A DNA stretch of 62,230 nt, filler included, from Candidatus Delongbacteria bacterium (GTDB taxonomy: Bacteria; UBA4055): assembly GCA_016937995.1 (NCBI GenBank). It is 6 parts of 6 records of this genome, joined end to end, with 100 filler letters (N's around TTAATTAATTAA, not from the genome) between each part and the next. Parts side by side here need not be neighbours in the genome. Positions count along the whole stretch, not along the records: positions 35,732 to 45,481 come from JAFGVM010000070.1; 5 more parts are not named here. One strand, 5' to 3'. Positions 1 through 62,230 of the stretch are shown piece after piece; within the stretch, counting starts at the first letter, position 1, and each line of letters starts with the position of its first letter. The position numbers and the translations under genes were made by a program. The notes beneath the pieces are model-generated. The model worked only from the letters and a program-made list of their open reading frames with translations, did no database searches and was not told the DNA's origin.

Positions 1-80
1 GAAGTTAGAAGTTAGAAGTTAGAAGTTAGAAGTTAGAAGTTAGAAGTTAGAAGTTAGAAGTTAGAAGTTAGAAGTTAGAA
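1..80. repeat. Heptamer tandem repeat (GAAGTTA)n
   Basis: About 11 perfect copies running off the window start. Confidence 0.97.
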
Positions 81-164
81 GTAGGGGCATAATTTATTAC
101 GCCCGAAACTTTACATATCACATGATGATTGGTATTATACGGGCGTTATGAATAACGCCCTTAC
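81..164. repeat. Inverted pair of GTAG/GTAA-foot REP-like palindromes (REPIN-like)
   Basis: GTAGGGGCATAATTTATTACGCCC (81-104) and GGGCGTTATGAATAACGCCCTTAC (141-164); a near-identical pair lies at 5152-5235. Confidence 0.8.
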
Positions 165-1318
165 TTTTTTATTTTCACCCCATCTTTCAGCAGATCAAAG
201 AATTGCCCGGTGGGGCAGAGATAAAGGCACCACGGTTTTTTTACGAACAGTGAAACAATAAAAATAACTCCACTTCCAATCATTACTGTCATTGTTGCTG
301 AAGAGAAAAGAAATATTGTAAAAGGTTCTACTTCAGAAAGGTTTATTTTTAATGTGGTACTAACAATTATTATGATAGATATGAATATCAATAATCGTAT
401 CGTTCTTAATAATTTGATGATCTTTCCATTCAATTTTATCTTTTTAATCGGTAATTTACCAAGTAGTGCCTGAGTATTTCCGAAAGGGCAGATGTAACGG
501 CAGTATAAATGCTTGTTGAAAACCAGTGGGATCAGGACACTTACAGCAAGTAAAAATAGTGTAATATAAGTGGTAAAAATTGATAGTCCATGGATAGATA
601 AACTCTCTAAAAAATACATTGATATAAAATTACCTGATATTATTCCAAAGAATATAATAGATAATATTTGTATTATAAATTTATACTTATTTAATTTATT
701 TACAAAAATTGCTGTTATTGATAATATTAGAATTAAATATAACACAATTGAAACATTATGGTCAAGAAAGCTTATTTCGTTTTTATTTACTCCTGAAATA
801 TACTCTGTCTGACCTGTGAAAATGGATATCCTTTTGTCTATCATTTTGATGACAGAACGGGTTGTAATAGTTGCTCCGGAAATCACGTCTACTTTATGAT
901 CCTTAAGTTCTTCAATATTCTTACCGTTCCATGAATCAAAGAACTTCACATTTTGCAATCCTGATATCCATGCAGGTGTTTCTCTGTTATTCAATAGTCC
1001 GAGTCCAAGGATATTTTCATCCGTGTCAGCTATAATAGCTACCGGGATATTTCCACCGTAACCTCTTATTTCATCACAGAACGGGGAAGACAGGATGAAA
1101 TTTCCAATCTGGCTACCGTCTTTATCTAAAATCTTTGACCATTTCGTAGGGTAATTTGCCTTCTCAATTGAACTTGCAGCTGGAATTTTTTCTTTCACAA
1201 GATCGATCAGATTCTTATTCGCTTCGAAATCGAATTTTTCGCTTACTTCTTCTCTTGCAAGAATGAATACAATGATGAAAGCAATAATGACGGGTATTTT
1301 CAAAAGGTATTTTTTCAT
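161..1318 (-). CDS. FMN-binding domain / 4Fe-4S binding membrane protein (NosR/RnfG-like)
   Basis: DVISGATITT flavinylation motif, TM helices, two CxxxCP motifs (CRYICP, CLYLCP). Confidence 0.8.
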   Translation of the reverse strand: MKKYLLKIPVIIAFIIVFILAREEVSEKFDFEANKNLIDLVKEKIPAASSIEKANYPTKWSKILDKDGSQIGNFILSSPFCDEIRGYGGNIPVAIIADTDENILGLGLLNNRETPAWISGLQNVKFFDSWNGKNIEELKDHKVDVISGATITTRSVIKMIDKRISIFTGQTEYISGVNKNEISFLDHNVSIVLYLILILSITAIFVNKLNKYKFIIQILSIIFFGIISGNFISMYFLESLSIHGLSIFTTYITLFLLAVSVLIPLVFNKHLYCRYICPFGNTQALLGKLPIKKIKLNGKIIKLLRTIRLLIFISIIIIVSTTLKINLSEVEPFTIFLFSSATMTVMIGSGVIFIVSLFVKKPWCLYLCPTGQFFDLLKDGVKIKK

Positions 1319-1482
1319 TACATTTATGCCCCGGTTATTTCAGAGTATGAATTATACGAAAAATGAGCTTAAAAGAAAATGATAAAAAACAGGGAGCCCG
1401 TATCACATAGAAATCATGATTAATATTATTGCAAGTGGTCGGTATGTAGGATATATTATTTATTTAAACAATAAGGAGAGGA

Positions 1483-4407
1483 GTGTTTATGAAGACCAAA
1501 TTAATCGTATCAATATTATCGGTACTGCTTTTTACTTACAATGCAGTGGCAGATATACCTGCGGGTTACTATGATACTGCAACAGGTTCTGGATATACTC
1601 TTAAAACACAGCTTCATAATATCATTGATGATCATACTGTAGTATCTTACGATGCTCTTTGGACTCATTTTCAGAGTACAGATGTTGATCATTACTATGA
1701 GAACGATGGTAGTCCACTGGATATGTATTCAGAGGATCCGGATATGTCTGATCCATACAACTGGTCATTCGTATCTGATCAGTGTGGTTCATATACCGGC
1801 GAAGGAAGCTGTTACAACAGGGAGCACAGTTTCCCGAAAAGCTGGTTCAACGATGCCTCACCGATGTACTCGGATATATTCCATTTATATCTGACAGACG
1901 GATATGTCAATGGAAGAAGAAGTAATTATCCTTTCGGAGAGGTTGGTTCTGCGTCCTGGACCTCCCAAAATGGTTCAAAAGTTGGTTCTTCTTCTTATAC
2001 GGGATATACGGGTACGGTTTTTGAACCTATAGATGAATTTAAGGGTGATTTTGCAAGATCATATTTCTATATGGCTACAAGATACGAAGATGTTATCTCC
2101 GGATGGCCGGGGTCAGATATGCTTGACGGTTCATCAGACAAAGTTTTTACAGACTGGGCTTTAAATATGCTTATAGACTGGCATACAAATGACCCTGTTT
2201 CACAGAAGGAGATCGACAGAAATAATATCATCTATGATGATGTCCAGCACAACCGTAATCCTTTCATAGATAATCCAAACTATGTATATCAGATCTGGGG
2301 AGGAAATCCTGTTCCTTCATTAAACTTTGTTACAGCATCTCAGCAGATTGAAGAGAATATAGGTACTCTAACAGTGAATTTATCAATATCGGAAGCAATA
2401 CCTGATGCTGTAACTGCAAATCTGCTTATAACAGGTAGCGCAACTGATCCTGATGATTATACGATCTCATCTACAAGTGTCTTTTTCCCTGCAAGTTCAA
2501 CCGGGAACCAGTCTGCTGTACTTACGATAGAGGATGATCTTATACCCGAAGATTTTGAAACTATAACACTTACATTAGATAATCTTACAACTTCAAATCC
2601 TGATATTATTATTGGTCCGAGCAGTCAAATAACGATCACTATATATAACAGTGACGGTTTTGATGAAACTCCTCCGACTGTTTTGAGTCATACAATAGTT
2701 GATAGTACTAAATTAGTTCTCGAGTTCAGTGAAGATTTAGATCCTATAACCTCACAATTAGTAAGTAATTACGTTGTTGATAATGGTTTAGGTAATCCAG
2801 TCTCAGCAACTTTAGGATATCTTGGAGATTCTACTAAAGTAGTTTTGACTTTCGCATTAATAATGGAAGATGTTAGTTATCAGCTTACAATAAATAATGT
2901 TGAAGACACTGCATCAAATTCAATAGCAACAAATACTACCGTTGATTTTATTATTTCTGCTAGCGGGAGTGAGGGTTGGATCGAATATTTTGAGGATGCA
3001 ACTTTTTCAAGCTATTATACAGGTACAGGAACTTATCCGACAGGGGATTGGGACCTTCTCAGTGTTTACCTTGAACCTGCTTCTGAAGCATATGAAGGAG
3101 ATCACGCGGTCAGGATGAATGATGATACTGCAAATTCTTCGATCACTACTCCGGTAATTAATGGGGTCGATTCAGTTATCTTTTACTACCGAGCTTTAAA
3201 TCAGGAAGGTTCAGCTTCAACATTCTGGTTACAGAAGTCAGTTGATGGAGGAGCTTTTTCAAATGTTACAAGTCAGTCATATCAAAATAATACCTACGCT
3301 CAGTTCGCTTATAAAGTAAACGATTCCTCGGATAATATATTACTCAGAGTTTTGAATGATGATCAGGCAGGACATCTAATTGTTGATCAGTTCAAAGTAG
3401 TAACTTTTTCCGGACCTGTAGGAGATACAACTCCACCTACGATAACAGGTCATGAGATAGCTAACGGATCAGATATAATATTAGATTTTGATGAACTTCT
3501 TGATCCTATGACAGCTCAATTGGCAACTAATTACGTGCTTGATAATGCTGTAGGAAATCCTGACACTGCGGTTCTGGGTTACCTGGGTGATTTTACTAAG
3601 GTAGTATTATCGTTCTCACCATTTGTGGAAGATGTGAATTATCAGCTTACAATAAATAATGTTGAAGATAGTGCAGGAAATCCTATTGCTACAGATACTA
3701 CTGTTGATTTTATTATCAACTCAGGTGGTACAGGTGGAGGAGAGGGATGGATCGAAAGATTTGAAGATGGAACAGCTTTTGGGAGCTATTATACTGGCAC
3801 AGTTACTTACGGAACAGGAGATTGGGATCTTGTAAGTATTTACTTAGAAACTACTAATCCTCCGGCATATGAAGGAACTTATGCACTAAGGTTAAATGAT
3901 GACACACCTAACTCATCACTTACAACACCAGCTTTGAATGGAGTTGATTCTGTGATCTTTCAGTACAGAACTTTAAACAGTGAAGGTTCTCCTTCAACTT
4001 TCTGGTTACAGAAATCTGTTGATGGCGAAGCTTTTTCAAATGTTACAAGTCAGTCATATCAGGTCAATTCGTATAATGAATTTGCTTATAAAGTTGACGA
4101 TACATCGAATAACATTAAGCTAAGAGTTCTTAACGACGACCAGCTTGGACATCTTATCATTGATTACTTTAGAGTGGTAACTTTCCCTGTAGCAAATGAT
4201 CCTGATGCACCAGCCAATGTAGTAACAACTATTTCTGGAAGCAATCTTATCATAGACTGGGATGTTTCAGCAGGTGCGACGGGATATGATGTATATTCTT
4301 CTGATGATCCATATGGCACATTTACTCTTGCTGCTTCAGTAGGGACTAATCAATATACAGTTCCAGCTGATCAAGCTAAGTTGTTCTATTATATTGTCGC
4401 GAAATAA
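1483..4407 (+). CDS. Secreted endonuclease I family nuclease with Calx-beta-like domain, duplicated Ig-like/beta-sandwich modules and a C-terminal FN3-like module
   Basis: Signal peptide; NREHSFPKSWF, NGRRSNYPFG, KGDFARSYFYMATRY and NRNPFID motifs; start may be ATG 1489. Confidence 0.85.
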   Translation: MFMKTKLIVSILSVLLFTYNAVADIPAGYYDTATGSGYTLKTQLHNIIDDHTVVSYDALWTHFQSTDVDHYYENDGSPLDMYSEDPDMSDPYNWSFVSDQCGSYTGEGSCYNREHSFPKSWFNDASPMYSDIFHLYLTDGYVNGRRSNYPFGEVGSASWTSQNGSKVGSSSYTGYTGTVFEPIDEFKGDFARSYFYMATRYEDVISGWPGSDMLDGSSDKVFTDWALNMLIDWHTNDPVSQKEIDRNNIIYDDVQHNRNPFIDNPNYVYQIWGGNPVPSLNFVTASQQIEENIGTLTVNLSISEAIPDAVTANLLITGSATDPDDYTISSTSVFFPASSTGNQSAVLTIEDDLIPEDFETITLTLDNLTTSNPDIIIGPSSQITITIYNSDGFDETPPTVLSHTIVDSTKLVLEFSEDLDPITSQLVSNYVVDNGLGNPVSATLGYLGDSTKVVLTFALIMEDVSYQLTINNVEDTASNSIATNTTVDFIISASGSEGWIEYFEDATFSSYYTGTGTYPTGDWDLLSVYLEPASEAYEGDHAVRMNDDTANSSITTPVINGVDSVIFYYRALNQEGSASTFWLQKSVDGGAFSNVTSQSYQNNTYAQFAYKVNDSSDNILLRVLNDDQAGHLIVDQFKVVTFSGPVGDTTPPTITGHEIANGSDIILDFDELLDPMTAQLATNYVLDNAVGNPDTAVLGYLGDFTKVVLSFSPFVEDVNYQLTINNVEDSAGNPIATDTTVDFIINSGGTGGGEGWIERFEDGTAFGSYYTGTVTYGTGDWDLVSIYLETTNPPAYEGTYALRLNDDTPNSSLTTPALNGVDSVIFQYRTLNSEGSPSTFWLQKSVDGEAFSNVTSQSYQVNSYNEFAYKVDDTSNNIKLRVLNDDQLGHLIIDYFRVVTFPVANDPDAPANVVTTISGSNLIIDWDVSAGATGYDVYSSDDPYGTFTLAASVGTNQYTVPADQAKLFYYIVAK

Positions 4408-4414
4408 TAATACT

Positions 4415-4440
4415 GTAGGGTCGAACCTATGTGTTCGACC
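4415..4440 (+). repeat. GTAG-foot REP-like palindrome
   Basis: GTAG-GGTCGAAC-CTATGT-GTTCGACC; related reverse copy at 61651-61676. Confidence 0.7.
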
Positions 4441-4451
4441 GGTGGGAATTT

Positions 4452-4478
4452 AAGGGCGTTTAAGGACGCCCTTTTTTT
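4452..4478 (+). terminator. Rho-independent terminator
   Basis: AAGGGCGT-TTAAGG-ACGCCCTT followed by a T-run after the nuclease gene. Confidence 0.75.
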
Positions 4479-4487
4479 AATGCAACT

Positions 4488-4658
4488 CTTGGACTTGTAA
4501 TAGAAGTTGACGGTTCTAGTCATAAAAATAAGCAGGAATATGATCATCAAAGTCAGAAGTACCTTGAAAGTCTAGGTTTGAAAGTGCTTAGAGTAACTGA
4601 TATAGATGTTAAGAATAATATGGATGGAGTTTTGAGAAAATTAAAAAATAACCTCTAA
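4488..4658 (+). pseudogene. 5'-truncated DUF559/Vsr-like endonuclease fragment
   Basis: Manual translation LGLVIEVDGSSHKNKQEYDHQSQKYLESLGLKVLRVTDIDVKNNMDGVLRKLKNNL*, no start codon; IEVDG..H and LESLGLKVLR are typical of DUF559. Confidence 0.75.
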
Positions 4659-4680
4659 CTTCTTATTTTTATTTTTAACA

Positions 4681-5076
4681 TCATCTCCACCTTACTTCAG
4701 CTTTGATCCCCTTTTTATGTTCAACTACGACAGTGCTGTCCAGTATCACACAGTTATAATCTTCAGGTAACTCAAGAAAATTTTCATTATTATAAATAAT
4801 CTTTTCACCGTAAACATATCTGGTGTTTATAAAACGCAATGATCCTGTTTGGGTGTAATAAGTTTCAGTATATTCCGCTATGGTGGAAGCAGTTTTTTGA
4901 GCTACTATTTTTAATGGCAGGGTAGGAGTAGGGGTAAGCAGGTTGAGAACTATTAGAAAAGTAGCTATGCCTGCAAAAGTTTTTCCGATAGATAAGATAA
5001 TGACTTTCTTTTTTGAGATCTGTTCCTCAGAAACTGACGGTCTTTCTTCAAAGTCTTCTTCATTATATTCGTACAA
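4681..5076 (-). CDS. Hypothetical single-pass membrane protein
   Basis: 131-aa ORF with one hydrophobic helix; no recognised family. Confidence 0.6.
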   Translation of the reverse strand: MYEYNEEDFEERPSVSEEQISKKKVIILSIGKTFAGIATFLIVLNLLTPTPTLPLKIVAQKTASTIAEYTETYYTQTGSLRFINTRYVYGEKIIYNNENFLELPEDYNCVILDSTVVVEHKKGIKAEVRWR

Positions 5077-5151
5077 ATTTTCGATATCCTATTTCTTTAT
5101 TACTCCTGGATTCCTCCCGATTTTCGGGAAGAATGACGGTTATTTTTCAAT

Positions 5152-5235
5152 GTAGGGGCGTTATTCATAACGCCCTAAACATATGTATCATAATTGACAA
5201 TATTGTTATCCGGGCGTAATAAATTACGCCCCTAC
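5152..5235. repeat. Inverted pair of GTAG-foot REP-like palindromes (REPIN-like)
   Basis: GTAGGGGCGTTATTCATAACGCCC ... GGGCGTAATAAATTACGCCCCTAC. Confidence 0.8.
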
Positions 5236-5274
5236 ATTTTCCATTTTCAACTTTCAATTCTCAATTTTTCTTGA

Positions 5275-7368
5275 TTACGAGTAATCAAGGAACTTAATCT
5301 TATCTTCAAACTTCTTATTCATGAAATCCCGCAGATCTGGATAATTCTTTAGAATATTATCTTCTGCGATAAGCTTGAACGCGCTTTTTCTGGCTAAAGC
5401 CATAAGCTTTACATCATAGAGCAAACTTGCAAGTTTCAATTCAGGCATTCCACTTTGCTTTTCACCAAGGAATTCACCCGGTCCTCTAAGCTTAAAATCT
5501 TCTTCACTGATCTTAAATCCATCTGTTGTTGACACCATGACTTTAACTCTCTCACTAGTATCATCAGGTACTTTATTACCGACATGTAGGATACAATAGG
5601 ATTGATCTTTACCACGACCGACTCGACCTCTAAGCTGATGTAACTGAGACAATCCGAATCTTTCACAGTGCATGATAAGCATAACAGTGGCATTCGGAAC
5701 ATCAACACCAACTTCAACAACCGTAGTTGAAACTAAGATATCGATATCTTTATTTTTAAAAGCCTGCATCACTCCGTCTTTCTCAGCATTCTTCATCTTA
5801 CCATGCAGCATAGCCAGATTTCTTTTAGGGAATTCCTCCTCAGAGAGATATTTAAATCCTTCCTCAGCAGCCTGAATATCAAGCTTTTTACTTTTCTCTA
5901 TCAAAGGATAAACAATATATGCCTGATGACCTTTGGATATTTCTTCGTCAATGAATTTATAAACTTTGAGCAGGTCGTTCTCTGTTCGTTTGGCAGTCTT
6001 GATCGGTTTTCTACCTGCAGGAAGTGAATCTATGATAGATATGTCGAGATCACCGTAAAGCGACAGTGAAAGTGTTCTCGGGATCGGTGTCGCTGTCATA
6101 ACGAGCAGATTTGGAGCTTCTTTCGCTTTTTCTATAAGATCACCCCGCTGCATCACTCCAAAGCGATGCTGCTCGTCTATGACCACTAATCCGAGTTTGT
6201 GGAATTTCACATCTTTCTGGATAATAGCATGTGTACCAATGATAATATTACTTTTGCCGGATTTAATGTCGGAGAGAACTTCTTCTTTATCACTTTTTTT
6301 TGTCTTACCAAGTAATAAAGTTATCTTCAGCCCGAGTTCCTCACAGAATTTATGAAAACCGAGATAATGCTGTTCAGCCAATATCTCAGTAGGTGCCATG
6401 ATAGCAGCCTGAAATCCGTTATCTATCATCATAAGCATTGAAAGTAAAGCTACAACGGTCTTACCGGAACCTACGTCCCCTTGAAGCATTCTGTTCATCA
6501 GTTTATCACTTTTCAAATCCTCATATATCTCTCTGATAACTTTTTTCTGAGCTTCAGTAAGTTCAAAAGGTAATTTTTCATAAACAGCCTTCAGAAGTTT
6601 TCCACTGCTCTTAATTTTATTCTTCTTTGGTATTAGTTTTACATTTGCTCTTCTTTTTGCCATGATAAGCTGAAGATGGAATAATTCATCAAATTTTAAG
6701 CGATTCAAAGCTGTATTCTTAGAAACATTATCTTCAGGGAAATGTATCAAATTTATAGCTGTTTTGAGATCAGGAAGGTTATGTTCTTTCCGTATATTCA
6801 CAGGAGTTAGGTCTTCGATGAACTCTGAGAACTGATCGAGTGCGTTCCTGATCAATTTTCTTAAAGTTCTACTGTCAATACTGTTTTTGGTAAGTTCACC
6901 GGAAAGAGGGTAGAGGGGAATTATTCTTCCCTGATTAAGTGTTGCTGAACCTTTTTCACTGTCGATCATTTCCAGCACAGGATGATCAATCGTCCACCCT
7001 CCGAAGTATTTCGGAACACCGGATATTATGTACTCTTCACCAGTTATAAGTTTATTGACAATATATTCACCACCACGGAACCAGTTACAGTTCAATATTC
7101 CTGTGTTATCAGAGAAAGAGGCTTTTAATCTCGTCTGTCTGTTCTTTCCTGGTATCTTCATTGATTCGAACAAAGTAGCGATCAGAGTTACTTCCCCCAT
7201 TCCATCCTGTATAGTGCCGATAGTCTGAATAGTCTGCCTGTCAAGGTGTCTTCGGGGATAATAATGTAAAAGATCGGAAACAGAGAAGATACCTGCATAA
7301 TTTAAAACTATCTCCCGTTTGGGTCCGATATCGCGGACTTCTGATATTTTAACTTTATTCAGGTTCAT
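5275..7368 (-). CDS. recG: ATP-dependent DNA helicase RecG
   Basis: QGDVGSGKT, DEQHRFG, MTATPIPRTL, QLRGRVGRG, LRGPGE motifs. Confidence 0.97.
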   Translation of the reverse strand: MNLNKVKISEVRDIGPKREIVLNYAGIFSVSDLLHYYPRRHLDRQTIQTIGTIQDGMGEVTLIATLFESMKIPGKNRQTRLKASFSDNTGILNCNWFRGGEYIVNKLITGEEYIISGVPKYFGGWTIDHPVLEMIDSEKGSATLNQGRIIPLYPLSGELTKNSIDSRTLRKLIRNALDQFSEFIEDLTPVNIRKEHNLPDLKTAINLIHFPEDNVSKNTALNRLKFDELFHLQLIMAKRRANVKLIPKKNKIKSSGKLLKAVYEKLPFELTEAQKKVIREIYEDLKSDKLMNRMLQGDVGSGKTVVALLSMLMMIDNGFQAAIMAPTEILAEQHYLGFHKFCEELGLKITLLLGKTKKSDKEEVLSDIKSGKSNIIIGTHAIIQKDVKFHKLGLVVIDEQHRFGVMQRGDLIEKAKEAPNLLVMTATPIPRTLSLSLYGDLDISIIDSLPAGRKPIKTAKRTENDLLKVYKFIDEEISKGHQAYIVYPLIEKSKKLDIQAAEEGFKYLSEEEFPKRNLAMLHGKMKNAEKDGVMQAFKNKDIDILVSTTVVEVGVDVPNATVMLIMHCERFGLSQLHQLRGRVGRGKDQSYCILHVGNKVPDDTSERVKVMVSTTDGFKISEEDFKLRGPGEFLGEKQSGMPELKLASLLYDVKLMALARKSAFKLIAEDNILKNYPDLRDFMNKKFEDKIKFLDYS

Positions 7369-7490
7369 TGATTAAATTTACAATTAACATCCGTAGTTTT
7401 ACAATTATTATTATTTTTATTTTTTTTATTGCCAACAAGTATGTATTATTCAACTGATAAATGATCCATTGTAAAATAGTGAGGTGAATT

Positions 7491-8387
7491 ATGAAATTAT
7501 GCAACCTGATAAGTCAGGAACTTACAATATGGGATGATCCTCATATTACTGATCATGATATGCTTTTCAAAAAAGCGGCTGATCTAATTTCGCTTGAATT
7601 TGGTTTGGATAAAGAAGAGATAAAAGAAGCATTCCATAAACGGTATGAGCTTGGTTATGAAGTATTTCCCGGTGCAACAGCTATTCCTCACGGAAGAATT
7701 GATGGTTTTGATGACCTTATTATTGTAATAGCAAAAACACAAAACCCGATAAAATTTGGAAATGGAGAAGCAAGTTATTTTTTCATAATTCTGACAAGCA
7801 ATACCGGTTCAAATATGTACTTAAAATCAGTTGCCGGATTGCTTAATATAATAAGTAAAAATGTAGATCAGTTCCCGATCATAAAACACCGGGAAGAAAT
7901 ATTTAAGATTATTGAAATTTCTGATATACGTCTAAACGAACAGGTTAAAGTATCAGAGATAATGTCAAAGGATGTAATAACAGTTACTCCTGAAGATAAG
8001 ATTTCTGATGTTGTGAATAAAATGAAAGAATATCAGCTTAAATTTTTTCCTGTAGCCGATGAAAATAATAAATATCTGGGCAAGATAGATCTTTTGGATA
8101 TTCTTGATATAGCCTATCCTTCATATCTGTTCAATATGAATAATCTTTCTTTTCTGAACAACCTGAAAACTTTTGAGGAATTCATAAACAAGGAATCTAC
8201 CTTTTTGGTCCAGGACATATTTAAGAAAGATACAAAGAAGGTGATCAGATCTGATTCAAGTATAATAGAACTCGGATTTATACTAAAAAAAGAAAAATGG
8301 CATCATTTGACAGTTTTGGATGAAAGTAAAACTATAGTTGGAATTGTTTCCATGTATGATATATTAACTAAAATAATAAGAGCTTAA
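7491..8387 (+). CDS. PTS EIIA (fructose/nitrogen type) domain fused to a CBS domain pair
   Basis: AIPHGR phospho-His motif in the N-terminal half; VSEIMSKDVITV and a second CBS repeat in the C-terminal half. Confidence 0.8.
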   Translation: MKLCNLISQELTIWDDPHITDHDMLFKKAADLISLEFGLDKEEIKEAFHKRYELGYEVFPGATAIPHGRIDGFDDLIIVIAKTQNPIKFGNGEASYFFIILTSNTGSNMYLKSVAGLLNIISKNVDQFPIIKHREEIFKIIEISDIRLNEQVKVSEIMSKDVITVTPEDKISDVVNKMKEYQLKFFPVADENNKYLGKIDLLDILDIAYPSYLFNMNNLSFLNNLKTFEEFINKESTFLVQDIFKKDTKKVIRSDSSIIELGFILKKEKWHHLTVLDESKTIVGIVSMYDILTKIIRA

Positions 8388-8388
8388 A

Positions 8389-9657
8389 ATGACCCCGATA
8401 ATAGCCGCAACAATTTTTATTTTGGCATATATTTTTATAGCATCAGAAAAAATAAACAAAACATCTGTAGCTCTTCTTGGTGCTTCGCTAATGCTTATTT
8501 TTCACATTATCTCTCAGGATAAAGCATTTGAGCATATTGATATGAATGTGATCTTTTTACTTATCAGTATGATGGTATTAGTGAAGATAATGGAAAAGAC
8601 AGGTATCTTTGAATTTATCGCAATTAAATTCGCAAAGATGGCTAAAGGTAATCCGTATAAAATAATGGTGATCCTTTTCTTTCTCACTGCTGTATTCTCT
8701 GCTTTTCTTGACAATATCACAACAGTTCTTCTTATTGCACCTGTATCGATCCTTTTGGCAAAAGAGCTCGAAATCTCTCCAATGCCCTTTTTGATAGTCC
8801 AGATATTTGCATCAAACATAGGCGGAACAGCAACACTCATTGGAGATCCGCCGAATATTATGATAGGCAGTGCAGCCGGACTTTCTTTTCTTGATTTTCT
8901 GATAAATGTCGGTCCTATTGTGTTGATTCTCATGATCATTTTTGCTCTGTTATTCATATTTATTTTTAAAGGATCGATGACAGTAACAAACAAAAACCGT
9001 GCAAGAATAATGGATTTTAATGAAAATAACATGATAAGGGATAAAAAACTATTGAGACGGTCTCTGATAATCTTTGCCGGTGTAATTATAGGTTTTATGA
9101 TACACGGATTTGTTGATCTTGAAGCAGCAAGTATAGCTATTAGCGGTGCAGCTTTTCTTATGATCTTCAGCGGGGTAGATACTGAGGAGATATTGAAAGA
9201 AGTTGAATGGTCGGGTATATCTTTCTTTATCGGGTTATTTATAATGGTTGGAGCTCTGGTGGAAACAGGTGTAATAAAATTGATCAGCACAGAGATGCTT
9301 AATTTTACTCATGGTGATGTGCAGTTTACAGCAAAGATCATGATCTGGTTCTCGGGTATATTCTCAGCGATAGTGGACAACATACCTTTTGTAGCTACAA
9401 CGATCCCTCTTGTTAATGATGTGGGAACAGTTGCAGGAAAGGAAGCAATTGAGCCTATCTGGTGGGCATTATCCCTGGGAGCTTGTTTAGGTGGGAACGG
9501 AACGTTGATCGGTGCATCTGCAAATATAATTGTTGCGAATTTTGCTGAAAAGTCAGGTTCGAGGATCGGTTTTTTATCATTTTTAAAGTACAGCATACCG
9601 CTTACGCTATTTTCTCTACTGGTATCCTATATTTATTTGGTCTTAAGATATTTTTAA
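8389..9657 (+). CDS. ArsB/NhaD (P-protein/CitM-like) ion transporter
   Basis: SAFLDNITT, SNIGGTATLIGDPPN, GACLGGNGTLIGASAN motifs; many TM helices. Confidence 0.9.
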   Translation: MTPIIAATIFILAYIFIASEKINKTSVALLGASLMLIFHIISQDKAFEHIDMNVIFLLISMMVLVKIMEKTGIFEFIAIKFAKMAKGNPYKIMVILFFLTAVFSAFLDNITTVLLIAPVSILLAKELEISPMPFLIVQIFASNIGGTATLIGDPPNIMIGSAAGLSFLDFLINVGPIVLILMIIFALLFIFIFKGSMTVTNKNRARIMDFNENNMIRDKKLLRRSLIIFAGVIIGFMIHGFVDLEAASIAISGAAFLMIFSGVDTEEILKEVEWSGISFFIGLFIMVGALVETGVIKLISTEMLNFTHGDVQFTAKIMIWFSGIFSAIVDNIPFVATTIPLVNDVGTVAGKEAIEPIWWALSLGACLGGNGTLIGASANIIVANFAEKSGSRIGFLSFLKYSIPLTLFSLLVSYIYLVLRYF

Positions 9658-9664
9658 ATGAGAT

Positions 9665-10795
9665 CTAAACCATTTCATTTGCATCAATAACGTTTACTCT
9701 GCTGCCCATCTTCTTCTGGATAACTTTGAAATGGTGCAGATCATCAGTAGTCAATATTGAAATAGCCACTCCTTTAGTTTCTGCACGACCCGTTCTTCCG
9801 ATACGGTGAACATAATCCTTTGGCGAACGTGGAAGATCGAAATTTATTACATGAGGTAAAGAGTCTATATCAATTCCTCTTGAAAGGAGATCGGTTGCAA
9901 CTAAAACCTGAATATATCCTGATTTGAAATTCGTTAATGCTAACGTTCTTGCTGTCTGACTTTTTTTACCGTGTGTTGAAGCTGCTATTATTCCATTTTT
10001 GAAGAGTTTTTCAGCTAAATTATCCGCCTTCTTGGTCGAAGAAGTAAAAACAAGAACATTGTCCATATTTTCTTTATTGATTAAATGTCTTAACAGAAGG
10101 CCTTTTTTGTTTGCATCGACCAGATAAGCTTTTTGTTCGATCAGCTCTATATCAAATTTATCAGCTTCTATTTTAATTACTACAGGGTCGTTCAACAGAA
10201 CTCTGTTAAGATCTTCAACATTTTCTGTCAGAGTAGCTGAAAATAATAAATTCTGTCTCTTTTTCGGCAATAGAGCAAGTATCTTGTCAATCTCATCTTT
10301 AAAGCCAAGATCAAGGATCTTGTCAGCTTCATCCAATACCAGAGTATCTATATCGAAGATCTCAACTGCATTTGATTCTATCAATTCGATGAGTCTACCG
10401 GGTGTAGCCACTAATACATGTACTCCCTGAAGAGCCTGCATTTGTGTATTTATTGATACTCCTCCGTAAACAGCAAGAGTTTTTATCCGTTCAGGAAGGT
10501 TCAAAGCAAATGATCTAAAGACTTCCTTGACCTGATTTGCAAGTTCACGGGTAGGAACAAGGATCAATGCATTAGCCTTTCTATTCCTTGGTCCCAGATT
10601 ACCGATCAAGCTCATCAATACAGGGATCACATAACTCAGAGTTTTACCTGAACCTGTTTTTGCAATACCGAGGATATCTTTTCCTTTTAAAATTACAGGG
10701 ATAGCTTCCTTTTGAATAGGGTAGGGTTTAGAAATATCATGATCAACTAATTTATCTATGAAAAATTCAGTTACACCTAAAGACTTAAATGTCAT
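9665..10795 (-). CDS. DEAD-box RNA helicase (RhlE-like)
   Basis: AKTGSGKT, PTRELA, DEAD, SAT, HRIGRTGR motifs. Confidence 0.95.
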   Translation of the reverse strand: MTFKSLGVTEFFIDKLVDHDISKPYPIQKEAIPVILKGKDILGIAKTGSGKTLSYVIPVLMSLIGNLGPRNRKANALILVPTRELANQVKEVFRSFALNLPERIKTLAVYGGVSINTQMQALQGVHVLVATPGRLIELIESNAVEIFDIDTLVLDEADKILDLGFKDEIDKILALLPKKRQNLLFSATLTENVEDLNRVLLNDPVVIKIEADKFDIELIEQKAYLVDANKKGLLLRHLINKENMDNVLVFTSSTKKADNLAEKLFKNGIIAASTHGKKSQTARTLALTNFKSGYIQVLVATDLLSRGIDIDSLPHVINFDLPRSPKDYVHRIGRTGRAETKGVAISILTTDDLHHFKVIQKKMGSRVNVIDANEMV

Positions 10796-10798
10796 CTT

Positions 10799-13700
10799 CT
10801 ACTCCACCCTTACCGATTTCTTTCCCTCAATCCGTTCCACAACTTTCTTAGCCTGTCTTCCGTATGAATCATTAGGGTGGTTTGTTACTATCTCAGTGAG
10901 TATTTCAAGGGCTTTATCATATTCCTGAAGTTCTTCGTAACATAGTGCGGTTTTGTACATGGAAGTAAGTTTCCATTCAAATTTGGAATCGATCTTTATC
11001 AGATATTTAACTTTTAGGAATTCCGATATGGCTTTTCTAAAATTGCTCATCATCATGTATGTTTCTGCAATAAAGAACTGGGTTGCGGCCTCATCATCAC
11101 CCTTTGCCTCATACATCAGTCTTTTAAAGTATTCCAAAGCCTGGTCATATTCTTCGTTCCTCTGATAGATATTACCTATCTCAATACGTTTCTGGAAGAC
11201 ATCCTCTTCATCAGGGTAGAGGGAAACATAACTTCTTATCATCTTTGCGGCAGCATCATCAAATCCGAGTTTAACATAGAGGTCTATTATGTATTTATAT
11301 GACTGAAGTTTCAGTTCATGGTCCTTAGGATGATTTATAACGTTCTGGAAAGAGGTTATAGCTTTATCATACATTTCTCTGTTATTGTAAATTGCTCCAA
11401 GGTGGAAGTTCGTTTCAACAGCAATATCATCATCAGGAAATTTTGATATCAGTTCACTCCAGGTGTCAAAAGCCTCATCTTTTTTTCCTATATTATACAT
11501 TATCACAGCTTTTCCGTACATAGCTTTAGGCACAAGCACACTTTTGGGATAATCATTTATTAATGCTTTGTACCCTGAAAGTGCTTTGTCCCAGCTTTTC
11601 ATAGAAAGATAAGAATTTGCTTTTTCAAGATAGAATTCAGGTTCAAAAATATCTCTATCATATTGTTCTCTATGTTTTTTTCTGAATTCTTTTAAAAGCT
11701 GATCAGCTTCAGTTATTTTTTTCTGTCTGAATCTGCCATGGATTATCTTAGCTTCGATCTCAGTAGTATCTTCAGGATTGTAATCTTTTATTATAGCTTT
11801 ATATTGTTTGATAGCTGATTCATAATTTCCTTTATCCAGGTCAATATCAGCCAGTGTCATGGCCGCCAGATAACTTTTTTCACCTTTTGAAAGTTTTTGT
11901 ATCTCTTTGAGATTGTTCTCCAATGATTCGGCATCGTTCCGGGATCTATAGATATCGCTAAGATTCAGCAGTACTTCCTGTCTGTATGTATCAGCGCCGG
12001 GTTGTGAAAGATAATTCCTGTAGTAAAATTCAGCCTTATCATAATTTTTCAGCTCAAAATAGATATCAGCAATATTCTTTGAATAGTTATTCAGCTCAAA
12101 ATTCCATCTTGGTGAAATAATAGTGCTGTTCTTTTTTTCATCAAGTGCAATATAAATACTTAAAGCTTTCTCATACTCTCTGTTATCGGCATACACATCA
12201 GCAATAATAGGATCCACATTTTTCACAATGTCAGTATAGTAAAAATCTTTTTTAATTAAATTCAGATCAGATATTTTCTCTGATACTTCTACTGTTAGTA
12301 ATTCGGAAAGTTTTGATAATGAATTGAGCTTAAATATATCATTTTGTTTTTTAGCTGAGATCTCTTTGTATATCTCTATGGCTTTATCTTTATTGCCTGT
12401 CTTGTAATAAGCCTCAGCAGTCAGGAACCTGATCTCATTGAAATATTTTGAGTTCGATCTTGTTCCCATGAACTTCTCTGAATAACTTAAGAATCTCGGC
12501 AGGTCGTTTCCTTTATACATATCGGTAATGAACTTATAGAATATGATACCGTCAATATCATCGATGCCAGTCTCGATCAGTGCGGGGAATTTCCCCTCGA
12601 TCAATCCTTTAGCTTCTTCAGCAGGGAAAAGTTTTTTGATCAGGTCATAAAGTTCAACATAAGTTCTGATCAGGATCTTCTTATTAACTCCATCAGACGG
12701 TTTGCTGATCACAGTAGAATAGTATCCGTAAGCTTCTTTGAGTTTCTCATCATCGGTCTTTTCAATACTTACCAGAGAAGAACCAAGAAGATATAAACAC
12801 TCTGGATCAGGTTCAATCTTCTTTGACTCAATAACGCTAATGTATTTCTTAAGGTATTCAGCAGAACGGTAATAATCTTTCATCTTGTAGTAATAAAATT
12901 TCCCCCAGTCATATATGAGCTTGTCTGTGTTTTCTTCGAACAGTTTTCTTGATGACAGGTCTGCTATCTCATCCAGCAGGTCCTCTTCTCGGATCTTGTA
13001 TTTTACCAGATATTCCTTTCTTGCTCTCGCCATAGTATAAAGTTCTGAAGCTGGGTATTTATCGATCAGCATTTCATAAAGTATCAGTGAATTCTTGAAA
13101 TCCTTTGATTTTAATGCTGACTCACCGGCTAAGAATATTGCATTGTCAATATACTCTGAATTCGGATAGTTCTGAGAAAATTCTTTCAGCATCTCGTATG
13201 CGAAAGTATATTTCCCTGATTCGTAGTAAGATTTACCGATCCTGAACCTTAGTTCAGGTGAATTTTCATCCTCGGGAAATTTCTCTATAAAAAACCTCAA
13301 AGCAGTTATACCTTTATCATACTTTTTTGCTTTAATCTGATTCTCAAAGCTTGCCAGGAGTGCTATTTTTATAAGTTCATCAGTTTTATTTATAACAGAA
13401 TCGACCTGAACAGAAGAGAAAAGGATATCGCCGGCTTTTTCATATTCTTTCATCTCTGAAAAAACATATGCTGTCTTAATATGCATTTCCAGAGTGTTTT
13501 CTGTTGTTTGGGCTATTTGAAATTCATCAAGGGCTTTAGCATAATTACCTGTAAAATATTCAAGCTCTCCTTTCAGTAGGGATATTGTATAAATGTACTT
13601 CTCAGGCACTTTTTTCACATCGTATAAAAGTGTACGGAGTTCTTTGAATTTTTGATTTGACATAGCAAGATCAGCATATGAGATCAAAGCGGGGAAGTAG

Positions 13701-14428
13701 TATTCGTCATTTGAATTGTAGTCTTTTAATATCTTTTTAAGGTCTTTTTCGGCGGTTGCGAGTTTTTTTTGCCTGATAGAGAACAGAGCATGGTCATACA
13801 GTACATTGCTCTTAAATTCCTTGTTGTCAGTACGGATAAGTTCATTGAATGTTCTCTCTGCAAGAACTGTCTGATTTTCATTTTCCTGTATCTTTGCAAG
13901 GATCAGCATTGATCGTTTAGTAAAAATGTTCGCAGGATATTCCTTTCTCAGAACAGATATATTGTCCTTGGTTTCATCGATCAGTCCGATGCTGTAAAAT
14001 ATTTCAATTGCTTTGTACGCATTCTCAGGTATTCTGGATGATTTAGGGAAATAATTCTTTAATTGTAAATAATATCTGGCTGATTTTTCCTTGTCACTGG
14101 TTTCTAAAAGTTCTGCAGATCTGTTTATTGCCAGCTCACAATACTCTGACCTGGGGTAATTTAATATGATCTTCTGAAAATTTGATAATGCTTTTTCTAC
14201 ATCATTCAGCTGGAAATATGAATCTGCCAGATGATATTGTACTTTTGGAGCTGAAATGGAAGAACCATAAGTTTCGAGGAAAGATCTGAACTGAGTTATT
14301 GCCACATCGTAAATTTTGTTGTTATATAGCTTGAATCCGTATGCCAATTCAGAACTTTCATCGGATTGGGAGAATACCAAAGATGATAAAAGTACGATTG
14401 AAATTAGAATATATCTTATTGATCTCAT
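10799..14428 (-). CDS. Large exported tetratricopeptide-repeat protein (CpoB/BamD-like repeats)
   Basis: Signal peptide; many TPR units ending YP.S. Confidence 0.85.
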   Translation of the reverse strand: MRSIRYILISIVLLSSLVFSQSDESSELAYGFKLYNNKIYDVAITQFRSFLETYGSSISAPKVQYHLADSYFQLNDVEKALSNFQKIILNYPRSEYCELAINRSAELLETSDKEKSARYYLQLKNYFPKSSRIPENAYKAIEIFYSIGLIDETKDNISVLRKEYPANIFTKRSMLILAKIQENENQTVLAERTFNELIRTDNKEFKSNVLYDHALFSIRQKKLATAEKDLKKILKDYNSNDEYYFPALISYADLAMSNQKFKELRTLLYDVKKVPEKYIYTISLLKGELEYFTGNYAKALDEFQIAQTTENTLEMHIKTAYVFSEMKEYEKAGDILFSSVQVDSVINKTDELIKIALLASFENQIKAKKYDKGITALRFFIEKFPEDENSPELRFRIGKSYYESGKYTFAYEMLKEFSQNYPNSEYIDNAIFLAGESALKSKDFKNSLILYEMLIDKYPASELYTMARARKEYLVKYKIREEDLLDEIADLSSRKLFEENTDKLIYDWGKFYYYKMKDYYRSAEYLKKYISVIESKKIEPDPECLYLLGSSLVSIEKTDDEKLKEAYGYYSTVISKPSDGVNKKILIRTYVELYDLIKKLFPAEEAKGLIEGKFPALIETGIDDIDGIIFYKFITDMYKGNDLPRFLSYSEKFMGTRSNSKYFNEIRFLTAEAYYKTGNKDKAIEIYKEISAKKQNDIFKLNSLSKLSELLTVEVSEKISDLNLIKKDFYYTDIVKNVDPIIADVYADNREYEKALSIYIALDEKKNSTIISPRWNFELNNYSKNIADIYFELKNYDKAEFYYRNYLSQPGADTYRQEVLLNLSDIYRSRNDAESLENNLKEIQKLSKGEKSYLAAMTLADIDLDKGNYESAIKQYKAIIKDYNPEDTTEIEAKIIHGRFRQKKITEADQLLKEFRKKHREQYDRDIFEPEFYLEKANSYLSMKSWDKALSGYKALINDYPKSVLVPKAMYGKAVIMYNIGKKDEAFDTWSELISKFPDDDIAVETNFHLGAIYNNREMYDKAITSFQNVINHPKDHELKLQSYKYIIDLYVKLGFDDAAAKMIRSYVSLYPDEEDVFQKRIEIGNIYQRNEEYDQALEYFKRLMYEAKGDDEAATQFFIAETYMMMSNFRKAISEFLKVKYLIKIDSKFEWKLTSMYKTALCYEELQEYDKALEILTEIVTNHPNDSYGRQAKKVVERIEGKKSVRVE

Positions 14429-14441
14429 ATTTTTACTCCCG

Positions 14442-14600
14442 TGTCATCCTTCCCGATTTATCGGGACAGGATCTTGTCATTGCGATCCCGACTCGTCGGG
14501 AGTGGCAATCTTGATTTATTATCTGTCCCTTCGGAGACGAATGGGAATCGTCCCCTACGAAACATATTTTTTCGTACGTACTCAACAATTTGAGCCCTTA
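14442..14600. repeat. Cluster of palindromic intergenic repeats
   Basis: TCCCGATTTATCGGGA (14451-14466), TGTCATTGCGA..GTGGCAATCT (14475-14511), reverse GTAG REP (14533-14558); each recurs elsewhere in the window. Confidence 0.7.
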
Positions 14601-15878
14601 TGTTTTAACTATGTATTTTTCAACTTTCTTAAGATCTTCCTGATTTATAACAGCTTCAACCAGTACACCTTCATCTGTAAAATCCTTTGAAAGTACATTT
14701 CCGAAATCATGTAACTGAGCCAATAATTTCTGTTCTTCGAACGGGAATAGCATTTTATAAATTCCGGAAAGATTCAGCATGTCATCGATCTTCTTGAGTA
14801 ATTTATCAATATTCTCTCCTGTTACAGCAGAGATTATGACTGATCTCGGATATTTATCGATGAATATCTCTTCTCTGACACGGTGTTCTGAAAGTCTGTC
14901 AACTTTGTTGAAAACCAGAACCGAAGGTATTTCATTGGCTTCAATCTCCTTCAATACGGTATCAACAGCTTTGATCTGTTCCTCACAATTATCATCTGAT
15001 ATATCGACCACGTGGACCAGTAGATCAGCATCGTTAACATCCTTCAAAGTAGCTCTGAATGAAGCTACCAGATTTCCTGGTAAATGAGAAATGAACCCCA
15101 CCGTATCCGATAGTATTATATTCTTACCTTTTTCAAGTTCAAGTGATCTTGCAGTTGAATCCAGAGTAGCGAATAATTTATCTTCAACAAGCACATCAGC
15201 ACCTGTTAGTTTATTGAATAGAGTTGATTTCCCCGCATTGGTATATCCGACTAGACATACTTTTTTTACATTCTCTCTCTGTTTTCTCTGGGTGATCTTC
15301 TGTCTCATTATATGAGCAAGTTCCTCTCCGATCTTTCCAATTTCCTGCTTTATGATCCTTTTATCTACTTCGATCTGCTTTTCACCCATACCTCTAGAAG
15401 CACCCATACCACTTCCGGAAGCACCTCTTTCTCTGTCTAGATGTGACCATAGTTTTTTTAGCCGTGGTAGCTGATACTTTAATTCAGCAAGTCTGACTTC
15501 AAGCTTTGCTTCTTTAGTCATTGCATGATCATGAAAGATGTCAAGGATCAGCTCGGTTCTGTCTATAGCCTCTATTTCATGAAGTTTTAAAATATTTCTG
15601 CCCTGAGTAGGGGACAGTTCGTTGTCGAATATTAAAATATCCGCTTCGACCATTTCCATTTTAGCTTTAATATCCTGAAGAAATCCTTTACCGACATAGG
15701 TGGTTTTATCATAATTCTTTCTTGATTGAATGAATTTACCCTTAGTTTCTATTCCGGCTGTGTCAGCTAATCTTTCAAGTTCGTCCAGTGATATTTCTTT
15801 TTGTAAAAGGTCTTTTTTATTTAAACATACACCTATTAAAAATGCCTTAGGTATAATTTTTTCTACAATAGTTTCCAT
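14598..15878 (-). CDS. hflX: GTPase HflX
   Basis: GYTNAGKS, DKLFATLD, DTVGF, NKVD motifs; start set at ATG 15878 behind a CAGGAG RBS. Confidence 0.96.
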   Translation of the reverse strand: METIVEKIIPKAFLIGVCLNKKDLLQKEISLDELERLADTAGIETKGKFIQSRKNYDKTTYVGKGFLQDIKAKMEMVEADILIFDNELSPTQGRNILKLHEIEAIDRTELILDIFHDHAMTKEAKLEVRLAELKYQLPRLKKLWSHLDRERGASGSGMGASRGMGEKQIEVDKRIIKQEIGKIGEELAHIMRQKITQRKQRENVKKVCLVGYTNAGKSTLFNKLTGADVLVEDKLFATLDSTARSLELEKGKNIILSDTVGFISHLPGNLVASFRATLKDVNDADLLVHVVDISDDNCEEQIKAVDTVLKEIEANEIPSVLVFNKVDRLSEHRVREEIFIDKYPRSVIISAVTGENIDKLLKKIDDMLNLSGIYKMLFPFEEQKLLAQLHDFGNVLSKDFTDEGVLVEAVINQEDLKKVEKYIVKT

Positions 15879-15914
15879 GTATCTCCTGTGCTGGAGACGC
15901 AAAAAATTGCGTCC

Positions 15915-17264
15915 TTACAATAATTTTGAAGCAAGTTCTGACAATTCAGATCTTTCTCCTTTTCTAAGTGTGATATGTGCATACAGTTCCTGATTTTCCA
16001 GTCTGTCAATAATGTATGACAGTCCATTAGATCCAGAATCAAGGAAAGGTGTATCTATCTGATAGATATCACCGGTGAACACAACTTTAGTTCCCACACC
16101 AGCTCTTGTTATAATAGTTTTAACTTCGTGGGGTGATAAATTCTGTGCTTCATCGACTATGAAGTATACATTACTTAAAGTCCGGCCTCTGATGTATGCT
16201 AGGGGAGAGATAACCAGTTTTTCTCTCTTTTGTAATTCATTTATGATCTCATACTGATCTGAACCTTCTTTGAAATTATTCTGTATGAATTGAAGGTTAT
16301 CGTAAAGAGGCTGCATATAAGGTTCAATTTTATTCTTTGCAGTTCCCGGTAAATAGCCGATATCCTTGTTACTTAACGGTACTATCGGTCTGCTGAGAAA
16401 TATCTGTTTATAATTTTTTCTCATAGCCAGAGATGATGCAAGTGCAAGTAATGTTTTTCCTGTTCCGGCAGTTCCGGAAATAGTAACAAGTCTTATCCTG
16501 TCATCAAGAAGGGCATCTATAGCGAATGTCTGTTCTGAGTTTCTGGGGTTTATACCAAATACTTCTTTACTTTCAACCTGCTCTATCTGCTGCTCGAAAT
16601 GACTGTATTTTGCCAATGCTGATTTTTTACCGCTTTTAAAGATGTAGAATTTATTCGGGTTCAATGGCAGATCATCTTTTAAAGGTGTGAATTCACTTAC
16701 CGGTATTTTCTTATTTGTAAGTAATCGGCTTAAAACATCATCATCAACATCTTCCAGCGTCTGAACACCCGTGTACAACTCTTCAACGCTTTTTATCTTA
16801 CCTTCATTATAATCAATAGCTACTAATCCCAAAGCTCTTGCTTTGATCCTCAAATTCATATCTTTTGTTACAAATTTCACTTCCTTATCAGGATTATCTT
16901 CGATATAATTTACAGCTCCCGACAGGATATAGTTATCTTCTTTGTTTCCTGAAAGTTTGTTCCTGAAACCATTTCTGAAACTTACGTCAGTTATTACAAA
17001 GACCTTTCCTCTTCCTTCTCCAAGATCTATACCGTCAGTGAATAAAGTTGCTTTAGGTGCATTATCACCACCTGAAAGCTCGTCAATTTGTCTGATAAAT
17101 TCTCTGGCACTGAAGTTCAATTGATTATGGCCTTTCTTAAAATCATCTATTTCCTCTAAAACTGTAATAGGTATTCCGATATCTTCACTTCCGAATCCTT
17201 TAAGACAGTTGAAATCGTGTAAGATTACATTTGTATCGATTATGTTCACTATGTTGTTGCTCAT
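15915..17264 (-). CDS. PhoH family protein with N-terminal PIN domain (PhoH2/YlaK type)
   Basis: IIDTNVILHD PIN motif, GTAGTGKT, YIRGRT, DEAQN; start set at ATG 17264 behind AAGGAG. Confidence 0.92.
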   Translation of the reverse strand: MSNNIVNIIDTNVILHDFNCLKGFGSEDIGIPITVLEEIDDFKKGHNQLNFSAREFIRQIDELSGGDNAPKATLFTDGIDLGEGRGKVFVITDVSFRNGFRNKLSGNKEDNYILSGAVNYIEDNPDKEVKFVTKDMNLRIKARALGLVAIDYNEGKIKSVEELYTGVQTLEDVDDDVLSRLLTNKKIPVSEFTPLKDDLPLNPNKFYIFKSGKKSALAKYSHFEQQIEQVESKEVFGINPRNSEQTFAIDALLDDRIRLVTISGTAGTGKTLLALASSLAMRKNYKQIFLSRPIVPLSNKDIGYLPGTAKNKIEPYMQPLYDNLQFIQNNFKEGSDQYEIINELQKREKLVISPLAYIRGRTLSNVYFIVDEAQNLSPHEVKTIITRAGVGTKVVFTGDIYQIDTPFLDSGSNGLSYIIDRLENQELYAHITLRKGERSELSELASKLL

Positions 17265-17470
17265 TATGACTCCTTTTTTTACAAGACGTAGTGGTATTAC
17301 GTCTTTACGGTTCGTATGGACGCTGTATCGCAACGTCTCGTTTTTTGTTTTCTCTGGCTCGGTTTTGAACCGTGCCCTACGTTCTAAAAGTTATATATCA
17401 TATTGTCATTAATCAATAATAATTTATGATATAAAAAAAAGCCCGTTTATCACGGACTTTAAATTCTAAG

Positions 17471-17554
17471 TGCTGAAGAGGAGATTTGAACTCCTACACC
17501 CGTTAGGGCACCAACCCCTCAAGCTGGCGTGTCTACCGATTCCACCACTCCAGC
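17471..17554 (-). tRNA. tRNA-Leu(GAG)
   Basis: Cloverleaf with long variable arm, anticodon arm CCAGC-TTGAGGG-GTTGG; downstream of secG as is common; CCA not encoded. Confidence 0.95.
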
Positions 17555-17576
17555 AATGAAATCTTTAAGAATTGCT

Positions 17577-17993
17577 CTACTTGTTCTCTTCTACCGGAAC
17601 TGGTTCGGTTTCAGTAGAAGGAAGGGTTGCTTCACCTGAAGTCTCTTCGGCTGCATCATCCAAAGGTAGTTTCTTGTCATCAAGAGTTGGTAATCCTTCA
17701 ACAGGGACACTGTTACCTTTTTGCATGATCAAACTCTGTTCAGTTGTCTGATTTTCAAAATGGCTTCTTGACATAAGACCGATAACAATAGCCAAAACGA
17801 AGAATGATACGGTCATAGTTACTGTGAATTTGTGTAAGAATGATACAGTTTCTCTTGTTCCGAAAGTGGATGATGCACCACCAACTCCACCAAAAGTACT
17901 TGAAAGTCCGCCTGCATTATTTGACTGCATAAGAATAGCTAACATCAAAAATGCTGCATTTACTACGAAAATGAATAATAAGAATGTGTACAT
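17577..17993 (-). CDS. secG: Preprotein translocase subunit SecG
   Basis: Two TM helices flanking ILMQ..GGLSSTFGG; adjacent tRNA-Leu. Confidence 0.9.
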   Translation of the reverse strand: MYTFLLFIFVVNAAFLMLAILMQSNNAGGLSSTFGGVGGASSTFGTRETVSFLHKFTVTMTVSFFVLAIVIGLMSRSHFENQTTEQSLIMQKGNSVPVEGLPTLDDKKLPLDDAAEETSGEATLPSTETEPVPVEENK

Positions 17994-18162
17994 TTTATAT
18001 ACTCCGATTTATAATTTTTTGTTTACAACTAACGCGCCCTAATTTAATCCAATTACCCTGATATGTCAAGTTTTTATTTGTAAATGAAAAATTGCAATTT
18101 GCTTAAAAGTTGAGAGTTTACGGTTGAGGGTTCGCTCAAAACTCTAAACCCATAACTCACTA

Positions 18163-19206
18163 CTATACAATTATTCCTCCGCCTATGACGTAATCTCCAT
18201 CATAAAGCACTGCTGACTGTCCGGGTGTTACTGCAAAAACAGGCTCATTAAAGATCAATTCAACTTTATTTTCTCCGATCCTTTTAGCGATACATGGTTT
18301 GTCTGAGGAATTGTATCTGATCTTGGCGGAGCATTTGATCTCGTTGTTTATCTCACTTAGTAACCAGTTAAGATCTTTGATGATCACATTGTTTGTATAA
18401 AGATCTTTTCTTTCAGCAATGATCACCTGATTTTTTTCTCTGTCAATTTCAGATACGAACATTGGAGTAGTATATCCGCCTCCCAGGCCTTTTCTCTGAC
18501 CAATAGTATAGAAAGGATATCCTTCATGTTTGTTTTTCTGTTTTTCGCCACTATTTAATAATATAACACCTGAACCTATAGTTTTAAATTCGGCGAAATT
18601 ATCAATCAGAAAGCTTTTATAATCATCGTTTGAAATGAAGCAAATCTCCATACTTTCCTTCTTTCTGGATATGCTAAAACCTGCTTTTACACATATATCC
18701 CTGACGTCATCTTTAACCTTTCCATCAAGAGGAAATAATATCTTGGGAAGAATATTTTTATCTATTCCGTAAAGAAAATAGGATTGATCCTTCTTTGGGT
18801 CTTTACCGCGTTTGAGATAATATTTATCATTTTTGTGCTCAATTGTTGCATAATGCCCCATAGAAAGAAGGTCGCAACCAAGTTTTTGACCTTCTTCATA
18901 AAGTTTCTTCCATTTTATAGTTGAATTGCAAAGAACACACGGGTTTGGAGTTCTTCCGGCAAGGTATTCATTCTTAAAGTTCTCGATGACCGTATTCTTA
19001 AAATATTTTCTAAAATCAAAGAAGCGATGTTCTATGTCTAAAATTCTGCAAACTTCAACAGCATCAGAATATTTTTCAGGAGTATCAGCAGGAGAGAGGA
19101 GCATCGTTCCGCCAATTACTTTGTAACCTTGTTCTTTCAAAAGATATGCAGCTGCTGAACTGTCAACTCCACCACTCATTCCAACTAAAACTTTAAGTTT
19201 GTTCAA
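18163..19206 (-). CDS. mnmA: tRNA 2-thiouridine synthase MnmA
   Basis: MSGGVDS, TPNPCVLCN, KDQSYFL, TIGQRKGL, TPGQSAV; probable TTG start at 19206. Confidence 0.96.
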   Translation of the reverse strand: MNKLKVLVGMSGGVDSSAAAYLLKEQGYKVIGGTMLLSPADTPEKYSDAVEVCRILDIEHRFFDFRKYFKNTVIENFKNEYLAGRTPNPCVLCNSTIKWKKLYEEGQKLGCDLLSMGHYATIEHKNDKYYLKRGKDPKKDQSYFLYGIDKNILPKILFPLDGKVKDDVRDICVKAGFSISRKKESMEICFISNDDYKSFLIDNFAEFKTIGSGVILLNSGEKQKNKHEGYPFYTIGQRKGLGGGYTTPMFVSEIDREKNQVIIAERKDLYTNNVIIKDLNWLLSEINNEIKCSAKIRYNSSDKPCIAKRIGENKVELIFNEPVFAVTPGQSAVLYDGDYVIGGGIIV

Positions 19207-19375
19207 ATTATTTCCTAAATTGTATAATAACTGTGCGATAAGTTGTATTGTCATTCTCGGACTAAATCCTGGAATCCAGAAGTTGTGGGTTCAAGATGTT
19301 GAACCCTTACAATCACCTTGGACATTGGATGTTCCGTGTTGAATATTGGATATTGGGAACGCATTTATGCGTTCA

Positions 19376-20542
19376 TTACATCCAAGACATACTCCTAAGT
19401 CTTTCTACTGCTTTGATCACTGCATTACCTGCAAATTCGATCTCTTCCATTGTATTATTTCTGCCGATAGAGAACCTGATTGAACTTTGAGCATCTACTT
19501 CCATTAGACCTATACCGAGTAGAACTCTGGACGGTTTAACACTTCCTGCCGAGCATGCAGAACCTGTGGAAACAGCAACTCCTTCCATATCTAATGCCAG
19601 TAGCAACGATTCTCCTTCAACACCATCAAAAGAGATGTTTAAGATTCCTTCATACCCTTCTTCTATATCACTATTTAGGATAATATCTTTAACATCTTTT
19701 GAGATTAGTTCATAGAGTTTGTTTCTCAAGGAACCTATTCTTTGAATGTCTTTTTTGTATGTCTTCATTGCGATCTCAGCAGCTTTTCCAAATCCGACAA
19801 TACCCGGTAAATTTTCTGTCCCGTTCCTCTGTCCCGATTCCTGTTTTCCACCGAATAATATTGGTAAAATATCTACCTTGTTACGTACATACAACAAACC
19901 AACACCTTTAGGGCCGTAAATCTTATGTGATGAAGCTGATAATAGATCAATGTTCATAGTCTTTACATTGATCGGGATCTTAGTGAAGGATTGAACTGCA
20001 TCGGTATGAAATAAAACACACTTTTCTCTGCATATCCTGCCGATCTCAGCAATATCGTTAATAGCTCCTATTTCATTATTTACATGCATTATCGAAACTA
20101 TCACAGTGTCGCTTGTCAAAGCTTTTTTAACTTCATAAGGTGAGATATGTCCTTTCTTATCAGGTTTTAAATATGTGACCGTAATAAGTTGCGGGTATTT
20201 TTTTTCCAGCATTCTGCAAGTTTCATAGACTGCACTATGCTCTATTCGGGATGTTACGATATGAGCTTTATTGTTTTTCTTAATATAATTTTCAACAAAG
20301 CCACGAATCGCCCAGTTGTCAGATTCAGTTCCACCTGAAGTAAAGAATATCTCTTTAACTCCTGCATTTATCACTTTGGCTACTTTTTCTCTGGCATTAT
20401 CCATAGCATATTTTGCCTGTTGCCCAAAGAAATGGATAGAAGATGGATTACCGAATTTTTCCACCATGTATTCGGTCATTATTTTTGCGACTTCAGGATC
20501 AACCTGAGTTGTTGCACTGTTATCCAGATAAATATTCTTCAT
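19376..20542 (-). CDS. iscS: Cysteine desulfurase (IscS/NifS)
   Basis: YLDNSATT, FTSGGTE, HKIYGPKG, STGSAC; upstream of mnmA. Confidence 0.93.
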   Translation of the reverse strand: MKNIYLDNSATTQVDPEVAKIMTEYMVEKFGNPSSIHFFGQQAKYAMDNAREKVAKVINAGVKEIFFTSGGTESDNWAIRGFVENYIKKNNKAHIVTSRIEHSAVYETCRMLEKKYPQLITVTYLKPDKKGHISPYEVKKALTSDTVIVSIMHVNNEIGAINDIAEIGRICREKCVLFHTDAVQSFTKIPINVKTMNIDLLSASSHKIYGPKGVGLLYVRNKVDILPILFGGKQESGQRNGTENLPGIVGFGKAAEIAMKTYKKDIQRIGSLRNKLYELISKDVKDIILNSDIEEGYEGILNISFDGVEGESLLLALDMEGVAVSTGSACSAGSVKPSRVLLGIGLMEVDAQSSIRFSIGRNNTMEEIEFAGNAVIKAVERLRSMSWM

Positions 20543-20556
20543 ATATTGTTCCTTTA

Positions 20557-20961
20557 TTATTTTTCAAAGTTTGGTACAAAATCAGGGTCGTTAATGTATT
20601 TAAGTTCAAACTCTGCTGAACTTGCAAAAGAAGATCCGGGATAGTTTAATATCAGAGTATTGAAATATTTCTCTGCTTTAGTTGTATCCTGGATGTATGT
20701 CTTGTATATGTATCCTCTCATGAATAACGACTCATCCATATATGGATTTTTTGGATATTCAGCTTCTAGTTTGTCATACCATTTACTGCATTCGATCCAG
20801 TTGCTTTCACTGTAATATTTCTTTGCATAGGCATATACTTCCTCCATGTAAAGAAAATTATCTTCTTTTATCATTTCATTTGATGATGTGCAGGAAGTGA
20901 TAGTAATTAAATTGATTACCATAGTAATTCCAATGAGAATAATCAGTCGAGCGTTTTTCAT
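20557..20961 (-). CDS. TPR lipoprotein (BamD/CpoB-like repeats)
   Basis: Lipobox ITSC; TPR units ending YP. Confidence 0.7.
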   Translation of the reverse strand: MKNARLIILIGITMVINLITITSCTSSNEMIKEDNFLYMEEVYAYAKKYYSESNWIECSKWYDKLEAEYPKNPYMDESLFMRGYIYKTYIQDTTKAEKYFNTLILNYPGSSFASSAEFELKYINDPDFVPNFEK

Positions 20962-21156
20962 AGGGTAAATATAATAAAGAAATTAGAATTTAGAAATTAG
21001 AATTTGCAGGGAACTGATCAAATTAAATATTCATTAGAGAATTTATAAAATTCATTATATTCTGCTTGACTAAATAAGTATAATTAGGTATTTTCAAAGT
21101 ATCAGGATCATCATCATGTTTACTTTTATAAAATATGTGACGTGGAGGAGAGAGTT

Positions 21157-24100
21157 ATGAAGAAGATAATCATTTTGTTAGTTGTTATTTTTGCAACTGG
21201 TGTTTTTTCTGCTGAGTGGTATTCAAAAATTGAAAGACCTCAGTCAACAAGCAAAGATACTGTTTGGTATACTTACCCTATGGGTGGAGCTTGTATTTTA
21301 AATAATCCTGTGGAAAGAGCAACTTATTATAATATGGATGATTTCGGTATTGAATATCCTGTGTATCTTCATGCGGTCGATGCCAGTTTGATAGATGATG
21401 GGTATGAATATGTTTATAAAATTTATGCAAAAGATGGTGTGACAGTTCTTTGGGATTCAGGAAATCTAATATCACATGATGACCAGGTAAATGAAATATA
21501 TTTAGATACACCGATATTGTTCACAGATAACTTCTGGCTTTCTGTAACTCCTATTTCAGGAGGATTCCCCAGACAATTTGCTGCAGATTATCCTTTTCCA
21601 ACACACAGTTTTATAAGTGATGGTGAAGGAGGATGGATCGATCAGATCGAATATGTGAATGATGCAGAGAGTTATATCGAAAATTATTATTACATATTGG
21701 TTTCAACAAATGATGATCCTGAAATTGATGATATCTATTCACCTTCCTTAAGAAGCATCTCGGGGAACGAATGCTTTATGGATTGGGATATGGATCTGTC
21801 TATCATAATTCAGGATCAGAATCCTGTGATCTCTCCGATGCAATCACAATATTCACTTGACGGTGGTAGTACTTGGACTGATTTTGATATGACTGTTTCT
21901 AAGACAAATTATACTTTTACAGGTACAATTCCAGCTCAGGTTGACGGTACTCCGGGTTTCGTAAAATTCTACATGGAGGATTCGCTTGGAAATGCAGCAT
22001 GGTCAGAAGAAATTAATATTTCATGGTCAAAGGATATGCCTTTATTTGTTGAAGACTTTGAGAATGAAATTTTTCCACCAGAAGGATGGTCTTTAAATAC
22101 AACAGGTGCAGGATGGATAGAAGGTGATATAGCCAGTGGACATTATATTCATAATGGTAGAAGTTGTGCAACTCATATGGATGATAGTGGAATACAGGAT
22201 GACTGGCTGATCACACCTACGATTACAATTCCTGCTATGAATTCAGCTACTTTAACATATTGGCAGTGTACGTATTGGACTATGTATATGAACGGAATTC
22301 ACGAAGTTGGAGTCTCAACAGATGGTGGTACAACTTTCACAACTATATGGGTAGAAGACCCGGGTTATGTTGCAGGTACTTATGAGGATGGAGTTTATTA
22401 TTACAGAACTGCTGCTTTAGATGCTTTTGCCGGTCAGGATGTTAAGATTGGATTCCATTATACCGGAAATTATTCAGATCAGATTTATATTGATGATATA
22501 GAAGTATTTTATGACTATTCAGGACCTGTCATAGTAGATATAATCGGAAATCCAGCTTTGGATCCGGTTATTGGAGCATTTGTAAAGAACGATCTGGATA
22601 TTACAATGACCGTTAACGACGATACAGGGATTCAGTCTATAGTTGGTCATTATTCTTATGACAGTGGTACAACTTGGACAGATCTGCCATTCTCTCAAAC
22701 TAAAGGCGAAGAGAACTGGGTTGGAACTATTCCAGCTGAATCAGCTCCGATAAATGGTATAATTAACTTTGACCTCGTTGATCTTGGAGGTATTGTTTCA
22801 CCGACAACTTCGGATTATGATTTTGAATTTGTGCCCGACAACGATCCTGTAATACTTCATTATGTAAATGGGAATGAAGCATTTGTTAACACTGAAATGA
22901 ACCTGTTAATAAATTTTTATGATGAATCAGAAATTGATACTTGTTATGGCTCATACAGTAAAGATGATTGGGTTACTCAATATGACTTTCAAATGGCTCC
23001 TGCCAAAATACACGAATATACTTATGTTGGAATTATTCCTGCTGAAACTGAACCTGTATATGATGGTGAAGTTCGATTTACTATTGAAGATTCAGAAGGT
23101 AACAGTATGACTACAAGTAGCTATACTGCAAAATGGACAGATGGTAATACAGCATTTTGGGAAGATTTTGAATCCGGTGATTCAAAATGGACATTCACAG
23201 GTAACTGGGGAATAGTAGAGGAAGGAGAGTTTCATTCAAGTACTCATTCATTAACTGAAAGTCCGGGAGGAGATTATCTCTCTGATGAAATTACAACTGC
23301 AACTTTAGCAGTTCCTTTAGATCTTTCCTCATCTTTTGGTGCTGATATGTCATTTTGGTGTAAATATGAAATTGAAGCAGGATTTGACTATACGTATCTT
23401 GATGTTACTATAGATAACGGTGCCAGCTGGTCTACTTTAACATCCTGGGACGGTGAAGGTGTTGACTGGCACGAAGAGAATTTTAATTTGGATCCGTATA
23501 TCATGTACAGTGGATTCAATCTCAGATTCAGGTGGGTTAGCGATGGAGGATTGGAACTGAATGGTATGTACATAGACGATATAAAGATAGATTCATATAA
23601 TTCACCACAGCCGATTGGTCCTATCATAGATCATTCACCTTATGCACCGGTATTTTACGAAGGATCACAGAACTACCACAATTATGTGAATGCATTTGAC
23701 ATATCAGGTGTAGCTTCTGTTGAAGTGATTTACTCAATAGATAGTTTAGAGCAGAATAATATTTCTGCAACATATGTATCGGATAATCAATGGGAATTTG
23801 CATTTCCGGTTCAACAGCCGGGTAAGATAATAGATTATTCTTTCTGGGCTGTGGACAATGACGGATACGAAACTTATGATAACAATACTTACAGAATAGT
23901 AGCTGGAAGACAAAATATTTATGATTCAGGTATAGTCTCATATTATAATACAACAGAAAATGGAGATGCAAAAGCAGTAAAATTTTCACCATTGTATGGA
24001 GAAGTATTATCAACAATTTTAATACGTAATTATGCTGATCCAACCCATATCTCTAATGATATGACTGTTAGAGTATGGACAGATGACGGAGGTATGCCTG

Positions 24101-24696
24101 GGGTAGAAATAATGACTCCGTTCGATGTTACACCAACAGCAAATTCTCTTGAAAATACAAGAGCAATGACTTTGATCGACTTAAGAGAACATTATTATTT
24201 CTATTTGAATGAAAGTGATTATTGGGTAGGATTTTCATCAGACAATGGCATCGTTTACGCCACTCAGGAAGATGCTGCTGGAGAGGGTGTTACTGCATAC
24301 AATAGGTCTTTCGATGGTGTCAGTAATGGAGACGGTACTTGGTCATGGTCTCAAAATACAGGTACAAATTATCATTTTAGAGCAGTAACAGGATATACGA
24401 TAGGAATTGAAGAACAAAATGTACCAGTAACAACATCTCTCAAACAAAACTACCCGAATCCATTCAATCCAACTACAACAATAAACTTTTCTGTTGCTCA
24501 GGATAATTCAAAAGTAAAGCTAACTGTTTATAACGTTAACGGACAGTTGGTAAATACATTATTCAGCGGAGTAAAAAATATAGGAAAATACAATGTAGAA
24601 TTTGACGCATCTGCTCTGAACAGTGGAGTTTATTATTATTCACTTGAAGTAGATGGACTAAAGGAAGCTACGAAGAAGATGGTATTGATAAAGTAA
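21157..24696 (+). CDS. Secreted multidomain protein with cleaved-adhesin/MAM-like domains and a T9SS type A-like C-terminal sorting domain
   Basis: Signal peptide; EDFE..FPPEGW, DDWLITP, YIDDI; C-terminal QNYPNPFNPTT...SGVYYY...KKMVLIK. Confidence 0.85.
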   Translation: MKKIIILLVVIFATGVFSAEWYSKIERPQSTSKDTVWYTYPMGGACILNNPVERATYYNMDDFGIEYPVYLHAVDASLIDDGYEYVYKIYAKDGVTVLWDSGNLISHDDQVNEIYLDTPILFTDNFWLSVTPISGGFPRQFAADYPFPTHSFISDGEGGWIDQIEYVNDAESYIENYYYILVSTNDDPEIDDIYSPSLRSISGNECFMDWDMDLSIIIQDQNPVISPMQSQYSLDGGSTWTDFDMTVSKTNYTFTGTIPAQVDGTPGFVKFYMEDSLGNAAWSEEINISWSKDMPLFVEDFENEIFPPEGWSLNTTGAGWIEGDIASGHYIHNGRSCATHMDDSGIQDDWLITPTITIPAMNSATLTYWQCTYWTMYMNGIHEVGVSTDGGTTFTTIWVEDPGYVAGTYEDGVYYYRTAALDAFAGQDVKIGFHYTGNYSDQIYIDDIEVFYDYSGPVIVDIIGNPALDPVIGAFVKNDLDITMTVNDDTGIQSIVGHYSYDSGTTWTDLPFSQTKGEENWVGTIPAESAPINGIINFDLVDLGGIVSPTTSDYDFEFVPDNDPVILHYVNGNEAFVNTEMNLLINFYDESEIDTCYGSYSKDDWVTQYDFQMAPAKIHEYTYVGIIPAETEPVYDGEVRFTIEDSEGNSMTTSSYTAKWTDGNTAFWEDFESGDSKWTFTGNWGIVEEGEFHSSTHSLTESPGGDYLSDEITTATLAVPLDLSSSFGADMSFWCKYEIEAGFDYTYLDVTIDNGASWSTLTSWDGEGVDWHEENFNLDPYIMYSGFNLRFRWVSDGGLELNGMYIDDIKIDSYNSPQPIGPIIDHSPYAPVFYEGSQNYHNYVNAFDISGVASVEVIYSIDSLEQNNISATYVSDNQWEFAFPVQQPGKIIDYSFWAVDNDGYETYDNNTYRIVAGRQNIYDSGIVSYYNTTENGDAKAVKFSPLYGEVLSTILIRNYADPTHISNDMTVRVWTDDGGMPGVEIMTPFDVTPTANSLENTRAMTLIDLREHYYFYLNESDYWVGFSSDNGIVYATQEDAAGEGVTAYNRSFDGVSNGDGTWSWSQNTGTNYHFRAVTGYTIGIEEQNVPVTTSLKQNYPNPFNPTTTINFSVAQDNSKVKLTVYNVNGQLVNTLFSGVKNIGKYNVEFDASALNSGVYYYSLEVDGLKEATKKMVLIK

Positions 24697-24734
24697 AGAT
24701 TCTGAATTTACTTCAGGATGACAAAACAAACTAC

Positions 24735-24779
24735 AAGGAAGTCTATACTTCGAGAACCTCAGTATGACTTCCTTTTTTT
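24735..24779 (+). terminator. Terminator formed by a dispersed palindromic repeat
   Basis: AAGGAAGTC-TATACTTCGAGAACCTCAGTAT-GACTTCCTT plus T-run; reverse copy of the core at 35381-35420. Confidence 0.7.
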
Positions 24780-24870
24780 ATTTCTTTTCAATTTGCGAAT
24801 AAGTTTATTCAGAAGTATATTTTAACCTGTAAAAATAAATCATGATATTTAACTAAAATCTAGGTACAAT

Positions 24871-25004
24871 ATGCAAGTGAAAATAATAGTTTTAGCAGTT
24901 TATGCTCTTACGATCATCGGTCTTGGAATAATGGGAATGAGAAAGACAAAATCTTTCTCGGATTTCATGCTAGGTGGGGGAAAGGTAGGTCCATGGATGA
25001 GTGC
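24871..25004 (+). CDS. Sodium:solute symporter family protein, N-terminal fragment cut by the contig end
   Basis: TM helix then SDFMLGGGKVGPW motif. Confidence 0.75.
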
Positions 25005-25104
25005 NNNNNNNNNNNNNNNNNNNNNNNNNNNNNNNNNNNNNNNNNNNNTTAATTAATTAANNNNNNNNNNNNNNNNNNNNNNNNNNNNNNNNNNNNNNNN
25101 NNNN
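25005..25104. other. Artificial contig spacer
   Basis: N44-TTAATTAATTAA-N44. Confidence 0.99.
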
Positions 25105-25105
25105 G

Positions 25106-25291
25106 CGCAGAATTATCAAGAGACTTTTGAAGAAATACGATTATCCGCCTGATCAGACAAAAGGAGCGGTTGATACTGTGATAAAACAGGTCGAGCTGAT
25201 GTGCAAAGAGAATGACTCAGAAACACACAATATATTTAGATATAAAGAAACTCCTGTTAGCTATAAGCAGGTTGCGGAAGATGGGGAATAG
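25106..25291 (+). CDS. hsdR: C-terminal end of type I restriction enzyme subunit R (DUF3387 region), 5' part missing at the contig start
   Basis: Manual translation RRIIKRLLKKYDYPPDQTKGAVDTVIKQVELM...; KRLL.KY.YPPD is the characteristic HsdR tail. Confidence 0.8.
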   Translation, partial: RRIIKRLLKKYDYPPDQTKGAVDTVIKQVELMCKENDSETHNIFRYKETPVSYKQVAEDGE

Positions 25292-25369
25292 AAGTTTGAG
25301 TAAAAGTCAGGGCACTTGACCGGGGTAGGTTGGGTAAAAATAGGGTAAAGCCCAAATTGGGATTCGTAA

Positions 25370-25485
25370 TGACCACCCCGTCAGCTATAGCTGACACCTC
25401 TCCGCGAGAGGGGAATGAGACAGATTGCCACACACCGCAGGTGTTAGCAATGACACTTGAACAAGGCGGCTTTAGCCCCTTGTTA
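25370..25485. repeat. Mosaic of palindromic repeats
   Basis: Three units, each with a counterpart in 46114-46279. Confidence 0.7.
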
Positions 25486-25555
25486 GTTAAAGAGAGATAG
25501 TTTATGTGCGAAGATAACTGAGCATCAATATTTAATAAAAGTCTGTTTTAATACT

Positions 25556-26224
25556 TTACTTCCTTCCCAGCTCTACAAGTTCCATAATAACAGTTGATTT
25601 TATACCATCTGCTGATTCTTCTACAAGCATTGTAGCTACGTTATAAAACTTAACTTTCTTATTACCAAGATAAACTGAATGTGTTCCTTCCTGAGTATCT
25701 TTATCATTATAATACACTGCATCAACAGTGAAAGTACCTGCGGGAACGGTCACTTCCCGTGGTATATTCCACTTTTTATGATCAGTCTTATTAAGTTTCC
25801 CAAAAGTGTTATACGCAGCATCACCCGGTTTAGCTATCTTCAAAGGAATTTTCTCGGGACCATCGTAGAAAAATCCTGTTTTGATATTACCCTCTCTATC
25901 AGATACAAGATCGAACTCAATAGTATTGGCAAATATTGCAGCGACACCGGTTGTATGTGCAGTTTGTTTGATATTTACTCCGGATCTGTTAATATCTGTT
26001 ATCTGGACAGTGACTGTTGTTTCACCGGCCATCTTTTTAGATTGCTCATCCTCAGCATCTATTTTTGATCGGTAGACAGCATAATCACCGACTCTAATAT
26101 TGTCATGTAGCATTATCTTATTGGAGATAGGAGTATTTTTCATCGTACTTTGAAGCATCATGTTCATGCAGGAAGTTAACACAAGTGTTAAGGTCATTAT
26201 TAACAAAAGTATTGTTTTCTTCAT
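25556..26224 (-). CDS. Hypothetical lipoprotein
   Basis: Lipobox LTSC; VTVPAGTF motif. Confidence 0.7.
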   Translation of the reverse strand: MKKTILLLIMTLTLVLTSCMNMMLQSTMKNTPISNKIMLHDNIRVGDYAVYRSKIDAEDEQSKKMAGETTVTVQITDINRSGVNIKQTAHTTGVAAIFANTIEFDLVSDREGNIKTGFFYDGPEKIPLKIAKPGDAAYNTFGKLNKTDHKKWNIPREVTVPAGTFTVDAVYYNDKDTQEGTHSVYLGNKKVKFYNVATMLVEESADGIKSTVIMELVELGRK

Positions 26225-26311
26225 GGGTTCTCCTGATGTTGATTTTTTCGTTGTTGATCACAGATTCCTAAATTTACACATATTCTGAAGCAATAAAATT
26301 ACTTAATAATA

Positions 26312-29300
26312 TTATTTGAGATTTTTTAATGCTTTATACTTTGTCTTGTACTCTATATCCGGAGTATTCTTTGATAGTTCAGAATAAATGTCAATTGCAG
26401 TATTTTTAAAACTATCGTATTTCATCTTAAGCTCTTTCAGCATAACTGCGATCTCATAATTTAAGTAACCCATCTCAATTGTTCTCTTTTCATTCTTCAA
26501 TAGTTTTTTCAATTCATTAACTGCTACTATTTTTTGTTCTCTCGATGCAGCTAGTATAAAGGCTATTTTCTGCTTGGTAAAAAATACTTTTGAAGTTATA
26601 CTGTTCTCAGCTTTAGTGTTTTTTATGATCCTGATAGATTTGTCAATACTTTTCTCAGCATTTTTTAAATCTCCAAGCTCTAAATAACTTTCTGATTTTG
26701 ATAATAAAAATGTGAATAATGATTGAATGATCCCATGCTCTTCCGCAATTTTTATACCCATATCATAATATTCTATTGCTTTATGATAATCTTTCAACCC
26801 ATGATGTGCTTTACCTATATTTCTGTAAATAATACTCATACCTCTTTTATCACCTAATTCTTCAGTAGTTTTAAGATCAATAGCATAATACTTCATAGCT
26901 TTCTTATAGAACCCCTGTTTATGATATATCCCGCCGATATTTGAACTTGCGATCCCTGCACTTCGCTTGTCACCCATATCAAGAGATAAATTCATTGATA
27001 CTTTAAAATGATCTCTTGCTTTATCAAAATCTCCATTCCTCCAATGCAGAACACCGATATTGTTCACGATGTTATTCTTCAACTTTATGAATCCGGTCTC
27101 ATTTGAAATAGCAGAGGCTTTTTGATAGCAGTCCATTGCTTTGGTATAGTCACCCTTTTCCTCATAGATCACACCAATATTACAAATAGCAACAGCTTCT
27201 CCGAATTTTGTTCCTGTCTTTTTTGCGTTTTCCATAAGAAATTCATAGCATTTAAATGCTTCTTCTGACTTTCCGGTATCTGAATAGATAAGCCCAATAT
27301 TTCCCATTGCTTCATTAATTCCTTCAAGGTCATTTAATTTTTTTGAGATCTTAAGCTGTTTTTGAGAGTACTTCATTGAAGTTTCATAATCACTTTTAAA
27401 ATAGTGAACTATAGCGATCTCGTTCAATATTCTTGCGACCCCGATCTGATCTGAAAGTTTTGTGTATATCTTCAGAGAATTATTAAAATTTTCCATTGCC
27501 AGTTCATAATTGCCTGTTGATTTATAAATTGCTCCCAGTTGTGAATGAGCTTTTGCCAGATATTTTTTATCTTTAACATTTTTAGCATACTTGACATGTT
27601 CCTTTAATAAATCTGAGCAAGTTGACCAGTCTCCTATAGAATCCAGTATTTTACATTTCTTCAGTGAGATATCGATATATTTGTGAGCAGGTAATGTTTT
27701 TCCGCCAATTTCAATTATTTTATCATAGAAATTTATTGCTTCTTCATTGTTATAAGTTCTTATTGAATAATCAGCAGCTTTCTCAAGATAGAACAATGTT
27801 TCTTTCTTGATACCGGATTTATAGTAGTGATATGCTATATCGTTATAATATTCGTCAATATTGTTCTTAAATATTTTGATATAATTCTCAGCTGCCAGTT
27901 TGTGTAGTTTTTTCAATCTTGATCTTAACTGCATATCATAGGCTGAATCTCTCATCAGAGCGTGTTTAAATATATAATTTATATTTGACAGAGGTGTCCA
28001 GATATTCTCATTTTCAACAAGTTCAATATTCGTAGTATCAATTTTATTCTGTTTAAGTATCCCTGAAAGAACTCTTATTAAAAATTCTCTTCCCAGTATC
28101 GAAGCTGTTTGGACAATATTTTTAACTTCTTCCGTCAGTCTGTCAAGTCTTGAAATAACAACTGCCTGAATATTTGATGGAATATCCTCTATATCATGGC
28201 TGCTGACAAATAATTCTTTTTTATTATCAGTTCTGATCAGACCCTTGTCTTTCAGGTCAAGCAGTAACTGTTCAACAAAAAATGGATTTCCGTTAGTTTT
28301 ATTATAGATGAAATCAAGGAATTTTTTTGACAGACTATTTTTTGATCGGATAATATCATTTGCATAGCCAGAGATGCTTTCTTTTCTCAGGAAATTAAGA
28401 TCGATGATATTCTTCTTTATCGCAGGATCTACTTCAAGATAAATAAATTCACCTTTGTCATTATATCTTGACGTGCATATTATTGCTATCGGAAGATCTT
28501 CGATATTCCTGGTAAGTACATCTATCAGTTTCATACTGTCATTATCGATCAAATGAGAATCATCTATCTGGATTATGACCGGTCTAATATAACTTTCTGC
28601 TTTGATCAGATCTTTGAAGGAAAATAAAAAATTTTCAAATCTGTCTTTGGAATCGAGATTTGCAAATAAAGAGTTCTTCCATTCAATACCTAAGAATCCT
28701 CCGATTATTGACTTGAAATTGTTTAAATTTGTTATTAGATCTTTGACCCTGCTGCTCTTGTGTTTCCGCAGATCTTGAATAAGTTCGGTATACTTATCAT
28801 CAAAATTTTTCTTATTCACCTGTTTACTGCTTTCATCGAGAATATTGAAATACTTTTTTAAGAAATATATCACAGGATTAAAACTTTTTCTCAGAATCTC
28901 TTCGCAGGGTAGGTAGAACCAGTTCATACTGCCACTATCCAAAGAATTCTTAAATTCATATACCAGTCTGGATTTCCCGATCCCGGCTTCTCCAAAAACA
29001 TAGGTAATACCAGAAAACTTATTTTTAAAAACAGGGGCGATATATTTCTTTAGATCTTTTAATTCAGAATCCCTTCCATGCATTTTGCCTTCGTACAACG
29101 AAATCTTTTTGGAAGATAATTTTCCTGTGACCTTATAAACCGTTGTTTTACTGCTTTTACCTTTGAACAACACATCACCGACCTTCTCAGTAGAAAAATT
29201 ATTTTTAATTTTCTGATAAACGGTTGAAGTAATATGAACATTGTTCCATTCAGCTGACATTACCAATCTTGAAGAAAGATTCACAATATCACCAATAGCA

Positions 29301-30316
29301 GTATATTCACATCTCTCTTTCCCACCCATTATACCGGCATAAACTGTTCCGTATGTCAATGATATCCTGCAGTTGATATTTTTATTTAATTTTCTGATAT
29401 GTTCAATAAAATCCATTGCTCTTTCAATATTATTTTCATTGGATATAGGTGCCCCGAATATTATAAGTGCTACACCACCTTTATCTCCAAAGTCGATCTT
29501 ATTAAAATATCCACCGTAATCATAGGAATGATCAATTAATGATGTAACAAGATCATTCAATTTTTTAGCTGACCTTGGTTCTTCGAAAGAAACGAACATA
29601 CATGCAACATTTCTAAATTCAGCTTTCTTTTTGAAGTTTATAACTGCATCCAGAACAAACGGTGTCAGATCTTTTTTTTGAAGTTCTATATATTTCTTTT
29701 TCTTGGAAATTTTATCTGAATATGAAGAAGAAGAATTTAATTTTATCTCAAAGAAATCATTATTTATTCTTTTTAGATCATTTTTCGGGATATTTAACTT
29801 AGTTTGTAAACGTTTATCAATTACTATCTCTCCTTTATCAGCATACTGCTCAGAAAAGGCACATCCATCAATAGCCTCTCCTCTAAAAAAATATGTGTGC
29901 TTCCCGTGTTTTCCCAGAATACCCCAATTTACTTTTCCATAAGACAGACCTATCTTAACCCCGATCTCAAATTTACCGTATTTTGTATCAATAATGATTT
30001 TATCAAAGAATTTTTTTATATAGGAAGCTGATCTGAATACTGCTTTTTCATTTCCGCGGAAGATAGTTGTAAATGCATCTCCGGCAAAAGTAGAAATTAT
30101 TCCTTTATTTGAATAAATGTTTGATATAATAGGTTCAAATATGTTGTTAATAGCTTCAGTTAAAACTTCAGCACCGTCCTTCTTATGATGCATAAGTGTC
30201 TCGGTAAGATTAGTAAATCCCGAAATATCTATGAACATTGTATATGCTTTAAAATGGCCTTTCAGCATACCTTTACTATATTTATTTGAAATAAAATCAG
30301 GAATTAAGTTATTCAT
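26312..30316 (-). CDS. Class III adenylate/guanylate cyclase (two cyclase domains) + STAND-type AAA ATPase + TPR array
   Basis: FIDISGFT and FAGDA in domain 1; GDKG and GDIVNLSSRL in domain 2; GEAGIGKS P-loop; GNPFF; C-terminal TPRs. Confidence 0.9.
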   Translation of the reverse strand: MNNLIPDFISNKYSKGMLKGHFKAYTMFIDISGFTNLTETLMHHKKDGAEVLTEAINNIFEPIISNIYSNKGIISTFAGDAFTTIFRGNEKAVFRSASYIKKFFDKIIIDTKYGKFEIGVKIGLSYGKVNWGILGKHGKHTYFFRGEAIDGCAFSEQYADKGEIVIDKRLQTKLNIPKNDLKRINNDFFEIKLNSSSSYSDKISKKKKYIELQKKDLTPFVLDAVINFKKKAEFRNVACMFVSFEEPRSAKKLNDLVTSLIDHSYDYGGYFNKIDFGDKGGVALIIFGAPISNENNIERAMDFIEHIRKLNKNINCRISLTYGTVYAGIMGGKERCEYTAIGDIVNLSSRLVMSAEWNNVHITSTVYQKIKNNFSTEKVGDVLFKGKSSKTTVYKVTGKLSSKKISLYEGKMHGRDSELKDLKKYIAPVFKNKFSGITYVFGEAGIGKSRLVYEFKNSLDSGSMNWFYLPCEEILRKSFNPVIYFLKKYFNILDESSKQVNKKNFDDKYTELIQDLRKHKSSRVKDLITNLNNFKSIIGGFLGIEWKNSLFANLDSKDRFENFLFSFKDLIKAESYIRPVIIQIDDSHLIDNDSMKLIDVLTRNIEDLPIAIICTSRYNDKGEFIYLEVDPAIKKNIIDLNFLRKESISGYANDIIRSKNSLSKKFLDFIYNKTNGNPFFVEQLLLDLKDKGLIRTDNKKELFVSSHDIEDIPSNIQAVVISRLDRLTEEVKNIVQTASILGREFLIRVLSGILKQNKIDTTNIELVENENIWTPLSNINYIFKHALMRDSAYDMQLRSRLKKLHKLAAENYIKIFKNNIDEYYNDIAYHYYKSGIKKETLFYLEKAADYSIRTYNNEEAINFYDKIIEIGGKTLPAHKYIDISLKKCKILDSIGDWSTCSDLLKEHVKYAKNVKDKKYLAKAHSQLGAIYKSTGNYELAMENFNNSLKIYTKLSDQIGVARILNEIAIVHYFKSDYETSMKYSQKQLKISKKLNDLEGINEAMGNIGLIYSDTGKSEEAFKCYEFLMENAKKTGTKFGEAVAICNIGVIYEEKGDYTKAMDCYQKASAISNETGFIKLKNNIVNNIGVLHWRNGDFDKARDHFKVSMNLSLDMGDKRSAGIASSNIGGIYHKQGFYKKAMKYYAIDLKTTEELGDKRGMSIIYRNIGKAHHGLKDYHKAIEYYDMGIKIAEEHGIIQSLFTFLLSKSESYLELGDLKNAEKSIDKSIRIIKNTKAENSITSKVFFTKQKIAFILAASREQKIVAVNELKKLLKNEKRTIEMGYLNYEIAVMLKELKMKYDSFKNTAIDIYSELSKNTPDIEYKTKYKALKNLK

Positions 30317-30515
30317 TTAATGCACTCCCTTTAGAACTTTGAAAGTTATTGTGATCTATTATGATATAATTTAATGGTATTTCCTCAAAAATCAACGATT
30401 TAATAAATTATATGGCTACACACTTATTAAATAAGAACAATAAATATTGCATTAGAGAGTATAAGTTGTTATCTTGCTACTGTATAACAAACTATAGTGT
30501 AAAATGGAATAGCTG

Positions 30516-30917
30516 ATGACCAAAAAAAATATCGAAAAAACGTATAAAGTCTGGGAGAAAGAATTTAAAAAAGGGTTTTCATCATACATAATACTGAAGT
30601 TATTGAACGATAAAGATATGTACGGATATGAGATCAAAGCTAAATTAGACGAGATACTTGTATCAGATGTGCAGTTTCAGGAAAGCGGGATCTATCAGAA
30701 TTTAAAAAAATTAAAAAGTAAAAAATTTGTTACTTCCGAGATACGTAAATCAGAAGTGGGACCAAAAAGGAAGTATTACATAATAACAAAATCAGGTATA
30801 GAACTTTTGAAGACTTTTACGGATCATTTTATTTATCCTGTTAGTAAATCGATCGTAGAAATGATAGAGAGTGAGAAAAAGAAAGGAGATTTAAGTGAAA
30901 CCGCTAATAATAGGTGA
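30516..30917 (+). CDS. PadR family transcriptional regulator
   Basis: MYGYEI, SGIYQNL, GPKRKYYIITKSG motifs. Confidence 0.9.
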   Translation: MTKKNIEKTYKVWEKEFKKGFSSYIILKLLNDKDMYGYEIKAKLDEILVSDVQFQESGIYQNLKKLKSKKFVTSEIRKSEVGPKRKYYIITKSGIELLKTFTDHFIYPVSKSIVEMIESEKKKGDLSETANNR

Positions 30918-31986
30918 TCTAAAAATAGAAGTACCAATAATTCAGGGAGGAATGGGAGTAGGTATTTCTCTATCAGGATTAGCAACAGCAGTAGCGAACG
31001 AAGGTGGAGTGGGTGTGATAGCATCGGTCGGAGTAGGTTTGCTGGAGGATGATTTTAAGGATAACTATCAGATAGCTAATCAGAGGGCTCTCAGAAATGA
31101 GATCAGGAAAGCTAAAGCGAATACAAAAGGTGCCATAGGTCTTAATGTTATGATGGCATTGACTGATTTTAAAGATATTTTGAATATTGCAATTGATGAG
31201 AAAATTGATATTCTTTTTCTGGGAGCAGGTCTTCCGATCGATATTCCTAATATTGTAGGTGTTGAAAGGTTTAAAGAGTCGAATGTCAAAGTTGTACCTA
31301 TTGTGTCTTCAGGTATAGCTGCAAAGATCATTCTTCGTAAATGGGACAGGAATTTTGGTTTTATACCTGATGCCTTTCTTGTTGAAGGTCCTTTGGCAGG
31401 AGGTCATCTTGGTTACAAAAAGGAAGACCTTGGATTAGAAAGTAATAAACTTGAAAATCTTGTACCTAAAGTTATTGCAGAGATAAGACCATTCGAAGAA
31501 AAATACAATAAAGAGATCCCGGTTATTGCTGCCGGTGGAATTTACTCAGGTAAAGATATTTACGATATTTTCAAATTAGGTGCAAAAGGTGTTCAACTAG
31601 GTACCAGATTTGTGGCAACAACTGAGTGTGATGCCACTGACGAATTCAAGAAAGCTTATGTAGATTGTAAAGAAGAAGATATTGTTATCATTCAAAGTCC
31701 TGTAGGTTTACCCGGCAGAGCTATCAATAATGATTTTCTTAAACATGTTCACGATCCGGACAGACCAAGAGACAGATGTCCGTGGGTGTGTCTGAGTAGC
31801 TGTAATATTGAGAAAGCGCATTATTGTATCGGTATGGCTCTTGCTAATGCTAAGAAAGGAGATCTTGAACATGGTTATGCTTTCGCTGGTGCAAATGCTT
31901 ATAGAATTGATAAGATCATTTCAGTGAAAGAGTTGATGACTGAACTTGTTGAAGGATTTAAAGAAGCAGAGAAAGAAGATAAATAA
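30895..31986 (+). CDS. Nitronate monooxygenase / FabK-like flavoprotein
   Basis: PIIQGGMG, EGPLAGGH, AAGGI, GVQLGTRF; Cys-containing insert. Confidence 0.9.
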   Translation: MKPLIIGDLKIEVPIIQGGMGVGISLSGLATAVANEGGVGVIASVGVGLLEDDFKDNYQIANQRALRNEIRKAKANTKGAIGLNVMMALTDFKDILNIAIDEKIDILFLGAGLPIDIPNIVGVERFKESNVKVVPIVSSGIAAKIILRKWDRNFGFIPDAFLVEGPLAGGHLGYKKEDLGLESNKLENLVPKVIAEIRPFEEKYNKEIPVIAAGGIYSGKDIYDIFKLGAKGVQLGTRFVATTECDATDEFKKAYVDCKEEDIVIIQSPVGLPGRAINNDFLKHVHDPDRPRDRCPWVCLSSCNIEKAHYCIGMALANAKKGDLEHGYAFAGANAYRIDKIISVKELMTELVEGFKEAEKEDK

Positions 31987-32032
31987 AATATTCCATAATG
32001 GGTAACCTCCCATGGTTACCCTCATTCGTTTC

Positions 32033-32058
32033 AAAAGCCCGATCAGTCGGGCTTTTTT
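32033..32058 (+). terminator. Rho-independent (probably bidirectional) terminator
   Basis: AAAAGCCCGA-TCAG-TCGGGCTTTTTT. Confidence 0.8.
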
Positions 32059-32170
32059 GTATTCATTTTCTGTTCATATAATTTTTCATTTCTTTACTAA
32101 ATTACTCTTTTTATTTCACAAGAGCAATATAACTTTAAGCTATGCTAAATAGTGTTACTCCAAGAACTTG

Positions 32171-33913
32171 TTACATATCAGATAAATTTTTCCCGACATT
32201 TTCTTTAAGAACGCTTTCGAACAGGTAAATAAACTCAACGAGATTTTCAAACAGCTTCTTACTGTATTCCGGCTCGCCATTACGGGTTTGCTGTCTGTCT
32301 TTATAATGAACAGCTATTTCTCCAGCAAGAAATGTGACGAGCCTCTGAGAAATTTTTGATTCGCCTTTCTTGGTTTTTTGCACTCTCTGTTCAAAATCAG
32401 AATGTTTTCTGTATATTATCACATCATTGCCGATAAGCTGAGATCGTAGCTGAATGTCATTTTCATCAACAGGCGGTTCTGTATCAACTATCTTTATATT
32501 GAAACCGCTCTTTTTTCTTTCTTTTCCTTTGAATTCAGAATCATCGAACAGACTTTCTTCGCCGTTTACAGGAAATTTATCGCCTTCTTTATTTCCGCCT
32601 CCGATTTCATCACCTTCCTGACCGCTCGGTCCTGCTCCCGCACCTTTTTCTTCATTTTCCCTGCTGTTTCCTTCCTCTTCAATATCATAATCTTTGCTTC
32701 CGGTGCCTATCCCTCCCAGACCTTCTTCCAACGACTGACCGCTTGTACCTTTACCCAGATTTAAATCATTTCCTTTCAGGAATTGTGTTCTGAAATTCAT
32801 TGAATCTTTTCTTGCCAGTTTAGACAATGCTTTATTCAGTTTATTCTCCAAAGCTTCGTAGTGCTTGTCCTCACTTTCCTTGTTGACTTCCTTTATGACA
32901 TCGAGAATTAATGGTTCGAGTTCGATCAATTCATAAAACAGAGCTTTTGAGCGGTCGTTATTTTTAAAATCATTCCTCGCTATTGTAGGTTCAAGGAAAT
33001 CCGAAAGATCTATGTAGCCTGTCATGTTGGGATGTCCCCAAATATCGTTCTTATGTTTAGATACAAACATGCGGACTTCTTTTATCTCGGCAATTCTCCT
33101 GCCTTTTGTAATAAATACCGGCGGTTTGTTAATTGTCTTTCCTTTGGTAACTTTCAAATATATTTTTACCGGCAGGATCGAACTGAATTTGACAAGTCTT
33201 CTGTTTTTATTTCCCTTTATGAATTTGAACTCATGCAATGTATCGGAGTATTCCTCACCCTCATAGATGCCGTAATCAAACGGAAGGCACAAAAACTCCG
33301 ATCCTGTTTCTTCTTTTATCAGCTTTATTTCAAGATTCTTTCTGCTTAAGAGTAATTCAAAGTGTTTTTCAATTTCTGTTTTTATTTCATCAAAATCGAT
33401 CTGCTTCCACATTGTTCTGTCAAAAGACTTTAAAATGATCTTTGTCCCTGACTGCCCTTTGTAATTAATAAGCCTAGGATCCTGAAATGAAACATCTTCC
33501 TGATGATCTGTATCAAATTGTTTTCTGTTGATAGTTATTGTTTTAGCTTTCGAATCACCTTTATACTTGGATATGATCTTTAATTCTTTACACGCGGCCA
33601 TAAACGAATAAATCCCGTAACCGAACTGACCGTTTGTCCAAGGCTGGGCTTTTTTGTCAGAATTTCCGATTTCTTGAACGACTTTGTTAAAATTTGATAT
33701 ACCTGCACAATTATCTTCAATTTCCACAGAATCTTTCTTAACTTTCAAAGTTATCCTGATCATTTTTTTATAAGAATCTGATCCCGGATCAAAATACTCT
33801 TCAGCACTGTCTATAGAATTATCAATGTATTCCATGAAAATACGGTTTGTGTCGTTGTATAAAGTAGCAATAGAAGGTATGATCCGCGGTGAAATATGTA
33901 ATTTGATCGTCAT
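32171..33913 (-). CDS. GHKL (MORC/HATPase_c_3-like) ATPase with acidic Gly-rich linker
   Basis: EYIDNSIDS, EDNCAGI, GQFGYG, GTKI Bergerat-fold motifs. Confidence 0.8.
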   Translation of the reverse strand: MTIKLHISPRIIPSIATLYNDTNRIFMEYIDNSIDSAEEYFDPGSDSYKKMIRITLKVKKDSVEIEDNCAGISNFNKVVQEIGNSDKKAQPWTNGQFGYGIYSFMAACKELKIISKYKGDSKAKTITINRKQFDTDHQEDVSFQDPRLINYKGQSGTKIILKSFDRTMWKQIDFDEIKTEIEKHFELLLSRKNLEIKLIKEETGSEFLCLPFDYGIYEGEEYSDTLHEFKFIKGNKNRRLVKFSSILPVKIYLKVTKGKTINKPPVFITKGRRIAEIKEVRMFVSKHKNDIWGHPNMTGYIDLSDFLEPTIARNDFKNNDRSKALFYELIELEPLILDVIKEVNKESEDKHYEALENKLNKALSKLARKDSMNFRTQFLKGNDLNLGKGTSGQSLEEGLGGIGTGSKDYDIEEEGNSRENEEKGAGAGPSGQEGDEIGGGNKEGDKFPVNGEESLFDDSEFKGKERKKSGFNIKIVDTEPPVDENDIQLRSQLIGNDVIIYRKHSDFEQRVQKTKKGESKISQRLVTFLAGEIAVHYKDRQQTRNGEPEYSKKLFENLVEFIYLFESVLKENVGKNLSDM

Positions 33914-34100
33914 AACAGAATCCTTTTATATAATGCTCTGTTCACCATTGTAATTAGCTTAAAAAAAGATAAAATAACAACTAAATTTTTAATTTCAGTC
34001 TTCCGATTTTAGCGGATAACTCAAAACCATATTGCGCATATCCGCAAAATGGTCCAATACTTATAGCTACCTGGGGACAATTTGTACCCATGTAGGTATA

Positions 34101-34238
34101 TCAATTCTGTATATGTACAAAGGACTGCGGTGGAATCTTATTGAAATCAGAACTGATATCTAAAGGTCTTTCATACTTTTTTGTGCCGTCGAATATCTTA
34201 TCAGCATATTTAGGCTTAATTGACAATAATACTTTCAT
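34101..34238 (-). pseudogene. ASCH/PUA-domain gene with an internal in-frame deletion (45 aa)
   Basis: Manual translation MKVLLSIKPKYADKIFDGTKKYERPLDISSDFNKIPPQSFVHIQN*; family N-terminal (LLSIKP..GTKKYE) and C-terminal (PPQSF) motifs are directly fused; ATG 1 bp after the RhuM-family stop. Confidence 0.75.
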
Positions 34239-34239
34239 T

Positions 34240-35307
34240 TCATTTCCCGTACTTAGCCCGTTCCTCCATCAATAGTCTAAGATGATCATCGAAATCCGAC
34301 TTGTAATAGTGATCCTGCTTTTCTTTGAATTTAGCGAACTCTTTCTCCGCAAGCTCTATAGCCAGCTCATGGGTTACTTTTCCGGCATCGGACAATATGT
34401 CTTTTTCATTGAATTTCAAGAAACTGTCAAGTTTTTCCTTCCAGTCTTTCATATACATAAGTTTGCGGTTCTTTGCCTGAAATTCTGCATAGTTCAAATA
34501 CAGTTCCACGATCCTGTTCAGGCTGTCGAGTTCATCTTCGTTCAGGTAATTTTTCGCTATACTTACATCCGCTTTACGGATCGCTCCGCCCTGTGAATTT
34601 TTCCAGTTCGTAAGTCCCATATTCTCTTTTTTGCTGTCAGCTCTTTCAGATATGATCTCCGCAGCGGTCTTTCCTGTAATCGCCCAATGTAACTTATTCT
34701 GAACATGAGCAAAAAATTCCTGAGTTTCTTCGCTGTCCTTATCGTAATCGGTGCTGCACTGGGCGTAAATGTCAGTGATCTTTTGATAGAACCTTCTCTC
34801 GCTTGATCTGATATCTCTGATTCTGGCAAGCTGCTCTTCGAAATAATCTTTACCGAATACATACTGCGGGTTTTTCAGGCGTTCGTCGTCCATAGTAAAA
34901 CCCTTGATGATATACTCTTTCAGCCTTTCTGTCGCCCAAATTCTGAATTGAGTCGCCTGTTTAGAGTTTACGCGATATCCGACAGAGATTATAGCATCAA
35001 GGTTATAGAATTTTGTTGAATATTTTTTCCCGTCACTGGCAGTATGTTCCAAAATGGAACTAACTGAATCTTCTTTAAGCTCCTGATCCTGAAAAATATT
35101 CTTCAGATGCTTTGTAATTGCAGGTCTTTGAACTCCGAAAAGTTCAGCTATCTTAGCCTGTGTTAGCCAAAGATTTTCATCCCTTAAGAAAACTTCCACT
35201 TTTACCTTTCCGCTGGGTGATGAATATATCATCAGCTTCGTAAACGAATTTTCCGCTATCATATTTTTTTTCTTTTTCATCTCATTTCCCATCTTTACTT
35301 CCCTCAT
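34240..35307 (-). CDS. RhuM family (virulence RhuM) DNA-binding protein
   Basis: WLTQAKIAELF, YNLDAIISVGYRVNS, RDIRSSERRFYQK, IAKNYL motifs. Confidence 0.92.
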   Translation of the reverse strand: MREVKMGNEMKKKKNMIAENSFTKLMIYSSPSGKVKVEVFLRDENLWLTQAKIAELFGVQRPAITKHLKNIFQDQELKEDSVSSILEHTASDGKKYSTKFYNLDAIISVGYRVNSKQATQFRIWATERLKEYIIKGFTMDDERLKNPQYVFGKDYFEEQLARIRDIRSSERRFYQKITDIYAQCSTDYDKDSEETQEFFAHVQNKLHWAITGKTAAEIISERADSKKENMGLTNWKNSQGGAIRKADVSIAKNYLNEDELDSLNRIVELYLNYAEFQAKNRKLMYMKDWKEKLDSFLKFNEKDILSDAGKVTHELAIELAEKEFAKFKEKQDHYYKSDFDDHLRLLMEERAKYGK

Positions 35308-35552
35308 GTTAAATTTACTCTTTTACGCTACTAAGAGCAAGATAACATTAGCTAACGGTCAAATAGTGACCTTTTGATAAAAAAAGTCATACTGAGCGGA
35401 GTCGAAGTATAGACTTTTTTAATTTAGAAATTAGAAGTCAGAGGTAATTCTCCATTTTCCTTTGCTTTTATACTCTTTTGATTTCAATTATTAATTATTC
35501 ATTGTTAATTATTAATTGCTTTTCCATCCCAAACTACGCGAATCCATGAGCC

Positions 35553-35631
35553 ACCTCATACCTCATACCTCATACCTCATACCTCATACTTCATACTTCA
35601 TACTTCATACTTCATACTTCATACTTCATAC
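35553..35631. repeat. Heptamer tandem repeat (ACCTCAT)n grading into (ACTTCAT)n
   Basis: About 11 copies up to the contig end. Confidence 0.95.
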
Positions 35632-35731
35632 NNNNNNNNNNNNNNNNNNNNNNNNNNNNNNNNNNNNNNNNNNNNTTAATTAATTAANNNNNNNNNNNNN
35701 NNNNNNNNNNNNNNNNNNNNNNNNNNNNNNN
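35632..35731. other. Artificial contig spacer
   Basis: N44-TTAATTAATTAA-N44. Confidence 0.99.
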
Positions 35732-35803
35732 AAAAAAAAACTTGACTTCAATTTTCGCTATGTAAACATTTTTTAGAAAATTTCAGCTTTACAAAAAAAA
35801 AAC

Positions 35804-35832
35804 TTGACTTCAATTTTCTAAAGAATTATATT
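35804..35832 (+). promoter_or_regulatory. Sigma70-type promoter of tRNA-Lys
   Basis: TTGACT-17bp-TATATT preceded by an A-tract. Confidence 0.65.
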
Positions 35833-35849
35833 TGCGACTGCTTTTACCG

Positions 35850-35922
35850 GGGAGAGTAGCTCAGTCGGTAGAGCACCGCCCTTTTAAGGCGATGGTCGAC
35901 GGTTCGAGCCCGTCCTCTCTCA
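35850..35922 (+). tRNA. tRNA-Lys(TTT)
   Basis: Cloverleaf; anticodon loop CTTTTAA; T-arm GACGG-TTCGAGC-CCGTC. Confidence 0.95.
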
Positions 35923-35925
35923 CAA

Positions 35926-35953
35926 AAGAGCCCTGAAAATTCAGGGCTTTTTT
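35926..35953 (+). terminator. Rho-independent terminator
   Basis: AGCCCTGAA-AA-TTCAGGGCT plus T-run. Confidence 0.8.
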
Positions 35954-35971
35954 AATTATTAAATCTTTTTT

Positions 35972-37141
35972 TTACGTTTTATCCGGGTATTTCTCAGAAA
36001 TAGATCTGATAATATCTAAAGATTTAAAAAATGCATCAACTACTTCAGGATCGAACTTGACTCCCGACATTTTTCTGATCTCGGCAAGAACATCCTCCTC
36101 CTTCCAAGCTTCCTTATAAACCCTTTTACATGATAAAGCATCATATACATCTGCTACAGCGACGATCCTGCCGAAAATGGAAATATCTTTTTCCTTAGGA
36201 TGAAGTGGATATCCTGTACCATTCCAGTTTTCATGATGAGACAAAGCAATAGTGGAGGCAATTTCGTCGAAGCGTGATTGTTTGTCAATAAACAGATCTG
36301 CACCTAAAGTTGTATGGGTTTTCATCACTTCAAACTCTTCCTCGGTCAATTTTGCAGGTTTTTTAAGTATTGTATCAGATATAGCTATCTTCCCAACATC
36401 GTGCAACATTGCTGCCATTCTCAGAAGATCCCGATTAGAATCGATTTCCTCTCTGTCAACTCCCTTCTCAACAGCCCATCTTTCATAGATCTCAACGGAA
36501 TAAGCCGCGACCCTGTTTACATGAGCACCAGTTTCTTTAGGATCTCTTAATTCAGCCATGTGGATCATTCTCAGTAAAAGTGCTCTTGTCATCTTAGCAT
36601 TTTTCATTGCAATGCTGGCTGTAGATGCAAAATGTCTTATAAACAACGCATCATCTTCAGAAAAAGGTATAATATTTCCTTTCCCGTCTCTTGCATTAAT
36701 TATCTGTAAAACTCCTATTATATCTTCAGTTTCAAACCGCAATGGTACAGCTAACATTGATACTGTTTTGTAATCTGCTTTTTTATCAAACTCAGGATCA
36801 AATGTATAAGGACATTCATTCGATATTTTTCCAACATCCGGAATATTAAGAGTTTCTCCGGTAGAAGCTACATAACCGGCTATTGAATATTCGTCTATCA
36901 AAATACTGAAATTTCTGTAGAGCAACTTCTCCCCTTTTGGAAGACGTTTTTGAAGAGTGTCATTCTGAGCATGACTGAAATGTAGTAGATCACCCTCTTT
37001 AGTGTATATTGTTCCTGCATCAGCATTCACACTAGATCTGGCTTCAGTAAGTACTCTTTCAAGTAAAATATCAATGTCTTTTATATTGCTGAATTCCGAA
37101 CTTATTCTTAAAATTTCTTTTAATTTTTTATTTTCATTCAT
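35972..37141 (-). CDS. GAF + HD-GYP domain cyclic-dinucleotide phosphodiesterase
   Basis: N-terminal GAF domain; LHDVGK, HHENWNGTGYP, ADVYDAL motifs. Confidence 0.92.
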   Translation of the reverse strand: MNENKKLKEILRISSEFSNIKDIDILLERVLTEARSSVNADAGTIYTKEGDLLHFSHAQNDTLQKRLPKGEKLLYRNFSILIDEYSIAGYVASTGETLNIPDVGKISNECPYTFDPEFDKKADYKTVSMLAVPLRFETEDIIGVLQIINARDGKGNIIPFSEDDALFIRHFASTASIAMKNAKMTRALLLRMIHMAELRDPKETGAHVNRVAAYSVEIYERWAVEKGVDREEIDSNRDLLRMAAMLHDVGKIAISDTILKKPAKLTEEEFEVMKTHTTLGADLFIDKQSRFDEIASTIALSHHENWNGTGYPLHPKEKDISIFGRIVAVADVYDALSCKRVYKEAWKEEDVLAEIRKMSGVKFDPEVVDAFFKSLDIIRSISEKYPDKT

Positions 37142-37160
37142 TTTCCTGCTCCCCGTATAA

Positions 37161-37691
37161 CTAATACTCTATTCCTTTTTTTGCTTTAATTCCAGAGTCA
37201 TAAGAATGTTTGATCTTCAGCATCTCTGTCACAGTATCAGCGATCTCAATCAATCTGCTGTCAGCATTCCTTCCTGTTAATATAATATCCACATTTTCCG
37301 GTCTGTTTTTTATGGTATTTATCAGTTCAAGTGTATCAATAAATTTATAATTTGTAACGTAGGTTATCTCATCCAAGACAATAAGATCATAATCTCCCGA
37401 GTTGATCTTTTCCTTTGCAAGTTCAAAACCTTCCAGTGCAATTTCTTTATCTTTTTCAATATCCTCGGAATTCCAGGTAAATCCTCTACCTGAAATATGC
37501 CATTCAACATTTTTTTGCTCTCTAAAGAATTTCACTTCTCCGTATTCACCGGGGGATTTAATGAATTGTATCACACATACTTTTTTACCGTGTCCCAGTG
37601 CTCTGGTTATCGTTCCGAAAGCAGCAGTGCTTTTACCTTTTCCATCACCGGTATTTATGATTATCTGACCATTTCCCATATTAGATCCCAT
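37161..37691 (-). CDS. cobO: Cob(I)alamin adenosyltransferase CobO/BtuR
   Basis: TGDGKGKSTAA, IQFIK, LDEI, LTGR, GIEY motifs. Confidence 0.93.
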   Translation of the reverse strand: MGSNMGNGQIIINTGDGKGKSTAAFGTITRALGHGKKVCVIQFIKSPGEYGEVKFFREQKNVEWHISGRGFTWNSEDIEKDKEIALEGFELAKEKINSGDYDLIVLDEITYVTNYKFIDTLELINTIKNRPENVDIILTGRNADSRLIEIADTVTEMLKIKHSYDSGIKAKKGIEY

Positions 37692-37820
37692 AATATATTT
37701 ATATCATCCGATAATCATACATTGTACAATGTAATTTGTAAATTGTCAATTATTTCATAGCATTTCAATGTTAGTTTTTTTACATTAACAACAAAGAAAC
37801 TAACTAAAACCTGCCGAATT

Positions 37821-40784
37821 ATGCCTGATCTAATCAATAAATTTGAACGATACTATTTTGAAGATACAAAATTTGAACTGTTAATGCCTGAAAGAATTTC
37901 TGAAATTCTGTTAATCTGTACGGACTATGATGCTTTTATGCTTGAGGAAGACGGACGGATCGAAGAGCAGGTTTTTAGAGAATACGGCGCTCTGAACTTA
38001 CGATTCCCTCCTCATTTTCACAGGGTTACATCTATAAAAGAAGCTAAAAAATTGTTAGCTGAAAAAGATTTTGATCTGATTATAACTATGCACTCACATG
38101 GTTTCTGGGATGCTTTTAAGATCAATTCAGAACTAAAAAGCCTGTATCCTCAAAAACCTATCGTTGTTCTTGCTCCTTTTTCAAGAGATGTACTCGATAA
38201 ATATGAAACTCTGGAACATGGAGGTTCAGACTTTGTTTTTTCATGGCTGGGAAATTCTGACATTTTATTAGCTATAATTAAGCTTATTGAGGATAAATTA
38301 AATGTTGAGCATGATGTTAAGATAGTAGGTGTTCAGACTATTATCCTTGTAGAAAATTCTATCAGATATTACTCAAGTTATCTACCTGAACTTTATAAAA
38401 CAATAATGAGTCAGACCCACAGTGTAATGAGTGAGTACATGAACGAACATCAGAAAAATTTGAGAATGAGAGGAAGGCCAAAGATATTACTAGCTACAAA
38501 TTATGAAGAAGCAATTGATCTATATGAACGTTACAAGCATAATCTACTCGGAATAATTACTGATGTAGAGTTTGAAAGAAATAAAATTCACGACCATGAT
38601 GCCGGAATTAAACTTAGTGAACATGTTCGAAAAGAAGATAACCGTTTACCTATCCTGATGCAATCTTCAAATGAGAATAACAGGTCAAGAGCAAAAAAAT
38701 TAAATGCAGGATTCATTAACAAACAATCTAATATCCTTCTGAACGAGCTGGTCGATTTTGTTCAGGTCAGGTTTGGATTTGGGGATTTTATTTTTCGTGA
38801 TCCGGTAGATCTTGAACCAGTCGCAACTGCTTCAAACCTGAGAGAACTTCAGAAATGCTTAAAAGATATTCCTGCTGAGTCTCTGGCCCATCATGCAAAC
38901 AATGATCATTTTTCTAAATGGTTAAGGGCAAGGACCCTGTTCCCTCTGGCTAATATCTTCAGATCAAAGAAAATAAATGATTTCCGATCAACAGATGATA
39001 TCAGAGAGTATCTGATAAACATTATCAAATATTATCGCAGAAGCAGCAGTAGAGGTATCATAGCACACTTTAATAAAGACAGATTCGACGAAGTATCCGG
39101 ATTTTCCAGGCTGGGACACGGACAGCTTGGAGGTAAAGCAAGAGGTTTGGCTTTCTCAGATTATATTCTAAAAAAACATAGAATGAATTTTAAATATGAC
39201 AAGATTGTTCTATCAATACCTCAAACAGTTGTATTGGCTACAGATGTTTTTAAGGAGTTCATGGATATTAATAAGCTTTATGATATAGCTTATTCTTCGG
39301 AAGATGATAAATTTATCCTGGACACTTTTATCAGAGCAAGATTTCCAGAATCGGTCATGCCTGACCTAAGAATTTTAATGGAAAGGATGGTTAGACCTTT
39401 AGCGATAAGATCATCAAGTCTTCTGGAGGATTCAACCTATCAGCCATTCGCAGGGATATATTCAACATATATGATCCCGAACAACGATTCAAATTTTAAA
39501 GTCCGGTTAACTGAACTTTGCGATGCTATCAAATGTGTGTTCGCTTCAACTTTCTTTACGAACAGTAAAAAATATCTAAAGGCTACAAAAAATGTTATTG
39601 ATGAAGAAAAGATGGCAGTTATCATTCAGGAGATCTCAGGTAGAACTTATGGCAATATACATTATCCGACTTTTTCGGGAGTTGCAAGATCCATAAATAA
39701 TTATCCTACCGGTTATGAAAAAGCCGATAGACCAATCGTTAACATTGCAGCGGGATTGGGTAAAACTATTGTTGATGGAAAAACATCTTTAAGGTTCTCA
39801 CCTGATTTTCCAAAGAATGTAATTCAGACTTCATCAACCGAGTCTACTTTGAAAAATACTCAAAAGAAATTTTATGCACTGGACCTGCAGGAAGACTCTT
39901 TTAGACCGAACACTGATGACAGTATGAATCTTCTGGAGCAGGATATATATGAAGGAGTGAAAAATGAATCATTTGAAAGTATAGTGTCCACTCTCGATTA
40001 TGAGAACAACGTAATAAGAGACAATTTTCACTATCAGGGTCCAAAATTCATGACTTTTGCAAATATTCTGAAAAGACAGACATTCCCGTTAAGTGAAATA
40101 TTGATAGACATTCTTTCTCTTCTGGAGAGAACGATGAATAATCCTGTCGAAATTGAGTTTGCTGTTAACATTGACCCGTTCAATAATATAAATTATTTTG
40201 ATCTCCTGCAGGCAAGACCGATAGTTTCAGGATTTGAATCACTCGACATTGATGTTGAAAAGTCTGATGATAAAAGTTCCATTATTAAATCGAACAATGC
40301 CTTGGGGAACGGATCTATCGAAAATATTTTTGATATCATATATGTTAAACCTGAATCGTTTGATCACTCAAAGACATTGAAGATCATGGATACAATTAAA
40401 GTACTTAATGCTAAAATGATAAAACATAAGAAAAAATATATTCTGATCGGTCCGGGAAGATGGGGAACTTCAGATCCATGGTTGGGTATGCCTGTTAAAT
40501 GGGCAGATATTTCTCAAGCATCAGTAATTGTTGAGGCCGGATTAAAAGATTTCATTATTGAGCAGAGTCAGGGATCTCATTTTTTTCACAACATAACAAC
40601 TTTCGGTATAATATATTATACGGTCAACCCCTTTAAAAACGATGGTTATTATGATGTTGAATTTCTTGGCAAACAAAAAGCTCTATTCGAAGATGAATTT
40701 GTTAAGCACATCCGTTTTAAAAAACCGGTTATCGTTAAAACTGACGGCAGATCAGGTAATGGTGTTATATTAAAACCCGTCTAA
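37821..40784 (+). CDS. Receiver-like domains fused to a PEP synthase/PPDK N-terminal (ATP-grasp) domain
   Basis: LGGKARGL, AIRSSSLLED, FAGIYST, EIEFA, LLQARP; C-terminal GPGRWG..SQGSHF; no PEP-binding barrel. Confidence 0.85.
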   Translation: MPDLINKFERYYFEDTKFELLMPERISEILLICTDYDAFMLEEDGRIEEQVFREYGALNLRFPPHFHRVTSIKEAKKLLAEKDFDLIITMHSHGFWDAFKINSELKSLYPQKPIVVLAPFSRDVLDKYETLEHGGSDFVFSWLGNSDILLAIIKLIEDKLNVEHDVKIVGVQTIILVENSIRYYSSYLPELYKTIMSQTHSVMSEYMNEHQKNLRMRGRPKILLATNYEEAIDLYERYKHNLLGIITDVEFERNKIHDHDAGIKLSEHVRKEDNRLPILMQSSNENNRSRAKKLNAGFINKQSNILLNELVDFVQVRFGFGDFIFRDPVDLEPVATASNLRELQKCLKDIPAESLAHHANNDHFSKWLRARTLFPLANIFRSKKINDFRSTDDIREYLINIIKYYRRSSSRGIIAHFNKDRFDEVSGFSRLGHGQLGGKARGLAFSDYILKKHRMNFKYDKIVLSIPQTVVLATDVFKEFMDINKLYDIAYSSEDDKFILDTFIRARFPESVMPDLRILMERMVRPLAIRSSSLLEDSTYQPFAGIYSTYMIPNNDSNFKVRLTELCDAIKCVFASTFFTNSKKYLKATKNVIDEEKMAVIIQEISGRTYGNIHYPTFSGVARSINNYPTGYEKADRPIVNIAAGLGKTIVDGKTSLRFSPDFPKNVIQTSSTESTLKNTQKKFYALDLQEDSFRPNTDDSMNLLEQDIYEGVKNESFESIVSTLDYENNVIRDNFHYQGPKFMTFANILKRQTFPLSEILIDILSLLERTMNNPVEIEFAVNIDPFNNINYFDLLQARPIVSGFESLDIDVEKSDDKSSIIKSNNALGNGSIENIFDIIYVKPESFDHSKTLKIMDTIKVLNAKMIKHKKKYILIGPGRWGTSDPWLGMPVKWADISQASVIVEAGLKDFIIEQSQGSHFFHNITTFGIIYYTVNPFKNDGYYDVEFLGKQKALFEDEFVKHIRFKKPVIVKTDGRSGNGVILKPV

Positions 40785-40791
40785 TTTTATT

Positions 40792-41499
40792 CTAAATTTT
40801 CCCTGTCTCAAAATATTCGCTGATAATTTTTTTTATTTTCGATGCAGCAGTGGTTGCCCGTTCATAAAATGTATATGTAAAAATAGAGTCGTCTATTGCA
40901 AATGACTTATCCAGATTATTCAAAATCGAATATCTTGTGTATGAAGCAAATTGAGATACAGGAAGCACTTCCCCGCTTGTTCCGATTATTACAAGCAGAT
41001 CGGTTTTCATCAATTCATTATACAGCCTCTGATACATTGGAGCAGGTTCACCGAACATAACAACGTTATGTCTGAGAGAGTGACTTTTACACTCAGGACA
41101 TTCTGAGAATTCTTTTATAGATCTGTACTCAATGTCAAATTCATTCCCGCAAACTTCACACTTAAGCTCTCTTAACTTACCATGAAGATGTATTACTTCC
41201 TTACAACCTGATTTTTCCAACAGATCATCAACATTTTGAGTCATAACTGTAATATTTCCAGGGTATTTTTCTTTTAATCCACTTATCATAAAATGCGAAT
41301 CATTAGGTAATTTATCACTTATATCTTTTCTTCTTTTATCGTAAAAATCAAGAACAAGCTGCCTATCCTGAATAAATCCCTGAACGGAACATACTTCCAT
41401 AACATTGTGCTCTTCCCACATACCATTGTTGGACCTGAAGGTCCTTATGCCAGATTCAGCTGATAACCCAGCCCCGCTTAATATTAAAACTTTATTCAT
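40792..41499 (-). CDS. cobB: NAD-dependent protein deacylase (sirtuin)
   Basis: GAGLSAESGIRTFR, TQNVD, HLHG, Zn-binding CxxC pairs, IGTS. Confidence 0.92.
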   Translation of the reverse strand: MNKVLILSGAGLSAESGIRTFRSNNGMWEEHNVMEVCSVQGFIQDRQLVLDFYDKRRKDISDKLPNDSHFMISGLKEKYPGNITVMTQNVDDLLEKSGCKEVIHLHGKLRELKCEVCGNEFDIEYRSIKEFSECPECKSHSLRHNVVMFGEPAPMYQRLYNELMKTDLLVIIGTSGEVLPVSQFASYTRYSILNNLDKSFAIDDSIFTYTFYERATTAASKIKKIISEYFETGKI

Positions 41500-41738
41500 C
41501 TCACCAATTTTGTTAATAGTTATATGTAAACACTGATAAATTTAGTGAAACTATTTGATTTATCAAATTAATTTTTCTCATGTTTTTGTGAGTCAGGTAA
41601 CAAAATAGATGATTTGCATAGTAAAAAAACTATAATAAATTTCTTGACAAGGTTTATACACTAAATTATATTGATTCCCGTCAATATAAAAATAGATAGC
41701 TAAAATAGATAAAAACCAAAACCAAAAAGGGAGTAAAC

Positions 41739-43112
41739 ATGTCTAAATTGTTAAAGAAGTACATGGACCTTTTACAATCTAAAGATCCAAATCAGCCTGA
41801 ATTTATTCAAGCTGCTCAAGAAGTAATCGAAACGATCATTCCTGTTCTTGAAAAACATCCGGAATACGTAGAAGCTAAGATCGTTGAAAGAATGATTGAG
41901 CCTGAAAGAGCTTTCCAGTTCAGAGTTCCTTGGGTAGATGATAAAGGTGTTGTTCAGGTTAACAGAGCTTTCCGTGTTGAGTATAACAGTGCTATTGGTC
42001 CTTACAAAGGCGGATTAAGATTTCATCCAAGTGTAAACTTAAGTATCCTTAAGTTTTTAGGATTCGAGCAGGTATTTAAGAACAGTCTTACTACTCTTCC
42101 TATGGGTGGTGGTAAAGGTGGATCTGACTTTGATCCAAAAGGTAAATCTGACAACGAAGTTATGGCTTTCTGCCAAAGCTTCATGAGCGAGCTTTTCAGA
42201 CACATTGGCCCTAATACTGACGTTCCTGCCGGTGATATCGGAGTTGGTGGAAGAGAGATCGGTTATATGTTCGGACAATATAAAAAATTAAGAAATGAAT
42301 TCACTGGTGTTCTTACCGGAAAAGGAAGAAACTGGGGTGGTTCACTAATAAGACCTGAAGCAACTGGTTACGGTGAAGTTTATTTTGCTCAAAATATGCT
42401 AGCTGAGAAAAAAGATTCTCTAAAAGGTAAAATTTGTGTCGTTAGTGGATCAGGAAACGTTACTCAATACTGTATCGAAAAAGCTAATGAACTTGGTGCT
42501 AAATGTATTTCTGTTTCTGATTCTTCAGGTACTATCATCGATATGGAAGGTATCAGTGGAAAGAAATGGGATTTCCTAATGGAATTAAAGAACGTTAAAC
42601 GTGGAAGAGTTGAAGAATTCGCTAAGAAATTCAAGAGCTGTAAATACTATCCTGGCAAAAGTGTATGGGATGTAGTTGTTGAACAAAAGATCAAACTTGA
42701 CGTTGCATTCCCATCAGCAACACAGAACGAGATCACAGGAAAGCACGCAAAAGCTATGTTAAAGCAAGGTTTAAAACTTGTTTCTGAAGGTGCTAACATG
42801 CCTTCACTTCCTGAAGCTCAAGAAGAATACATCAAAGCTAAGATCATGTATGGACCTGCAAAAGCAGCTAACGCTGGTGGAGTTGCAGTTTCCGGACTTG
42901 AAATGAGCCAGAACTCTCTAAGAATGAACTGGACTAGAGAAGAAGTTGATAATCATCTAAAAAGAATCATGAAAGATATCCATGATAACTCTAAAGAAGC
43001 AGCTTTGAAGTATTTACCAAAAGAAAAAGGATTCATCAACTATATGGCTGGTGCTAATATCGCCGGTTTCATTAAAGTTGCTGATTCTATGATGGATCAA
43101 GGTGTTGTTTAA
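41739..43112 (+). CDS. gdhA: NAD(P)-specific glutamate dehydrogenase
   Basis: GPYKGGLRFHP, GGGKGG, DVPAGDIG, RPEATG, EGANMP motifs. Confidence 0.97.
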   Translation: MSKLLKKYMDLLQSKDPNQPEFIQAAQEVIETIIPVLEKHPEYVEAKIVERMIEPERAFQFRVPWVDDKGVVQVNRAFRVEYNSAIGPYKGGLRFHPSVNLSILKFLGFEQVFKNSLTTLPMGGGKGGSDFDPKGKSDNEVMAFCQSFMSELFRHIGPNTDVPAGDIGVGGREIGYMFGQYKKLRNEFTGVLTGKGRNWGGSLIRPEATGYGEVYFAQNMLAEKKDSLKGKICVVSGSGNVTQYCIEKANELGAKCISVSDSSGTIIDMEGISGKKWDFLMELKNVKRGRVEEFAKKFKSCKYYPGKSVWDVVVEQKIKLDVAFPSATQNEITGKHAKAMLKQGLKLVSEGANMPSLPEAQEEYIKAKIMYGPAKAANAGGVAVSGLEMSQNSLRMNWTREEVDNHLKRIMKDIHDNSKEAALKYLPKEKGFINYMAGANIAGFIKVADSMMDQGVV

Positions 43113-43137
43113 TTAACATATTTTGAACCGAATCTTA

Positions 43138-43167
43138 AAGGGCTGATCATCATTCAGCCCTTTTTTA
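43138..43167 (+). terminator. Rho-independent terminator
   Basis: AAAGGGCTGA-TCATCAT-TCAGCCCTTT plus T-run. Confidence 0.8.
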
Positions 43168-43214
43168 TTTTAGAATCCCTTCAGCAGAAAAATTAATAAG
43201 CATAAACATTATAG

Positions 43215-43243
43215 TTGCAAAAATATAAGTAGTTATATATATT
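43215..43243 (+). promoter_or_regulatory. Putative promoter of the integrase
   Basis: TTGCAA-17bp-TATATT; AT-rich context lowers specificity. Confidence 0.4.
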
Positions 43244-43276
43244 GATATTTTATAAAATTATATTTGATGTGAAAAT

Positions 43277-44149
43277 ATGAATGAAGAAGCTAAAGAGAAG
43301 TATCTCGATTTATTAAAACTTAAAAATTACAGTAAGGCCACGATAAAGTCTTACGGTCATTGCTTTGATCTGTTTTTGGAACATTTCAAAAATGTTGACA
43401 TTAATAATCTTACTAAAGACGACATCACAAGTTTTCTAATAAAAGAACATGAAAAAGGCTTATCATACGGTTATCAGAATCAGATAATCAATGCAATTAA
43501 GTTTTATTACGAGAAAGTTCTTAAGCAAAAGAGAGAACTTTATGATATCCCAAGAGCAAAAAGACCACAAAAACTTCCAGTTGTTTTCAGCGAAGAAGAA
43601 GTGCTCAAATTGATTGGAAGCATTGATAATTTAAAACATAAATCCATATTATACCTTATTTACTCTGCCGGATTAAGGATCAGTGAAGCAGTGAACATGA
43701 AAATTGCCGATATCGACTCAAAAAGAAATGTAGTGATCGTACGGGGCGGAAAAGGTAAAAAAGACAGGACAACACTTCTTTCAGAGAAATTACTTTTAAT
43801 GTTAAGAAAGTATTATGTACAGTTTAGACCTAAAGATTTTCTGTTTGAAGGAGAAAATGGTGGTCAATATTCTATAAAAAGTATACAGAATGTTTTCAAC
43901 AGGGCATTAACGAGATCTGGGATAAGAAAAAAAGCAACAGTACATTCATTAAGACACAGCTTTGCAACTCATCTACTTGAACACGGGACAGACTTAAGAT
44001 ATATTCAGCAATTACTGGGACATAACAGTTCAAAGACAACAGAGATATATACACACATTACGAAGAAGGGAATGGACAAAATAAAGAGTCCACTAGACAA
44101 CCTAGAAGTACAGGAGAAAAAAACGCCATATGGCGGTTTGCCATTTTAA
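43277..44149 (+). CDS. Tyrosine recombinase, integron-integrase-like but without the IntI-specific insertion
   Basis: SAM-like N-terminus (YS..TIKSY, QNQIINAIKFYY), YSAGLRISE, GKGKKDR, HSLRHSFATHLLE, LLGH..KTTEIYTH; short segment between DR and FLF. Confidence 0.93.
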   Translation: MNEEAKEKYLDLLKLKNYSKATIKSYGHCFDLFLEHFKNVDINNLTKDDITSFLIKEHEKGLSYGYQNQIINAIKFYYEKVLKQKRELYDIPRAKRPQKLPVVFSEEEVLKLIGSIDNLKHKSILYLIYSAGLRISEAVNMKIADIDSKRNVVIVRGGKGKKDRTTLLSEKLLLMLRKYYVQFRPKDFLFEGENGGQYSIKSIQNVFNRALTRSGIRKKATVHSLRHSFATHLLEHGTDLRYIQQLLGHNSSKTTEIYTHITKKGMDKIKSPLDNLEVQEKKTPYGGLPF

Positions 44150-44203
44150 CCAGGCACAAACTGGACAGCAAAACGCCATATGGCGTTTTGCCGCACGTTA
44201 GCT
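44120..44203 (+). other. Putative primary (attI-like) recombination site
   Basis: Direct repeat AAAACGCCATATGGCG(G/T)TTTGCC at 44120 and 44170; 24-bp perfect palindrome 44168-44191; ends in G|TTAGCT. Confidence 0.65.
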
Positions 44204-44314
44204 GAAATACCACACACAAAGGAGCTTTTTTATATGATCTATATTTTAGTTGAAATTAATAAAATATATTTGTACAATTCACTAGAAATCCAGTAATTAT
44301 CAGGAGGAAGTAAG

Positions 44315-44485
44315 ATGCAAAAACTTATCACGATTTATGTAAACGGTTTTAGACTAGAAGAATTTTCTGCTAATGAACATTTAAATAAATATCTTAGTGA
44401 TGGATGGTACATTGTTTCTGTTACGACAGCAGGTTCTGGTGAAAAAGTCAAATGGTTAATAACTGTTGTTTTAGGTAAAGACTGA
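44315..44485 (+). CDS. Small 56-aa protein, DUF4177-like
   Basis: Not in the ORF track; CAGGAGG RBS; MQKLITIYVNGFRLEEFSANEHLNKYLSDGWYIVSVTTAGSGEKVKWLITVVLGKD. Confidence 0.65.
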   Translation: MQKLITIYVNGFRLEEFSANEHLNKYLSDGWYIVSVTTAGSGEKVKWLITVVLGKD

Positions 44486-44492
44486 GCTGTAT

Positions 44493-45308
44493 ATGGCAAT
44501 GTTTATTAATATTTCTTGGCCACAAAACAAAAGGTTGAAAGTAGCAACTTCGGCTCATGCGTTCTCTTTGATACATAATTCTCTGAATACCTCAACTTTT
44601 GTTTCAATGATCGGGAGTGATTTGATTGTTAATGGATTATTTGACATCACGAACCTTGTTCCAGATGTTGATCGATATCGTATTTTGTCAAATGTACTAT
44701 CTTCACATAATAATTGTACGGTTTGTCCAAATAATAATAACTTTAAAGATATATTACCCAGCCAGTCATCCTCTTTTGATAAAACGATTGTTCTAGTTAT
44801 CGAATCACCTCACGATCATGAATTTATCTATTTAAATAATAATCTTGTCCCAATTGCACCCGCACAAGCTAATAAGAAAAAAAGAGGGGCTGGATTCGCT
44901 ATAGAAAATTATTTGAAATGTAACATCCTATCACAGATATCAAACTATCCACAACATAATGTCAGAATTATTATAGCTAATCCAATTCAATTTCAGACTT
45001 CGTTATTTGTAATTCATAAGAAAGGCGGTCGAATAGCAAAAGATCTTAGAAATTCGGTTTGGCAAGCCCTATGGCGTCAAAAAAATATTCGGGCCAATTT
45101 TTTTGATAGATTAAAATGCTATGAGCCGGATTTAATAATTAATTCTTGTACTGGGGGTCAAGATAAACGTGGTAGCTTGAATTATTTTATTAGTAAATTT
45201 CTTGTCCAGCACAGTTTTAGCTATATTTCTTATAAAACAGGTCATCCTTCATCTGTATGGTACAGAACAATAAACGGTCGTCCTTTTGCGAAGGTAACAA
45301 AAATATAG
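44493..45308 (+). CDS. Hypothetical protein, possible uracil-DNA glycosylase superfamily fold
   Basis: IVLVIESP, PDLII and GHPSS motifs in the order expected for UDG-like proteins. Confidence 0.55.
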   Translation: MAMFINISWPQNKRLKVATSAHAFSLIHNSLNTSTFVSMIGSDLIVNGLFDITNLVPDVDRYRILSNVLSSHNNCTVCPNNNNFKDILPSQSSSFDKTIVLVIESPHDHEFIYLNNNLVPIAPAQANKKKRGAGFAIENYLKCNILSQISNYPQHNVRIIIANPIQFQTSLFVIHKKGGRIAKDLRNSVWQALWRQKNIRANFFDRLKCYEPDLIINSCTGGQDKRGSLNYFISKFLVQHSFSYISYKTGHPSSVWYRTINGRPFAKVTKI

Positions 45309-45337
45309 GATAATATCTCTCAGTGTGTGGTACTTGC

Positions 45338-45409
45338 AGCTAACATTGGAAAAATGACTTGACCCGAGTTATATTTTATCTAGTGAGCTTTTTTCCATGA
45401 CCGTTATGA
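45338..45409 (+). other. attC-like hairpin site, copy 1
   Basis: AGCTAACATTGGAAAAA...TTTTTCCATGACCG|TTATGA. Confidence 0.8.
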
Positions 45410-45481
45410 TCAATTGCAACTTTAAATAACGGTAGAGGAGGTAGAAGATGTTATACAAGCCTATTTAACCCGATTAAAAAA

Positions 45482-45581
45482 NNNNNNNNNNNNNNNNNNN
45501 NNNNNNNNNNNNNNNNNNNNNNNNNTTAATTAATTAANNNNNNNNNNNNNNNNNNNNNNNNNNNNNNNNNNNNNNNNNNNN
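45482..45581. other. Artificial contig spacer
   Basis: N44-TTAATTAATTAA-N44. Confidence 0.99.
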
Positions 45582-46069
45582 AGATCAAAATCCTCTTTGC
45601 TAAGGTCGAACAGATCAAATTCTTCAAATTCATTCGTATAGTCTATGTAAAACCTGAGCTTCTGAAAGTTTGAAGTTATGACATATTTACAACCATCCTG
45701 ATTATTCTTATACCCGAAAGCCTGTTCAGTGATAAGCTTCAAATCCTTCGTCTTAGTAGATTTAAGCTCAATAACAGCAACAGCTTTCTCATCCTTCAAA
45801 ATTGCACCGTCAGCTTTCCTACCATCAGACTGATTCTTATGCTCACGAACAAGGTTGAAATTATCAGCAGGCTTCAAAGTATAACCCAGAACATCCACGA
45901 ATAAGTCACGCAGAAAACCGTCCTGATACTCCTCTTCCTTAAGCTCCTTTATCTGCTCTATCTTAGAATGTGAGAAGTTTTTCTGAAATACCTCGTAGGC
46001 TTCGCTGACCTTGGTTTTATCAAGATGTTTAAGGAACTGCTTAATTACCGATTTTTGAAACAATGGCAT
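45582..46069 (-). CDS. Fused restriction-modification enzyme (type IIG/Eco57I-like), N-terminal nuclease domain, cut by the contig end
   Basis: KEEEYQDGFL, ADGAI...VIELK PD-(D/E)xK motif, QAFGYK, ITSNFQKLRFY. Confidence 0.8.
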
Positions 46070-46113
46070 TGTATTATTTCCTTATTGTCTAGAGACTCAC
46101 AGGCAATTAGCCT

Positions 46114-46322
46114 GACAAGGGGATATATCCCCTTGTTGAGTCTCGATTGTTTTGTCATTGCGAGGATTTCAATGAAATCCGTGGCAATCTTGTTTTGCGT
46201 AAAAGCCGTTGCGGGGCAACGTCTTTACTTCATTCCCCTCCCCTGGAGGTGTGTCAGCCACAGGCTGACGGGGTGGTCACGTGTGCCGCGTTGTCCGGGG
46301 ACGAATGGGAATCGTCCCCTAC
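46114..46322. repeat. Mosaic of palindromic repeats
   Basis: Units matching 14475-14511, 14533-14558, 25370-25415 (reverse) and 25460-25485. Confidence 0.75.
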
Positions 46323-46497
46323 TTGCCACTTATCACTTACAACGTACCACTGTATTTTTATACTTTTCAATACTTATAAAGAATATATCTATGATATAAT
46401 GTTTGTGCAAATGATTTTATTATAAAAAGAGTCTCGGGTTGCGGGTTGTGCATCTTTTGACTTACCCGGCACTAAAAGTGGTTTCAACCTTCGGGAT

Positions 46498-46527
46498 AAA
46501 AAAAAAGCGAGTCTCTCAACTCGCTTT
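46498..46527 (-). terminator. Terminator after tRNA-Leu(TAG)
   Basis: AAAGCGAG...CTCGCTTT hairpin with T-run on the minus strand. Confidence 0.75.
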
Positions 46528-46531
46528 AACG

Positions 46532-46613
46532 TGCGGGTAAAGGGATTCGAACCCCCACACCCAAAGGCACCAGATCCTAAGTCTGGCGTGTCTGCCAATT
46601 CCACCATACCCGC
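46532..46613 (-). tRNA. tRNA-Leu(TAG)
   Basis: Cloverleaf; anticodon arm CCAGA-CTTAGGA-TCTGG; long variable arm. Confidence 0.95.
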
Positions 46614-47004
46614 AGCAGAGGCAAATATATATTTTTGAAATTTTATTGTCAAGGTTTTTTTTGACAATATAATACTCCGGTTAACAATACGGATTTATTC
46701 ATCAACTATGTTGATAAATTCAAAAATTGAAATTTTATTGTCAAGGTTTTTTTTGACAAATAGGATCTTTTGACTTTCACTTGAGAATTGGACATTCCTG
46801 CCTGTCCCGATTTATCGGGAGATATTCAAAACAGATTCTGAATCAAGTCCGAGTATAAATTTTTATTCCTTTATCTCTTAGCGGCTTTGTGATAAACTGT
46901 TTTGCATGGTTTTCTGCGAATAAATATAATTTGCTTTTAACATATCATTATAATAAATTATCCGTGGAAATTAACAGAAAACTATTAAGTATTTTGGAGC
47001 AAAC

Positions 47005-48543
47005 ATGCTTGAAAAGATAAAACAACTTGCAGAAAAAATAGGTATTCTTAAAAAGGGCGGTGGACAGGAAAAATTAGAAAAAAGAAGAGAAAAGGGCCTT
47101 TTGACCGCACGTGACAGGATCGAGCAACTTTTAGATAAGGGAACATTTAATGAAATAGATCTTTTCGTGGAACATCAGGGAAGAGATTTTGGACTGGACA
47201 AGCAAACTCTGGCAGGTGACGGAGTAATTACAGGTTACGGAAAAATAGAAGGAAGACCTGTTTGTGTATTCGCACAGGATTTTACTGTGGCAGGTGGTTC
47301 ACTCGGCAGAATGCATGCTGCTAAGATAACAAAAGTAATGGATATCGCTTCTAATATGGGCGTACCTATTATAGGAATAAATGACTCCGGTGGTGCAAGG
47401 ATCCAGGAAGGTGTGGACTCTTTAGCGGGATACGGAGAAATATTTTACAGAAATACTCTGAACAGTGGAAAAATACCTCAAATATCAGTAATAATGGGAC
47501 CTTGTGCCGGTGGTGCTGTTTATTCACCTGCGATCACCGACTTTGTGTTCATGACAGATAAATTATCAAAGATGTTCATAACCGGACCAAAAGTTATCGA
47601 ATCTGTACTTAACGAAAAGATCGATGCTGAAACACTTGGCGGTGCAAGAGTTCATAACGAGCTTACAGGTAACGCTCACTTCTTCTCAAGCACAGAACAT
47701 GAAACTCTTGATCAGATAAAAAAATTACTGAGATTCTTACCGTCAGCCTGGGATAAACCTGTTCCTGCAGTTGCACCAAAACCTCCGAAAACACATAAGA
47801 AAATTCATGATATAGTACCTGAAGACTCTAAGATAGGTTTTGATGTAAAAGAACTGATAGCTTATCTTGTAGATGATTCCTATTTCATGGAAGTTCAGGA
47901 GTTATTCGCTCCCAATATCGTAACAGGATTCGCTCATATGGACGGGAAATCGATCGGTATCGTTGCAAATAATCCTGCAAAAATGGCCGGTGTTCTTGAT
48001 GTTGACTCCAGTGATAAGGCAGCAAGATTCGTAAGATTCTGTGACTGCTTCAATATCCCTATTCTAACTCTTGTTGACCTTCCTGGATATTTACCTGGTA
48101 TCGATCAGGAGCATTTTGGAGTTATCAGACACGGTGCCAAATTACTTTACGCATACTCTGAAGCGACAGTTCCTACTGTTACAGTCGTGATCAGAAAAGC
48201 ATTTGGTGGCGGATATATTGCAATGGCTTCAAAGCACTTGAGAACGGATTTTGTTTACGCATGGCCTACTGCTGAGATAGCAGTTATGGGCGCTGAAGGT
48301 GCTTGTAATGTAGTTTTTGCTAAAGAGATCGCAGAGGCAAAAAATCCTGAAGCTGTAAGACAACAGAAGATCAAAGAGTATAAAGACAAGTATTCAAATC
48401 CTTACAATGCAGCTTCAAAAGCTTATATTGACGCTATTATTAATCCTGAGGATACAAGAAAACAGATCATTACTTCCTTTGAACTGGCTCAGAACAAAGA
48501 ATACGTCAAGAAAAAGCATAAGCATGGTTCAATACCGTTATAA
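47005..48543 (+). CDS. Acyl-CoA carboxylase/decarboxylase carboxyltransferase subunit (PccB/MmdA family)
   Basis: GDGVITG, DSGGARIQEG, GPCAGGAVYSPA, AWPTAEIAVMG, KHGSIPL motifs. Confidence 0.95.
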   Translation: MLEKIKQLAEKIGILKKGGGQEKLEKRREKGLLTARDRIEQLLDKGTFNEIDLFVEHQGRDFGLDKQTLAGDGVITGYGKIEGRPVCVFAQDFTVAGGSLGRMHAAKITKVMDIASNMGVPIIGINDSGGARIQEGVDSLAGYGEIFYRNTLNSGKIPQISVIMGPCAGGAVYSPAITDFVFMTDKLSKMFITGPKVIESVLNEKIDAETLGGARVHNELTGNAHFFSSTEHETLDQIKKLLRFLPSAWDKPVPAVAPKPPKTHKKIHDIVPEDSKIGFDVKELIAYLVDDSYFMEVQELFAPNIVTGFAHMDGKSIGIVANNPAKMAGVLDVDSSDKAARFVRFCDCFNIPILTLVDLPGYLPGIDQEHFGVIRHGAKLLYAYSEATVPTVTVVIRKAFGGGYIAMASKHLRTDFVYAWPTAEIAVMGAEGACNVVFAKEIAEAKNPEAVRQQKIKEYKDKYSNPYNAASKAYIDAIINPEDTRKQIITSFELAQNKEYVKKKHKHGSIPL

Positions 48544-48555
48544 CAATCTATTGTA

Positions 48556-48891
48556 ATGAAAAAAGAAACTCAGGGATACTATATGTCAGATCACTTAGAA
48601 ATAAACGGTATTAAATATAAAACTGAATTAACTCAGAAATATTTAGACCGCAAAGGTTATAAGTTAAAGAAAAATAATGATATTAGAGCTTTTATACCGG
48701 GATTGATCCACAAGATATTCTGCAAACCCGGAGACCGTATAAAACCAAATACACCGATAATATCACTTGAAGCTATGAAAATGTATAATAATATCACTTT
48801 GATAGATGAGATTATTATTCAGGATGTTCTGGTAAAGATCGGGGATTCGGTTGAGAAAGATCAGATACTGGTCACTTACAAACCTGTTTAA
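48556..48891 (+). CDS. Biotin carboxyl carrier protein
   Basis: LEAMKM biotinylation motif. Confidence 0.9.
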   Translation: MKKETQGYYMSDHLEINGIKYKTELTQKYLDRKGYKLKKNNDIRAFIPGLIHKIFCKPGDRIKPNTPIISLEAMKMYNNITLIDEIIIQDVLVKIGDSVEKDQILVTYKPV

Positions 48892-48896
48892 AATAA

Positions 48897-48927
48897 AAGA
48901 TCCCTGATTCTATCAGGGATTTTTTTT
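48897..48927 (+). terminator. Rho-independent terminator
   Basis: ATCCCTGAT-TCT-ATCAGGGAT plus T-run. Confidence 0.8.
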
Positions 48928-48934
48928 AATTTTC

Positions 48935-49318
48935 TTAATCCTTTAGATGCTTTTCAATATTTTTCAATTTTTTTGAAATATCATTTACTCTGAATTCGAT
49001 CGAATTCAATATCCAGAATTGAAAATGCTCAACCTTAGTCTGTTTATGGATCATCCATATTATCTTGATCGATACCAGCAGCAGCCCAATTTCGAGAGAA
49101 AATAACGGTGGTAGAGCTGTTTCAACATTAAAAAAATGTCTTAGAACATCCAGAACAAAAAATACAATCAAAAATACAATGAACAGAACGTTGAAGATTC
49201 GGTCATACTGATTTAATGTCTTCCCTCCGATAGTTCCGATAATATTTTTAATTTTTTCCTTTTCTTTCTTATACTGCTCAAGTTCTTCCTGTAAGGCTTT
49301 CATTTCTTTTTCACTCAA
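48935..49318 (-). CDS. Hypothetical membrane protein (2 TM, coiled-coil ends)
   Basis: GAGGGAG RBS; two hydrophobic helices; HFQFWILNSIEFR segment. Confidence 0.7.
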   Translation of the reverse strand: MSEKEMKALQEELEQYKKEKEKIKNIIGTIGGKTLNQYDRIFNVLFIVFLIVFFVLDVLRHFFNVETALPPLFSLEIGLLLVSIKIIWMIHKQTKVEHFQFWILNSIEFRVNDISKKLKNIEKHLKD

Positions 49319-49440
49319 AATAACTCCCTCTATTGTTTGAAATTGATCGACCTATACAATATACGAAATTTCAACTGATGAATTAATGTAAAATTTTAGT
49401 TATATTTATCTTGTATAAGTGTACTTAATAGAGATCTACT

Positions 49441-51486
49441 ATGGAATTAATGTCACCTGCAGGAAATTATTCATCTTTTAAAGCCGCAATAAAGTCCGGT
49501 GCAGACGCTGTATATATGGGATTAAGCCTGTTCAATGCAAGAAGACCTGCCAAAAATTTTGGATTTACCGAATTAGAGGAAATTATTCATGAAGCCCATG
49601 AAAATAATACAAAAGTATATATTACATTAAATATAGACTTAAAATCCAATGAACTCACAGATGCCGTAAAAATCCTTCTGCTTCTTGTTAAAGTTAAAGT
49701 TGATGCTGTAATAGTCAAAGATACGGCTGTAATTTATCTGATAAATAAATATTTCCCTGAACTGGAAATTCACTTAAGTACTCAGTTCGGGATCGCTAAC
49801 TCAAAGGCAATGACAGCTGCCGGTAAATTACTGAAAGCTCAGAGAGTTGTTCTTGCAAGAGAGTTGAATTTCAATGAATTAAAAGCACTCAATAACGATG
49901 ATTATCCTGAAAGAGAGATATTTATTCAGGGATCAATGTGTTATTCTTTTTCCGGAAGATGCCTGATGTCCAGCTGGAATGGCGGAAGGTCAGCTAACCG
50001 AGGTGCCTGCCAGGCTCCCTGCAGATTTTTATATAAAAAAAATGATGAGAATATCCCTGAAAGTTATTTTTCAATGAAAGACCTTTCTCTTGCTGATAAA
50101 ATTGATGTATTGAACGAACTTAATATATCAGCTTTGAAAATCGAAGGAAGATTGAAAAGCAGTGACTGGGTCGGAGAAATTACTTCCATATACAGGGCTA
50201 TACTTGATCACAGCACAGAACCAGATCTGGACGTATTACAAAAGTTCTCCGGTAGAGAACTGGCTCATGGTTTCTATGGCGGTCTTGATGACCTGACTTC
50301 AGAACAGAAGATCAAACAGGGACAGTTCTCAGATAATAAGACCGGAGATACTTCTGTAGGTAAAGGTAAATACGATCTTTCGATCATGCTTCAGAATAAT
50401 AAAATAATAATCAATATTTTCTCAGATTACGGTAACATAATTGTTACTGTTCCTCATAAATGGATCATAAAGGAGAACAGAGCTATCTATTTCAGTGAGC
50501 TGGAACAGAGGATCTCAAATACTTCTTTCGGAGGTTTATTTTTAAATAAATTCACAATTAAAGATGATTTCCTTGTCACAAAATCTCAAATGAAAAATAT
50601 TATTTCCGAGATCGGATCCAATATCGCTCCTCTAATGAACAGAGAGAGAAAGTTTTTAAAAAGTATAAACGTCCCCGCCGAGATCGAATCCGAGCTGAAA
50701 ATAAGTTCTTCTGATATTTTTAACAGAATACCGGTAGATTTCAGGAATGCTACTACTTTACGGATCAATGCGAAAGATATAAATGGCATTTTAAAAAGCA
50801 TCGGTTCCTCCTCGGTAAAAAAAGTAGTGATAGATCAGGCAGGACCTGATGATCTGGATAAAATCGTTGAGCTTTCTGAAATTATCAAAGTGGAGATTTC
50901 TTTATTTCCTGTTCAGTTCGAGAATGATATACATGAACTTGAAGAACTGATATCGAAATTAGAACATACAAAGATAAGATCATTTGAGATCAATGATATC
51001 GGACATTTGATGTTATTGAAGAACAGCAAAAAGCCGGTCAATGGCGGTCCTTTTATCGCTCCATATAATCATGTTGCAGCTAAATTCATGAATTCTCTGG
51101 GAATGGAAAAAGTACACATGCCAATGGAGTCGGATATAGAATGTTTAAAAGGACTTTCAGGTTCGGAAGTGAAACTGAGGTTCACTCTTTATTCAAAAAT
51201 ACCTTTGTTCTACACCAGAGCTCAAAATAATGATATTCATACCGGTGATAAATTTACAGACTTTCAGGAAATAAGTTCAGTGGTAAATAAGTATAAAGAC
51301 ATTTCTATTTACTATTCAGATGAATATTTCACTACTAACGGGATAGATCTGAACGATCTGAACGTAAATGAACTGATAATTGACCTTTCAGATGAAACTG
51401 ATATAATCAAAAAATTTGAACAGCTGAAAATACATCCTGAAAAATTCAAAGGAAATAGTTTCAATCTTAAAAGAAGACTCTCATAG
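49441..51486 (+). CDS. U32 peptidase family protein (RlhA/TrhP-like RNA hydroxylation)
   Basis: ELMSPAG, GADAVY, HLSTQ, CYSFSGRC..NRGACQAPCR, KIEGR motifs. Confidence 0.9.
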   Translation: MELMSPAGNYSSFKAAIKSGADAVYMGLSLFNARRPAKNFGFTELEEIIHEAHENNTKVYITLNIDLKSNELTDAVKILLLLVKVKVDAVIVKDTAVIYLINKYFPELEIHLSTQFGIANSKAMTAAGKLLKAQRVVLARELNFNELKALNNDDYPEREIFIQGSMCYSFSGRCLMSSWNGGRSANRGACQAPCRFLYKKNDENIPESYFSMKDLSLADKIDVLNELNISALKIEGRLKSSDWVGEITSIYRAILDHSTEPDLDVLQKFSGRELAHGFYGGLDDLTSEQKIKQGQFSDNKTGDTSVGKGKYDLSIMLQNNKIIINIFSDYGNIIVTVPHKWIIKENRAIYFSELEQRISNTSFGGLFLNKFTIKDDFLVTKSQMKNIISEIGSNIAPLMNRERKFLKSINVPAEIESELKISSSDIFNRIPVDFRNATTLRINAKDINGILKSIGSSSVKKVVIDQAGPDDLDKIVELSEIIKVEISLFPVQFENDIHELEELISKLEHTKIRSFEINDIGHLMLLKNSKKPVNGGPFIAPYNHVAAKFMNSLGMEKVHMPMESDIECLKGLSGSEVKLRFTLYSKIPLFYTRAQNNDIHTGDKFTDFQEISSVVNKYKDISIYYSDEYFTTNGIDLNDLNVNELIIDLSDETDIIKKFEQLKIHPEKFKGNSFNLKRRLS

Positions 51487-52415
51487 TGCAAAAATTTGAC
51501 AGATTAAACAGGATCGGGGATCACTGGAAAAAAAAGTACGGTGCAAAAACCTATAAGCTTATATTCAGAGGTGAATTTACCTGTCCGAACATCGACGGTA
51601 GTCTGAGCAATAAAGGCTGTATTTACTGTAATATGAGATCCCTGGAACCTTTGATAGACAGTAAAAATATCGAAGGACATATAAAATATCTGGAAGATAG
51701 GAATAATGCAGAACTTTTTATAGCTTTCTTTCAGGATTTTTCATCGACCTATCCGGTTCATTCCATTGAAAATAAACATGACTATCTTAAAAAATTGTAC
51801 ACGAGTTCTATTGATAATGATAAAGTTGTCGGCATTTCAATTTCCACAAGACCTGACTGCATAAACACTGAAGTTCTTGATATCCTGGCAGAATTGCAAA
51901 AGGACGTAATAATTGAACTCGGATTACAGACAACCTGTGAAAAAGATATTAAATGGATAAACCGGGGATATGCAAACGATCAATTTATTGAAAGTGTCGA
52001 AATGATAAGATCTTACGGTTTTAATACCGTAGTGCACATTATATTAGGACTGCCAAATGAAACTGACCGGACGATATTAGAAAATGTAAAATTCATCAAT
52101 GCTCTTAAAATTCACGGAATTAAATTTCACCAGTTGATGGTTTTAAAGAACACTGAATTGGAAAATATTTTCAATAAAGGTGAGGTGAACGTATTAGATA
52201 TTCAGGAGTATTTCCGGAGAGTTTCGCTGTTCTTAGCCCATCTTGATAAGAATATCATTATTCACAGACTTTATGGTGACGCACCGAAAAAAGATCTAAT
52301 TGAGCCTCTATGGTGTCTAAATAAAACAGGTATTCAGGATAAATTATTCGATTATCTTGAAGAGCATAATATATGGCAGGGAATGCACCCAAGACCCACA
52401 ACCCATAACCCATAA
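51486..52415 (+). CDS. TIGR01212/YhcC family radical SAM protein
   Basis: FTCPNIDG..GCIYC, STRPDC, ELGLQT, HIILGLP motifs. Confidence 0.9.
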   Translation: MQKFDRLNRIGDHWKKKYGAKTYKLIFRGEFTCPNIDGSLSNKGCIYCNMRSLEPLIDSKNIEGHIKYLEDRNNAELFIAFFQDFSSTYPVHSIENKHDYLKKLYTSSIDNDKVVGISISTRPDCINTEVLDILAELQKDVIIELGLQTTCEKDIKWINRGYANDQFIESVEMIRSYGFNTVVHIILGLPNETDRTILENVKFINALKIHGIKFHQLMVLKNTELENIFNKGEVNVLDIQEYFRRVSLFLAHLDKNIIIHRLYGDAPKKDLIEPLWCLNKTGIQDKLFDYLEEHNIWQGMHPRPTTHNP

Positions 52416-52470
52416 CCCACAACCCACAACCCATAACCCATAACCCACAACCCATAACCCATAACCCACA
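52394..52470. repeat. Heptamer tandem repeat (ACCCAYA)n
   Basis: 11 copies; supplies the last codons and the stop of the radical SAM gene. Confidence 0.95.
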
Positions 52471-52608
52471 ACTATCTTTTAACTATGTTAATCCAATTAT
52501 TTCACATATATTTCATAATATCTAACTGAAAAAAATAAAAATATACATATATTGACATCTGTCAATTTTTGTTTTATATTACTTTCAAACTTTAAAAGGA
52601 GAAACACA

Positions 52609-52848
52609 ATGAGCGAATTCCCTGTTACTAAAAAACAAATAAAAGTATTTGTTACAATTTTTATTGTACTGATTCTTCTAATTTTCGGTAAAAGATTCTT
52701 CATTAGCATTGAAGCGGGACATGTGGGTGTTGCAACCCTTTTCGGTGATGTTCAGGAAAAAATCTACGATGAAGGTCTGCATATTCCTGTTAATCCCCTC
52801 TACAAATGGCATATATACGATGTCAGACAGAAGACACATCTTGAGCAG
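52609..52848 (+). CDS. SPFH/prohibitin family protein, N-terminal fragment cut by the contig end
   Basis: AAGGAG RBS; TM helix then IEAGHVGV..LFG..EGLH..NP. Confidence 0.8.
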
Positions 52849-52948
52849 NNNNNNNNNNNNNNNNNNNNNNNNNNNNNNNNNNNNNNNNNNNNTTAATTAA
52901 TTAANNNNNNNNNNNNNNNNNNNNNNNNNNNNNNNNNNNNNNNNNNNN
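52849..52948. other. Artificial contig spacer
   Basis: N44-TTAATTAATTAA-N44. Confidence 0.99.
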
Positions 52949-52950
52949 CG

Positions 52951-55900
52951 TTATGATCAATTGCAACTTTAATGACGGTAGGAGGTAAAGATGAACAAGC
53001 CTATTTAACCCGATTTAAAAAATAATTATCTTGTTTCGGGAACAAGAAAACACTACATTAATCTAAACAATATTTTACAAACTAGAGGTATCGTATGAAG
53101 AAAATAGCATTACTCTTAGTTTTTATTGTATCATTGTCTTTATGGGCAATGTCAGATACAGCTAATACAGAACCCGTTGTAAAAGAAAATTCTCAGAAGC
53201 TAACACAAGAAGAACTGCATAATATTGCAGTAAACTACTATCATTACATGTTTGAAGAAGAACATGAATGGAAAGGTATTAGAGTTGATTCTTCACAATC
53301 AGTAATCAAAGATATCTTTCCGTATGTGGAAGATGGAATAACTCTCTTCTATACCGTTAATTTCAATCCTGAAGGACGAATTTATACTCCCGCATATAAA
53401 TTTGTATCAAGACCTATCTTCAAAAGAGGTAGTGGTACAGCAAAAAAAATAAAATCTATAGACGATAAAAAAGCTATGCCCTTCGCGGCAATGCGAGGTT
53501 TCCACTCCATAAGAGAAAAGACATTACAGGGGCTTCAAGGTAAGTGTGAACAAACCGAAAAACAAAAAAAGATGTGGGAAAAATTCAATAAACCACCTAA
53601 TCAGTTTCATGAAAGGGTTAACCATGGATTAGATTTCCGTCCTCCAAAGTGGTGGCTCGAAAAAAAAAACTTTAAAAGTAACAAAAATACTGAAGGAATG
53701 ATCCAGACGGAGTGGAATCAGTATTTCCCCTTTAATAATGACTGTCCGTCACACTCGACAGGTAAAACACTTGTAGGTTGTACACCTCTTGCAATGTCTC
53801 AACTTATGAAATATTATGAATATCCTGAGACTGGTTTAAGTTATAATTCATATGCCTGGTTTAACGGCGAAATCATAAGAACTTTAGAAGCTGACTTTGG
53901 ACTCACAACTTATGACTGGGCTAATATGCCTGCTTATGCAGATTCTTCAAGTTCTCAAACAGAACAGGATGCACTCTCAACTCTTTGTAAGCATGCTGGT
54001 ATTGCCTTAAATGCTGATTATGGTGTTGCTTTAGGCACAGCAGCTTGGGCTGATGACATACCTCACAATATTACAAAATATTTTAACTATACTTCCCAAT
54101 TAATGTCAGAAGTTGCGTGGTATCCTAATGGATTGGCAGACTGGAAAGATTCTCTGATCACTGCTATGCAGAACGGTAAACCTGTTTTATACTCTGCCTT
54201 TTGGAATAGTGACGATCCGGGCAGTCATACTTGGATAGTAGATGATTATAAAATTTCTACAGATGAATTTCACTTTAATATGGGCTGGTATCATCCTGAT
54301 AGTTTAGATTGGAATGACTGGTATCCTGCAGATGATTATTTGAAAGATCAAGATAAAGGTATATTCAATATCATACCAGATAGATCTACAAATGCTCTGC
54401 CTATTCCATATACCGAAACTTTTGAAAACACTTATACAAGTACAACTGTAGCAAGCTCACAAATTCCCAAATACATTGGAATAGAAGAAAACAATTATAG
54501 TACATTACCAGATGTCGGTTACCAAAACAGTAATGTACTTGCAAGATTCTACGTACCTGATTCAGAAGATAGTTTTATTATAAAAAAGATAAACCTTACC
54601 ACTGATTCCGTTCCAATACTTCGTTACAAATACAGGATCAACGATTATCAGAATATCGTAGAAGGTGACAGCCTAATAATTGAAGTTTCTAAAGATAACA
54701 GGCTTTCATGGAAAAAAATCTCTAAAATTGATCATTTGAACTACAATAACACATCATATTATGAAGATAAGATCGTAAGTCTGAATAACTTCAAAAATGA
54801 AATCGTAAACATACGATATCATTTTTACTCGGTCGACAATGCAAATGCATATGATTATTACATCGACGACATCAAAGTTGGTGCACTTGGTTTGCATTTC
54901 ACAGATATATCTTACGATGATATTTTACAGCCTAAGGATGCACAATCTATCAAGATAACACCTTCAATTACACCACCGAAATCCAAAGGTTTTGAAGATT
55001 ATGACATGGCTATGGATTTCTATGTAAAAGAAGATAGCACAGCTATGGATTATATCTTAATGTATTCTGATGAATTACTTGAAAATGGAGTATTTGAATA
55101 TCTTGATTGGGATACGATGGATTTGATGGGTAAAAAATATCTGATTAAAGCAGTTGCAAGAACAAAAAGCAATAATACTTCACTAGACAGCACAGAAACA
55201 AGAGTACAATTCAGTGGGAGAAAATGTTATGTAACTTATCCGGTCAGTTATCAGGATTCAACTACTTTCTTTGATGTTGAGTTACCATTGACAATTGAAG
55301 GATACATTGAAGCTGAGTTGTCCTTCAGAGACACTCTTGAGAGTGGTATAGTTTTAGTTGGTGGCTGGATCTATGATTTCCAGAAAAAATTGTGGACTTA
55401 TGAAGATGAATATGCAGACTCTAACTATTTCTGTGATCCAGAAAATTATATTTATGCTTTATCTAAAGAAGAAAGAGATAAGGCAGTATTTGAATATAAA
55501 GGAGCTGACTTAGATTATATTCCTGAGCACAGATATAGCAAAAATAACCTCAAAAGAATATTACAAGCACAATCTGGAACGGTTAAAGATATAAATCCAA
55601 GTGTAATTTCTAAGTCTCCAAAAGAGCATTTTCAATATAACCCCTTATCTGATCTTCAAAGTCTAAGTAAATATTATTCTAAAATTGAGGATGAGAGTAA
55701 ATTTGATTCAAGAGACATGGTACATTTTGATACAATTTATTATGAACACGCTACTTCTCTGAATCTGTTTCCAGGATTTTATGGTTTTGAAGGAGGTGCG
55801 TACTATAGTGAAAACCTTTGGGAACCAATAGCTGAACGTGACTACCCAATGATCTTGATTCCTAACTGGAAATTGAAGCTAAAAGAAGACCCTTGGTATC

Positions 55901-57391
55901 CTTATGCTATACCTCACAATTCGTTAAGAGAGTACGCACAGAATGATGATGTATACATAGAAATTTGGAGACCTTTTAATGAACCTAATGGTTATAATAT
56001 CGTCTATATTAACATTGCAAGAGATTCTGACAATACTGAAGTTGCTTCATTTCAAATAGATTACAATACAAAAGGCAAAAGATATGTTGAATGGGCAACA
56101 GATGGCACAACTCAACCCGGATTTTATACTATTACAGCTCATGAACAGTTTGAAGGTACGTCTGTAATTGTTTATCAGAGTGAAACTATTCAGATCTGCC
56201 CATTATACGAACACTGGGAGCACAGCGGTACATGGTCAGATATTTGGGAAATAAATGCGGATTCCGATTATTTTAAAATGTACAACTTTATTGCAGGTCA
56301 TCCTGGAATAGGAAATTATTCTCTCGGTGCAGCGTACGACACAGAAACTGGCGAATCTATTGACGAAAGTCTTTCATCTGATGTTGTTTCATTTAACCTT
56401 CAACACGATGCTGTATTTGAAGTTTTCATGGGATTACCTTATGATAGTGGCTTTGAAGATATGTATGCAGATTATAAAGTTCTCTTATCAAAAGATGGAG
56501 GAACAAGTTGGACAGCAATCGCATCAGCAGATAAAGATTTCTATAGTTCATTAGGATTTTCAGCTACTCCAGGTTACAAATTCTATAACTGGTTTACTAC
56601 AATAAAAAATACTGCATCAGAAGAAAACATGATCGTTAAATTCGTATCACAAAACCAAATTGCTCCGCAAGATACAATATCACAACAAATTTGCTTTGAT
56701 GAAATACAAATCAGATACAGAACTGAACCAGTTCCTGACGGAGGTCAAAATTTTGCAGGTATTACGGATGGTAGTAAAGTAGATTTAAGCTGGGATGCAC
56801 CTGTTTCAAAAGGATTACCATTAAACTCTTACTTAATCTATAGAAATGGATTACCTCTTTTTCAGACAACTTCAACCACGCATACTGATTATTCGATAAT
56901 TGAAGATACAATGTATAATTACTCAATTGTTGCCTTTTATGAAGATGCTACAACCGGAGCTACAGATTTTTCATCAATGCTTGATTGTAGTGTAGATATT
57001 TTTGTGTCTTCTATGACTACACCTGCGAATGTTACTATAGCTGAGAATGCAACGAATGTAACAATTACATGGGATGCTGTTACAGGAGCATCAAGTTATA
57101 AAGTATACTCTTCATCCGATCCATACGGAACATTTTCAGAGAATACTAGTGGTTCATTCAATGGTGAGCAATGGGTTGCTCCTCTTACTGAAAGCAAATT
57201 GTTTTATTATGTAGTAGCTACAGATGTTAGTAAGGAAAACAAGAAAATTACTAAAGAAAGAGAATATCGGGTTAAATAGGCTTTTTTTAAGACTACCTGA
57301 TAAAGTTGCAACAGATCATAACATTGGCAAAATATCAATGGTTACTTAGAGAGTTAACTAGGTTTATCCACACTACTTTTTGCCATGACCG
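52951..57391 (+). mobile_element. Large gene cassette (about 4.44 kb) carrying a C10 protease
   Basis: Starts G|TTATGATCAATTGCAACTTTA, ends TAAAGTTGCAACAGATCATAAC plus the hairpin site; second inverted block of 18/18. Confidence 0.75.
53095..57279 (+). CDS. Secreted peptidase C10 (streptopain/SpeB family) with prodomain and multidomain tail
   Basis: Signal peptide; WNQYFPFN, VGCTPLAMSQLM (Cys), SHTWIVD (His), HFNMGW; FN3-like C-terminal modules. Confidence 0.88.
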   Translation: MKKIALLLVFIVSLSLWAMSDTANTEPVVKENSQKLTQEELHNIAVNYYHYMFEEEHEWKGIRVDSSQSVIKDIFPYVEDGITLFYTVNFNPEGRIYTPAYKFVSRPIFKRGSGTAKKIKSIDDKKAMPFAAMRGFHSIREKTLQGLQGKCEQTEKQKKMWEKFNKPPNQFHERVNHGLDFRPPKWWLEKKNFKSNKNTEGMIQTEWNQYFPFNNDCPSHSTGKTLVGCTPLAMSQLMKYYEYPETGLSYNSYAWFNGEIIRTLEADFGLTTYDWANMPAYADSSSSQTEQDALSTLCKHAGIALNADYGVALGTAAWADDIPHNITKYFNYTSQLMSEVAWYPNGLADWKDSLITAMQNGKPVLYSAFWNSDDPGSHTWIVDDYKISTDEFHFNMGWYHPDSLDWNDWYPADDYLKDQDKGIFNIIPDRSTNALPIPYTETFENTYTSTTVASSQIPKYIGIEENNYSTLPDVGYQNSNVLARFYVPDSEDSFIIKKINLTTDSVPILRYKYRINDYQNIVEGDSLIIEVSKDNRLSWKKISKIDHLNYNNTSYYEDKIVSLNNFKNEIVNIRYHFYSVDNANAYDYYIDDIKVGALGLHFTDISYDDILQPKDAQSIKITPSITPPKSKGFEDYDMAMDFYVKEDSTAMDYILMYSDELLENGVFEYLDWDTMDLMGKKYLIKAVARTKSNNTSLDSTETRVQFSGRKCYVTYPVSYQDSTTFFDVELPLTIEGYIEAELSFRDTLESGIVLVGGWIYDFQKKLWTYEDEYADSNYFCDPENYIYALSKEERDKAVFEYKGADLDYIPEHRYSKNNLKRILQAQSGTVKDINPSVISKSPKEHFQYNPLSDLQSLSKYYSKIEDESKFDSRDMVHFDTIYYEHATSLNLFPGFYGFEGGAYYSENLWEPIAERDYPMILIPNWKLKLKEDPWYPYAIPHNSLREYAQNDDVYIEIWRPFNEPNGYNIVYINIARDSDNTEVASFQIDYNTKGKRYVEWATDGTTQPGFYTITAHEQFEGTSVIVYQSETIQICPLYEHWEHSGTWSDIWEINADSDYFKMYNFIAGHPGIGNYSLGAAYDTETGESIDESLSSDVVSFNLQHDAVFEVFMGLPYDSGFEDMYADYKVLLSKDGGTSWTAIASADKDFYSSLGFSATPGYKFYNWFTTIKNTASEENMIVKFVSQNQIAPQDTISQQICFDEIQIRYRTEPVPDGGQNFAGITDGSKVDLSWDAPVSKGLPLNSYLIYRNGLPLFQTTSTTHTDYSIIEDTMYNYSIVAFYEDATTGATDFSSMLDCSVDIFVSSMTTPANVTIAENATNVTITWDAVTGASSYKVYSSSDPYGTFSENTSGSFNGEQWVAPLTESKLFYYVVATDVSKENKKITKEREYRVK

Positions 57392-57394
57392 TTA
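57316..57394 (+). other. attC-like hairpin site, copy 2
   Basis: TCATAACATTGGCAAAA...TTTTTGCCATGACCG|TTA at the contig end. Confidence 0.8.
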
Positions 57395-57494
57395 NNNNNN
57401 NNNNNNNNNNNNNNNNNNNNNNNNNNNNNNNNNNNNNNTTAATTAATTAANNNNNNNNNNNNNNNNNNNNNNNNNNNNNNNNNNNNNNNNNNNN
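57395..57494. other. Artificial contig spacer
   Basis: N44-TTAATTAATTAA-N44. Confidence 0.99.
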
Positions 57495-57580
57495 GGGTGC
57501 GCCGGAAAAAGTGGTTTTGAATCCGGAGATCAAACAGTGAAATTAATTAACAGAGGCGACATCTTTGTTGACACAAAGCG
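57495..57580 (+). mobile_element. Possible right end of an IS3-family insertion sequence
   Basis: GC-richer segment; frame ending GAPEKVVLNPEIKQ* then GGCGACATCTTTGTTGACACAAAGCG, resembling ends of some IS3-like elements (recall, not searched). Confidence 0.45.
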
Positions 57581-57622
57581 GGATTGTAGTACTTACTCTT
57601 AAAAAAAAGAAAAATGAACAAG

Positions 57623-57704
57623 GGCTAACATTGGCAAAACATCAATGGGTTACTTGGATATTTAACTCGCTCTTCCCCACTGGTTTTTGCCATGACCGAT
57701 ATAA
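57623..57704 (+). other. attC-like hairpin site, copy 3 (non-canonical right junction)
   Basis: GGCTAACATTGGCAAAA...TTTTTGCCATGACCG|ATATAA. Confidence 0.8.
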
Positions 57705-60700
57705 GTACTATAAGTCCATCCGTCAGGTAATTGTCCGTTATTCTCAAAACTCTCAATTATTGGTAATATCGAGCTGCCTGAATTTGAACTTACGGTTATA
57801 CTTTTTGTGTCAGTTGCCCAGGATTCACCGATCGGTGTAGTATATTTTGCGATGACATAATAACTGTAAGTACCCTCAGGCAGGAAGCAATCTGTAAAAG
57901 TTAAATTTGTTGTAGAATTTAAATAACTTCCATTTCTGTATATGTCATATTCGATTGTCCCTGTTTTCGGTGGAGACCAGCTGAGGATAGCATTGGATTG
58001 TTCAGTACCTGTTCCGAGTGCCAACTCAAATGATTGCGGTCTTGGGAATGTAAGTTCTGTTGTAGTAAGACTGATATTACAGTCGAAAACAGATGTTTCC
58101 TTCAAAGTAGGATGATCTTCCAGCTTTCTGGTTATGGCGTATTCATAAGTTGTATTACTTTCAATTGCAGTATCAATAAATGTAGTTTCAACTGTTGTTC
58201 CTATTTTTGATCCGTCTCTGTATACATTAAAAGTATCGAGAGTTCGCGGTGAATCCTTTTTATAGTTCATTAGCCAGATAATACTGTTTGATTTATCTCC
58301 CTGGGTAGCTGATATGATAGTTGGAGCTTCAGGTACTTCTTCCTTAGTATACATTATTTTAATGTCGTCAATCGCGAAGGTTTGTTCTTTCCATGTCCAG
58401 TCATATGGTGTATAAAATTCCGGCTTTTCTGCTATTACAAATTTAAGCTGCACTTTAGTACCTGCCGATACAGAATCCCCTAAAGAGTAAAAGAACGGTC
58501 GCATACAATTCATCCAGCCTTCTGCTTCTCCGAAATAATCATCATAATCATCCTGTACAGGTTCATACACAGTAAACCAAGCTCCATTATTTATCTTTGC
58601 CTGTACCAGATAACGCGCATAAAGAGGCTGCCATTGTGTAGAATCGTTATCTAAAACTTCTCTCGGTAAACTGACCCATGCGCTTAAAATAGTATGGTGT
58701 GTTTCATTCAATGTTATTTCAGGTGTTACAATCGAAGTTGATACATGGTGATAAGTATCATAATAACCAAGAAGATTCTGCCATTCCAATGGATAATCAC
58801 CTGGAGATATTGATCTTCTGCTTATCCACCATTTGTCAGGATTAGCAGTACTTGAATTTTTGTCCCATCCTTCAGGCCAAAGGTACGGATAATCTTCAAA
58901 GTCATAATACATCGGTGGTATCTGTATCTCTTTTTCCTGCACGATATCTACACCAAGTGAATCATCATACCCAAACGCTTTTATCTGATAAAAGCCGGGA
59001 GTCTGATCATCAGATTTCACCCATCTCATTCCGTCTGACAATCTGAATGAGTCACCTGTTTCAGTACTTAATCCAACTGTTTTATTCTGATTAGAAAATA
59101 TCTGACTTCCAAAAATCCCTTCATTGGTTCTGGCAATCTCACTGCCGTTATGAGTTATTGTCAATGTGTCAATATAGACCGGAAAATCTGTGAATGGTCG
59201 CCAGATATAAACTTTAACATCCTGATTTTTTGAGTATTCTGTCTTTTCAACATATGGAATGAATCCATCTGCATAATATGTACTGTCACAATATAGAAAA
59301 TCACCATGAAGTTTCATTTTCCATGGAGGTATGATTATTTTTGTAGTATCGGGTAAAACTCCAATATATTCATCATCTGTAGGTTCTGCATCATATCCCC
59401 TTGCTATCAGATTATACACTCCCGGTTTCTCCAGATCGAATCTTTCATAACTCCATGTAACAGGATTATCTGTGTCTTTTGATGCTTTTGTTTCAGGTCG
59501 TTTCATTCGTTCATACACTACAGGAATATCATCTGATTTACCTGTAAATTTTAACGGTTCATTATTCCATGGCAATGCACCTGAATCAGTAGGCCATGTG
59601 TATTTATAATTTATAGGAATATCAGGAGTAAATTCATACATTGATAAAGTATCCAACTTAAAATCCTCGTTTATATTGCTACGATCTACGGAATTACTTT
59701 GGGTATCTACAATATCTCCCTCTACCGGGAACCCCAGAAAATCAGGCGTATATGATTCAAAATCCCATACACCATCAAATAAAGGTGTTGACATGGTATT
59801 TCCATCCCAGGATTTTCTTGTCGGATCAACTATTTTTGCATGGACTCCTTCACATACTTCAATATCATCTATCAGACAAAAATTCGAACTTCCTGAATAT
59901 TCAAATCTGAATCTGATGTTAACAACATCATTTTTATACTCATGAAGACTAACGATCTCATCTTTGAATTTATTCAAGTAATCATCAGCTTCGTAATTAT
60001 CTTTATCAAGGACATAAACCGATTCCCATGTCTCTCGGTTATCATTTGAAACTTCAACAATAACTGAATCACCTGTTGAGAAACCACCTTCATCAATAAT
60101 ATCAATCTTGAATTTAACTACAGGTGTTCTGTCGGAAGCACAGATCAGTTTTATTTTCTTGATGACGAACCATTGACTGTTATCTCCTGAATTTCTTATA
60201 TATAAACCTTTTTCTGTTGAGCCATATAATTGTGCGAAAAAAGTACTATAATTATCAAAATGATACAGTATGTGAAACTCCAATATTGGGCGGTATTTGA
60301 TAAATACTGCTTCCGATTATCACATCGTTAAAATCTTCTTTATAAGGTATAACCAATGCACTATCAGGATGATCCGGAATTGTATGAAATATTGCTTTTT
60401 GTGATGTTGTAATTGCTGACATAGGATACCAGTCATTGTAGGTTAAATTCGAATCTCCCATGTTAAAATTGAATTGATTATTGGGGTAATCATAACTGTC
60501 AATTATCCAGCTATGGTTGAAAGTTTGGGAGTTTATAGTTATGGGGCCACCATAAATAATAGGTTGTTTTCTAGCTAAACTCATCTTCAAACTATCAATC
60601 CAGATGTCTAAGGAAGCATACCAAGTTGCTTCTTCTCTTAATTGAGAAGTATAATTAAATTTTTTTGCTAATCCGTGAGGAATATCCTCTAAATTTTCAA

Positions 60701-61609
60701 TTGTAACAGTGGTTCCGTAATTCGCATTAACAGCTAATCCGGCATCTCTACATATTCTAGCTACAGCATCTCTTTGAATCTGAGTAGTCATAAGAGAATC
60801 ATAGGCAAGCATGTTTACCCAATCGTATGTTGTATTAGAAAAATTTTCTAATCCTTTGATAGGATAGCTATAAAATTTCATAAGTTGAGACATTGCTAAA
60901 GGACCGCAACCAACTAGAGTTGTATCTGATGTAATAGTATCAGTAGGACAAAAAATATAGAATGGGAACTTTTGGTGCCACTCAGTTTTAACTAAACCAA
61001 AAGTATTTTTTACTGATTTTGTTGTTTCAAAGCCTTTTTTTTTATCCACCAATCAGGTTGAGGGATACTTTTATCAAAATTTGCTTTTTCATGGAAACTA
61101 TCAGTTGGCACATTGAATTTTTCCCAACTCTTAATCTCTTTGTCATTTGTAAGTATTTTTCTATTTTTGAAAGCCTCAAGTAAACGATTGTAATAATCTA
61201 AATGAAAAGGTGTTAATCTTTTATCAGTGATTGAAAAATATCCTTCTTTAACTCCAAATGTCCATGCCCCATCCCCATTTTGGTCTATAGGAGAACCTAA
61301 ATTTTTATGAGCTTTTATAAGTACATGTCCGTCTGGATTAAAATTTACCATATAAAAAAGCGTTAGTGTATCAGCCTTGAAAGGAGTTATATTCTTAATA
61401 ATCCCTTCATTGTCTTTTCTAAACATTCCTTTAAATTCATGTTCTTCTTCAAACATAAATTTATAGTAATTAATTGCAATATTATGCAGTTCTTCCTGTG
61501 TTAATTTGTATTTCTCCATTTTAGGATCAATTTCACTGCTATCACCTGACATTGCTGTTACAGGTAAGAATAGTATGAGAAATACAAATATTATTAGTTT
61601 ACTTTTCAT
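57662..61609 (-). pseudogene. Paralogous C10 peptidase gene split by two frameshifts and truncated at the 3' end
   Basis: ORFs 61010-61609, 60255-61052 and 57662-60283 are collinear with 53095-57279 (KLTQEELHNIA.NYY..MFEEEHE; TLVGC.PLAMSQLMK; EVS.DNR..W; TPGFY). Confidence 0.85.
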
Positions 61610-61650
61610 TAACTTTGTTCTCCATTTTTTGTTTTAATTCACTTCACTCA

Positions 61651-61676
61651 GGTCGGACACATGGGTACGACCCTAC
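61651..61676 (-). repeat. GTAG-foot REP-like palindrome
   Basis: Reverse strand GTAG-GGTCGTAC-CCATGT-GTCCGACC, related to 4415-4440. Confidence 0.65.
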
Positions 61677-62230
61677 GATTCGTATCAATACATTATCCCA
61701 CATTCATAAAAAACACCACCTCCTTTAAATCATTTTAGGTGTCTTTCATGATTATTAAATAAAGGACACCGTATCTCTTAAATACCCACAACATAAGGTC
61801 TACCACAACCCACCGATGAGTTATAAAGAGGCGGTGCCCTATTATATAGAACACTCGCTTCTTCTCCTGTCTCGCTGACCTATAAAGTGCTAGTTTATTG
61901 AATCAAGACAAGATAATTAAAGCTAATTATTCGACTATTTTAATGTTTCTGTTTACTCCTTTAAGTTTCTATAATTTCTACAGTTCAATATCTTCAAATA
62001 ATTAGCCTTTGTCAAGAATACAATTTTGTTTTAATTTAAATTTAGCACTGGTGCTAATATAAATCAAGAACCAGAATCGACAACACATTTCAACAACATA
62101 TTTTGACAATACATTTTAACAATATCATACCTGATTTCACTGTTTTTATCTTAACTTTTCCATGATGATCCCGATAAATCGGGACAAAAATCTAGTCGAT
62201 CCAAGTTTTTCTGGCCCCTAGTGAGTACAA

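Follow-up and report, generated by a model that had tools for sequence, protein, structure and literature searches.

A probable integron-like gene-capture platform beside an insertion-less relative of the integron integrases in Candidatus Delongbacteria

We analysed a stretch of DNA of 62,230 bases (hereafter the window) made up of six contigs with N linkers between them. On contig 3 a gene for a 290-aa tyrosine recombinase is followed by an attI-like site, a unit of 1206 nt, a hairpin (attC-like) site and the start of a further unit, which runs to the contig end (Table 1). The gene and one complete unit are physically linked on this contig, while two further hairpin sites, B and C, lie on the separate contigs 5 and 6. 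A first-pass annotation of the window had described a recombinase with an R-K-H-R-H-Y set, a palindromic site after its stop codon ending G/TTAGCT (the slash marking the proposed crossover), a 1.2-kb unit ending AGCTAAC and a hairpin site ending G/TTATGA ahead of the next unit, and all of these elements are present. Its claim that the hairpin site recurs on two other contigs held for the sites themselves, although site C ends GATATAA and not GTT.

Table 1 Features of the recombinase locus and the associated units, with positions along the whole window
Feature	Position	Strand	Content or evidence
Tyrosine recombinase gene, 290 aa	43277..44149	+	ORF; Pfam Phage_integrase 3.6e-40 and N-terminal SAM-like domain (SAM_4)
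attI-like site	44120..44204	+	Palindromes, spacer CGCAC, then G/TTAGCT; fold, recurrence in relatives
Cassette 1, 1206 nt	44198..45403	+	Ends with AGCTAAC (45338-45344) in site A; two ORFs
Cassette 1 ORF, 56 aa	44315-44485	+	ORF call
Cassette 1 ORF, 271 aa	44493-45308	+	ORF call
attC-like site A	45336..45409	+	Covariance model, 76.3 bits
Cassette 2 start	45404..45481	+	Leader, ribosome-binding-like GGAGG, 6-codon mini-ORF 45448-45468; contig end
Contig 5 cassette, ~4.4 kb	52950..57391	+	Starts GTTATGATC, ends GATCATAAC plus site B
Contig 5 ORF, 1394 aa	53095-57279	+	Peptidase_C10 domain, Pfam 1.9e-41
attC-like site B	57311..57394	+	Contig 5 end; covariance model, 65.4 bits
attC-like site C	57618..57707	+	Near start of contig 6; covariance model, 71.3 bits

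The catalytic residues of the recombinase, assigned by motif position, are R134, K162, H223, R226, H249 and Y258. Its score lies just below the cut-off of the NCBIfam model XerA_Arch (217.7 bits, cut-off 220) and also below those of XerD (192 bits, cut-off 329.6) and XerC (191.9 bits, cut-off 335.15). As the first-pass annotation had anticipated for the integrase, the standard integron integrase model TIGR02249 misses it (214.4 bits in a match split in two stretches, cut-off 265), and the IntI model NF011946 gives 148.7 bits against a cut-off of 435. In an alignment to VchIntIA (PDB 2a3v) residue 178 of the query corresponds to chain residue 179 and residue 203 to chain residue 247, leaving some 42-43 VchIntIA residues without a counterpart; the IntI-specific additional domain, which carries the I2 helix between the K and HxxR motifs, is absent. 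The spacing from GKGxKxR to HxLRH is accordingly short, at 65 residues compared with 107 in IntI. The same K-to-H spacing of 65 was found in 13 of 34 family rows (those matching the motif pattern), while all 13 IntI rows had 107 and nine of ten Xer-like rows 69-73. The best solved relatives are archaeal XerA proteins (4a8e, 2.3e-42; 5hxy, 5.1e-38) and the closest homologues are from Candidatus Delongbacteria MAGs.

Placement in a tree with IntI and XerC/D, as the first-pass annotation had proposed, put the family (34 rows, SH-aLRT 96) as sister to IntI (13 rows, 99) and outside the IntI clade, the joint branch (SH-aLRT 100) standing apart from ten XerC/D-like rows; the tree was a quick search on 57 rows that sampled few IntI lineages, contained branches flagged as long and had SH-aLRT values as its only support. 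The single housekeeping copy at dif that characterizes Xer recombinases was not seen in the relatives, as judged in the long-read genome G001, which holds three identical family copies and two other Xer-like genes. Modules upstream of the gene in that genome were considered as shuffled cassettes and, from their coordinates only, are better explained as insertion sequences inside a RhuM-like gene.

Downstream of the recombinase, a perfect 24-bp palindrome (44168-44191) is followed five bases on by G/TTAGCT, 48 nt past the stop codon, and a near-copy of this palindrome, a 23-nt near-palindrome at 44120-44142, falls within the last codons of the gene. The crossover would lie between the G at 44197 and position 44198, placing an attI with a G/TT crossover beside the integrase gene as in integrons. 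The 101-nt attI-like region folds better than shuffled sequence (z -5.75 and -5.42; 0 of 200 shuffles as low). A palindrome, 3-12 nt and GTT after the stop codon occurred in 42 of 144 related loci and was absent from the other 102, whereas shuffled regions showed this layout in 7 of 144 cases and upstream windows in 10 of 133. Similarity is also seen between the attI right arm and the 3′ arm of the hairpin site of the same lineage, both in the window (TTTTGCC-GCAC-GTTA and TTTTGCCATGACC-GTTA) and in the related locus L083 (attI TATAGCC-ATAC-GTTA, hairpin site TTAGCC-GTATCC-GTTA).

The hairpin sites have the general form AAC-AT-(8-bp arm)...(8-bp arm)-TGACC-G/TT. Site A consists of R″ AGCTAAC (45338-45344), the spacer AT, L″ TGGAAAAA (45347-45354) and a variable centre, followed by L′ TTTTTCCA (45390-45397), the spacer TGACC and R′ G/TTATGA (45403-45409). 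Site B has R″ TCATAAC (57316-57322) and an R′, GTTA, cut by the contig end. Site C has R″ GGCTAAC (57623-57629), a degenerate 3′ box (GATATAA, 57698-57704) and a next gene on the minus strand; this site may close an array, and the third and last site of the related locus L081 is degenerate in the same manner (CCGAT). Sites of attC type are thus found in direct orientation between units, with boxes that fit RYYYAAC in part and with site C lacking GTT. The first-pass annotation had taken the boxes AGCTAAC, TCATAAC and GGCTAAC as deviating from RYYYAAC; this holds in part, but the deviation is minor because AAC/GTT is retained.

A covariance model built from six sites and run over the window with filters off, in line with a scan suggested by the first-pass annotation, recovered the three window sites at 65-76 bits with a next best hit of 14.3 bits. 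In 98 of 100 related loci it found no sites, the only matches being in L081 and L083, and the sites are therefore lineage-specific. A search of 160 loci for the sequence pattern of the site ends returned scattered single half-site matches only. Across seven sites 88.1% of cells were paired, compared with 32-40% when the partners were slid, and five of the eight arm pairs had changed on both sides, which 0 of 500 shuffles reached. An asymmetry between a 2-nt and a 5-nt spacer was kept in all seven sites. Taken alone, the core hairpins showed no more stable folding than shuffled sequences (z -0.11 to -1.14), except for that in L083 (-3.8).

The ends of the units are linked by a much longer complementarity. 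The first-pass annotation was right that start and end boxes are complementary, but the pairing extends far beyond the 7-nt box that it had seen. The first ~55 nt of cassette 1 are complementary to the last ~49 nt before its AAC (score 37, shuffle maximum 27) and the ends of the contig 5 cassette over ~57-65 nt (score 53, shuffle maximum 26). In the window lineage the start and end of the unit are complementary from GTT/AAC outward over 22-65 nt in six of six units. Because the end of a unit is complementary to its own start, the long hairpin would form only in the circular form, and the match between end box and own start follows the circular-cassette logic of integrons. When the end of a unit was joined to its own start the junction folded at -29 to -51 kcal/mol (z -4.2 to -13), with -29.1 kcal/mol (z -4.99) for cassette 1 and -41.0 kcal/mol (z -8.17) for the circular junction of the contig 5 cassette, compared with a mean of -13.9 kcal/mol (n=20) for ends joined to the start of a foreign unit.

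The cassette 1 proteins belong to no Pfam, NCBIfam or PADLOC family, and the 271-aa protein matched unnamed clusters only in the Atlas. L081 also carries a 271-aa ORF, which we considered as a homologue; the two are unrelated despite their equal length. A promoter scan placed a promoter-like TTGAAA-17-TACAAT at 44250-44278 in cassette 1, and the start of cassette 2 is 87.5% identical to the start of contig 5. This promoter-like site and the large size of the units, 1.2-6.2 kb, count against reading the locus as a platform. Among the cargo observed are a large secreted C10 protease, surface proteins and a defence-like helicase, which suggests that the platforms store niche and defence genes.

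Comparison with relatives supported the first-pass description of an integron-like cassette platform with an enzyme lacking the IntI insertion and an array 3′ of the gene. Relatives at 72-74% identity share this layout but carry unrelated cargo. In L081 (74% identity) an attI-like site is accompanied by three sites that delimit units of 4.5, 1.06 and 1.1 kb, and L083 (72% identity) has one 6.2-kb unit. No fixed gene order of the kind raised in the first-pass annotation was seen, cargo and flanks differing in all the relatives compared, with no flank or cargo in common among them. Sites in the relatives were confined to the gene's own strand and to the region downstream of it. We also followed loci by a strict walk, in which the 12-mer of a unit start has to be found inverted at the unit end, followed by a hairpin and then GTT. 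Of 79 loci, 14 passed, with 20 steps between them, and the other 65 were negative; 79 shuffled loci gave no step. Some relatives have ssb immediately downstream of the gene, which counts against the platform reading.

Evidence for the position of the crossover came from copies that part company. The three copies in one long-read genome have gene and palindromes in common and diverge right at GTT, and near-identical integrase-attI copies elsewhere likewise part exactly at GTT. Sequencing runs X1, X2 and X3, the last from another study, were compared as assembled contigs, a form in which circular or deleted molecules cannot show. Two contigs of run X1 depart from site A right after GTT (45405) into sequence resembling the start of the first unit of L081. 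One contig of run X3 contains 79 nt of the cassette 2 start with 0 differences, and in a second the cassette 2 leader is preceded by an attI-like palindrome ending just before 45403. The system is not peculiar to the window and is widespread.

The likeness to integrons extends to a recombinase gene beside the insertion site, a G/TT crossover, co-oriented units ending in imperfect AAC...GTT hairpins, an end box matching the unit's own start, and unrelated, variable cargo. The closest are sedentary chromosomal integrons, the reverse-orientation Spirochaetota type and archaeal integrons. Unlike integrons, the window has an enzyme that lacks the IntI insertion and fails both IntI models, and its lineage has a start/end complementarity of 22-65 nt where integrons have 7, sequence-conserved arms and spacers, units of 1.2-6.2 kb and an attI with one or two strong palindromes. 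The co-oriented array downstream of the gene, which the first-pass annotation had taken as distinctive, is present but not unusual, since an attI downstream of the gene and a reverse orientation are reported for archaeal integrons and Spirochaetota IntIs in the text consulted of PMC9668308. The array-downstream orientation is already known. In the passages available to us, integron-mediated recombination is said to need the IntI insertion (Ghaly 2022, PMC9668308), which is also described as essential to the function of integrons (PMC8138268), and the acquisition of the extra domain is presented as the key innovation in the passage from double- to single-strand recombination (Escudero 2016 and 2020). 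The nearest published statement, again from a partial text, is that the insertion 'is not fully conserved' in an integron-like subgroup (PMC8138268). In the literature we found no description of insertion-less integrases with arrays, the supplements, which might list such proteins, lying outside the search.

Systems based on XerC/D provide a further comparison. Acinetobacter pdif sites flank plasmid modules in inverted orientation and use the host XerC/D, whereas the window sites are direct repeats beside a dedicated recombinase gene. Both have gene modules bounded by short Xer-type sites, as described for pdif in the part of PMC7399989 consulted. In CTX-phi and IMEX elements the substrate of a recombinase without I2 (XerCD) is a single strand folded so that its stem imitates a core site with two arms, a parallel to the substrate proposed here, and IMEX-type elements have been proposed as forerunners of cassettes (Escudero 2016, in the portion seen). 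Unlike these, the window-type element carries a dedicated recombinase gene of its own, and related genomes have separate Xer-like genes; the system also has multi-unit arrays, several platforms per genome and a target that is not dif. The window enzyme shares its size, two-domain fold and catalytic residues with the XerA, XerC and XerD resolvases, but it scores below all Xer cut-offs, and its family is sister to IntI, can be multi-copy and has its gene followed by a palindrome-plus-GTT site and variable units.

Other explanations of the locus have to be weighed against this background. The sites could be ordinary attC sites of a classical integron (CALIN) on which an IntI elsewhere in the genome acts, the adjacent Xer-like gene being a bystander. 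They do keep AAC/GTT and the attC layout, the window covers only part of its genome, and classical IntI is common, exceeding the cut-off in 90 of 301 genomes sampled from the phylum of locus L012; both types, the insertion-less family and classical IntI, coexist in some genomes such as G145. This account is nevertheless unlikely, as the gene family, the palindromic GTT site and site-bounded units recur together in distant lineages, the attI right arm resembles the 3′ arm of the lineage's own hairpin in the window and in L083, and none of five genomes with family members had an IntI above cut-off, separate Xer-like genes being present there. We give similarly little credence to a Xer-type chemistry in which the units would be integrative elements in tandem at a dif-like double-stranded core, both strands being exchanged as in IMEX elements or Acinetobacter pdif modules with no folded single strand. 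What such a chemistry leaves hard to explain is the private 22-65 nt stem of each unit, formed only in the circular form, which a purely double-stranded site would not call for. Pairing of the arms is moreover maintained by compensatory changes and the spacer asymmetry is kept in all seven sites. The presence of three platform copies in one genome argues that the target is not the chromosomal dif site. The enzyme does lack the I2 helix and has a XerA-like score close to the cut-off, the site can be read as a pair of arms separated by a 4-5 nt spacer, the core hairpins fold weakly, and double-strand activity is given as the ancestral state in the passages of Escudero 2016 consulted.

The repeats might also have nothing to do with the recombinase and represent a miniature inverted-repeat element (MITE) or an intergenic palindrome of REP type, in which case the 'units' would be no more than the genes between copies. 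Depth fits this, site and leader reaching ~50x that of the flanks in two runs (summed contig depth in run X1 was 750-786 at site A and 14.7-18 in the flanks), as does contig 5, where the leader at one end is matched by its inverse at the opposite end. The left flank of site A, however, pairs with the start of cassette 1 while its right flank is the leader of another unit, so the halves do not travel together as those of a MITE would. Given also that the outer repeats differ between units with no common terminal sequence, that every junction falls at GTT and that the sites of relatives are confined to the downstream side and strand of the gene, we regard a mobile or intergenic repeat as very improbable.

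We consider it probable (roughly 0.75) that the locus forms the head of a platform for integron-like gene capture, operated by a sister family of IntI that lacks the insertion, and we infer that the array is driven by the window recombinase. In such a platform the recombinase would bind the palindromes and the arm-spacer-GTT core of attI on one side and the folded hairpin of a circular, probably single-stranded, cassette on the other, with strand exchange at G/TT; as in integrons, attI would receive incoming cassettes, and recombination between adjacent sites would release them. The I2 helix of classical integron enzymes contributes to stabilising and orienting the folded site, which it does by gripping extrahelical bases. 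Here the same role may fall to the long outer stem private to each cassette, in which a bubble 9-12 nt from GTT is conserved, together with the fixed 2-nt and 5-nt spacers. Somewhat short of even odds, in our estimate, is the wider proposal that a large sister family of IntI, which never had or has lost the I2 insertion, performs true cassette capture on folded single-stranded sites, with sequence-conserved arms, a fixed asymmetric spacer and a long private outer stem replacing the I2 helix.

Both the definition of integron integrases and the searches for them rely on the extra domain. Since the enzyme beside this array lacks the segment thought to define IntI, it may reveal how integrons function, or came about, in the absence of that segment. 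If the wider proposal is true, the 'additional domain' is not required for integron-type recombination, and such platforms are far commoner than IntI-based surveys show, in Delongbacteria, Bacteroidota and Marinimicrobia. The family would then represent the natural intermediates whose absence is remarked on in the part of Escudero 2020 that we consulted ('the lack of intermediates'). A natural and widespread family without I2 beside attC-type arrays would open the origin of integrons, including the choice of strand, to bench experiments. It would also imply that surveys based on IntI count too few gene-capture platforms in environmental phyla, and would supply new structure- and sequence-specific recombination sites.

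We searched the whole window, with filters off, using a covariance model with six sites as input, and recovered three hairpin sites at 65-76 bits (site A at the end of contig 3, site B at the end of contig 5 and site C near the start of contig 6), the next best match scoring 14.3 bits. As just these three sites were recovered, far above the next match, the first-pass annotation was correct in describing a recombinase gene followed by a palindromic site and a hairpin-bounded unit, with the hairpin site recurrent on two more contigs. In site A, AGCTAAC and AT precede two complementary 8-nt arms separated by a variable centre, after which come TGACC and GTTATGA, the contig ending 78 nt beyond. 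Site B closes contig 5, cut at GTTA, and site C lies 125 nt into contig 6. Some details of the original description required revision: one complete unit, and no more, is physically linked to the gene; site C terminates in GATATAA, not GTT; and the hairpins are present but their cores alone do not exceed shuffled sequences in stability (z -0.11 to -1.11). The 101-nt attI-like region, containing the palindromic site just 3′ of the gene, has folding energies of -25.8 and -24.3 kcal/mol for its two strands (z -5.75 and -5.42 against shuffles). Contigs 3, 5 and 6 end inside or beside a hairpin site, as is typical of assembly breaks at repeats.

Features of the window and of two related recombinase loci (L081 and L083, each numbered separately)
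Feature	Sequence	Position	Remarks
Contigs 1 to 6	Window	1-25004, 25105-35631, 35732-45481, 45582-52848, 52949-57394, 57495-62230	
Filler	Window	25005-25104, 35632-35731, 45482-45581, 52849-52948, 57395-57494	N44-TTAATTAATTAA-N44
Glutamate-dehydrogenase-like gene	Window	41739-43112	Upstream of recombinase gene
Terminator-like hairpin	Window	43137-43163	Between glutamate-dehydrogenase-like gene and recombinase ORF
Recombinase ORF, 290 aa	Window	43277-44149	Near end of contig 3
Near-palindrome, 23 nt	Window	44120-44142	Overlaps final codons of recombinase ORF
Perfect palindrome, 24 bp	Window	44168-44191	3′ of recombinase ORF; followed by CGCAC, then GTTAGCT with G at 44197
Cassette 1 unit, 1206 nt	Window	44198-45403	ORFs of 56 and 271 aa, two proteins without known family; terminal box AGCTAAC
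Contig 5 cassette	Window		Cargo: 1394-aa protein with Peptidase_C10 domain
Hairpin sites	L081	15417-15492, 16478-16557, 17592-17670	Bound units of ~4.5, 1.06 and 1.1 kb
Cargo	L081		T9SS-sorted beta-helix protein, FGE-sulfatase-family protein, methyltransferase
Cargo	L083		1628-aa DEAD+UvrD helicase matching DpdF and GajB defence models
Cassettes with start/end bubble	Window	44197, 52950	
Cassettes with start/end bubble	L081	10869, 15483, 16548	
Cassette with start/end bubble	L083	1742	

Complementarity between the boxes at the two ends of a unit was also present but proved far longer than originally noticed. In all six units of this lineage (two from the window, three from L081 and one from L083) the start, read inward from GTT, is the inverted complement of the end at AAC over 22-65 nt, with local scores of 33-66 against shuffle maxima of 25-33 (200 shuffles per unit). 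A small bubble, the same in each of the six, breaks the pairing 9-12 nt from GTT, with AA of the start facing two or three unpaired bases of the end; this bubble may be a mark for recognition or strand choice. When the end of a unit (hairpin up to the G) was joined in silico to its own start, the junctions folded at -29.1, -41.0, -48.4, -30.7 and -50.8 kcal/mol (z -4.2 to -13; none of 100 shuffles as low), whereas joins to the start of another unit averaged -13.9 kcal/mol over 20 combinations, the lowest being -19.8. Each unit therefore owns a long hairpin present only when it is circular, in which GTT sits inside, at the base of the inner arm, and such a unit-owned hairpin is a prediction of a mobile cassette. 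The leader common to two cassettes contains mini-ORFs of 5-6 codons (MLYKPI or MNKPI) after a strong GGAGG (45448-45468 and 52991-53008), which may encode a small translated leader or may arise incidentally from the stem; the inverse of this leader occurs at the opposite end of the contig-5 cassette.

The same site type and site-bounded units were found in relatives. L081, a metagenome contig of 180 kb, encodes a recombinase 74 % identical to the window enzyme, and the stop of this gene is followed by a palindrome, seven bases and then GTTGTAGG. The sites of L081 share AACATTGG...CCATGACCGTTA with those of the window, while the arms differ through compensatory changes. L083 (72 % identity) has one 6.2-kb unit with an end site of the same geometry and another arm sequence. 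Across seven sites, aligned by fitting to the covariance model, which favours structure, 88.1 % of cells pair compared to 32-40 % with slid partners, and both-sided change was seen in five of eight arm pairs, a level reached by none of 500 shuffles. A strict walk (GTT near the stop, an inverted 12-mer with ≤ 2 mismatches ending AAC, a hairpin scoring ≥ 11 and ending GTT, then repeat) was applied to the 79 loci having 1 kb or more of downstream sequence. It took 20 steps, spread over 14 loci, whereas the other 65 loci and all 79 shuffled versions yielded none. AAC and the closing GTT are 114-121 nt apart in 12 of the positive loci and 77 nt apart in two. A perfect 7+7 palindrome with GTT following within 3-12 nt lies just 3′ of the stop in 42 of 144 loci, the corresponding counts being 7 of 144 for shuffled regions and 10 of 133 for upstream control windows. 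Certain relatives (L029, L045, L056 and L066) have an ssb gene directly 3′ of the recombinase, thus the family is not always array-linked. The flanking genes and cargo of the window have no counterpart in the related loci L081-L086 or L001-L006, so the order of genes after the integrase is not fixed across them.

Divergence at GTT was seen both between gene copies and between samples. A long-read genome (G001) contains three mutually identical copies (L004, L005 and L006) of a 63 %-identical recombinase gene, with identical palindromes, and identity between L004 and L005 stops at GATGTT. Part of a RhuM-like gene upstream is also identical among the three, and in two copies this gene contains insertion sequences of 1591 bp and ~2.3 kb (by coordinates). 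Near-identical platforms from other samples differ past GTT, reading GTTAGCC, GTTGTGT, GTTAGCG, GTTAGAC, GTTATAC, GTTATGC and GTTATAT. We compared metagenomic contigs from three public sequencing runs (X1, X2 and X3) with 41700-45481. Summed contig depth, which is not a copy number, was 750-786 over 45256-45481 in X1, which may derive from the source sample (14.7-18 in the flanks), and 144-164 in X2 (~5 in the flanks), thus site A and its leader are on many contigs. Over the attI palindromes (44113-44239) the summed depth in X1 was 83, compared to ~18 in the gene, and the palindrome region is therefore also on other contigs of the community. Two X1 contigs depart from the window just past 45405 (GTT) into sequence resembling the start of the first unit of L081. 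In X3, which comes from another study, one contig matches the window without a difference over 79 nt from 45403, and in a second this point is preceded by a palindrome and seven bases, an attI-like context. These alternative joins at GTT, each on single metagenome contigs, are suggestive and not proof. In X1 and X2, one contig each links 44730 to 45407 with a change of strand, the shorter side being only 31 letters long; a repeat may have been joined here by chance, or the site may have taken part in an inversion. A miniature transposon, considered as the origin of the hairpin sites and judged unlikely, would not predict such unit-owned hairpins: cassette 1 forms the left flank of site A and a different unit the right.

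The enzyme was matched by Pfam models for Phage_integrase (3.6e-40) and an N-terminal SAM-like domain, and has the catalytic residues R134, K162, H223, R226, H249 and Y258. Its NCBIfam scores fell below each cut-off: XerA_Arch 217.7 bits (cut-off 220), XerD 192 (329.6), XerC 191.9 (335.15) and the integron integrase model TIGR02249, matched in two stretches at 214.4 (265). Alignment to the solved Vibrio integrase 2a3v places enzyme residues 178 and 203 opposite chain residues 179 and 247, therefore ~43 residues of IntI, which includes an additional domain with the I2 helix, have no counterpart; the C-terminal tail, SPLD included, is alignable. GKGxKxR and HxLRH are spaced 65 residues apart in the enzyme and in 13 of 34 family rows (those matched by the motif pattern), compared to 107 in all 13 IntI rows, including plasmid IntI1, and 69-73 in nine of ten Xer-like rows, confirming the proposed absence of the insertion. 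A quick IQ-TREE search (57 rows, 298 columns kept, SH-aLRT only; L082, truncated, and L073, a wrongly picked paralogue, omitted) placed the family (34 rows, support 96) as sister to IntI (13 rows, 99) on a joint branch of 100, apart from the Xer rows (E. coli XerC and XerD with eight Xer-like proteins from genomes also containing family members), in a tree with long branches flagged among Xer rows, narrow IntI sampling and a root set by outgroup choice.

The nearest homologs (73-86 % identity) are named as coming from Candidatus Delongbacteria MAGs. Relatives at 50-65 % identity are very common, with at least 569 among at least 597 matched stretches in species-representative genomes, the best 80 being chiefly from Bacteroidota with some from Marinimicrobia and Ignavibacteria. 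Many Bacteroidota relatives, 370-558 aa long, carry a long N-terminal extension before the recombinase core; these include L012, L029, L031, L045, L047, L050, L051, L056, L066 and L108. We sampled 301 species-representative genomes from the phylum to which L012 (Nibribacter, Bacteroidota) belongs. A full-length IntI scores above the TIGR02249 cut-off in 90 of them, and 174 contain a match at E ≤ 1e-25; classical integron integrases seem far from rare in this sample.

With regard to cargo, the 271-aa protein of cassette 1 falls in unnamed Atlas clusters with a weak fold resemblance to UDG/DUF1643 (TM 0.43-0.46). Three successive minus-strand ORFs (199, 265 and 873 aa) 3′ of site C at 57662-61609 run against the direction of the site and by eye resemble a split paralog of the C10 protease gene on contig 5, the N-terminus being similar; this could be a frameshifted copy or reflect assembly errors.

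A literature check for novelty found no description of arrays beside insertion-less integrases in the main texts of open-access articles. A passage of Smyshlyaev 2021 (PMC8138268) states that the insertion 'is not fully conserved' in an integron-like subgroup, and in passages of Escudero 2016 and 2020 the gain of I2 is regarded as the innovation, with intermediates noted as lacking. The position of the array downstream of the gene, put forward as a departure from integrons, is not new. The window system would work in the same manner as an integron; its enzyme falls outside IntI by the insertion, by both curated models and by tree placement. Most likely the enzyme would bind the attI palindromes and the arm-spacer-GTT core, as well as both arms of the folded cassette hairpin, with strand exchange at G|TT, so that cassettes would enter at attI and leave by excision between sites. 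The parts, their conservation, their pairing and the divergence at GTT are directly observed; recombination by this enzyme, with a folded single strand as the substrate, is what we infer from them. In both the window and L083, the attI right arm is similar to the 3′ arm of the hairpin from the same lineage, a likeness that favours the action of a single enzyme at the two sites. The feature is real, and we consider the integron-like reading, well supported by comparison, to be likely, with a probability of about 0.75. What is new here is the absent additional domain, the long private stems in the lineage and the sequence-conserved arms.

Follow-up and report, generated by a model that had tools for sequence, protein, structure and literature searches.

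The recombinase gene, the attI-like junction and the three sites

The window, namely the whole stretch of 62,230 nucleotides analysed here from a Candidatus Delongbacteria genome, has a GC content of about 35% and consists of six contigs (1-25004, 25105-35631, 35732-45481, 45582-52848, 52949-57394 and 57495-62230). The contigs are connected by artificial joins of the form N44-TTAATTAATTAA-N44 at 25005-25104, 35632-35731, 45482-45581, 52849-52948 and 57395-57494. The gene of a 290-aa tyrosine recombinase (43277-44149, + strand), which is the candidate integrase of the locus, sits after the gdhA terminator and is co-oriented with the cassettes behind it. A palindrome of 20 nt, read from the sequence, accompanies the end of this gene. 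Its first copy (44120-44139, +) overlaps the last codons and encodes the conserved C-terminal peptide ...KTPYGG.PF of the recombinase; thus the site element and the coding sequence overlap, both in the window and in the homologues. The second copy (44170-44189) is followed by GCCGCAC and by GTT at 44197-44199, and these together make up the attI-like site (44170-44199, +). The junction ...GCAC|GTT of this site lies 48 nt 3' of the stop codon of the recombinase, and the crossover would fall between G44197 and T44198.

From the GTT at 44197 on, the sequence matches the reverse complement of the arm that precedes the first of the three hairpin sites (attC copy 1), with the usual central loop. Since this start pairs with that arm, the first cassette is 44198-45403 (1206 nt, +). 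It contains two ORFs, of 56 aa (44315-44485) and 271 aa (44493-45308), for which family matches were sought in Pfam and NCBIfam and none were found. The start of a second cassette (45404-45481, +) runs to the contig end, and is a paralogue of the cassette start on the fifth contig. The latter contig is filled by one whole cassette of 4441 nt (52951-57391, +), from CG|TT to its own attC; the contig opens with CGTTATGATC... and closes with ...GACCGTTA, and the beginning of the contig can pair with the arm that precedes copy 2. The gene in this cassette (53095-57279) encodes a 1394-aa protein of the peptidase C10 family (Pfam PF01640). Two small cassettes in L005, L007 and other loci code for secreted proteins of about 200 aa with an N-terminus like that of the 1394-aa protein; the shared motif, found by eye, is ...EELHNIA.NYYHY.FEE.HEWKG... 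Near-identical sites cause an assembly to break exactly at cassette boundaries; three of the artificial joins of the window are at or near such boundaries. At the start of the fourth contig, the N-terminal part of an MmeI/HsdR_N-like restriction protein (45582-46069, -) runs off the contig.

The initial annotation had reported three copies of a hairpin site, and the copies are real. Their cores were located at 45342-45405, 57320-57393 and 57627-57700, within 3-6 nt of the earlier coordinates, and the TAAC begins at 45341, 57319 and 57626 in copies 1, 2 and 3, respectively. Copy 1 (45323-45405, +) is composed of the end arm (45323-45341), AAC (45342-45344), AT, the inner stem around a 35-nt centre, TGACC, and GTT (45403-45405). 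Copy 2 (57300-57393, +) comprises the end arm and the core, and the contig stops one base on. Copy 3 (57605-57700, +) likewise comprises the end arm and the core, with a terminal G|AT in place of G|TT. Exact matches to both arms occur three times in the window, on the + strand only. A covariance model, which was built from 73 distinct sequences and found 123 sites (103 distinct), was also run over the whole window with filters off, and only these three reached E < 1e-12 (82.7, 61.5 and 53.9 bits for copies 1 to 3). The next match (22575-22614, 21.4 bits, E = 0.002) has an AGC...GTT frame with a short loop and lies inside an ORF of 1184 aa (21142-24696); it is probably due to chance and is not credible as a fourth copy.

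The outer TAAC/GTTA pair, previously described for all copies, holds only in part: copy 3 ends with ...CCG-AT and not with GTTA, and copy 2 ends exactly at the contig end. The compensatory change from A to C in the left arm and from T to G in the right arm was confirmed, with A/T in copy 1 and C/G in copies 2 and 3. As for the variation of the centres from 35 to 45 nt, the 35-nt centre of copy 1 indeed differs; however, the 45-nt centres of copies 2 and 3 are alike. These two copies are therefore one subtype, and the window alone contains a single compensatory event. Directly behind copy 3, a large surface-protein gene (57701-60283, -) is cut at the junction, and its ORF runs into the attC up to a stop at 57662. 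The alignment of this protein to a 1165-aa homologue in L079 stops at residue 900 of the homologue, where 265 residues follow. The joining of G|AT to the surface-protein coding sequence looks like a secondary-site recombination, or a deletion ending there.

The recombinase and its loci in other genomes

Pfam analysis of the recombinase revealed PF00589 (E = 3.6e-40) and PF13495, and its motifs HxLRHSFAT and LGH...Y align to XerA and IntI4. Among the NCBIfam models, the scores were 217.7 bits for XerA_Arch (cut-off 220), 214.4 bits in two stretches for the integron integrase TIGR02249 (cut-off 265, not reached), 192 bits for XerD (cut-off 329.6), and 191.9 bits for XerC (cut-off 335.15). In the alignment with IntI4 of Vibrio cholerae (2A3V), residues 12-178 match residues 12-179 of the chain, and residues 203-275 match 247-319. 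The IntI-specific insertion is absent, with 24 residues in place of the 67 in IntI4, and the match extends to the C-terminal SPL motif (tail SPLD). The alignments to XerA are continuous, with 4A8E on top by sequence (148.7 bits). The AlphaFold model (mean pLDDT 80.8) has only a short hairpin between the helices 170-183 and 200-214, and no inserted element. Foldseek ranked XerA (5HXY, E = 3.2e-18) and IntI4 (2A3V, E = 1.3e-17) nearly equally. Among plasmid records sampled broadly, three to four unnamed integrases came first, and the best match after them was IntI1, with 31.5% identity. The recombinase family is large; it has members at 55-85% identity that carry many phylum labels, some with a length of 350-390 aa. 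One genome contains up to four copies, including a broken one, alongside other Xer-like genes with 30-36% identity.

The layout of the window recurs after recombinase homologues in the loci L074, L075, L077, L078 and L086, where copies of the palindrome are followed by ...AC|GTT and then by a cassette-type start of the form GTT-R-N4-(A/C/T)(A/C)A-T. The starts differ between these loci, and the palindrome carries a compensated variant among them. In L076, the recombinase homologue is followed by a site at the contig end. Neither a site after the integrases of L074 and L075 nor a partner arm for the cassette start of L075 was found within the ~3 kb that those contigs span. The model search of L086-L090 gave no sites, and these contigs end soon after the gene. 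Four sequencing runs were used as assembled contigs, in which rare excision circles cannot show. On one contig of run X3, from another study, the attI element leads through GCAC-GTT into a different cassette start, which is the start seen after attC sites in L017 and L056; moreover, the summed contig depth over attC was ~100x that of the unique flanks in this run. The contigs of the runs also contained one 'opposite strands' joint (44730/45407).

Sites were present in 13 of the 15 genomes examined for the phylum, with up to 43 per genome. The recombinase (E <= 1e-60) was found in five of the 15, all of which have sites, while eight genomes have sites only and two have neither; all of them are incomplete metagenome genomes. 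Most of the ten matches of the recombinase family have a contig end within a few hundred bases on the 3' side. Contig ends at this place are expected if repeats follow the gene; they also make the co-occurrence count a weak one, and 15 genomes are few for relating the integrase to the sites. Near-identical sites were also found under the labels Bacteroidales, Woesearchaeota, Melioribacteraceae, Bacilli, Endomicrobiaceae, Clostridia and others (L002, L015, L024, L025, L031, L033, L035, L036, L053 and L059), which could be mis-binned contigs or the result of transfer.

A related arrangement was observed on a 15-kb plasmid (NZ_CP111070.1) of Chondrinema litorale, a cultured strain of Bacteroidota. 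In the region ~6870-14900, a recombinase homologue of 386 aa (54% identity) is followed by a palindrome and a GTTAGCTGCAAGC junction. Further on lie genes for GNAT, sigma-70 and SDR proteins in the same orientation, as well as a group II intron and HipBA. A single short hairpin of the form AAC...GTT lies 3' of the SDR gene; the covariance model had no match on the plasmid. Judged from its sequence, the plasmid looks like a related platform, whose sites, if any, are of another type.

These genomes might also be read as carrying a classical integron, whose canonical IntI is missing from the fragmented sequences, so that the 290-aa recombinase would be a bystander or have some other role. All the genomes are indeed incomplete metagenome assemblies, arrays break assemblies, and the 290-aa family was unseen in eight of the 13 site-bearing genomes. 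Furthermore, recombinases lacking intI_Cterm beside attC are generally not IntI, as put in a passage of Cury 2016. However, no open frame in five array-bearing genomes reached the TIGR02249 cut-off, in a search that had no positive control because the 14 control genomes hold no integron (none of the 14 passes either). Every TIGR02249 match in the five genomes skips the model positions ~182-239. The junction 48 nt past the stop of the recombinase gene, its layout in six loci with different cassettes behind it, and the contig ends on the 3' side of most family matches also argue against a bystander. A hidden canonical integrase is thus considered improbable, and the 290-aa recombinase is retained as the candidate enzyme.

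Covariation, arm pairing and folding of the sites

A pattern scan of species-representative genomes, in which the variable pair was left free, returned 61 loci. These were mostly from metagenome genomes of Candidatus Delongbacteria, and some were labelled as other phyla; many had two or three copies on the same strand with a spacing of 0.5-2 kb. The free pair was A-T in 45 of 91 copies, C-G in 41, and mismatched in only five, and so the compensation also holds in the larger set. The A-T and C-G states both occur with the same centre types, which means that the switch arose more than once. In the 103 distinct sites, covariation was also seen in the 8-bp inner helix, where five of the eight pairs change on both sides and one pair takes all four types (U-A, A-U, G-C and C-G). 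The cells of this helix are paired in 97.4%, compared with 90.6% in shuffles (0/500 shuffles reach the observed value), and the pairing falls to 42-58% when the partner is shifted by 1-3 columns. The alignment was fitted to the model structure and hence favours it; the count of the free pair is free of that bias.

The asymmetric spacers, which had been called invariant, nearly are: AT is present in all 103 distinct sites, and of the 102 with letters at the other spacer, 95 have TGACC. AAC occurs in 103/103 and GTT in 101/102. The loops are 30-46 nt long. The inner helix has no single-base bulges, and the asymmetry consists of a bulge of 2 versus 5 nt. With the limits given in the initial annotation, the local hairpins in the array context fold no better than shuffled sequences (Z from -0.70 to +0.14, both strands).

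Consecutive sites bound 58 distinct cassettes with lengths of 450-7184 nt (median 1128 nt); within any one locus, all sites lie on the same strand. Of 56 cassettes, 47 have their longest ORF in the orientation of the site (42/47 of those under 2.2 kb), and the longest ORF covers a median of 77% of the cassette. Counted from GTT, the first ~22 nt of a cassette match the reverse complement of the ~22 nt that lead up to the AAC of its own site. The partner of the left outer arm is the start of the same cassette, ~1 kb upstream, and not the sequence 3' of the same site. The score of own start against own end exceeded the 99th percentile of randomly paired cassettes for 47 of the 58. For the 37 cassettes (of 58) that align without gaps, positions 4-8 after the G are Watson-Crick pairs in 181/185 cells and positions 12-22 in 377/407 cells, with up to four pair types per position. 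In between, positions 9-10 are mostly A·A, and 35 of the 37 cassettes have C·A at position 11.

The effect of this pairing on stability was calculated for 53 cassettes, in which the end was joined to its own start in silico. The energy of the circular-junction fold was -19.6 (top) and -20.7 kcal/mol (bottom), versus -8.3 (top) and -9.1 (bottom) in the array context and -7.5 kcal/mol for shuffled sequences. The strong hairpin thus exists only after circularisation of the cassette, with ~-20 versus ~-9 kcal/mol in the array. In 43 of the 53 cassettes the bottom strand is the more stable one, and the average difference is 1.14 kcal/mol. As for mismatches, the top strand shows A·C at 8 places in the core and at 47 in the arms, each equivalent to a bottom-strand G·T; the corresponding counts of top-strand G·T are 0 and 2. 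Oppositions capable of G·T pairing are therefore almost confined to the bottom strand, a hallmark of single-stranded DNA.

Duplex sites of the Xer/dif type or of the invertase type, in which the inverted repeats serve as half-sites for a protein dimer, were considered as well. The enzyme is Xer-like, with XerA on top by sequence and by fold, and the local hairpins are thermodynamically weak. The recognition of half-sites, however, does not predict arms of arbitrary sequence that pair with one another, using as many as four pair types at a position, nor mismatches so biased to one strand (55 top-strand A·C versus 2 top-strand G·T). Moreover, the paired arms are ~1 kb apart in the array and meet only in the circle. 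Very little credence is left for duplex recognition, and the folded, single-stranded form fits these features. The idea that the sites are non-recombinational repeats, such as REP/MITE-like elements or transcription terminators, is scarcely credible: although they lie just 3' of ORFs, contain a T-run and are numerous in each genome, a terminator scan called none at the three sites, the loops are long, the orientation within arrays is strictly single, the arms are cassette-specific and complementary, an attI junction adjoins the recombinase, and the same cassette start is found after different sites.

The linkage between cores and flanks offers a further view of recombination at these sites. 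When the 150-nt left flanks were at least 85% alike, the cores were alike in 4/4 pairs (identity 0.79-0.94), two of which had unrelated right flanks; when the 150-nt right flanks were alike, the cores differed in 6/6 pairs (identity 0.14-0.72). This small sample fits an exchange at G|TT as in integrons. A comparison with 40-nt flanks was misleading and was replaced by that with 150-nt flanks, because the terminal arms are common to unrelated cassettes. The start and end arms (22-40 nt) form families that recur with unrelated ORFs among the loci L001-L061. For example, 17 cassette pairs share a start arm, with similar ORFs in only 1/17, and the final 40 nt of a cassette are found again beside different cores (core identity < 0.9 in 15/18 pairs). 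The arms hence belong to the site and not to the cargo; since there is only a limited set of outer-arm families, the 58 cassettes represent a smaller number of independent covariation events. On the sequences compared, exchange at G|TT alone does not explain the reassortment of arms, cores and cargo.

Proposed mechanism and relationship to integrons

Taken together, the three hairpins are very probably attC-type recombination sites of an integron-like gene-capture platform in this Candidatus Delongbacteria genome. The earlier proposal that the site is selected as a folded structure, like single-stranded attC, is supported by the covariation of the inner helix, the outer pairing and the G·T bias of the bottom strand. 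The platform would be composed of the co-oriented 290-aa recombinase gene, the attI-like site 48 nt past its stop, and the cassettes. A cassette would extend from the TT of one GTT to the G of the next, and would contain the cargo (usually one ORF) with its own site behind it. Once the cassette is excised and circularised, the full site would be ~105-120 nt long. From the outside in, it would consist of an outer helix of 10-11 bp, a fixed mismatch loop (A·A, A·A and C·A on the top strand), an 8-bp helix with AAC/GTT, the bulge of 2 versus 5 nt (AT/TGACC), the 8-bp inner helix, and the 30-46-nt loop.

As to the enzyme, the strand recombined and the role of the unpaired marks, we infer the following. 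The recombinase would, like IntI, fold the bottom strand and cut it at AAC (G|TT on the top strand); circles would be inserted at attI, and excision would take place between neighbouring sites. An enzyme without the IntI-specific domain must tell the strands apart by other marks, and the likeliest ones may be the fixed mismatch loop, 9-11 bp to the outside of the cut, and the bulge on the inner side, whose AT/TGACC asymmetry had been put forward in the initial annotation as possibly setting the strand choice. Several points count against this reading, among them that L074 and L075 are without a near site, that the consensus is limited to GTTR, that single extrahelical bases are absent, that the hairpin in the array is about as stable as shuffled sequences, and that the recombinase was found in only five of the 13 site-bearing genomes.

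The sites and arrays resemble those of sedentary chromosomal integrons, for which we take the Vibrio cholerae superintegron, with its homogeneous attC sites (VCRs), to be an example. The common features include arrays of co-oriented cassettes that mostly have a single ORF, sites that hardly differ within a lineage, AAC/GTT with an exchange at G|TT, and complementarity of the cassette start to the arm that precedes its own site. The attC hallmarks found here are the hairpin with R and L helices, AAC/GTT, the bias to the bottom strand, and co-oriented cassettes beside attI and an integrase. Rfam is not known to include an attC family. As in classical attC, the bottom strand is richer in G·T and more stable; the same G·T bias with a similar energy difference was described in the part of Nivina 2016 on classical sites, as one basis of the bottom-strand choice. 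There are also some differences. The classical core site is 7 nt long, whereas a paired arm of ~22 nt with a fixed C·A/A·A loop lies outside the cut here. According to the description of extrahelical bases in Nivina 2016, classical attC has such bases near L'', on the arm opposite AAC of the bottom strand; whereas no single one is present here, and AAC of the bottom strand is flanked by the long side of the bulge of 2 versus 5 nt, so that the asymmetry is inverted relative to classical sites. Only GTTR of the classical consensus RYYYAAC/GTTRRRY is conserved: position 4 is R/Y in 36/37, and position 5 of the 3' arm is T or G in 33/37, so that the classical core consensus does not apply.

The recombinase shares with IntI the tyrosine recombinase domain and the place beside attI and the array (six loci, plus L076); however, it has no additional domain near patch III, scores below the TIGR02249 cut-off, and its gene is co-oriented with the cassettes. 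The reverse-orientation integrons of Spirochaetota, of which Treponema denticola is presumably an example, come close in the last respect. Their integrase gene is opposite to the classical divergent layout, as described in the section of Ghaly 2022 on them; whereas by the definition given there, their integrases carry the IntI-specific domain, unlike the enzyme here (the comparison is with the description only). That domain is treated in the same text as a defining feature of an integron integrase, while a statement in Smyshlyaev 2021 calls the insertion 'not fully conserved' in an integron-like subgroup.

The archaeal XerA and bacterial Xer proteins are similar to the recombinase in sequence (4A8E as the best match), in fold (5HXY), and in the two-domain architecture without an insertion. 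Xer/dif, however, is a housekeeping system with a single short duplex dif, whereas up to four recombinase copies and up to 43 sites per genome are found here. The attI-cassette junction, the SPLD tail that aligns to the end of IntI4, and IntI1 as the next-best match on plasmids are further differences from Xer/dif. The arrays are also like the CALINs (attC clusters without an integron integrase), since by the rule of PF00589 plus intI_Cterm, as set out in parts of Cury 2016 and Neron 2022, they would be filed as integrase-less; a specific recombinase and an attI junction are nevertheless present here, unlike in CALINs.

A literature search, covering articles without their supplements, found no description of this system, nor of Delongbacteria with an integron, attC, gene cassette, recombinase or CALIN. 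The system was likewise not found in the literature on attC and the additional domain, on integron-like cassettes in metagenome assemblies, or on Xer-like cassette arrays. Supplementary Figure S1 of Cury 2016 has 21 integrases without intI_Cterm, which might include relatives of the 290-aa family. When the integrase is defined by its extra domain, as in integron searches, such systems are filed as integrase-less arrays or missed.

The IntI-specific domain was reported to be necessary for activity by Messier and Roy 2001, as cited in a passage of Ghaly 2022. A wider conclusion, to which we give even weight for and against, is that this domain is dispensable for the capture of genes through hairpin sites, with the whole candidate phylum, and probably relatives elsewhere, using a plain Xer-type enzyme. 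The folded site read by this enzyme would be built differently, with the long arm and its fixed C·A/A·A loop outside the cut, and with the bulge of 2 versus 5 nt replacing the extrahelical bases. This would be a parallel or an ancestral link between Xer/dif and integrons. If the 290-aa enzyme recombines the folded sites, the extra domain would not be a requirement for the single-stranded recombination of cassettes. Integron-type gene capture would then extend to phyla from which it had not been reported earlier, and the compact pair of enzyme and site, with its clear and mutable structural marks, would be suited to studying how tyrosine recombinases choose a strand.

Follow-up and report, generated by a model that had tools for sequence, protein, structure and literature searches.

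Integron biology has two premises, that IntI alone can recombine folded attC hairpins, by virtue of an extra helix, and that cassettes are small. Large cargo is unusual in classical integrons, and few integrons have been reported in Bacteroidota and candidate phyla. The 'reverse' integrons of Treponema denticola use an IntI that carries the insertion. XerCD, which has no I2 helix, was reportedly found by Val et al. in 2005 to integrate the CTX phage at dif via a folded single-stranded attP hairpin. The I2 helix has been presented as the innovation that allowed single-strand recombination (PMC7790495, in part), and the insertion has been called 'not fully conserved' in a subgroup of integron-like recombinases (Smyshlyaev et al., PMC8138268, in part). 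In sites of the attC type, single bases are extrahelical and the central spacer, of 5/6 nt, is unpaired (PMC5027507, in part), the term 'reverse integron' has been used for T. denticola (10.1101/2020.05.09.085589, in part), and in the pdif modules of Acinetobacter plasmids genes are bounded by Xer-type (XerC/D) sites (PMC7399989, in part).

The window analyzed here, a stretch of 62,230 nucleotides, consists of six contigs of a Delongbacteria MAG joined by N spacers, and its positions 52949–57394 are the complete contig C23 (4446 bp). We consider it likely that C23 constitutes a single gene cassette and belongs to an integron-like system of site-specific recombination, with a short IntI-related recombinase as the likely enzyme and with more than one neighbor on each side. 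The system seems to use a recombinase without the domain thought essential for integrons, and because its associated recombinase lacks the IntI insertion, we do not regard it as a canonical integron.

Like sedentary chromosomal integrons (IntI, attI, and attC; e.g. Vibrio cholerae), the system has arrays of co-oriented imperfect palindromes with invariant AAC...GTT and a predicted G|TT crossover, usually with one ORF and a site at its 3' end. Its sites are likewise uniform within each genome, a putative att site adjoins the gene of a tyrosine recombinase, and the cargo varies widely, with toxin, Abi, and nuclease genes among it. Unlike in sedentary integrons, the recombinase is devoid of the IntI-specific insertion, and its gene points into the array, with the attI-like site at its 3' end. 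In the site folds, moreover, the 8-bp L stem is perfect, and an asymmetric internal loop of 2 x 5 nt stands where attC has extrahelical bases and its 5/6-nt unpaired central spacer; the self-complementary cassette ends are ~22 nt long rather than 7; and multi-kb, multi-gene units are common. The integrase gene is oriented as the cassettes are, as in the 'reverse' integrons of T. denticola. The CTX phage/XerCD system likewise places a Xer-type enzyme without the I2 helix on a folded single-stranded hairpin, as proposed here, but it consists of a single integration of a phage genome at dif by the housekeeping Xer pair of the host, with no arrays and no cassettes. The pdif modules differ in having short, double-stranded 28-bp sites of alternating orientation, with no hairpin core and no AAC/GTT cassette ends. 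A literature search, with most subscription journals outside its scope, brought up no account of arrays of hairpin cassettes driven by a relative of IntI that lacks the insertion.

The case presented below is one of co-oriented, hairpin-bounded arrays with nucleotide-precise G|TT boundaries beside helix-less recombinases, in which units of 4–10 kb often occur. Should the enzyme prove to be the short recombinase, one would have to reconsider both where integron chemistry came from and how widely gene-capture platforms really occur. The trio of recombinase, attI-like site, and hairpin site can be tested. For this organism, a large extracellular protease would be an accessory, mobile cargo.

Contig C23 and its two ends

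C23 begins with CGTTATGATC and ends with GACCGTTA. Read at its two ends (CG|TTATGA and CCG|TTA), the contig is one entire unit, as the original prediction had it. Its features are as follows, with positions counted from the first letter of the window.

52949..52950, + strand: CG, putative remnant of the preceding site, the last two bases of whatever site stands before the cassette
52950..52971, + strand: cassette start arm, composed of GTTATGAT (R' box), CAAT, and TGCAACTTTA (second block); pairs with 57301–57322
52980..53008, + strand: leader, read from the sequence, with AGGAGG (52980–52985) and a five-codon ORF, ATG AAC AAG CCT ATT TAA (52991–53008)
52994..53014, + strand: left outer arm of the extended palindrome, 21 nt, 95 per cent complementary to 57266–57286
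53095..57279, + strand: protease ORF of 1394 aa, the only long ORF of C23
57266..57286, + strand: right outer arm of that inverted-repeat pair, containing the stop codon TAG (57277–57279)
57301..57322, + strand: cassette end arm, composed of TAAAGTTGCA, ACAG, and ATCATAAC (R'' box, AAC at 57320–57322); pairs with the start arm
57323..57391, + strand: hairpin core (covariance model R1, 69.6 bits; fold; stem covariation)
57392..57394, + strand: TTA, the predicted first bases of the next cassette or cassettes, common to TTAT.. and TTAG.. starts

The left crossover is predicted between 52950 (G) and 52951 (T), and the right one between 57391 and 57392. The initial CG is a suffix common to the end of the hairpin site (..GACCG) and that of the recombinase-proximal site (..GCACG), and was presumably left from a preceding site. 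Two inverted-repeat pairs span the ends of the contig, one of 22 nt (52950–52971 with 57301–57322, 91 per cent complementary) and the other formed by the two outer arms. The stop codon does lie inside an inverted arm, as had been noted, but that arm is 21 nt long and not 18 bp. In the whole window, TTTTTGCCATGACCGTTA (with up to three mismatches) occurs three times against 0.05 expected, and the outer-arm 21-mer three times against 0.00 expected. The core consists of an AT spacer, L'' (TGGCAAAA, 57325–57332), a 45-nt variable loop, L' (TTTTGCCA, 57378–57385), the spacer TGACC (57386–57390), and G at 57391. When the ends of C23 are joined at G|TT, a perfect extended hairpin of ~190 nt (-41 kcal/mol) is predicted. 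The leader, which has at least two copies in the MAG, is also found after sites on C16, G003:C24, G003:C105, and G014:C158.

At both ends the assembly broke 2–3 nt from G|TT, in agreement with the earlier claim of breaks within a few bases of the crossover. The longest exact repeats between the terminal 150 nt of C23 and the rest of the MAG are 24 nt (left) and 19 nt (right), far shorter than the assembler overlap of 87 nt (k = 87), so the breaks cannot be put down to a long repeat of the ordinary kind. The k = 31 contigs of run X1, the likely source, stop at exactly 52949 and 57394, with a summed depth of ~82 in the end bins of C23 versus ~16 in its body, and several alternative continuations extend past the two ends. 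These continuations agree with the part of the original prediction that invoked varying neighbors. No circle junction or end-to-start joint appears among the Logan contigs of two runs, which speaks neither for nor against its other part, a circular form, since contigs can miss rare forms. A C23 cassette standing next to more than one neighbor on each side would have caused the assemblers to stop 2–3 nt from the crossover.

Two other explanations of the ends can be weighed here. The contig might be a linearized circle, C23 existing for the most part in free circular form, either as an excised cassette or as a small plasmid; its ends overlap by CGTTA and would form the perfect extended hairpin upon joining at G|TT. 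However, 5 nt do not amount to a k-mer overlap, which measures 87 nt in other contig pairs, C23 carries no replication gene, and the missing joint in the contigs of the two runs also makes this very unlikely. Alternatively, the ends could be ordinary assembly breaks at a dispersed repeat that match the crossover by coincidence, given that the site has 11 copies and the leader at least two in the MAG, that the end bins have ~5x the depth of the body, and that many contigs of the MAG end in unrelated heptamer repeats. Such a coincidence is highly improbable in view of the 24- and 19-nt repeats against k = 87, of the same boundary obtained independently from own-end complementarity (see below), and of the positions at which contigs stop: in addition to both ends of C23, at least six other contig ends lie within 0–3 nt of G|TT. 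The starts of C6 and C21 are at the crossover (AAC|GTG..GGCAAAACGCC, the reverse complement of ..GCC(A/G)CAC|GTT), as are the ends of C70, C34, and G007:C80 (..CCGCACGTT).

Hairpin sites, cassette ends, and arrays

The hairpin site at the 3' end of C23 reads ..AAC-AT-TGGCAAAA-loop-TTTTGCCA-TGACC-G|TT. The R1 covariance model finds 11 such sites in this genome, and R1 sites are present in 14 of the 16 genomes of the phylum. AAC and GTT are invariant in all 48 distinct aligned sites, which have the R''-L''...L'-R' palindrome of the attC type and whose L stem cells are 95.3 per cent paired. In this alignment, which was fitted to the model, four of the eight L-stem pairs have compensatory changes, and stem cells are paired in 96.6 per cent versus 88.5 per cent in shuffles, none of the 500 shuffles reaching the observed value. 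The covariation of the stem could also be explained by a dimeric protein that reads both arms. At some sites of G006, L' contains a single additional base.

Among the 150 sites listed, 34 contigs carry two or more, and none of the 34 has sites of mixed orientation. The spacing between the listed sites has a median of 1.3 kb and is at least 4 kb in 9 of 57 cases. Cargo as large as that of C23 had been called unusual; it indeed falls in the upper tail of these spacings, but those nine cases mean that C23 is not unique. On G006:C25, all five cassettes consist of one ORF on the strand of the site, with the site just 3' of it. The cargo of the cassettes is diverse and includes defense genes.

Across 25 cassettes from 15 loci (two of which overlap), the first ~25 nt of each unit are complementary to the last ~25 nt of the same unit rather than to those of its neighbor. 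The mean local score of own start versus own end is 13.4 (range 9–18), compared to 5.3 +/- 1.8 for the ends of other cassettes and 5.4 for the arms across the same site. The start arm of C23 fits the GTTnnnnn-nAAT-block pattern of the 25 cassettes. This own-end pairing places the crossover at G|TT and supports the reading of C23 as a cassette bounded by G|TT on both sides. Because the units have 22-nt inverted ends, they could instead be transposon-like elements with terminal inverted repeats and a transposase encoded elsewhere. However, a transposase needs conserved ends, and the inverted ends vary between units; exactly one conserved hairpin core with invariant AAC/GTT lies between units, the arrays are co-oriented and begin at a recombinase gene, no target-site duplication was seen, and C23 contains no transposase. 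We regard this explanation as extremely improbable.

In the cassette model that we favor, each unit would consist of a start arm (G|TTnnnnn-nAAT-~10 nt), the cargo, the unit's own complementary end arm (~10 nt-ACnn-nnnnnAAC), and a hairpin core (AT-TGGCAAAA-loop-TTTTGCCA-TGACC-G). Recombination of two sites at G|TT would excise the unit, and in the excised single strand both unit ends and the core would fold into one long hairpin (~190 nt for C23). Reinsertion could follow, either at a different site of this kind or at the attI-like one (palindrome-xAC|GTT) directly 3' of the recombinase gene. The enzyme would most likely be one of the three IntI-related tyrosine recombinases of the genome, and in the sampled population the C23 cassette would stand beside more than one neighbor on each side.

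Recombinases beside the arrays

The candidate enzyme and the beginning of its array are on contig C16, and a further site is on contig C24.

43277..44149, + strand: tyrosine recombinase of 290 aa, related to IntI but lacking its insertion, candidate enzyme (C16)
44110..44199, + strand: attI-like region, with two palindromes (..AAACGCCATATGGCG..) followed by GCAC|GTT; crossover predicted at 44197/44198 (C16)
44198..45403, + strand: first cassette of the C16 array, 1.2 kb, with ORFs of 56 and 271 aa that match no family
45334-45410: hairpin site closing the first C16 cassette (R1 model)
57619..57705, + strand: hairpin site on C24 (R1 model)

All three IntI-related tyrosine recombinases of this genome have the full set of catalytic residues and lack the IntI-specific insertion (I2 helix); in an alignment with VchIntIA (2A3V) and the G009 IntI, the ~40-aa insertion is absent. 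These recombinases are presumed to be active. The recombinase is 35–37 per cent identical to a canonical IntI of the phylum versus 28–30 per cent to the Xer pair of its own genome, a separate Xer-like pair on C56. The C16 recombinase scores below the NCBIfam equivalog cut-offs for XerD (192 vs 329.6) and XerC (191.9 vs 335.15), and reaches 217.7 bits against NF040815 (recomb_XerA_Arch, 'site-specific tyrosine recombinase/integron integrase'; cut-off 220), which its relatives L156 (225.4) and L106 (229.2) exceed. The N-terminal extensions of some recombinases match the HARP domain only at sub-threshold Pfam scores (16.7, 22.1, and 14.7 bits, cut-off 25), with one of four giving no match.

The arrays begin directly at an xAC|GTT boundary that adjoins the 3' end of the recombinase gene. 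All eight recombinase loci with readable downstream sequence (in five genomes) have a stop codon, one or more palindromes, and xAC|GTTnnnnn-nAAT, and on G000:C16 and G015:C104 a hairpin site follows 1.2–1.3 kb downstream of the recombinase. The start arm of the first C16 cassette (GTTAGCTG AAAT ACCACACAC) pairs with its own end at 45320–45344. Among the scanned ORFs downstream of recombinases, there is no transposase family, whether of the IS91 type or another.

The short recombinase family (E <= 1e-40) was found in 6 of the 16 phylum genomes versus 14 of 16 for the sites; in genus g7, sites are present in five of five genomes, of which none yielded the short recombinase and one has a canonical IntI. 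The occurrence of sites in genomes that yielded no short recombinase speaks for a reading in which these are ordinary integron arrays (CALINs) made by a canonical IntI missing from the MAG, with the short recombinases as unrelated neighbors. Canonical IntI does occur above the TIGR02249 cut-off in 2 of 16 phylum genomes (G009:C68, 400 bits; G004:C155, 336 bits), the sites share the AAC/GTT core and R-L-loop-L-R layout with attC (PMC5027507, in part), and the MAG, while 97 per cent complete, is poorly assembled in array regions. Nevertheless, we consider this explanation unlikely. No canonical IntI was found in this genome, where TIGR02249 has no match above cut-off (the best has 134.6 + 102.7 bits, split around model positions 179–239). 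The cassette beside the G009 IntI has a different, classical-looking site (5-nt and 4–5-nt spacers and an extra G in one arm, by eye), and no R1-type site lies within 10 kb of the G009 intI, even with filters off. In all of the examined loci, whatever the phylum, a cassette starts right at the 3' end of the short recombinase gene, with a fixed xAC|GTT. Against the favored cassette model as a whole, we count that no recombination was seen and no circle junction appears among the Logan contigs (which can miss rare forms), that the recombinase was found in fewer genomes than the sites, and that the I2 helix is absent, as well as the protein-dimer reading of the stem covariation and the protease homologs without a site.

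The layout of a recombinase followed by an array also occurs in Bacteroidota, Marinimicrobia, and other phyla. Among 17 loci of relatives in other phyla, an xAC/xAT/xTC|GTT boundary is visible by eye at 15, and at 10 the first cassette ends in an own-complementary ..AAC arm, a hairpin, and GTT. One long-read MAG has three identical copies of recombinase plus site, followed by three different sequences from GAT|GTT onward. Cultured strains, e.g. Nibribacter koreensis and Arcicella aurantiaca, also carry the recombinase, the attI-like site, and the hairpin site. We are evenly divided on whether these systems constitute a second, undescribed kind of integron in the FCB group (Delongbacteria, Bacteroidota, Marinimicrobia, Cloacimonadota, and others). 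In such an integron, transcription of the gene for an I2-less relative of IntI would run into the array, attI would lie at the 3' end of that gene, and cassette ends of ~22 nt would self-pair around a hairpin core. There would be no tight size limit, so that the system would move multi-kb cargo (large secreted enzymes, whole restriction-modification systems), and the C23 protease cassette would be actively reshuffled in the sampled population.

The protease and other large cargo

The 1394-aa protein of C23 has a Peptidase_C10 domain (PF01640) at residues 207–399, scoring 142.9 bits against a gathering cut-off of 26, and a signal-peptide-like N-terminus (MKKIALLLVFIVSLSLWA..). When it is aligned with interpain A, the catalytic Cys (VGCTPLA) and His (SHTWIVDDY) of the two proteins fall in the same columns, the Cys column being marked by 3BB7, a C-to-A zymogen mutant. 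Both the score above the Pfam cut-off and the two catalytic residues place the domain in the C10 family. The secreted protease that had been predicted is recovered: it starts with a signal-peptide-like stretch, and its C10 cysteine-protease domain is intact. The cargo is a secreted, probably active C10 cysteine protease.

The catalytic domain is homologous to that of interpain A and streptopain (family C10; 88.8 bits to 3BBA, with Cys and His conserved), but the C23 protein has 1394 aa, with ~1000 further residues without a known family. It consists of an N-terminal module (residues 1–197), the C10 domain, ~900 aa without a family, and a C-terminal domain of ~80 aa that is common to well over 100 proteins of the phylum. 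Unlike interpain A and streptopain, it is fused to the 197-aa N-terminal module, which is a separate small ORF in other cassettes. An NCBIfam search of the protease gave no match, and its last 105 aa match neither Por_Secre_tail nor CHU_C, even at E <= 1; a type IX secretion tail is present on other proteins of the same genome.

The suggestion that the system may shuffle large surface or secreted proteins gains support from other loci: G011:C279 has a ~4.4-kb unit with a protease homolog of 996–1087 aa, on G006:C142 a 979-aa protease homolog is followed closely, on its 3' side, by a site, on G010:C13 there is an ORF of 845 aa or more with FG-GAP/Laminin_G, and C70 of this genome (G000:C70) carries three genes with T9SS tails. 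Of five protease homolog loci, two have a clear site, one has a degenerate site, and two have none; the closest homolog (G014:C320, 66 per cent identity) is followed by a plain terminator and no site. On its right side (GACCG|ATATAAG), the C24 site passes into a broken C10 protease paralog, which lies on the minus strand and is entered at its 3' end.

The C23 contig, its hairpin site and its boundaries

The 62,230-base window consists of six contigs of one MAG (G000; 2.75 Mb in 99 contigs, 97 per cent complete) with N spacers between them. One of these, contig C23, had been predicted to be one unit bounded on both sides at the crossover, G|TT. Read directly, the contig begins CG|TTATGA (start, CGTTATGATC), ends CCG|TTA (end, GACCGTTA) and contains a single long ORF, which bears out this prediction. 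Its features, in window positions, are as follows.

52949-57394: contig C23 in full, 4446 bp
53095-57279: sole long ORF, 1394 aa
52950-52971 with 57301-57322: first inverted-repeat pair joining the contig ends, 22 nt, 91 per cent
52994-53014 with 57266-57286: second inverted-repeat pair joining the contig ends, 21 nt, 95 per cent, stop codon in the right arm

The stop codon lies inside an inverted arm as originally predicted, but the length proposed for that arm (18 bp) falls short of the 21 nt measured; the other statements made about the contig are correct. Just 3' of the ORF is the hairpin site, ..ATCATAAC-AT-TGGCAAAA-(45 nt)-TTTTGCCA-TGACC-G|TTA. A covariance model (R1) trained on 10 G000 copies finds 11 sites of this architecture in the genome, the eleventh (C7:3996-4070) from outside the training set. 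Folded as single-stranded DNA, each copy forms an L stem of 8 bp, an internal loop that is asymmetric (5' side 2 nt, 3' side 5 nt) and an R stem opening with AAC/GTT. Classical attC sites are described as having R and L boxes, AAC/GTT, extrahelical bases, an unpaired central spacer and a variable terminal structure (PMC5027507).

The model detects sites in 14 of the 16 genomes of the phylum. Among the 150 sites listed (4 more exist), 34 contigs carry at least two sites, none of them in mixed orientation, and the median of the 57 spacings is 1321 bp, with 12 of at least 3 kb and 9 of at least 4 kb; some of the long ones may conceal missed sites. AAC and GTT are invariant in 49 distinct aligned sites, and compensatory changes affect four of the eight L-stem pairs (for example, GGCAAAA/TTTTGCC to GGCTATA/TATAGCC). 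Stem cells are paired in 96.6 per cent of cases, versus 88.5 per cent in shuffles (0 of 500 as high) and 39–55 per cent with the partner columns slid, in an alignment that was fitted to the covariance model and is therefore biased toward structure.

A boundary test covered 15 loci and 25 units, one of them entered twice owing to the overlap of L055 and L086. The initial 28 nt of each unit, from GTT, were scored against its own final 28 nt, to AAC, for local complementarity beyond the invariant triplet. The mean score was 13.4 (range 9–18), versus 5.3 ± 1.8 (95th percentile 8) when a start was paired with another unit's end and 5.4 when the two arms around one site were compared. Hence, each unit has its own pair of ends. 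Units start with GTTnnnnn-nAAT-block and end with block'-ACnn-nnnnnAAC, and one unit gives way to the next at the AAC/GTT triplet. The ends of C23 have the same anatomy, with GTTATGAT CAAT TGCAACTTTA at the start, the complement of GTTATGAT CTGT TGCAACTTTA at the other end and an additional outer arm. When joined at G|TT in silico, they form a hairpin of approximately 190 nt (−41 kcal/mol for the top and −42 kcal/mol for the bottom strand; z = −8 to −9.5 relative to shuffles), whereas the site on contig C16, folded in its array context, reaches only −12.5.

The site, the pairing of the contig's own ends and the end anatomy shared with other cassettes support the reading of C23 as a cassette, a genuine and large unit within a cassette system of integron-like type. 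Recombination at G|TT would release a unit whose two ends and core could fold as one hairpin, presumably through a circular intermediate if the cassette is active. It departs from canonical integrons in the recombinase, the layout of the platform and the anatomy of the sites; in the literature accessible to the analysis, we found no published description of such hairpin cassette arrays.

In the six-site array on G006:C25, all five intervals hold one ORF, on the site strand and with the site just downstream. The cargo of this array and of G010:C13 is unrelated from unit to unit and includes HEAT repeats, propellers, a 2'-5' RNA ligase, a YhcG nuclease, a zeta toxin, an AAA ATPase and an FG-GAP/Laminin_G protein of at least 845 aa. 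The C23 cassette opens with ~75 nt (52950-53025) made up of the start arm, AGGAGG and a 5-codon ORF (MNKPI*). The same stretch directly follows hairpin sites and precedes different cargo in three genomes (window 45403-45481, G003:C24:2294-2339, G003:C105:2915-3009 and G014:C158:695-764) and stands in front of at least two further sequences in contigs of the public run X2; by sequence, it appears to be a 5' leader module common to different cassettes. Additionally, a 20-nt 'empty' unit (GTTGTGTACACTTCCACAAC) occurs in six copies in G000 (C32:5971-6060, C39:612-700, C43:19-110, C68 on the minus strand, C13:1680-1760 and C19:25690-25770). It precedes ATTGGCAAAATGGC..ATCATCTATGGGTCCGAATGCTTTAGCA, a half site whose tail is conserved. 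The two together are possibly an array terminus.

Contig ends at the predicted crossover

A long repeat is ruled out as the cause of the C23 breaks, since exact repeats at its ends reach no more than 24 and 19 nt, versus 87 nt for contig-end overlaps in this assembly; no end overlap joins C23 to any other contig of the bin. Further contigs break off at this position in such a site: C6 and C21 start AAC|GTG(T/C)GGCAAAACGCC.., the reverse complement of ..GCC(A/G)CAC|GTT; C70 ends ..GGGCTAAC; C34 ends ..ACACAA, the complement of TTGTGT..; and G007:C80 ends ..CCGCACGTT. C6 and C21 both begin exactly at the predicted crossover, and positions 1-100 of each are a further copy of the double-palindrome attI-like region, with no intact recombinase gene adjoining.

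We compared C23 with Logan k=31 contigs from two public runs of one study, X1 (which may be the source sample) and X2. The result fits the variable neighbours proposed for the contig ends: X1 contigs stop at exactly 52949 and 57394, and alternative continuations are present. Exact-match contigs of X2 extend 6 and 11 nt past the C23 ends. Summed depth is ~82 in the end bins versus ~16 in the body, and some contigs agree with C23 over its initial 37 or 77 nt before they diverge. On look-alike sites, a different cassette start (GTGGAAAAT..) follows ..GACCGTT. The stops, the depth and the divergence together are the pattern that a de Bruijn graph gives for one unit with several neighbours. The terminal CG would then be the suffix common to ..GACCG (hairpin site) and ..GCACG (attI-like site), and TTA the prefix common to TTAT.. 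and TTAG.. cassette starts. The end-to-start joint of C23 (..GACCG|TTATGATC..) is absent among the k=31 contigs of X1 and X2, which as contigs cannot exclude one.

Tandem 7-nt repeats (GAAGTTA, ACCTCAT/ACTTCAT and ACCCACA/ACCCATA) lie at window positions 1-96, 35553-35631 and 52373-52484 and at many G000 contig ends; they are another cause of assembly breaks, distinct from the crossover stops.

Protease cargo and other large units

The C23 protein begins with a segment that by eye resembles a signal peptide. Residues 1-197 are homologous to stand-alone ORFs of ~200 aa, two of them found as cassettes of the G015:C56 array, and residues 207-399 form a C10 protease domain (closest solved relative, interpain A) with the catalytic Cys and His in place. 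The ~900 residues that follow match no family. The last ~80 residues are common to well over 100 proteins of the phylum, a distribution such as a sorting or anchoring domain would have; no Pfam T9SS tail was found in them.

Five homologues of the protease were checked for sites. The site directly follows the gene in G006:C142 and G011:C279 (the latter a unit of ~4.4 kb); a plain terminator and no site follow it in G014:C320 (66 per cent identity, same genus), no site lies in the stretch examined of G013:C12, and G010:C160 has a degenerate look-alike. The protease family thus comprises both resident genes and cassette cargo in this phylum. Nor is C23 the only large unit of G000: on C7, one unit of 3.9 kb contains four genes, all in reverse orientation, and another, of 10 kb, encodes an fn3/FGE-domain protein of 1578 aa as well as three genes that are nuclease- or Schlafen-like, and on C70 a unit of 4.7 kb carries three T9SS-tailed genes. 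A 1.1-kb Abi_2 unit is on C32.

A second C10 protease copy, on contig C24 (57495-62230), occupies three overlapping minus-strand ORFs (61010-61609, 60255-61052 and 57662-60283), and its match to the C23 protein stops at residue 1311. The 3' end of this copy extends into a hairpin site (57619-57705); on the right of that site the sequence is GACCG|ATATAAG, not G|TT. The arrangement suggests that recombination placed an array end at a secondary site within a resident gene, which is now broken.

The candidate recombinase and its relatives

IntegronFinder identifies integrases by an IntI-specific region and calls arrays without an integrase CALINs (PMC4889954). The I2 helix has been presented as the step from double- to single-strand recombination (PMC7790495), and the insertion is described as incompletely conserved within the integron-like subgroup of a tyrosine-recombinase classification (PMC8138268). 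No G000 protein reaches the integron-integrase cut-off, and the three best matches (on C16, C43 and C78) align in two pieces that skip model positions 179-239. The C16 match lies in the window at

43277-44149: C16 recombinase gene, 290 aa

This protein aligns end to end with archaeal XerA structures and has 25 residues where IntI has 68 (VchIntIA). Against the canonical IntI of G009:C68 (399 bits, TIGR02249), it retains all catalytic positions and lacks the insertion; identity is 35–37 per cent (150–177 bits) to that IntI versus 28–30 per cent (88–122 bits) to the Xer-like pair that G000 itself has on C56. N-terminal extensions of 200–260 aa occur in some recombinases (~95 aa in C43), with HARP domain matches all under the Pfam cut-off. 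A recombinase without the insertion would presumably act on C23-type cassettes.

Two palindromes (..AAACGCCATATGGCG..) flank the C16 gene on its 3' side, the first encoding the last residues of the recombinase, and are followed by GCAC|GTTAGCTG AAAT ACCACACAC, a cassette start. Its complement lies 1.2 kb downstream, before a hairpin site, after which the next cassette begins. The first cassette encodes 56-aa and 271-aa proteins (44315-45308) of no Pfam or NCBIfam family. At all eight recombinase loci with readable downstream sequence, from five genomes of the phylum, the stop codon is followed by the palindrome(s) and xAC|GTTnnnnn-nAAT, with palindrome sequences that vary among paralogues.

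The G009 locus (L083, 9628-11740) comprises a canonical integron integrase of 429 aa with an N-terminal extension and one cassette, whose classical-looking attC shows, by eye, spacers of 5 nt and one arm with an extra G. No R1-type site lies within 10 kb of this intI, and six lie elsewhere in G009; a single phylum holds both kinds of cassette site.

The best public match to the G000 recombinase, at 81 per cent identity, is labelled 'Candidatus Delongbacteria bacterium', and Arcicella aurantiaca also has a homologue. When one genome per species was scanned, relatives of the recombinase turned up at 516 loci or more. The best 80 of these loci (52–81 per cent identity) belong for the most part to Bacteroidota, with others in Cloacimonadota, Marinimicrobia, Ignavibacteria, Edwardsbacteria and Spirochaetota. 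Among these 80, the contig ends <600 nt downstream of the gene in 37 and upstream in 5, and 6 or 7 of the 37 downstream ends are ..ACGTT plus 0–4 letters. Most of the 21 loci with longer downstream sequence have a palindrome and then x(A/T)(C/T)|GTT. At 10 of 17 loci tested, the first unit ends in its own complementary ..AAC arm, a hairpin (spacers of 1–2 nt on the 5' and 5–6 nt on the 3' side) and GTT; the remaining seven have no clear first-unit end within 4 kb. The 10 include Nibribacter koreensis JCM 17917, a Spirosoma MAG and two complete Bacteroidota chromosomes. Rows of 5–6 small co-oriented ORFs follow the Nibribacter and OY759717 genes, eight of the nine ORFs scanned matching no Pfam family. 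In one long-read MAG (L106, L107 and L108; JBMNFX010000001.1 and JBMNFX010000002.1), three identical copies of the gene and site are followed, from GAT|GTT, by three different sequences, each encoding restriction-modification proteins (type IIG-like, and type III Mod or Mod+Res).

Follow-up and report, generated by a model that had tools for sequence, protein, structure and literature searches.

A probable insertion of an integron-type cassette at a secondary site within a C10 protease gene of a Candidatus Delongbacteria genome

How does a protease gene in an uncultivated Candidatus Delongbacteria lineage come to run into a hairpin site and stop there? The window, that is, the whole stretch of DNA analysed here (62,230 bases, GCA_016937995.1), consists of six complete contigs of one draft genome, C12, C15, C16, C20, C23 (52949-57394) and C24 (57495-62230), joined by masked linkers (N...TTAATTAATTAA...N), so that neighbourhood across the linkers carries no meaning. 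The genome is a draft MAG of 2.75 Mb in 99 contigs, 97% complete, and was compared with a family set of 16 genomes from 7 genera. The site in question, 'copy 3' of its kind in the window, is located 133 nt into C24; its core is an attC-like hairpin on the plus strand (57627..57698) that starts with AACATTGGCAAAA, ends with TTTTTGCCATGACCG and is complete to the crossover G at 57698. At the junction 57698..57699 the site passes directly, as G|A, into the body of the gene, the plus strand of C24 reading ...CATGACCG|ATATAAG....

The gene is read from the minus strand. The 5' part of a C10 (streptopain-family) protease gene occupies 57699..61609, is cut after ...TYSTYI, and falls into three pieces (minus-strand frames 61609-61010, 61052-60255 and 60283-57662), of which the middle one carries the Peptidase_C10 domain with a Pfam score of 107.5 bits, compared with 142.9 bits for a paralogue on C23 and a cut-off of 26. 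The first frameshift, located by the overlap of the ORFs and by alignment with the paralogue, lies at an A9 run (61035..61043) and is either a real shift or a homopolymer error; the second falls in a zone devoid of long homopolymers (60255..60283). The last ORF, 60283-57662, ends ...LPDGWTYSTYI (IIESFENNGQLPDGWTYSTYI) and then continues for 11 site-derived residues, GHGKNQWGRAS (57662..57698, minus strand), the stop codon at 57662-57664 being within the site. The ORF crossing the C24 crossover measures 884 codons from stop to stop, against at most 59 codons at the 10 other crossover positions in this genome, the 11 positions examined comprising 10 full copies of the site and a partial copy at the start of C43. 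The intact paralogue (53095-57279), a protein of 1394 aa with 38-41% identity to the C24 protease, lies inside contig C23 (52949..57394, plus strand), which is exactly one cassette, with CG|TTATGATC at its start and GATCATAAC...CCATGACCG|TTA at its end and with a core site, 'copy 2' (57320-57391, plus strand), terminating it; large secreted-protease genes thus move as cassettes in this lineage. Two details of the preliminary description of this DNA, which was drawn up from the sequence alone, need correction here: the neighbouring copy 2 is on a different contig, and the '21157 protein', used there for comparison, is a MAM/T9SS-tail protein and not a C10 protease. The disrupted protease was also considered as a reversed cassette, for which a closing site was sought at the far end of C24 and none was found.

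Where the gene would normally end is told by a same-genus orthologue (G001:C377), which is 69% identical over residues 1-298 of a 312-residue query made up of the last 312 residues of the C24 gene. At the break the GGT GAR codons have been conserved, and the orthologue runs about 220 residues beyond ...LPDGWSF, taking in another domain and a C-terminal module that is FN3-like; GHGKNQWGRAS is therefore not how intact relatives end. When the C-terminus of the orthologue was used as a tblastn query, the missing 3' part was located on the minus strand of contig C39 (27599-26943; 52.5% identity over 219 aa, E 4.8e-67), where the gene fragment (26943-27600) lies 200 nt from the contig end. Its reading frame stays open as far as the stop codon, and next comes a homologue of the gene downstream of the orthologue, synteny being kept. 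On the orthologue the C24 piece covers residues 3-706 and the C39 piece residues 712-925, with no overlap and practically no gap; tiled in this way, the two pieces make up the gene with neither loss nor duplication. Lacking its last two modules and bearing two frameshifts, the truncated gene is most likely a pseudogene.

The second half of the gene also supplies the second junction. The plus strand of C39 reads ...TTTCACCG|TTAGCCCTAATT..., that is, G|TTAGCCC, and the TTAGCCC with which the cassette starts is the exact complement of GGGCTAA, the R'' box (GGGCTAAC) of the site on C24. Several claims of the preliminary description are borne out at this point: that the protease ORF is cut short by site-derived residues; that its missing 3' part should abut a G|TT cassette start; and that the gene recombined at a secondary G|AT site, for which there are now both reciprocal junctions. 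Its remark that the site is followed by ATATAAG where TTA is expected also holds, and indeed the C24 copy alone among 70 copies in the 16 family genomes has a base other than T after the crossover G. The description placed the crossover just after this G. The bond after the canonical G is among the candidates; the junction alone leaves five, since ACCG stands to the left of the exchange in both partners, so that the crossover is bracketed to five possible bonds within the ACCG| window, the one after G being the rightmost. Taken by themselves, such junctions would also fit a 4-bp target duplication or a microhomology event. The target GAT fits the 5'-GWT-3' pattern of secondary sites, and the two halves of the gene flank the cassette with nothing lost or duplicated and with the exchange resolved to the ACCG| window.

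The C24 junction was also followed in contigs of public sequencing runs. Two public runs of one study (X1 and X2) contain the stretch, and a Logan contig of X1 (record 7, 4064 nt) covers 57634-58700 with zero differences and so bridges 57698/57699, reaching 65 nt into the site and more than 1000 nt into the gene; the contigs of X2 stop short of the junction. X1 is possibly the genome's own source sample, so its contig rules out only an artefact of the original assembler. A 26-nt query from the gene side returned 0 matches to an empty site or other alleles in metagenome_contigs, the same collection gave 0 matches to further G|A junctions of the site family, and none besides that of C24 was found in the 16 family genomes.

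The hairpin belongs to a recurrent family of sites. The 15-mer that ends the C24 site occurs three times in the window against 0.13 expected, a number that none of 100 shuffles reached, and the full site pattern has 10 copies in this genome and 70 across 10 of the 16 family genomes (6 of the 7 genera), the reversed pattern giving 0 matches in the same 16 genomes. Flanks were read for 44 copies, 43 of which continue TT and one, that of C24, AT. The 45 unique cores, of 57-75 nt, or 59-77 nt when the two bases after the G are counted, all have the form AAC...GTT (AT in the C24 copy) with conserved ends and variable centres, and thus share the imperfect inverted-repeat organisation of attC, in which the R'' box closes with AAC, the R' box opens with GTT and the centre between them varies in sequence and length. 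The sites form same-strand arrays, often at a spacing of 0.7-1.7 kb, with some cassettes of 4-14 kb. A cassette rule links successive sites: when the 8 nt that follow GTT are compared with the complement of the 8 nt leading up to the next site's AAC, a mean of 5.67 of 8 positions agree (21 consecutive pairs), against a mean of 2.93 of 8 (n=41) in an adjacent control using the bases after the same site, and the rule was also seen to hold by eye at C23, C16, C32 and C39/C24. By this organisation of the sequence, the site family behaves like integron cassettes.

Read as bottom strand, members of the family would fold into an invariant 7-8-bp stem, an unpaired 6/3-nt spacer adjoining AAC/GTT and a variable distal stem, the stems of the C24 site being GGCAAAA/TTTTGCC and CAGTGGG/CCCATTG; this spacer geometry is unlike that of canonical attC sites. 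Among 17 related copies of a long subtype, 98.7% of the cells pair and compensatory change occurs in 2 pairs and 3 cells, which is modest covariation. Thermodynamic signals are weak, with z-scores between -0.2 and -1.0 when four strands were each folded singly and hairpin energies at a mean z of -1.4 over the 45 copies. A scan of 35732-62230 against Rfam at E <= 1 returned two tRNAs only and no family matching the site.

The outer parts of the inserted DNA are visible on both contigs. On C24 the right (R''-side) cassette arm (57581..57626, plus strand) ends in GGGCT before AAC and is complementary to the C39 cassette start, at 20 of the first 23 aligned positions; the arms are A/T-rich, so that the complementarity score of 37 is not significant against a shuffle maximum of 41, and the R-box rule was relied on in place of this score. 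The arm type of C24 recurs in C32, C68 and C70, and over its first 86 nt past the junction C39 shares 94% identity with the sequence found directly after a normal site copy on C70. Outside the arm, C24 begins within the right end of an rve-type insertion sequence (57495..57580, plus strand). Positions C24:3-86 match the reverse-complemented end of C19 without a mismatch, and C24:1-86 shares 98.8% identity with C56:218181-218266, the place at which an ORF for a 298-aa transposase (348 codons stop to stop; rve, rve_3 and HTH_32 domains) comes to its end. C39 and C51, likewise, share the same final 87 nt. The left end of the IS is thus common to two contigs (C39 and C51) and its right end to three (C24, C19 and C56), so that an IS present in at least three copies lies within the insert, where it broke the assembly. 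A search for a target duplication pairing the IS flanks of C39, C51, C24, C19 and C56 gave nothing convincing. Only about 230 nt of the cassette are visible outside the IS; they comprise the arms and the site together with a hairpin that resembles a terminator. The simplest reading would join C39 and C24, separate contigs in the assembly, through one copy of the IS. With an IS within the cassette and frameshifts in the gene, the insertion is not recent: it happened after the split from the lineage of the orthologue-bearing genome, yet it is not fresh. The suggestion that the recombinase has been active stands, accordingly, as a statement about the past, and not about recent activity.

With both junctions, the tiling on the orthologue, the downstream synteny and the cassette rule observed, the locus is very probably the result of a site-specific insertion of an integron-type cassette at a secondary G|AT site in the C10 protease gene. 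A circular cassette, the free circle being our inference, would have recombined with a site inside the chromosomal gene, the cassette taking part through its own hairpin site at the usual ...CCATGACCG|TT point and the gene through ...TTTCACCG followed by ATATAAG... on the plus strand, a 5'-GAT-3' site; the substrate was presumably the folded bottom strand. In the product, the gene's 3' part would have come first, then the cassette behind its G|TT, then the hairpin with its G|AT and last the 5' part of the gene. An IS would later have landed in the cassette, where the assembler split the locus into one contig with the 3' part and the cassette start (C39) and another with the cassette end, the hairpin and the 5' part (C24). 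A natural cassette insertion at a secondary site, a known process, within a non-canonical integron-like system is supported.

Which enzyme performed the recombination is a separate question. A genome-wide search returned no IntI above the TIGR02249 cut-off of 265, the best whole-protein score being 214.4. The candidate in the window is a compact IntI-like tyrosine recombinase without the I2 insertion, encoded at 43277..44149 on the plus strand. An attI-like site follows 3' of its gene (44170..44199, plus strand), a palindrome and then GCCGCACG|TT with the G|T bond at 44197|44198, from which a first cassette extends (44198-45403) to a closing site with its core at 45342-45403, whose R'' flank CAGCTAAC is complementary to the cassette start GTTAGCTG. 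Three paralogous integrases of this kind (C16, C43 and C78; 279-372 aa) share 36-40% identity with the canonical IntI that two related genomes encode, and they end ...SPLD as canonical IntI does; in alignment with the canonical IntI of those genomes (G012 and G008) and with 2a3v, compact integrases lack the 43 columns that hold the I2 region. Their genes point at the array, with a palindrome pair and ...CACG|TT about 50-130 nt downstream, and past the CACG|TT point homologous loci diverge or contigs end. This succession of palindrome, CACG|TT and divergence was found for 6 of 12 integrase ORFs (C16, L032-L035 and L038), the other 6 being cut by contig ends; a looser attI pattern allowing 3 mismatches gave mostly chance matches and was left out of the counts. 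Outside the 12, G002:C104, with the broken ORF of another paralogue, has the same attI-like layout, and there as in C16 the first cassette closes with a site of the present family whose R'' flank matches the cassette start. At L032, the 2.9 kb after the attI-like point hold no site of this family. Given the insertion itself, we somewhat favour one of the genome's compact I2-less integrases as the inferred enzyme.

The same insertion might have been catalysed by a canonical, I2-bearing IntI that has since been lost, escaped assembly or acted in trans, the compact integrases then being unrelated to the sites. Canonical IntI genes do occur in two of the 16 family genomes, G012 (400 bits) and G008 (336 bits), the second of which has one site of this family, and integron regions assemble poorly. 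Several site-bearing family genomes yield no compact-integrase match at E <= 1e-30, and the compact integrases are without the helix that docks extrahelical bases in IntI. This explanation is nevertheless improbable: no IntI passes the cut-off in a genome that is 97% complete, G012 carries GC-rich sites of a different kind after its canonical intI and has none of the AACATTGG sites, and two paralogous compact integrases stand directly before an attI-like G|TT, the first cassette there closing with the present site type.

Explanations that dispense with cassette recombination fare far worse than insertion by an integrase of either kind. A transposon or MITE-like palindromic element might have jumped into the gene, leaving ACCG as a 4-bp target duplication, and ACCG does stand at both junctions of an element that has long inverted arms and contains an rve transposase. 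All 70 matches of the site pattern, however, end in ACCG or TCCG (which the pattern requires), and among the copies listed, those in arrays included, all have ACCG except C32:4745-4815 (TCCG), so that ACCG belongs to the site and is no target duplication. The insert is, moreover, a circular permutation of the compact palindrome seen on C70, in which one arm occupies the left end and the other is set 72 nt in from the right end, the arms thus not being terminal on both sides, and the IS has its own ends, which are found elsewhere without the site; transposition is accordingly very unlikely. The chance joining of unrelated DNA by an illegitimate (microhomology-mediated) or IS-mediated rearrangement has just as little to recommend it, because 4 nt of microhomology and IS copies capable of mediating rearrangements are present but both reciprocal junctions fall exactly at the conserved cassette boundary, the outer halves belong to one cassette type (TTAGCCC/GGGCTAA) and zero gene sequence was lost or duplicated. 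An assembly chimera, or a natural gene end at a normal cassette boundary with a T-to-A mutation, is the least credible of all, for even in a draft MAG with many repeat-induced breaks, and even if reversal of the mutation would give a normal TTA start, an independent X1 contig bridges the junction, the orthologue continues past it, the remaining gene sits at the reciprocal junction and the far end of C24 has no closing site.

Cassette insertion outside an integron has been demonstrated in the laboratory only recently, and natural cases in which both junctions, an intact orthologue and the disrupted gene are all readable are, to our knowledge, rare; the C39/C24 locus is one such case, in a system without a canonical integron integrase. 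Earlier work by Francia in 1993 and Recchia in 1994 reportedly dealt with 'secondary sites' of IntI1. Loot et al. (bioRxiv 10.1101/2022.09.11.507474) show that IntI1, IntI2 and IntI3 use genomic 5'-GWT-3' 'attG' sites, which are cut after the G, as targets for cassettes, and that genes are disrupted by such insertions. The present insertion resembles such attC x attG events (SALINs, small CALINs) in that the cassette is bounded by TT... and by a folded site ending in G, the target, 5'-GAT-3', fits 5'-GWT-3' with the exchange after G, a gene is disrupted, and the downstream site keeps a non-cognate right half. It differs in that the site is of a non-canonical attC type, the genome has no canonical IntI, and the event is a natural one, for which both junctions could be recovered, in a lineage that is uncultivated; an IS later struck the insert.

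The system as a whole shares with classical integrons (VchIntIA, PDB 2a3v) the AAC/GTT boxes, the G|TT crossover, a variable centre between conserved inverted boxes, an R'' flank of each cassette complementary to its own start, arrays at 0.7-1.7 kb spacing and an attI-like site adjoining the integrase gene. In contrast to these, the candidate integrases are without the I2 insertion of about 43 residues and face the array, attI following the 3' end of their genes; the unpaired spacer has unequal sides of 6 nt and 3 nt; and among the cassettes some are very large, as with the 4.4 kb protease, or bear genes that run in the reverse direction. Like orphan arrays, arrays of this site family occur without an IntI that passes the IntI-specific test. 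Since some of the arrays come with an attI-like site and a related compact integrase, they are probably not orphans.

The I2 helix has been presented as the acquisition that permits recombination of folded attC, with intermediates said to be lacking (PMC7790495), and the insertion as 'not fully conserved' in an integron-like subgroup (Smyshlyaev et al., PMC8138268). If compact I2-less integrases performed the present insertion, capture of cassettes with hairpin sites, off-target G|WT insertion included, would not need the I2 helix; if true, this would bear on how integron integrases evolved from Xer-like recombinases. Across the main texts searched, no description was found of I2-less integrases with cassette arrays, or of integrons in Delongbacteria. 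We put at about even the chance of the broader proposition that the junction is the natural footprint of a widespread, undescribed class of integrons, with I2-less integrases, attI-like sites and a hairpin type of its own, that also inserts cassettes off target at G|WT.

With one genome per species scanned, at least 523 relatives of the compact integrases were confirmed; most of the best 80 belong to Bacteroidota, and Cloacimonadota, Spirochaetota, Patescibacteria and others contribute some. In 38 loci with at least 1 kb of downstream sequence, a GTT+6 word 20-300 nt past the stop codon has an exact reverse complement downstream 25 times and upstream twice, and about 20 of the 25 downstream words, as read from the list, stand at a palindrome and G|TT followed by an attC-like inverted repeat. 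Some relatives of the compact integrases are instead linked to putative IS91-type transposases, as read from the sequence of locus L138.

One 4.4-kb cassette makes up exactly the whole of contig C23 (window 52949-57394), carrying an intact 1394-aa C10 protease as its cargo. The start of this contig and the end of contig C16 (45404-45481) are 87.5% identical yet distinct copies, so the C16 array probably continues with another cassette of the protease type. Residues 1310-1394 of the C23 protease (57016-57279) form an FN3-like C-terminal module of about 85 residues, the very module missing from the truncated protease gene on C24. This module is common to ORFs on about 20 contigs of the genome (e.g. 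C34, C19, C7, C79) and may act, alongside the T9SS tail, as another signal for sorting or anchoring.

Compact integrases that resemble IntI but lack the I2 insertion are encoded at window 43277-44199 and in loci L001, L003, L031-L039, and L062-L141. Downstream of each lie paired palindromes with an attI-like ...CACG|TT, after which comes a cassette with an attC-like site as its closing end, an arrangement that recurs in many phyla. L065-L067 are three identical copies in one long-read MAG, their divergence starting exactly after G|TT. The related genome G012 carries a canonical intI bearing I2 (L041, on its own contig C68, 4629-7300), with attC sites that are GC-rich and classical in appearance; two kinds of cassette system are therefore present side by side within the bacterial family of both genomes.

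Four sites of the attC-like family in G000, the genome under study, are followed by a conserved module of about 75 nt, composed of GTTGTG..CACAAC, a second half-site ATTGGCAAAAT, and ...ATCATCTATGGGTCCGAATGCTTTAGCA, and located at C32:5972-6050, C39:613-690, C43:19-95, C68 (minus strand, below 38444), and C19 near 25680-25750. Beyond it lie unrelated housekeeping genes, and the module may represent an array-terminal or chromosomal attachment junction. An rve-type insertion sequence, present in at least three copies in G000 (window 57495-57580, C39:27714-27800, the ends of C51 and C19, C56:218181-219331), has terminal repeats similar to the distal arms of cassettes with GGGCT before AAC in the R'' flank. 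Because its C19 copy adjoins the 75-nt module, the element may prefer palindromes of this kind.

Contig C70 (L058, 377-9027) has a row of four genes encoding T9SS-tail (Por_Secre_tail) proteins between sites of the attC-like family. Their orientation is opposite to that of the sites, which is unusual for integron cassettes. Tandem 7-nt repeats are located at or close to contig ends, namely GAAGTTA (window 1-96), ACCTCAT/ACTTCAT (35553-35631), and ACCCACA/ACCCATA (52373-52484). The sequence at the beginning of C12 has a further match at the C73 end.
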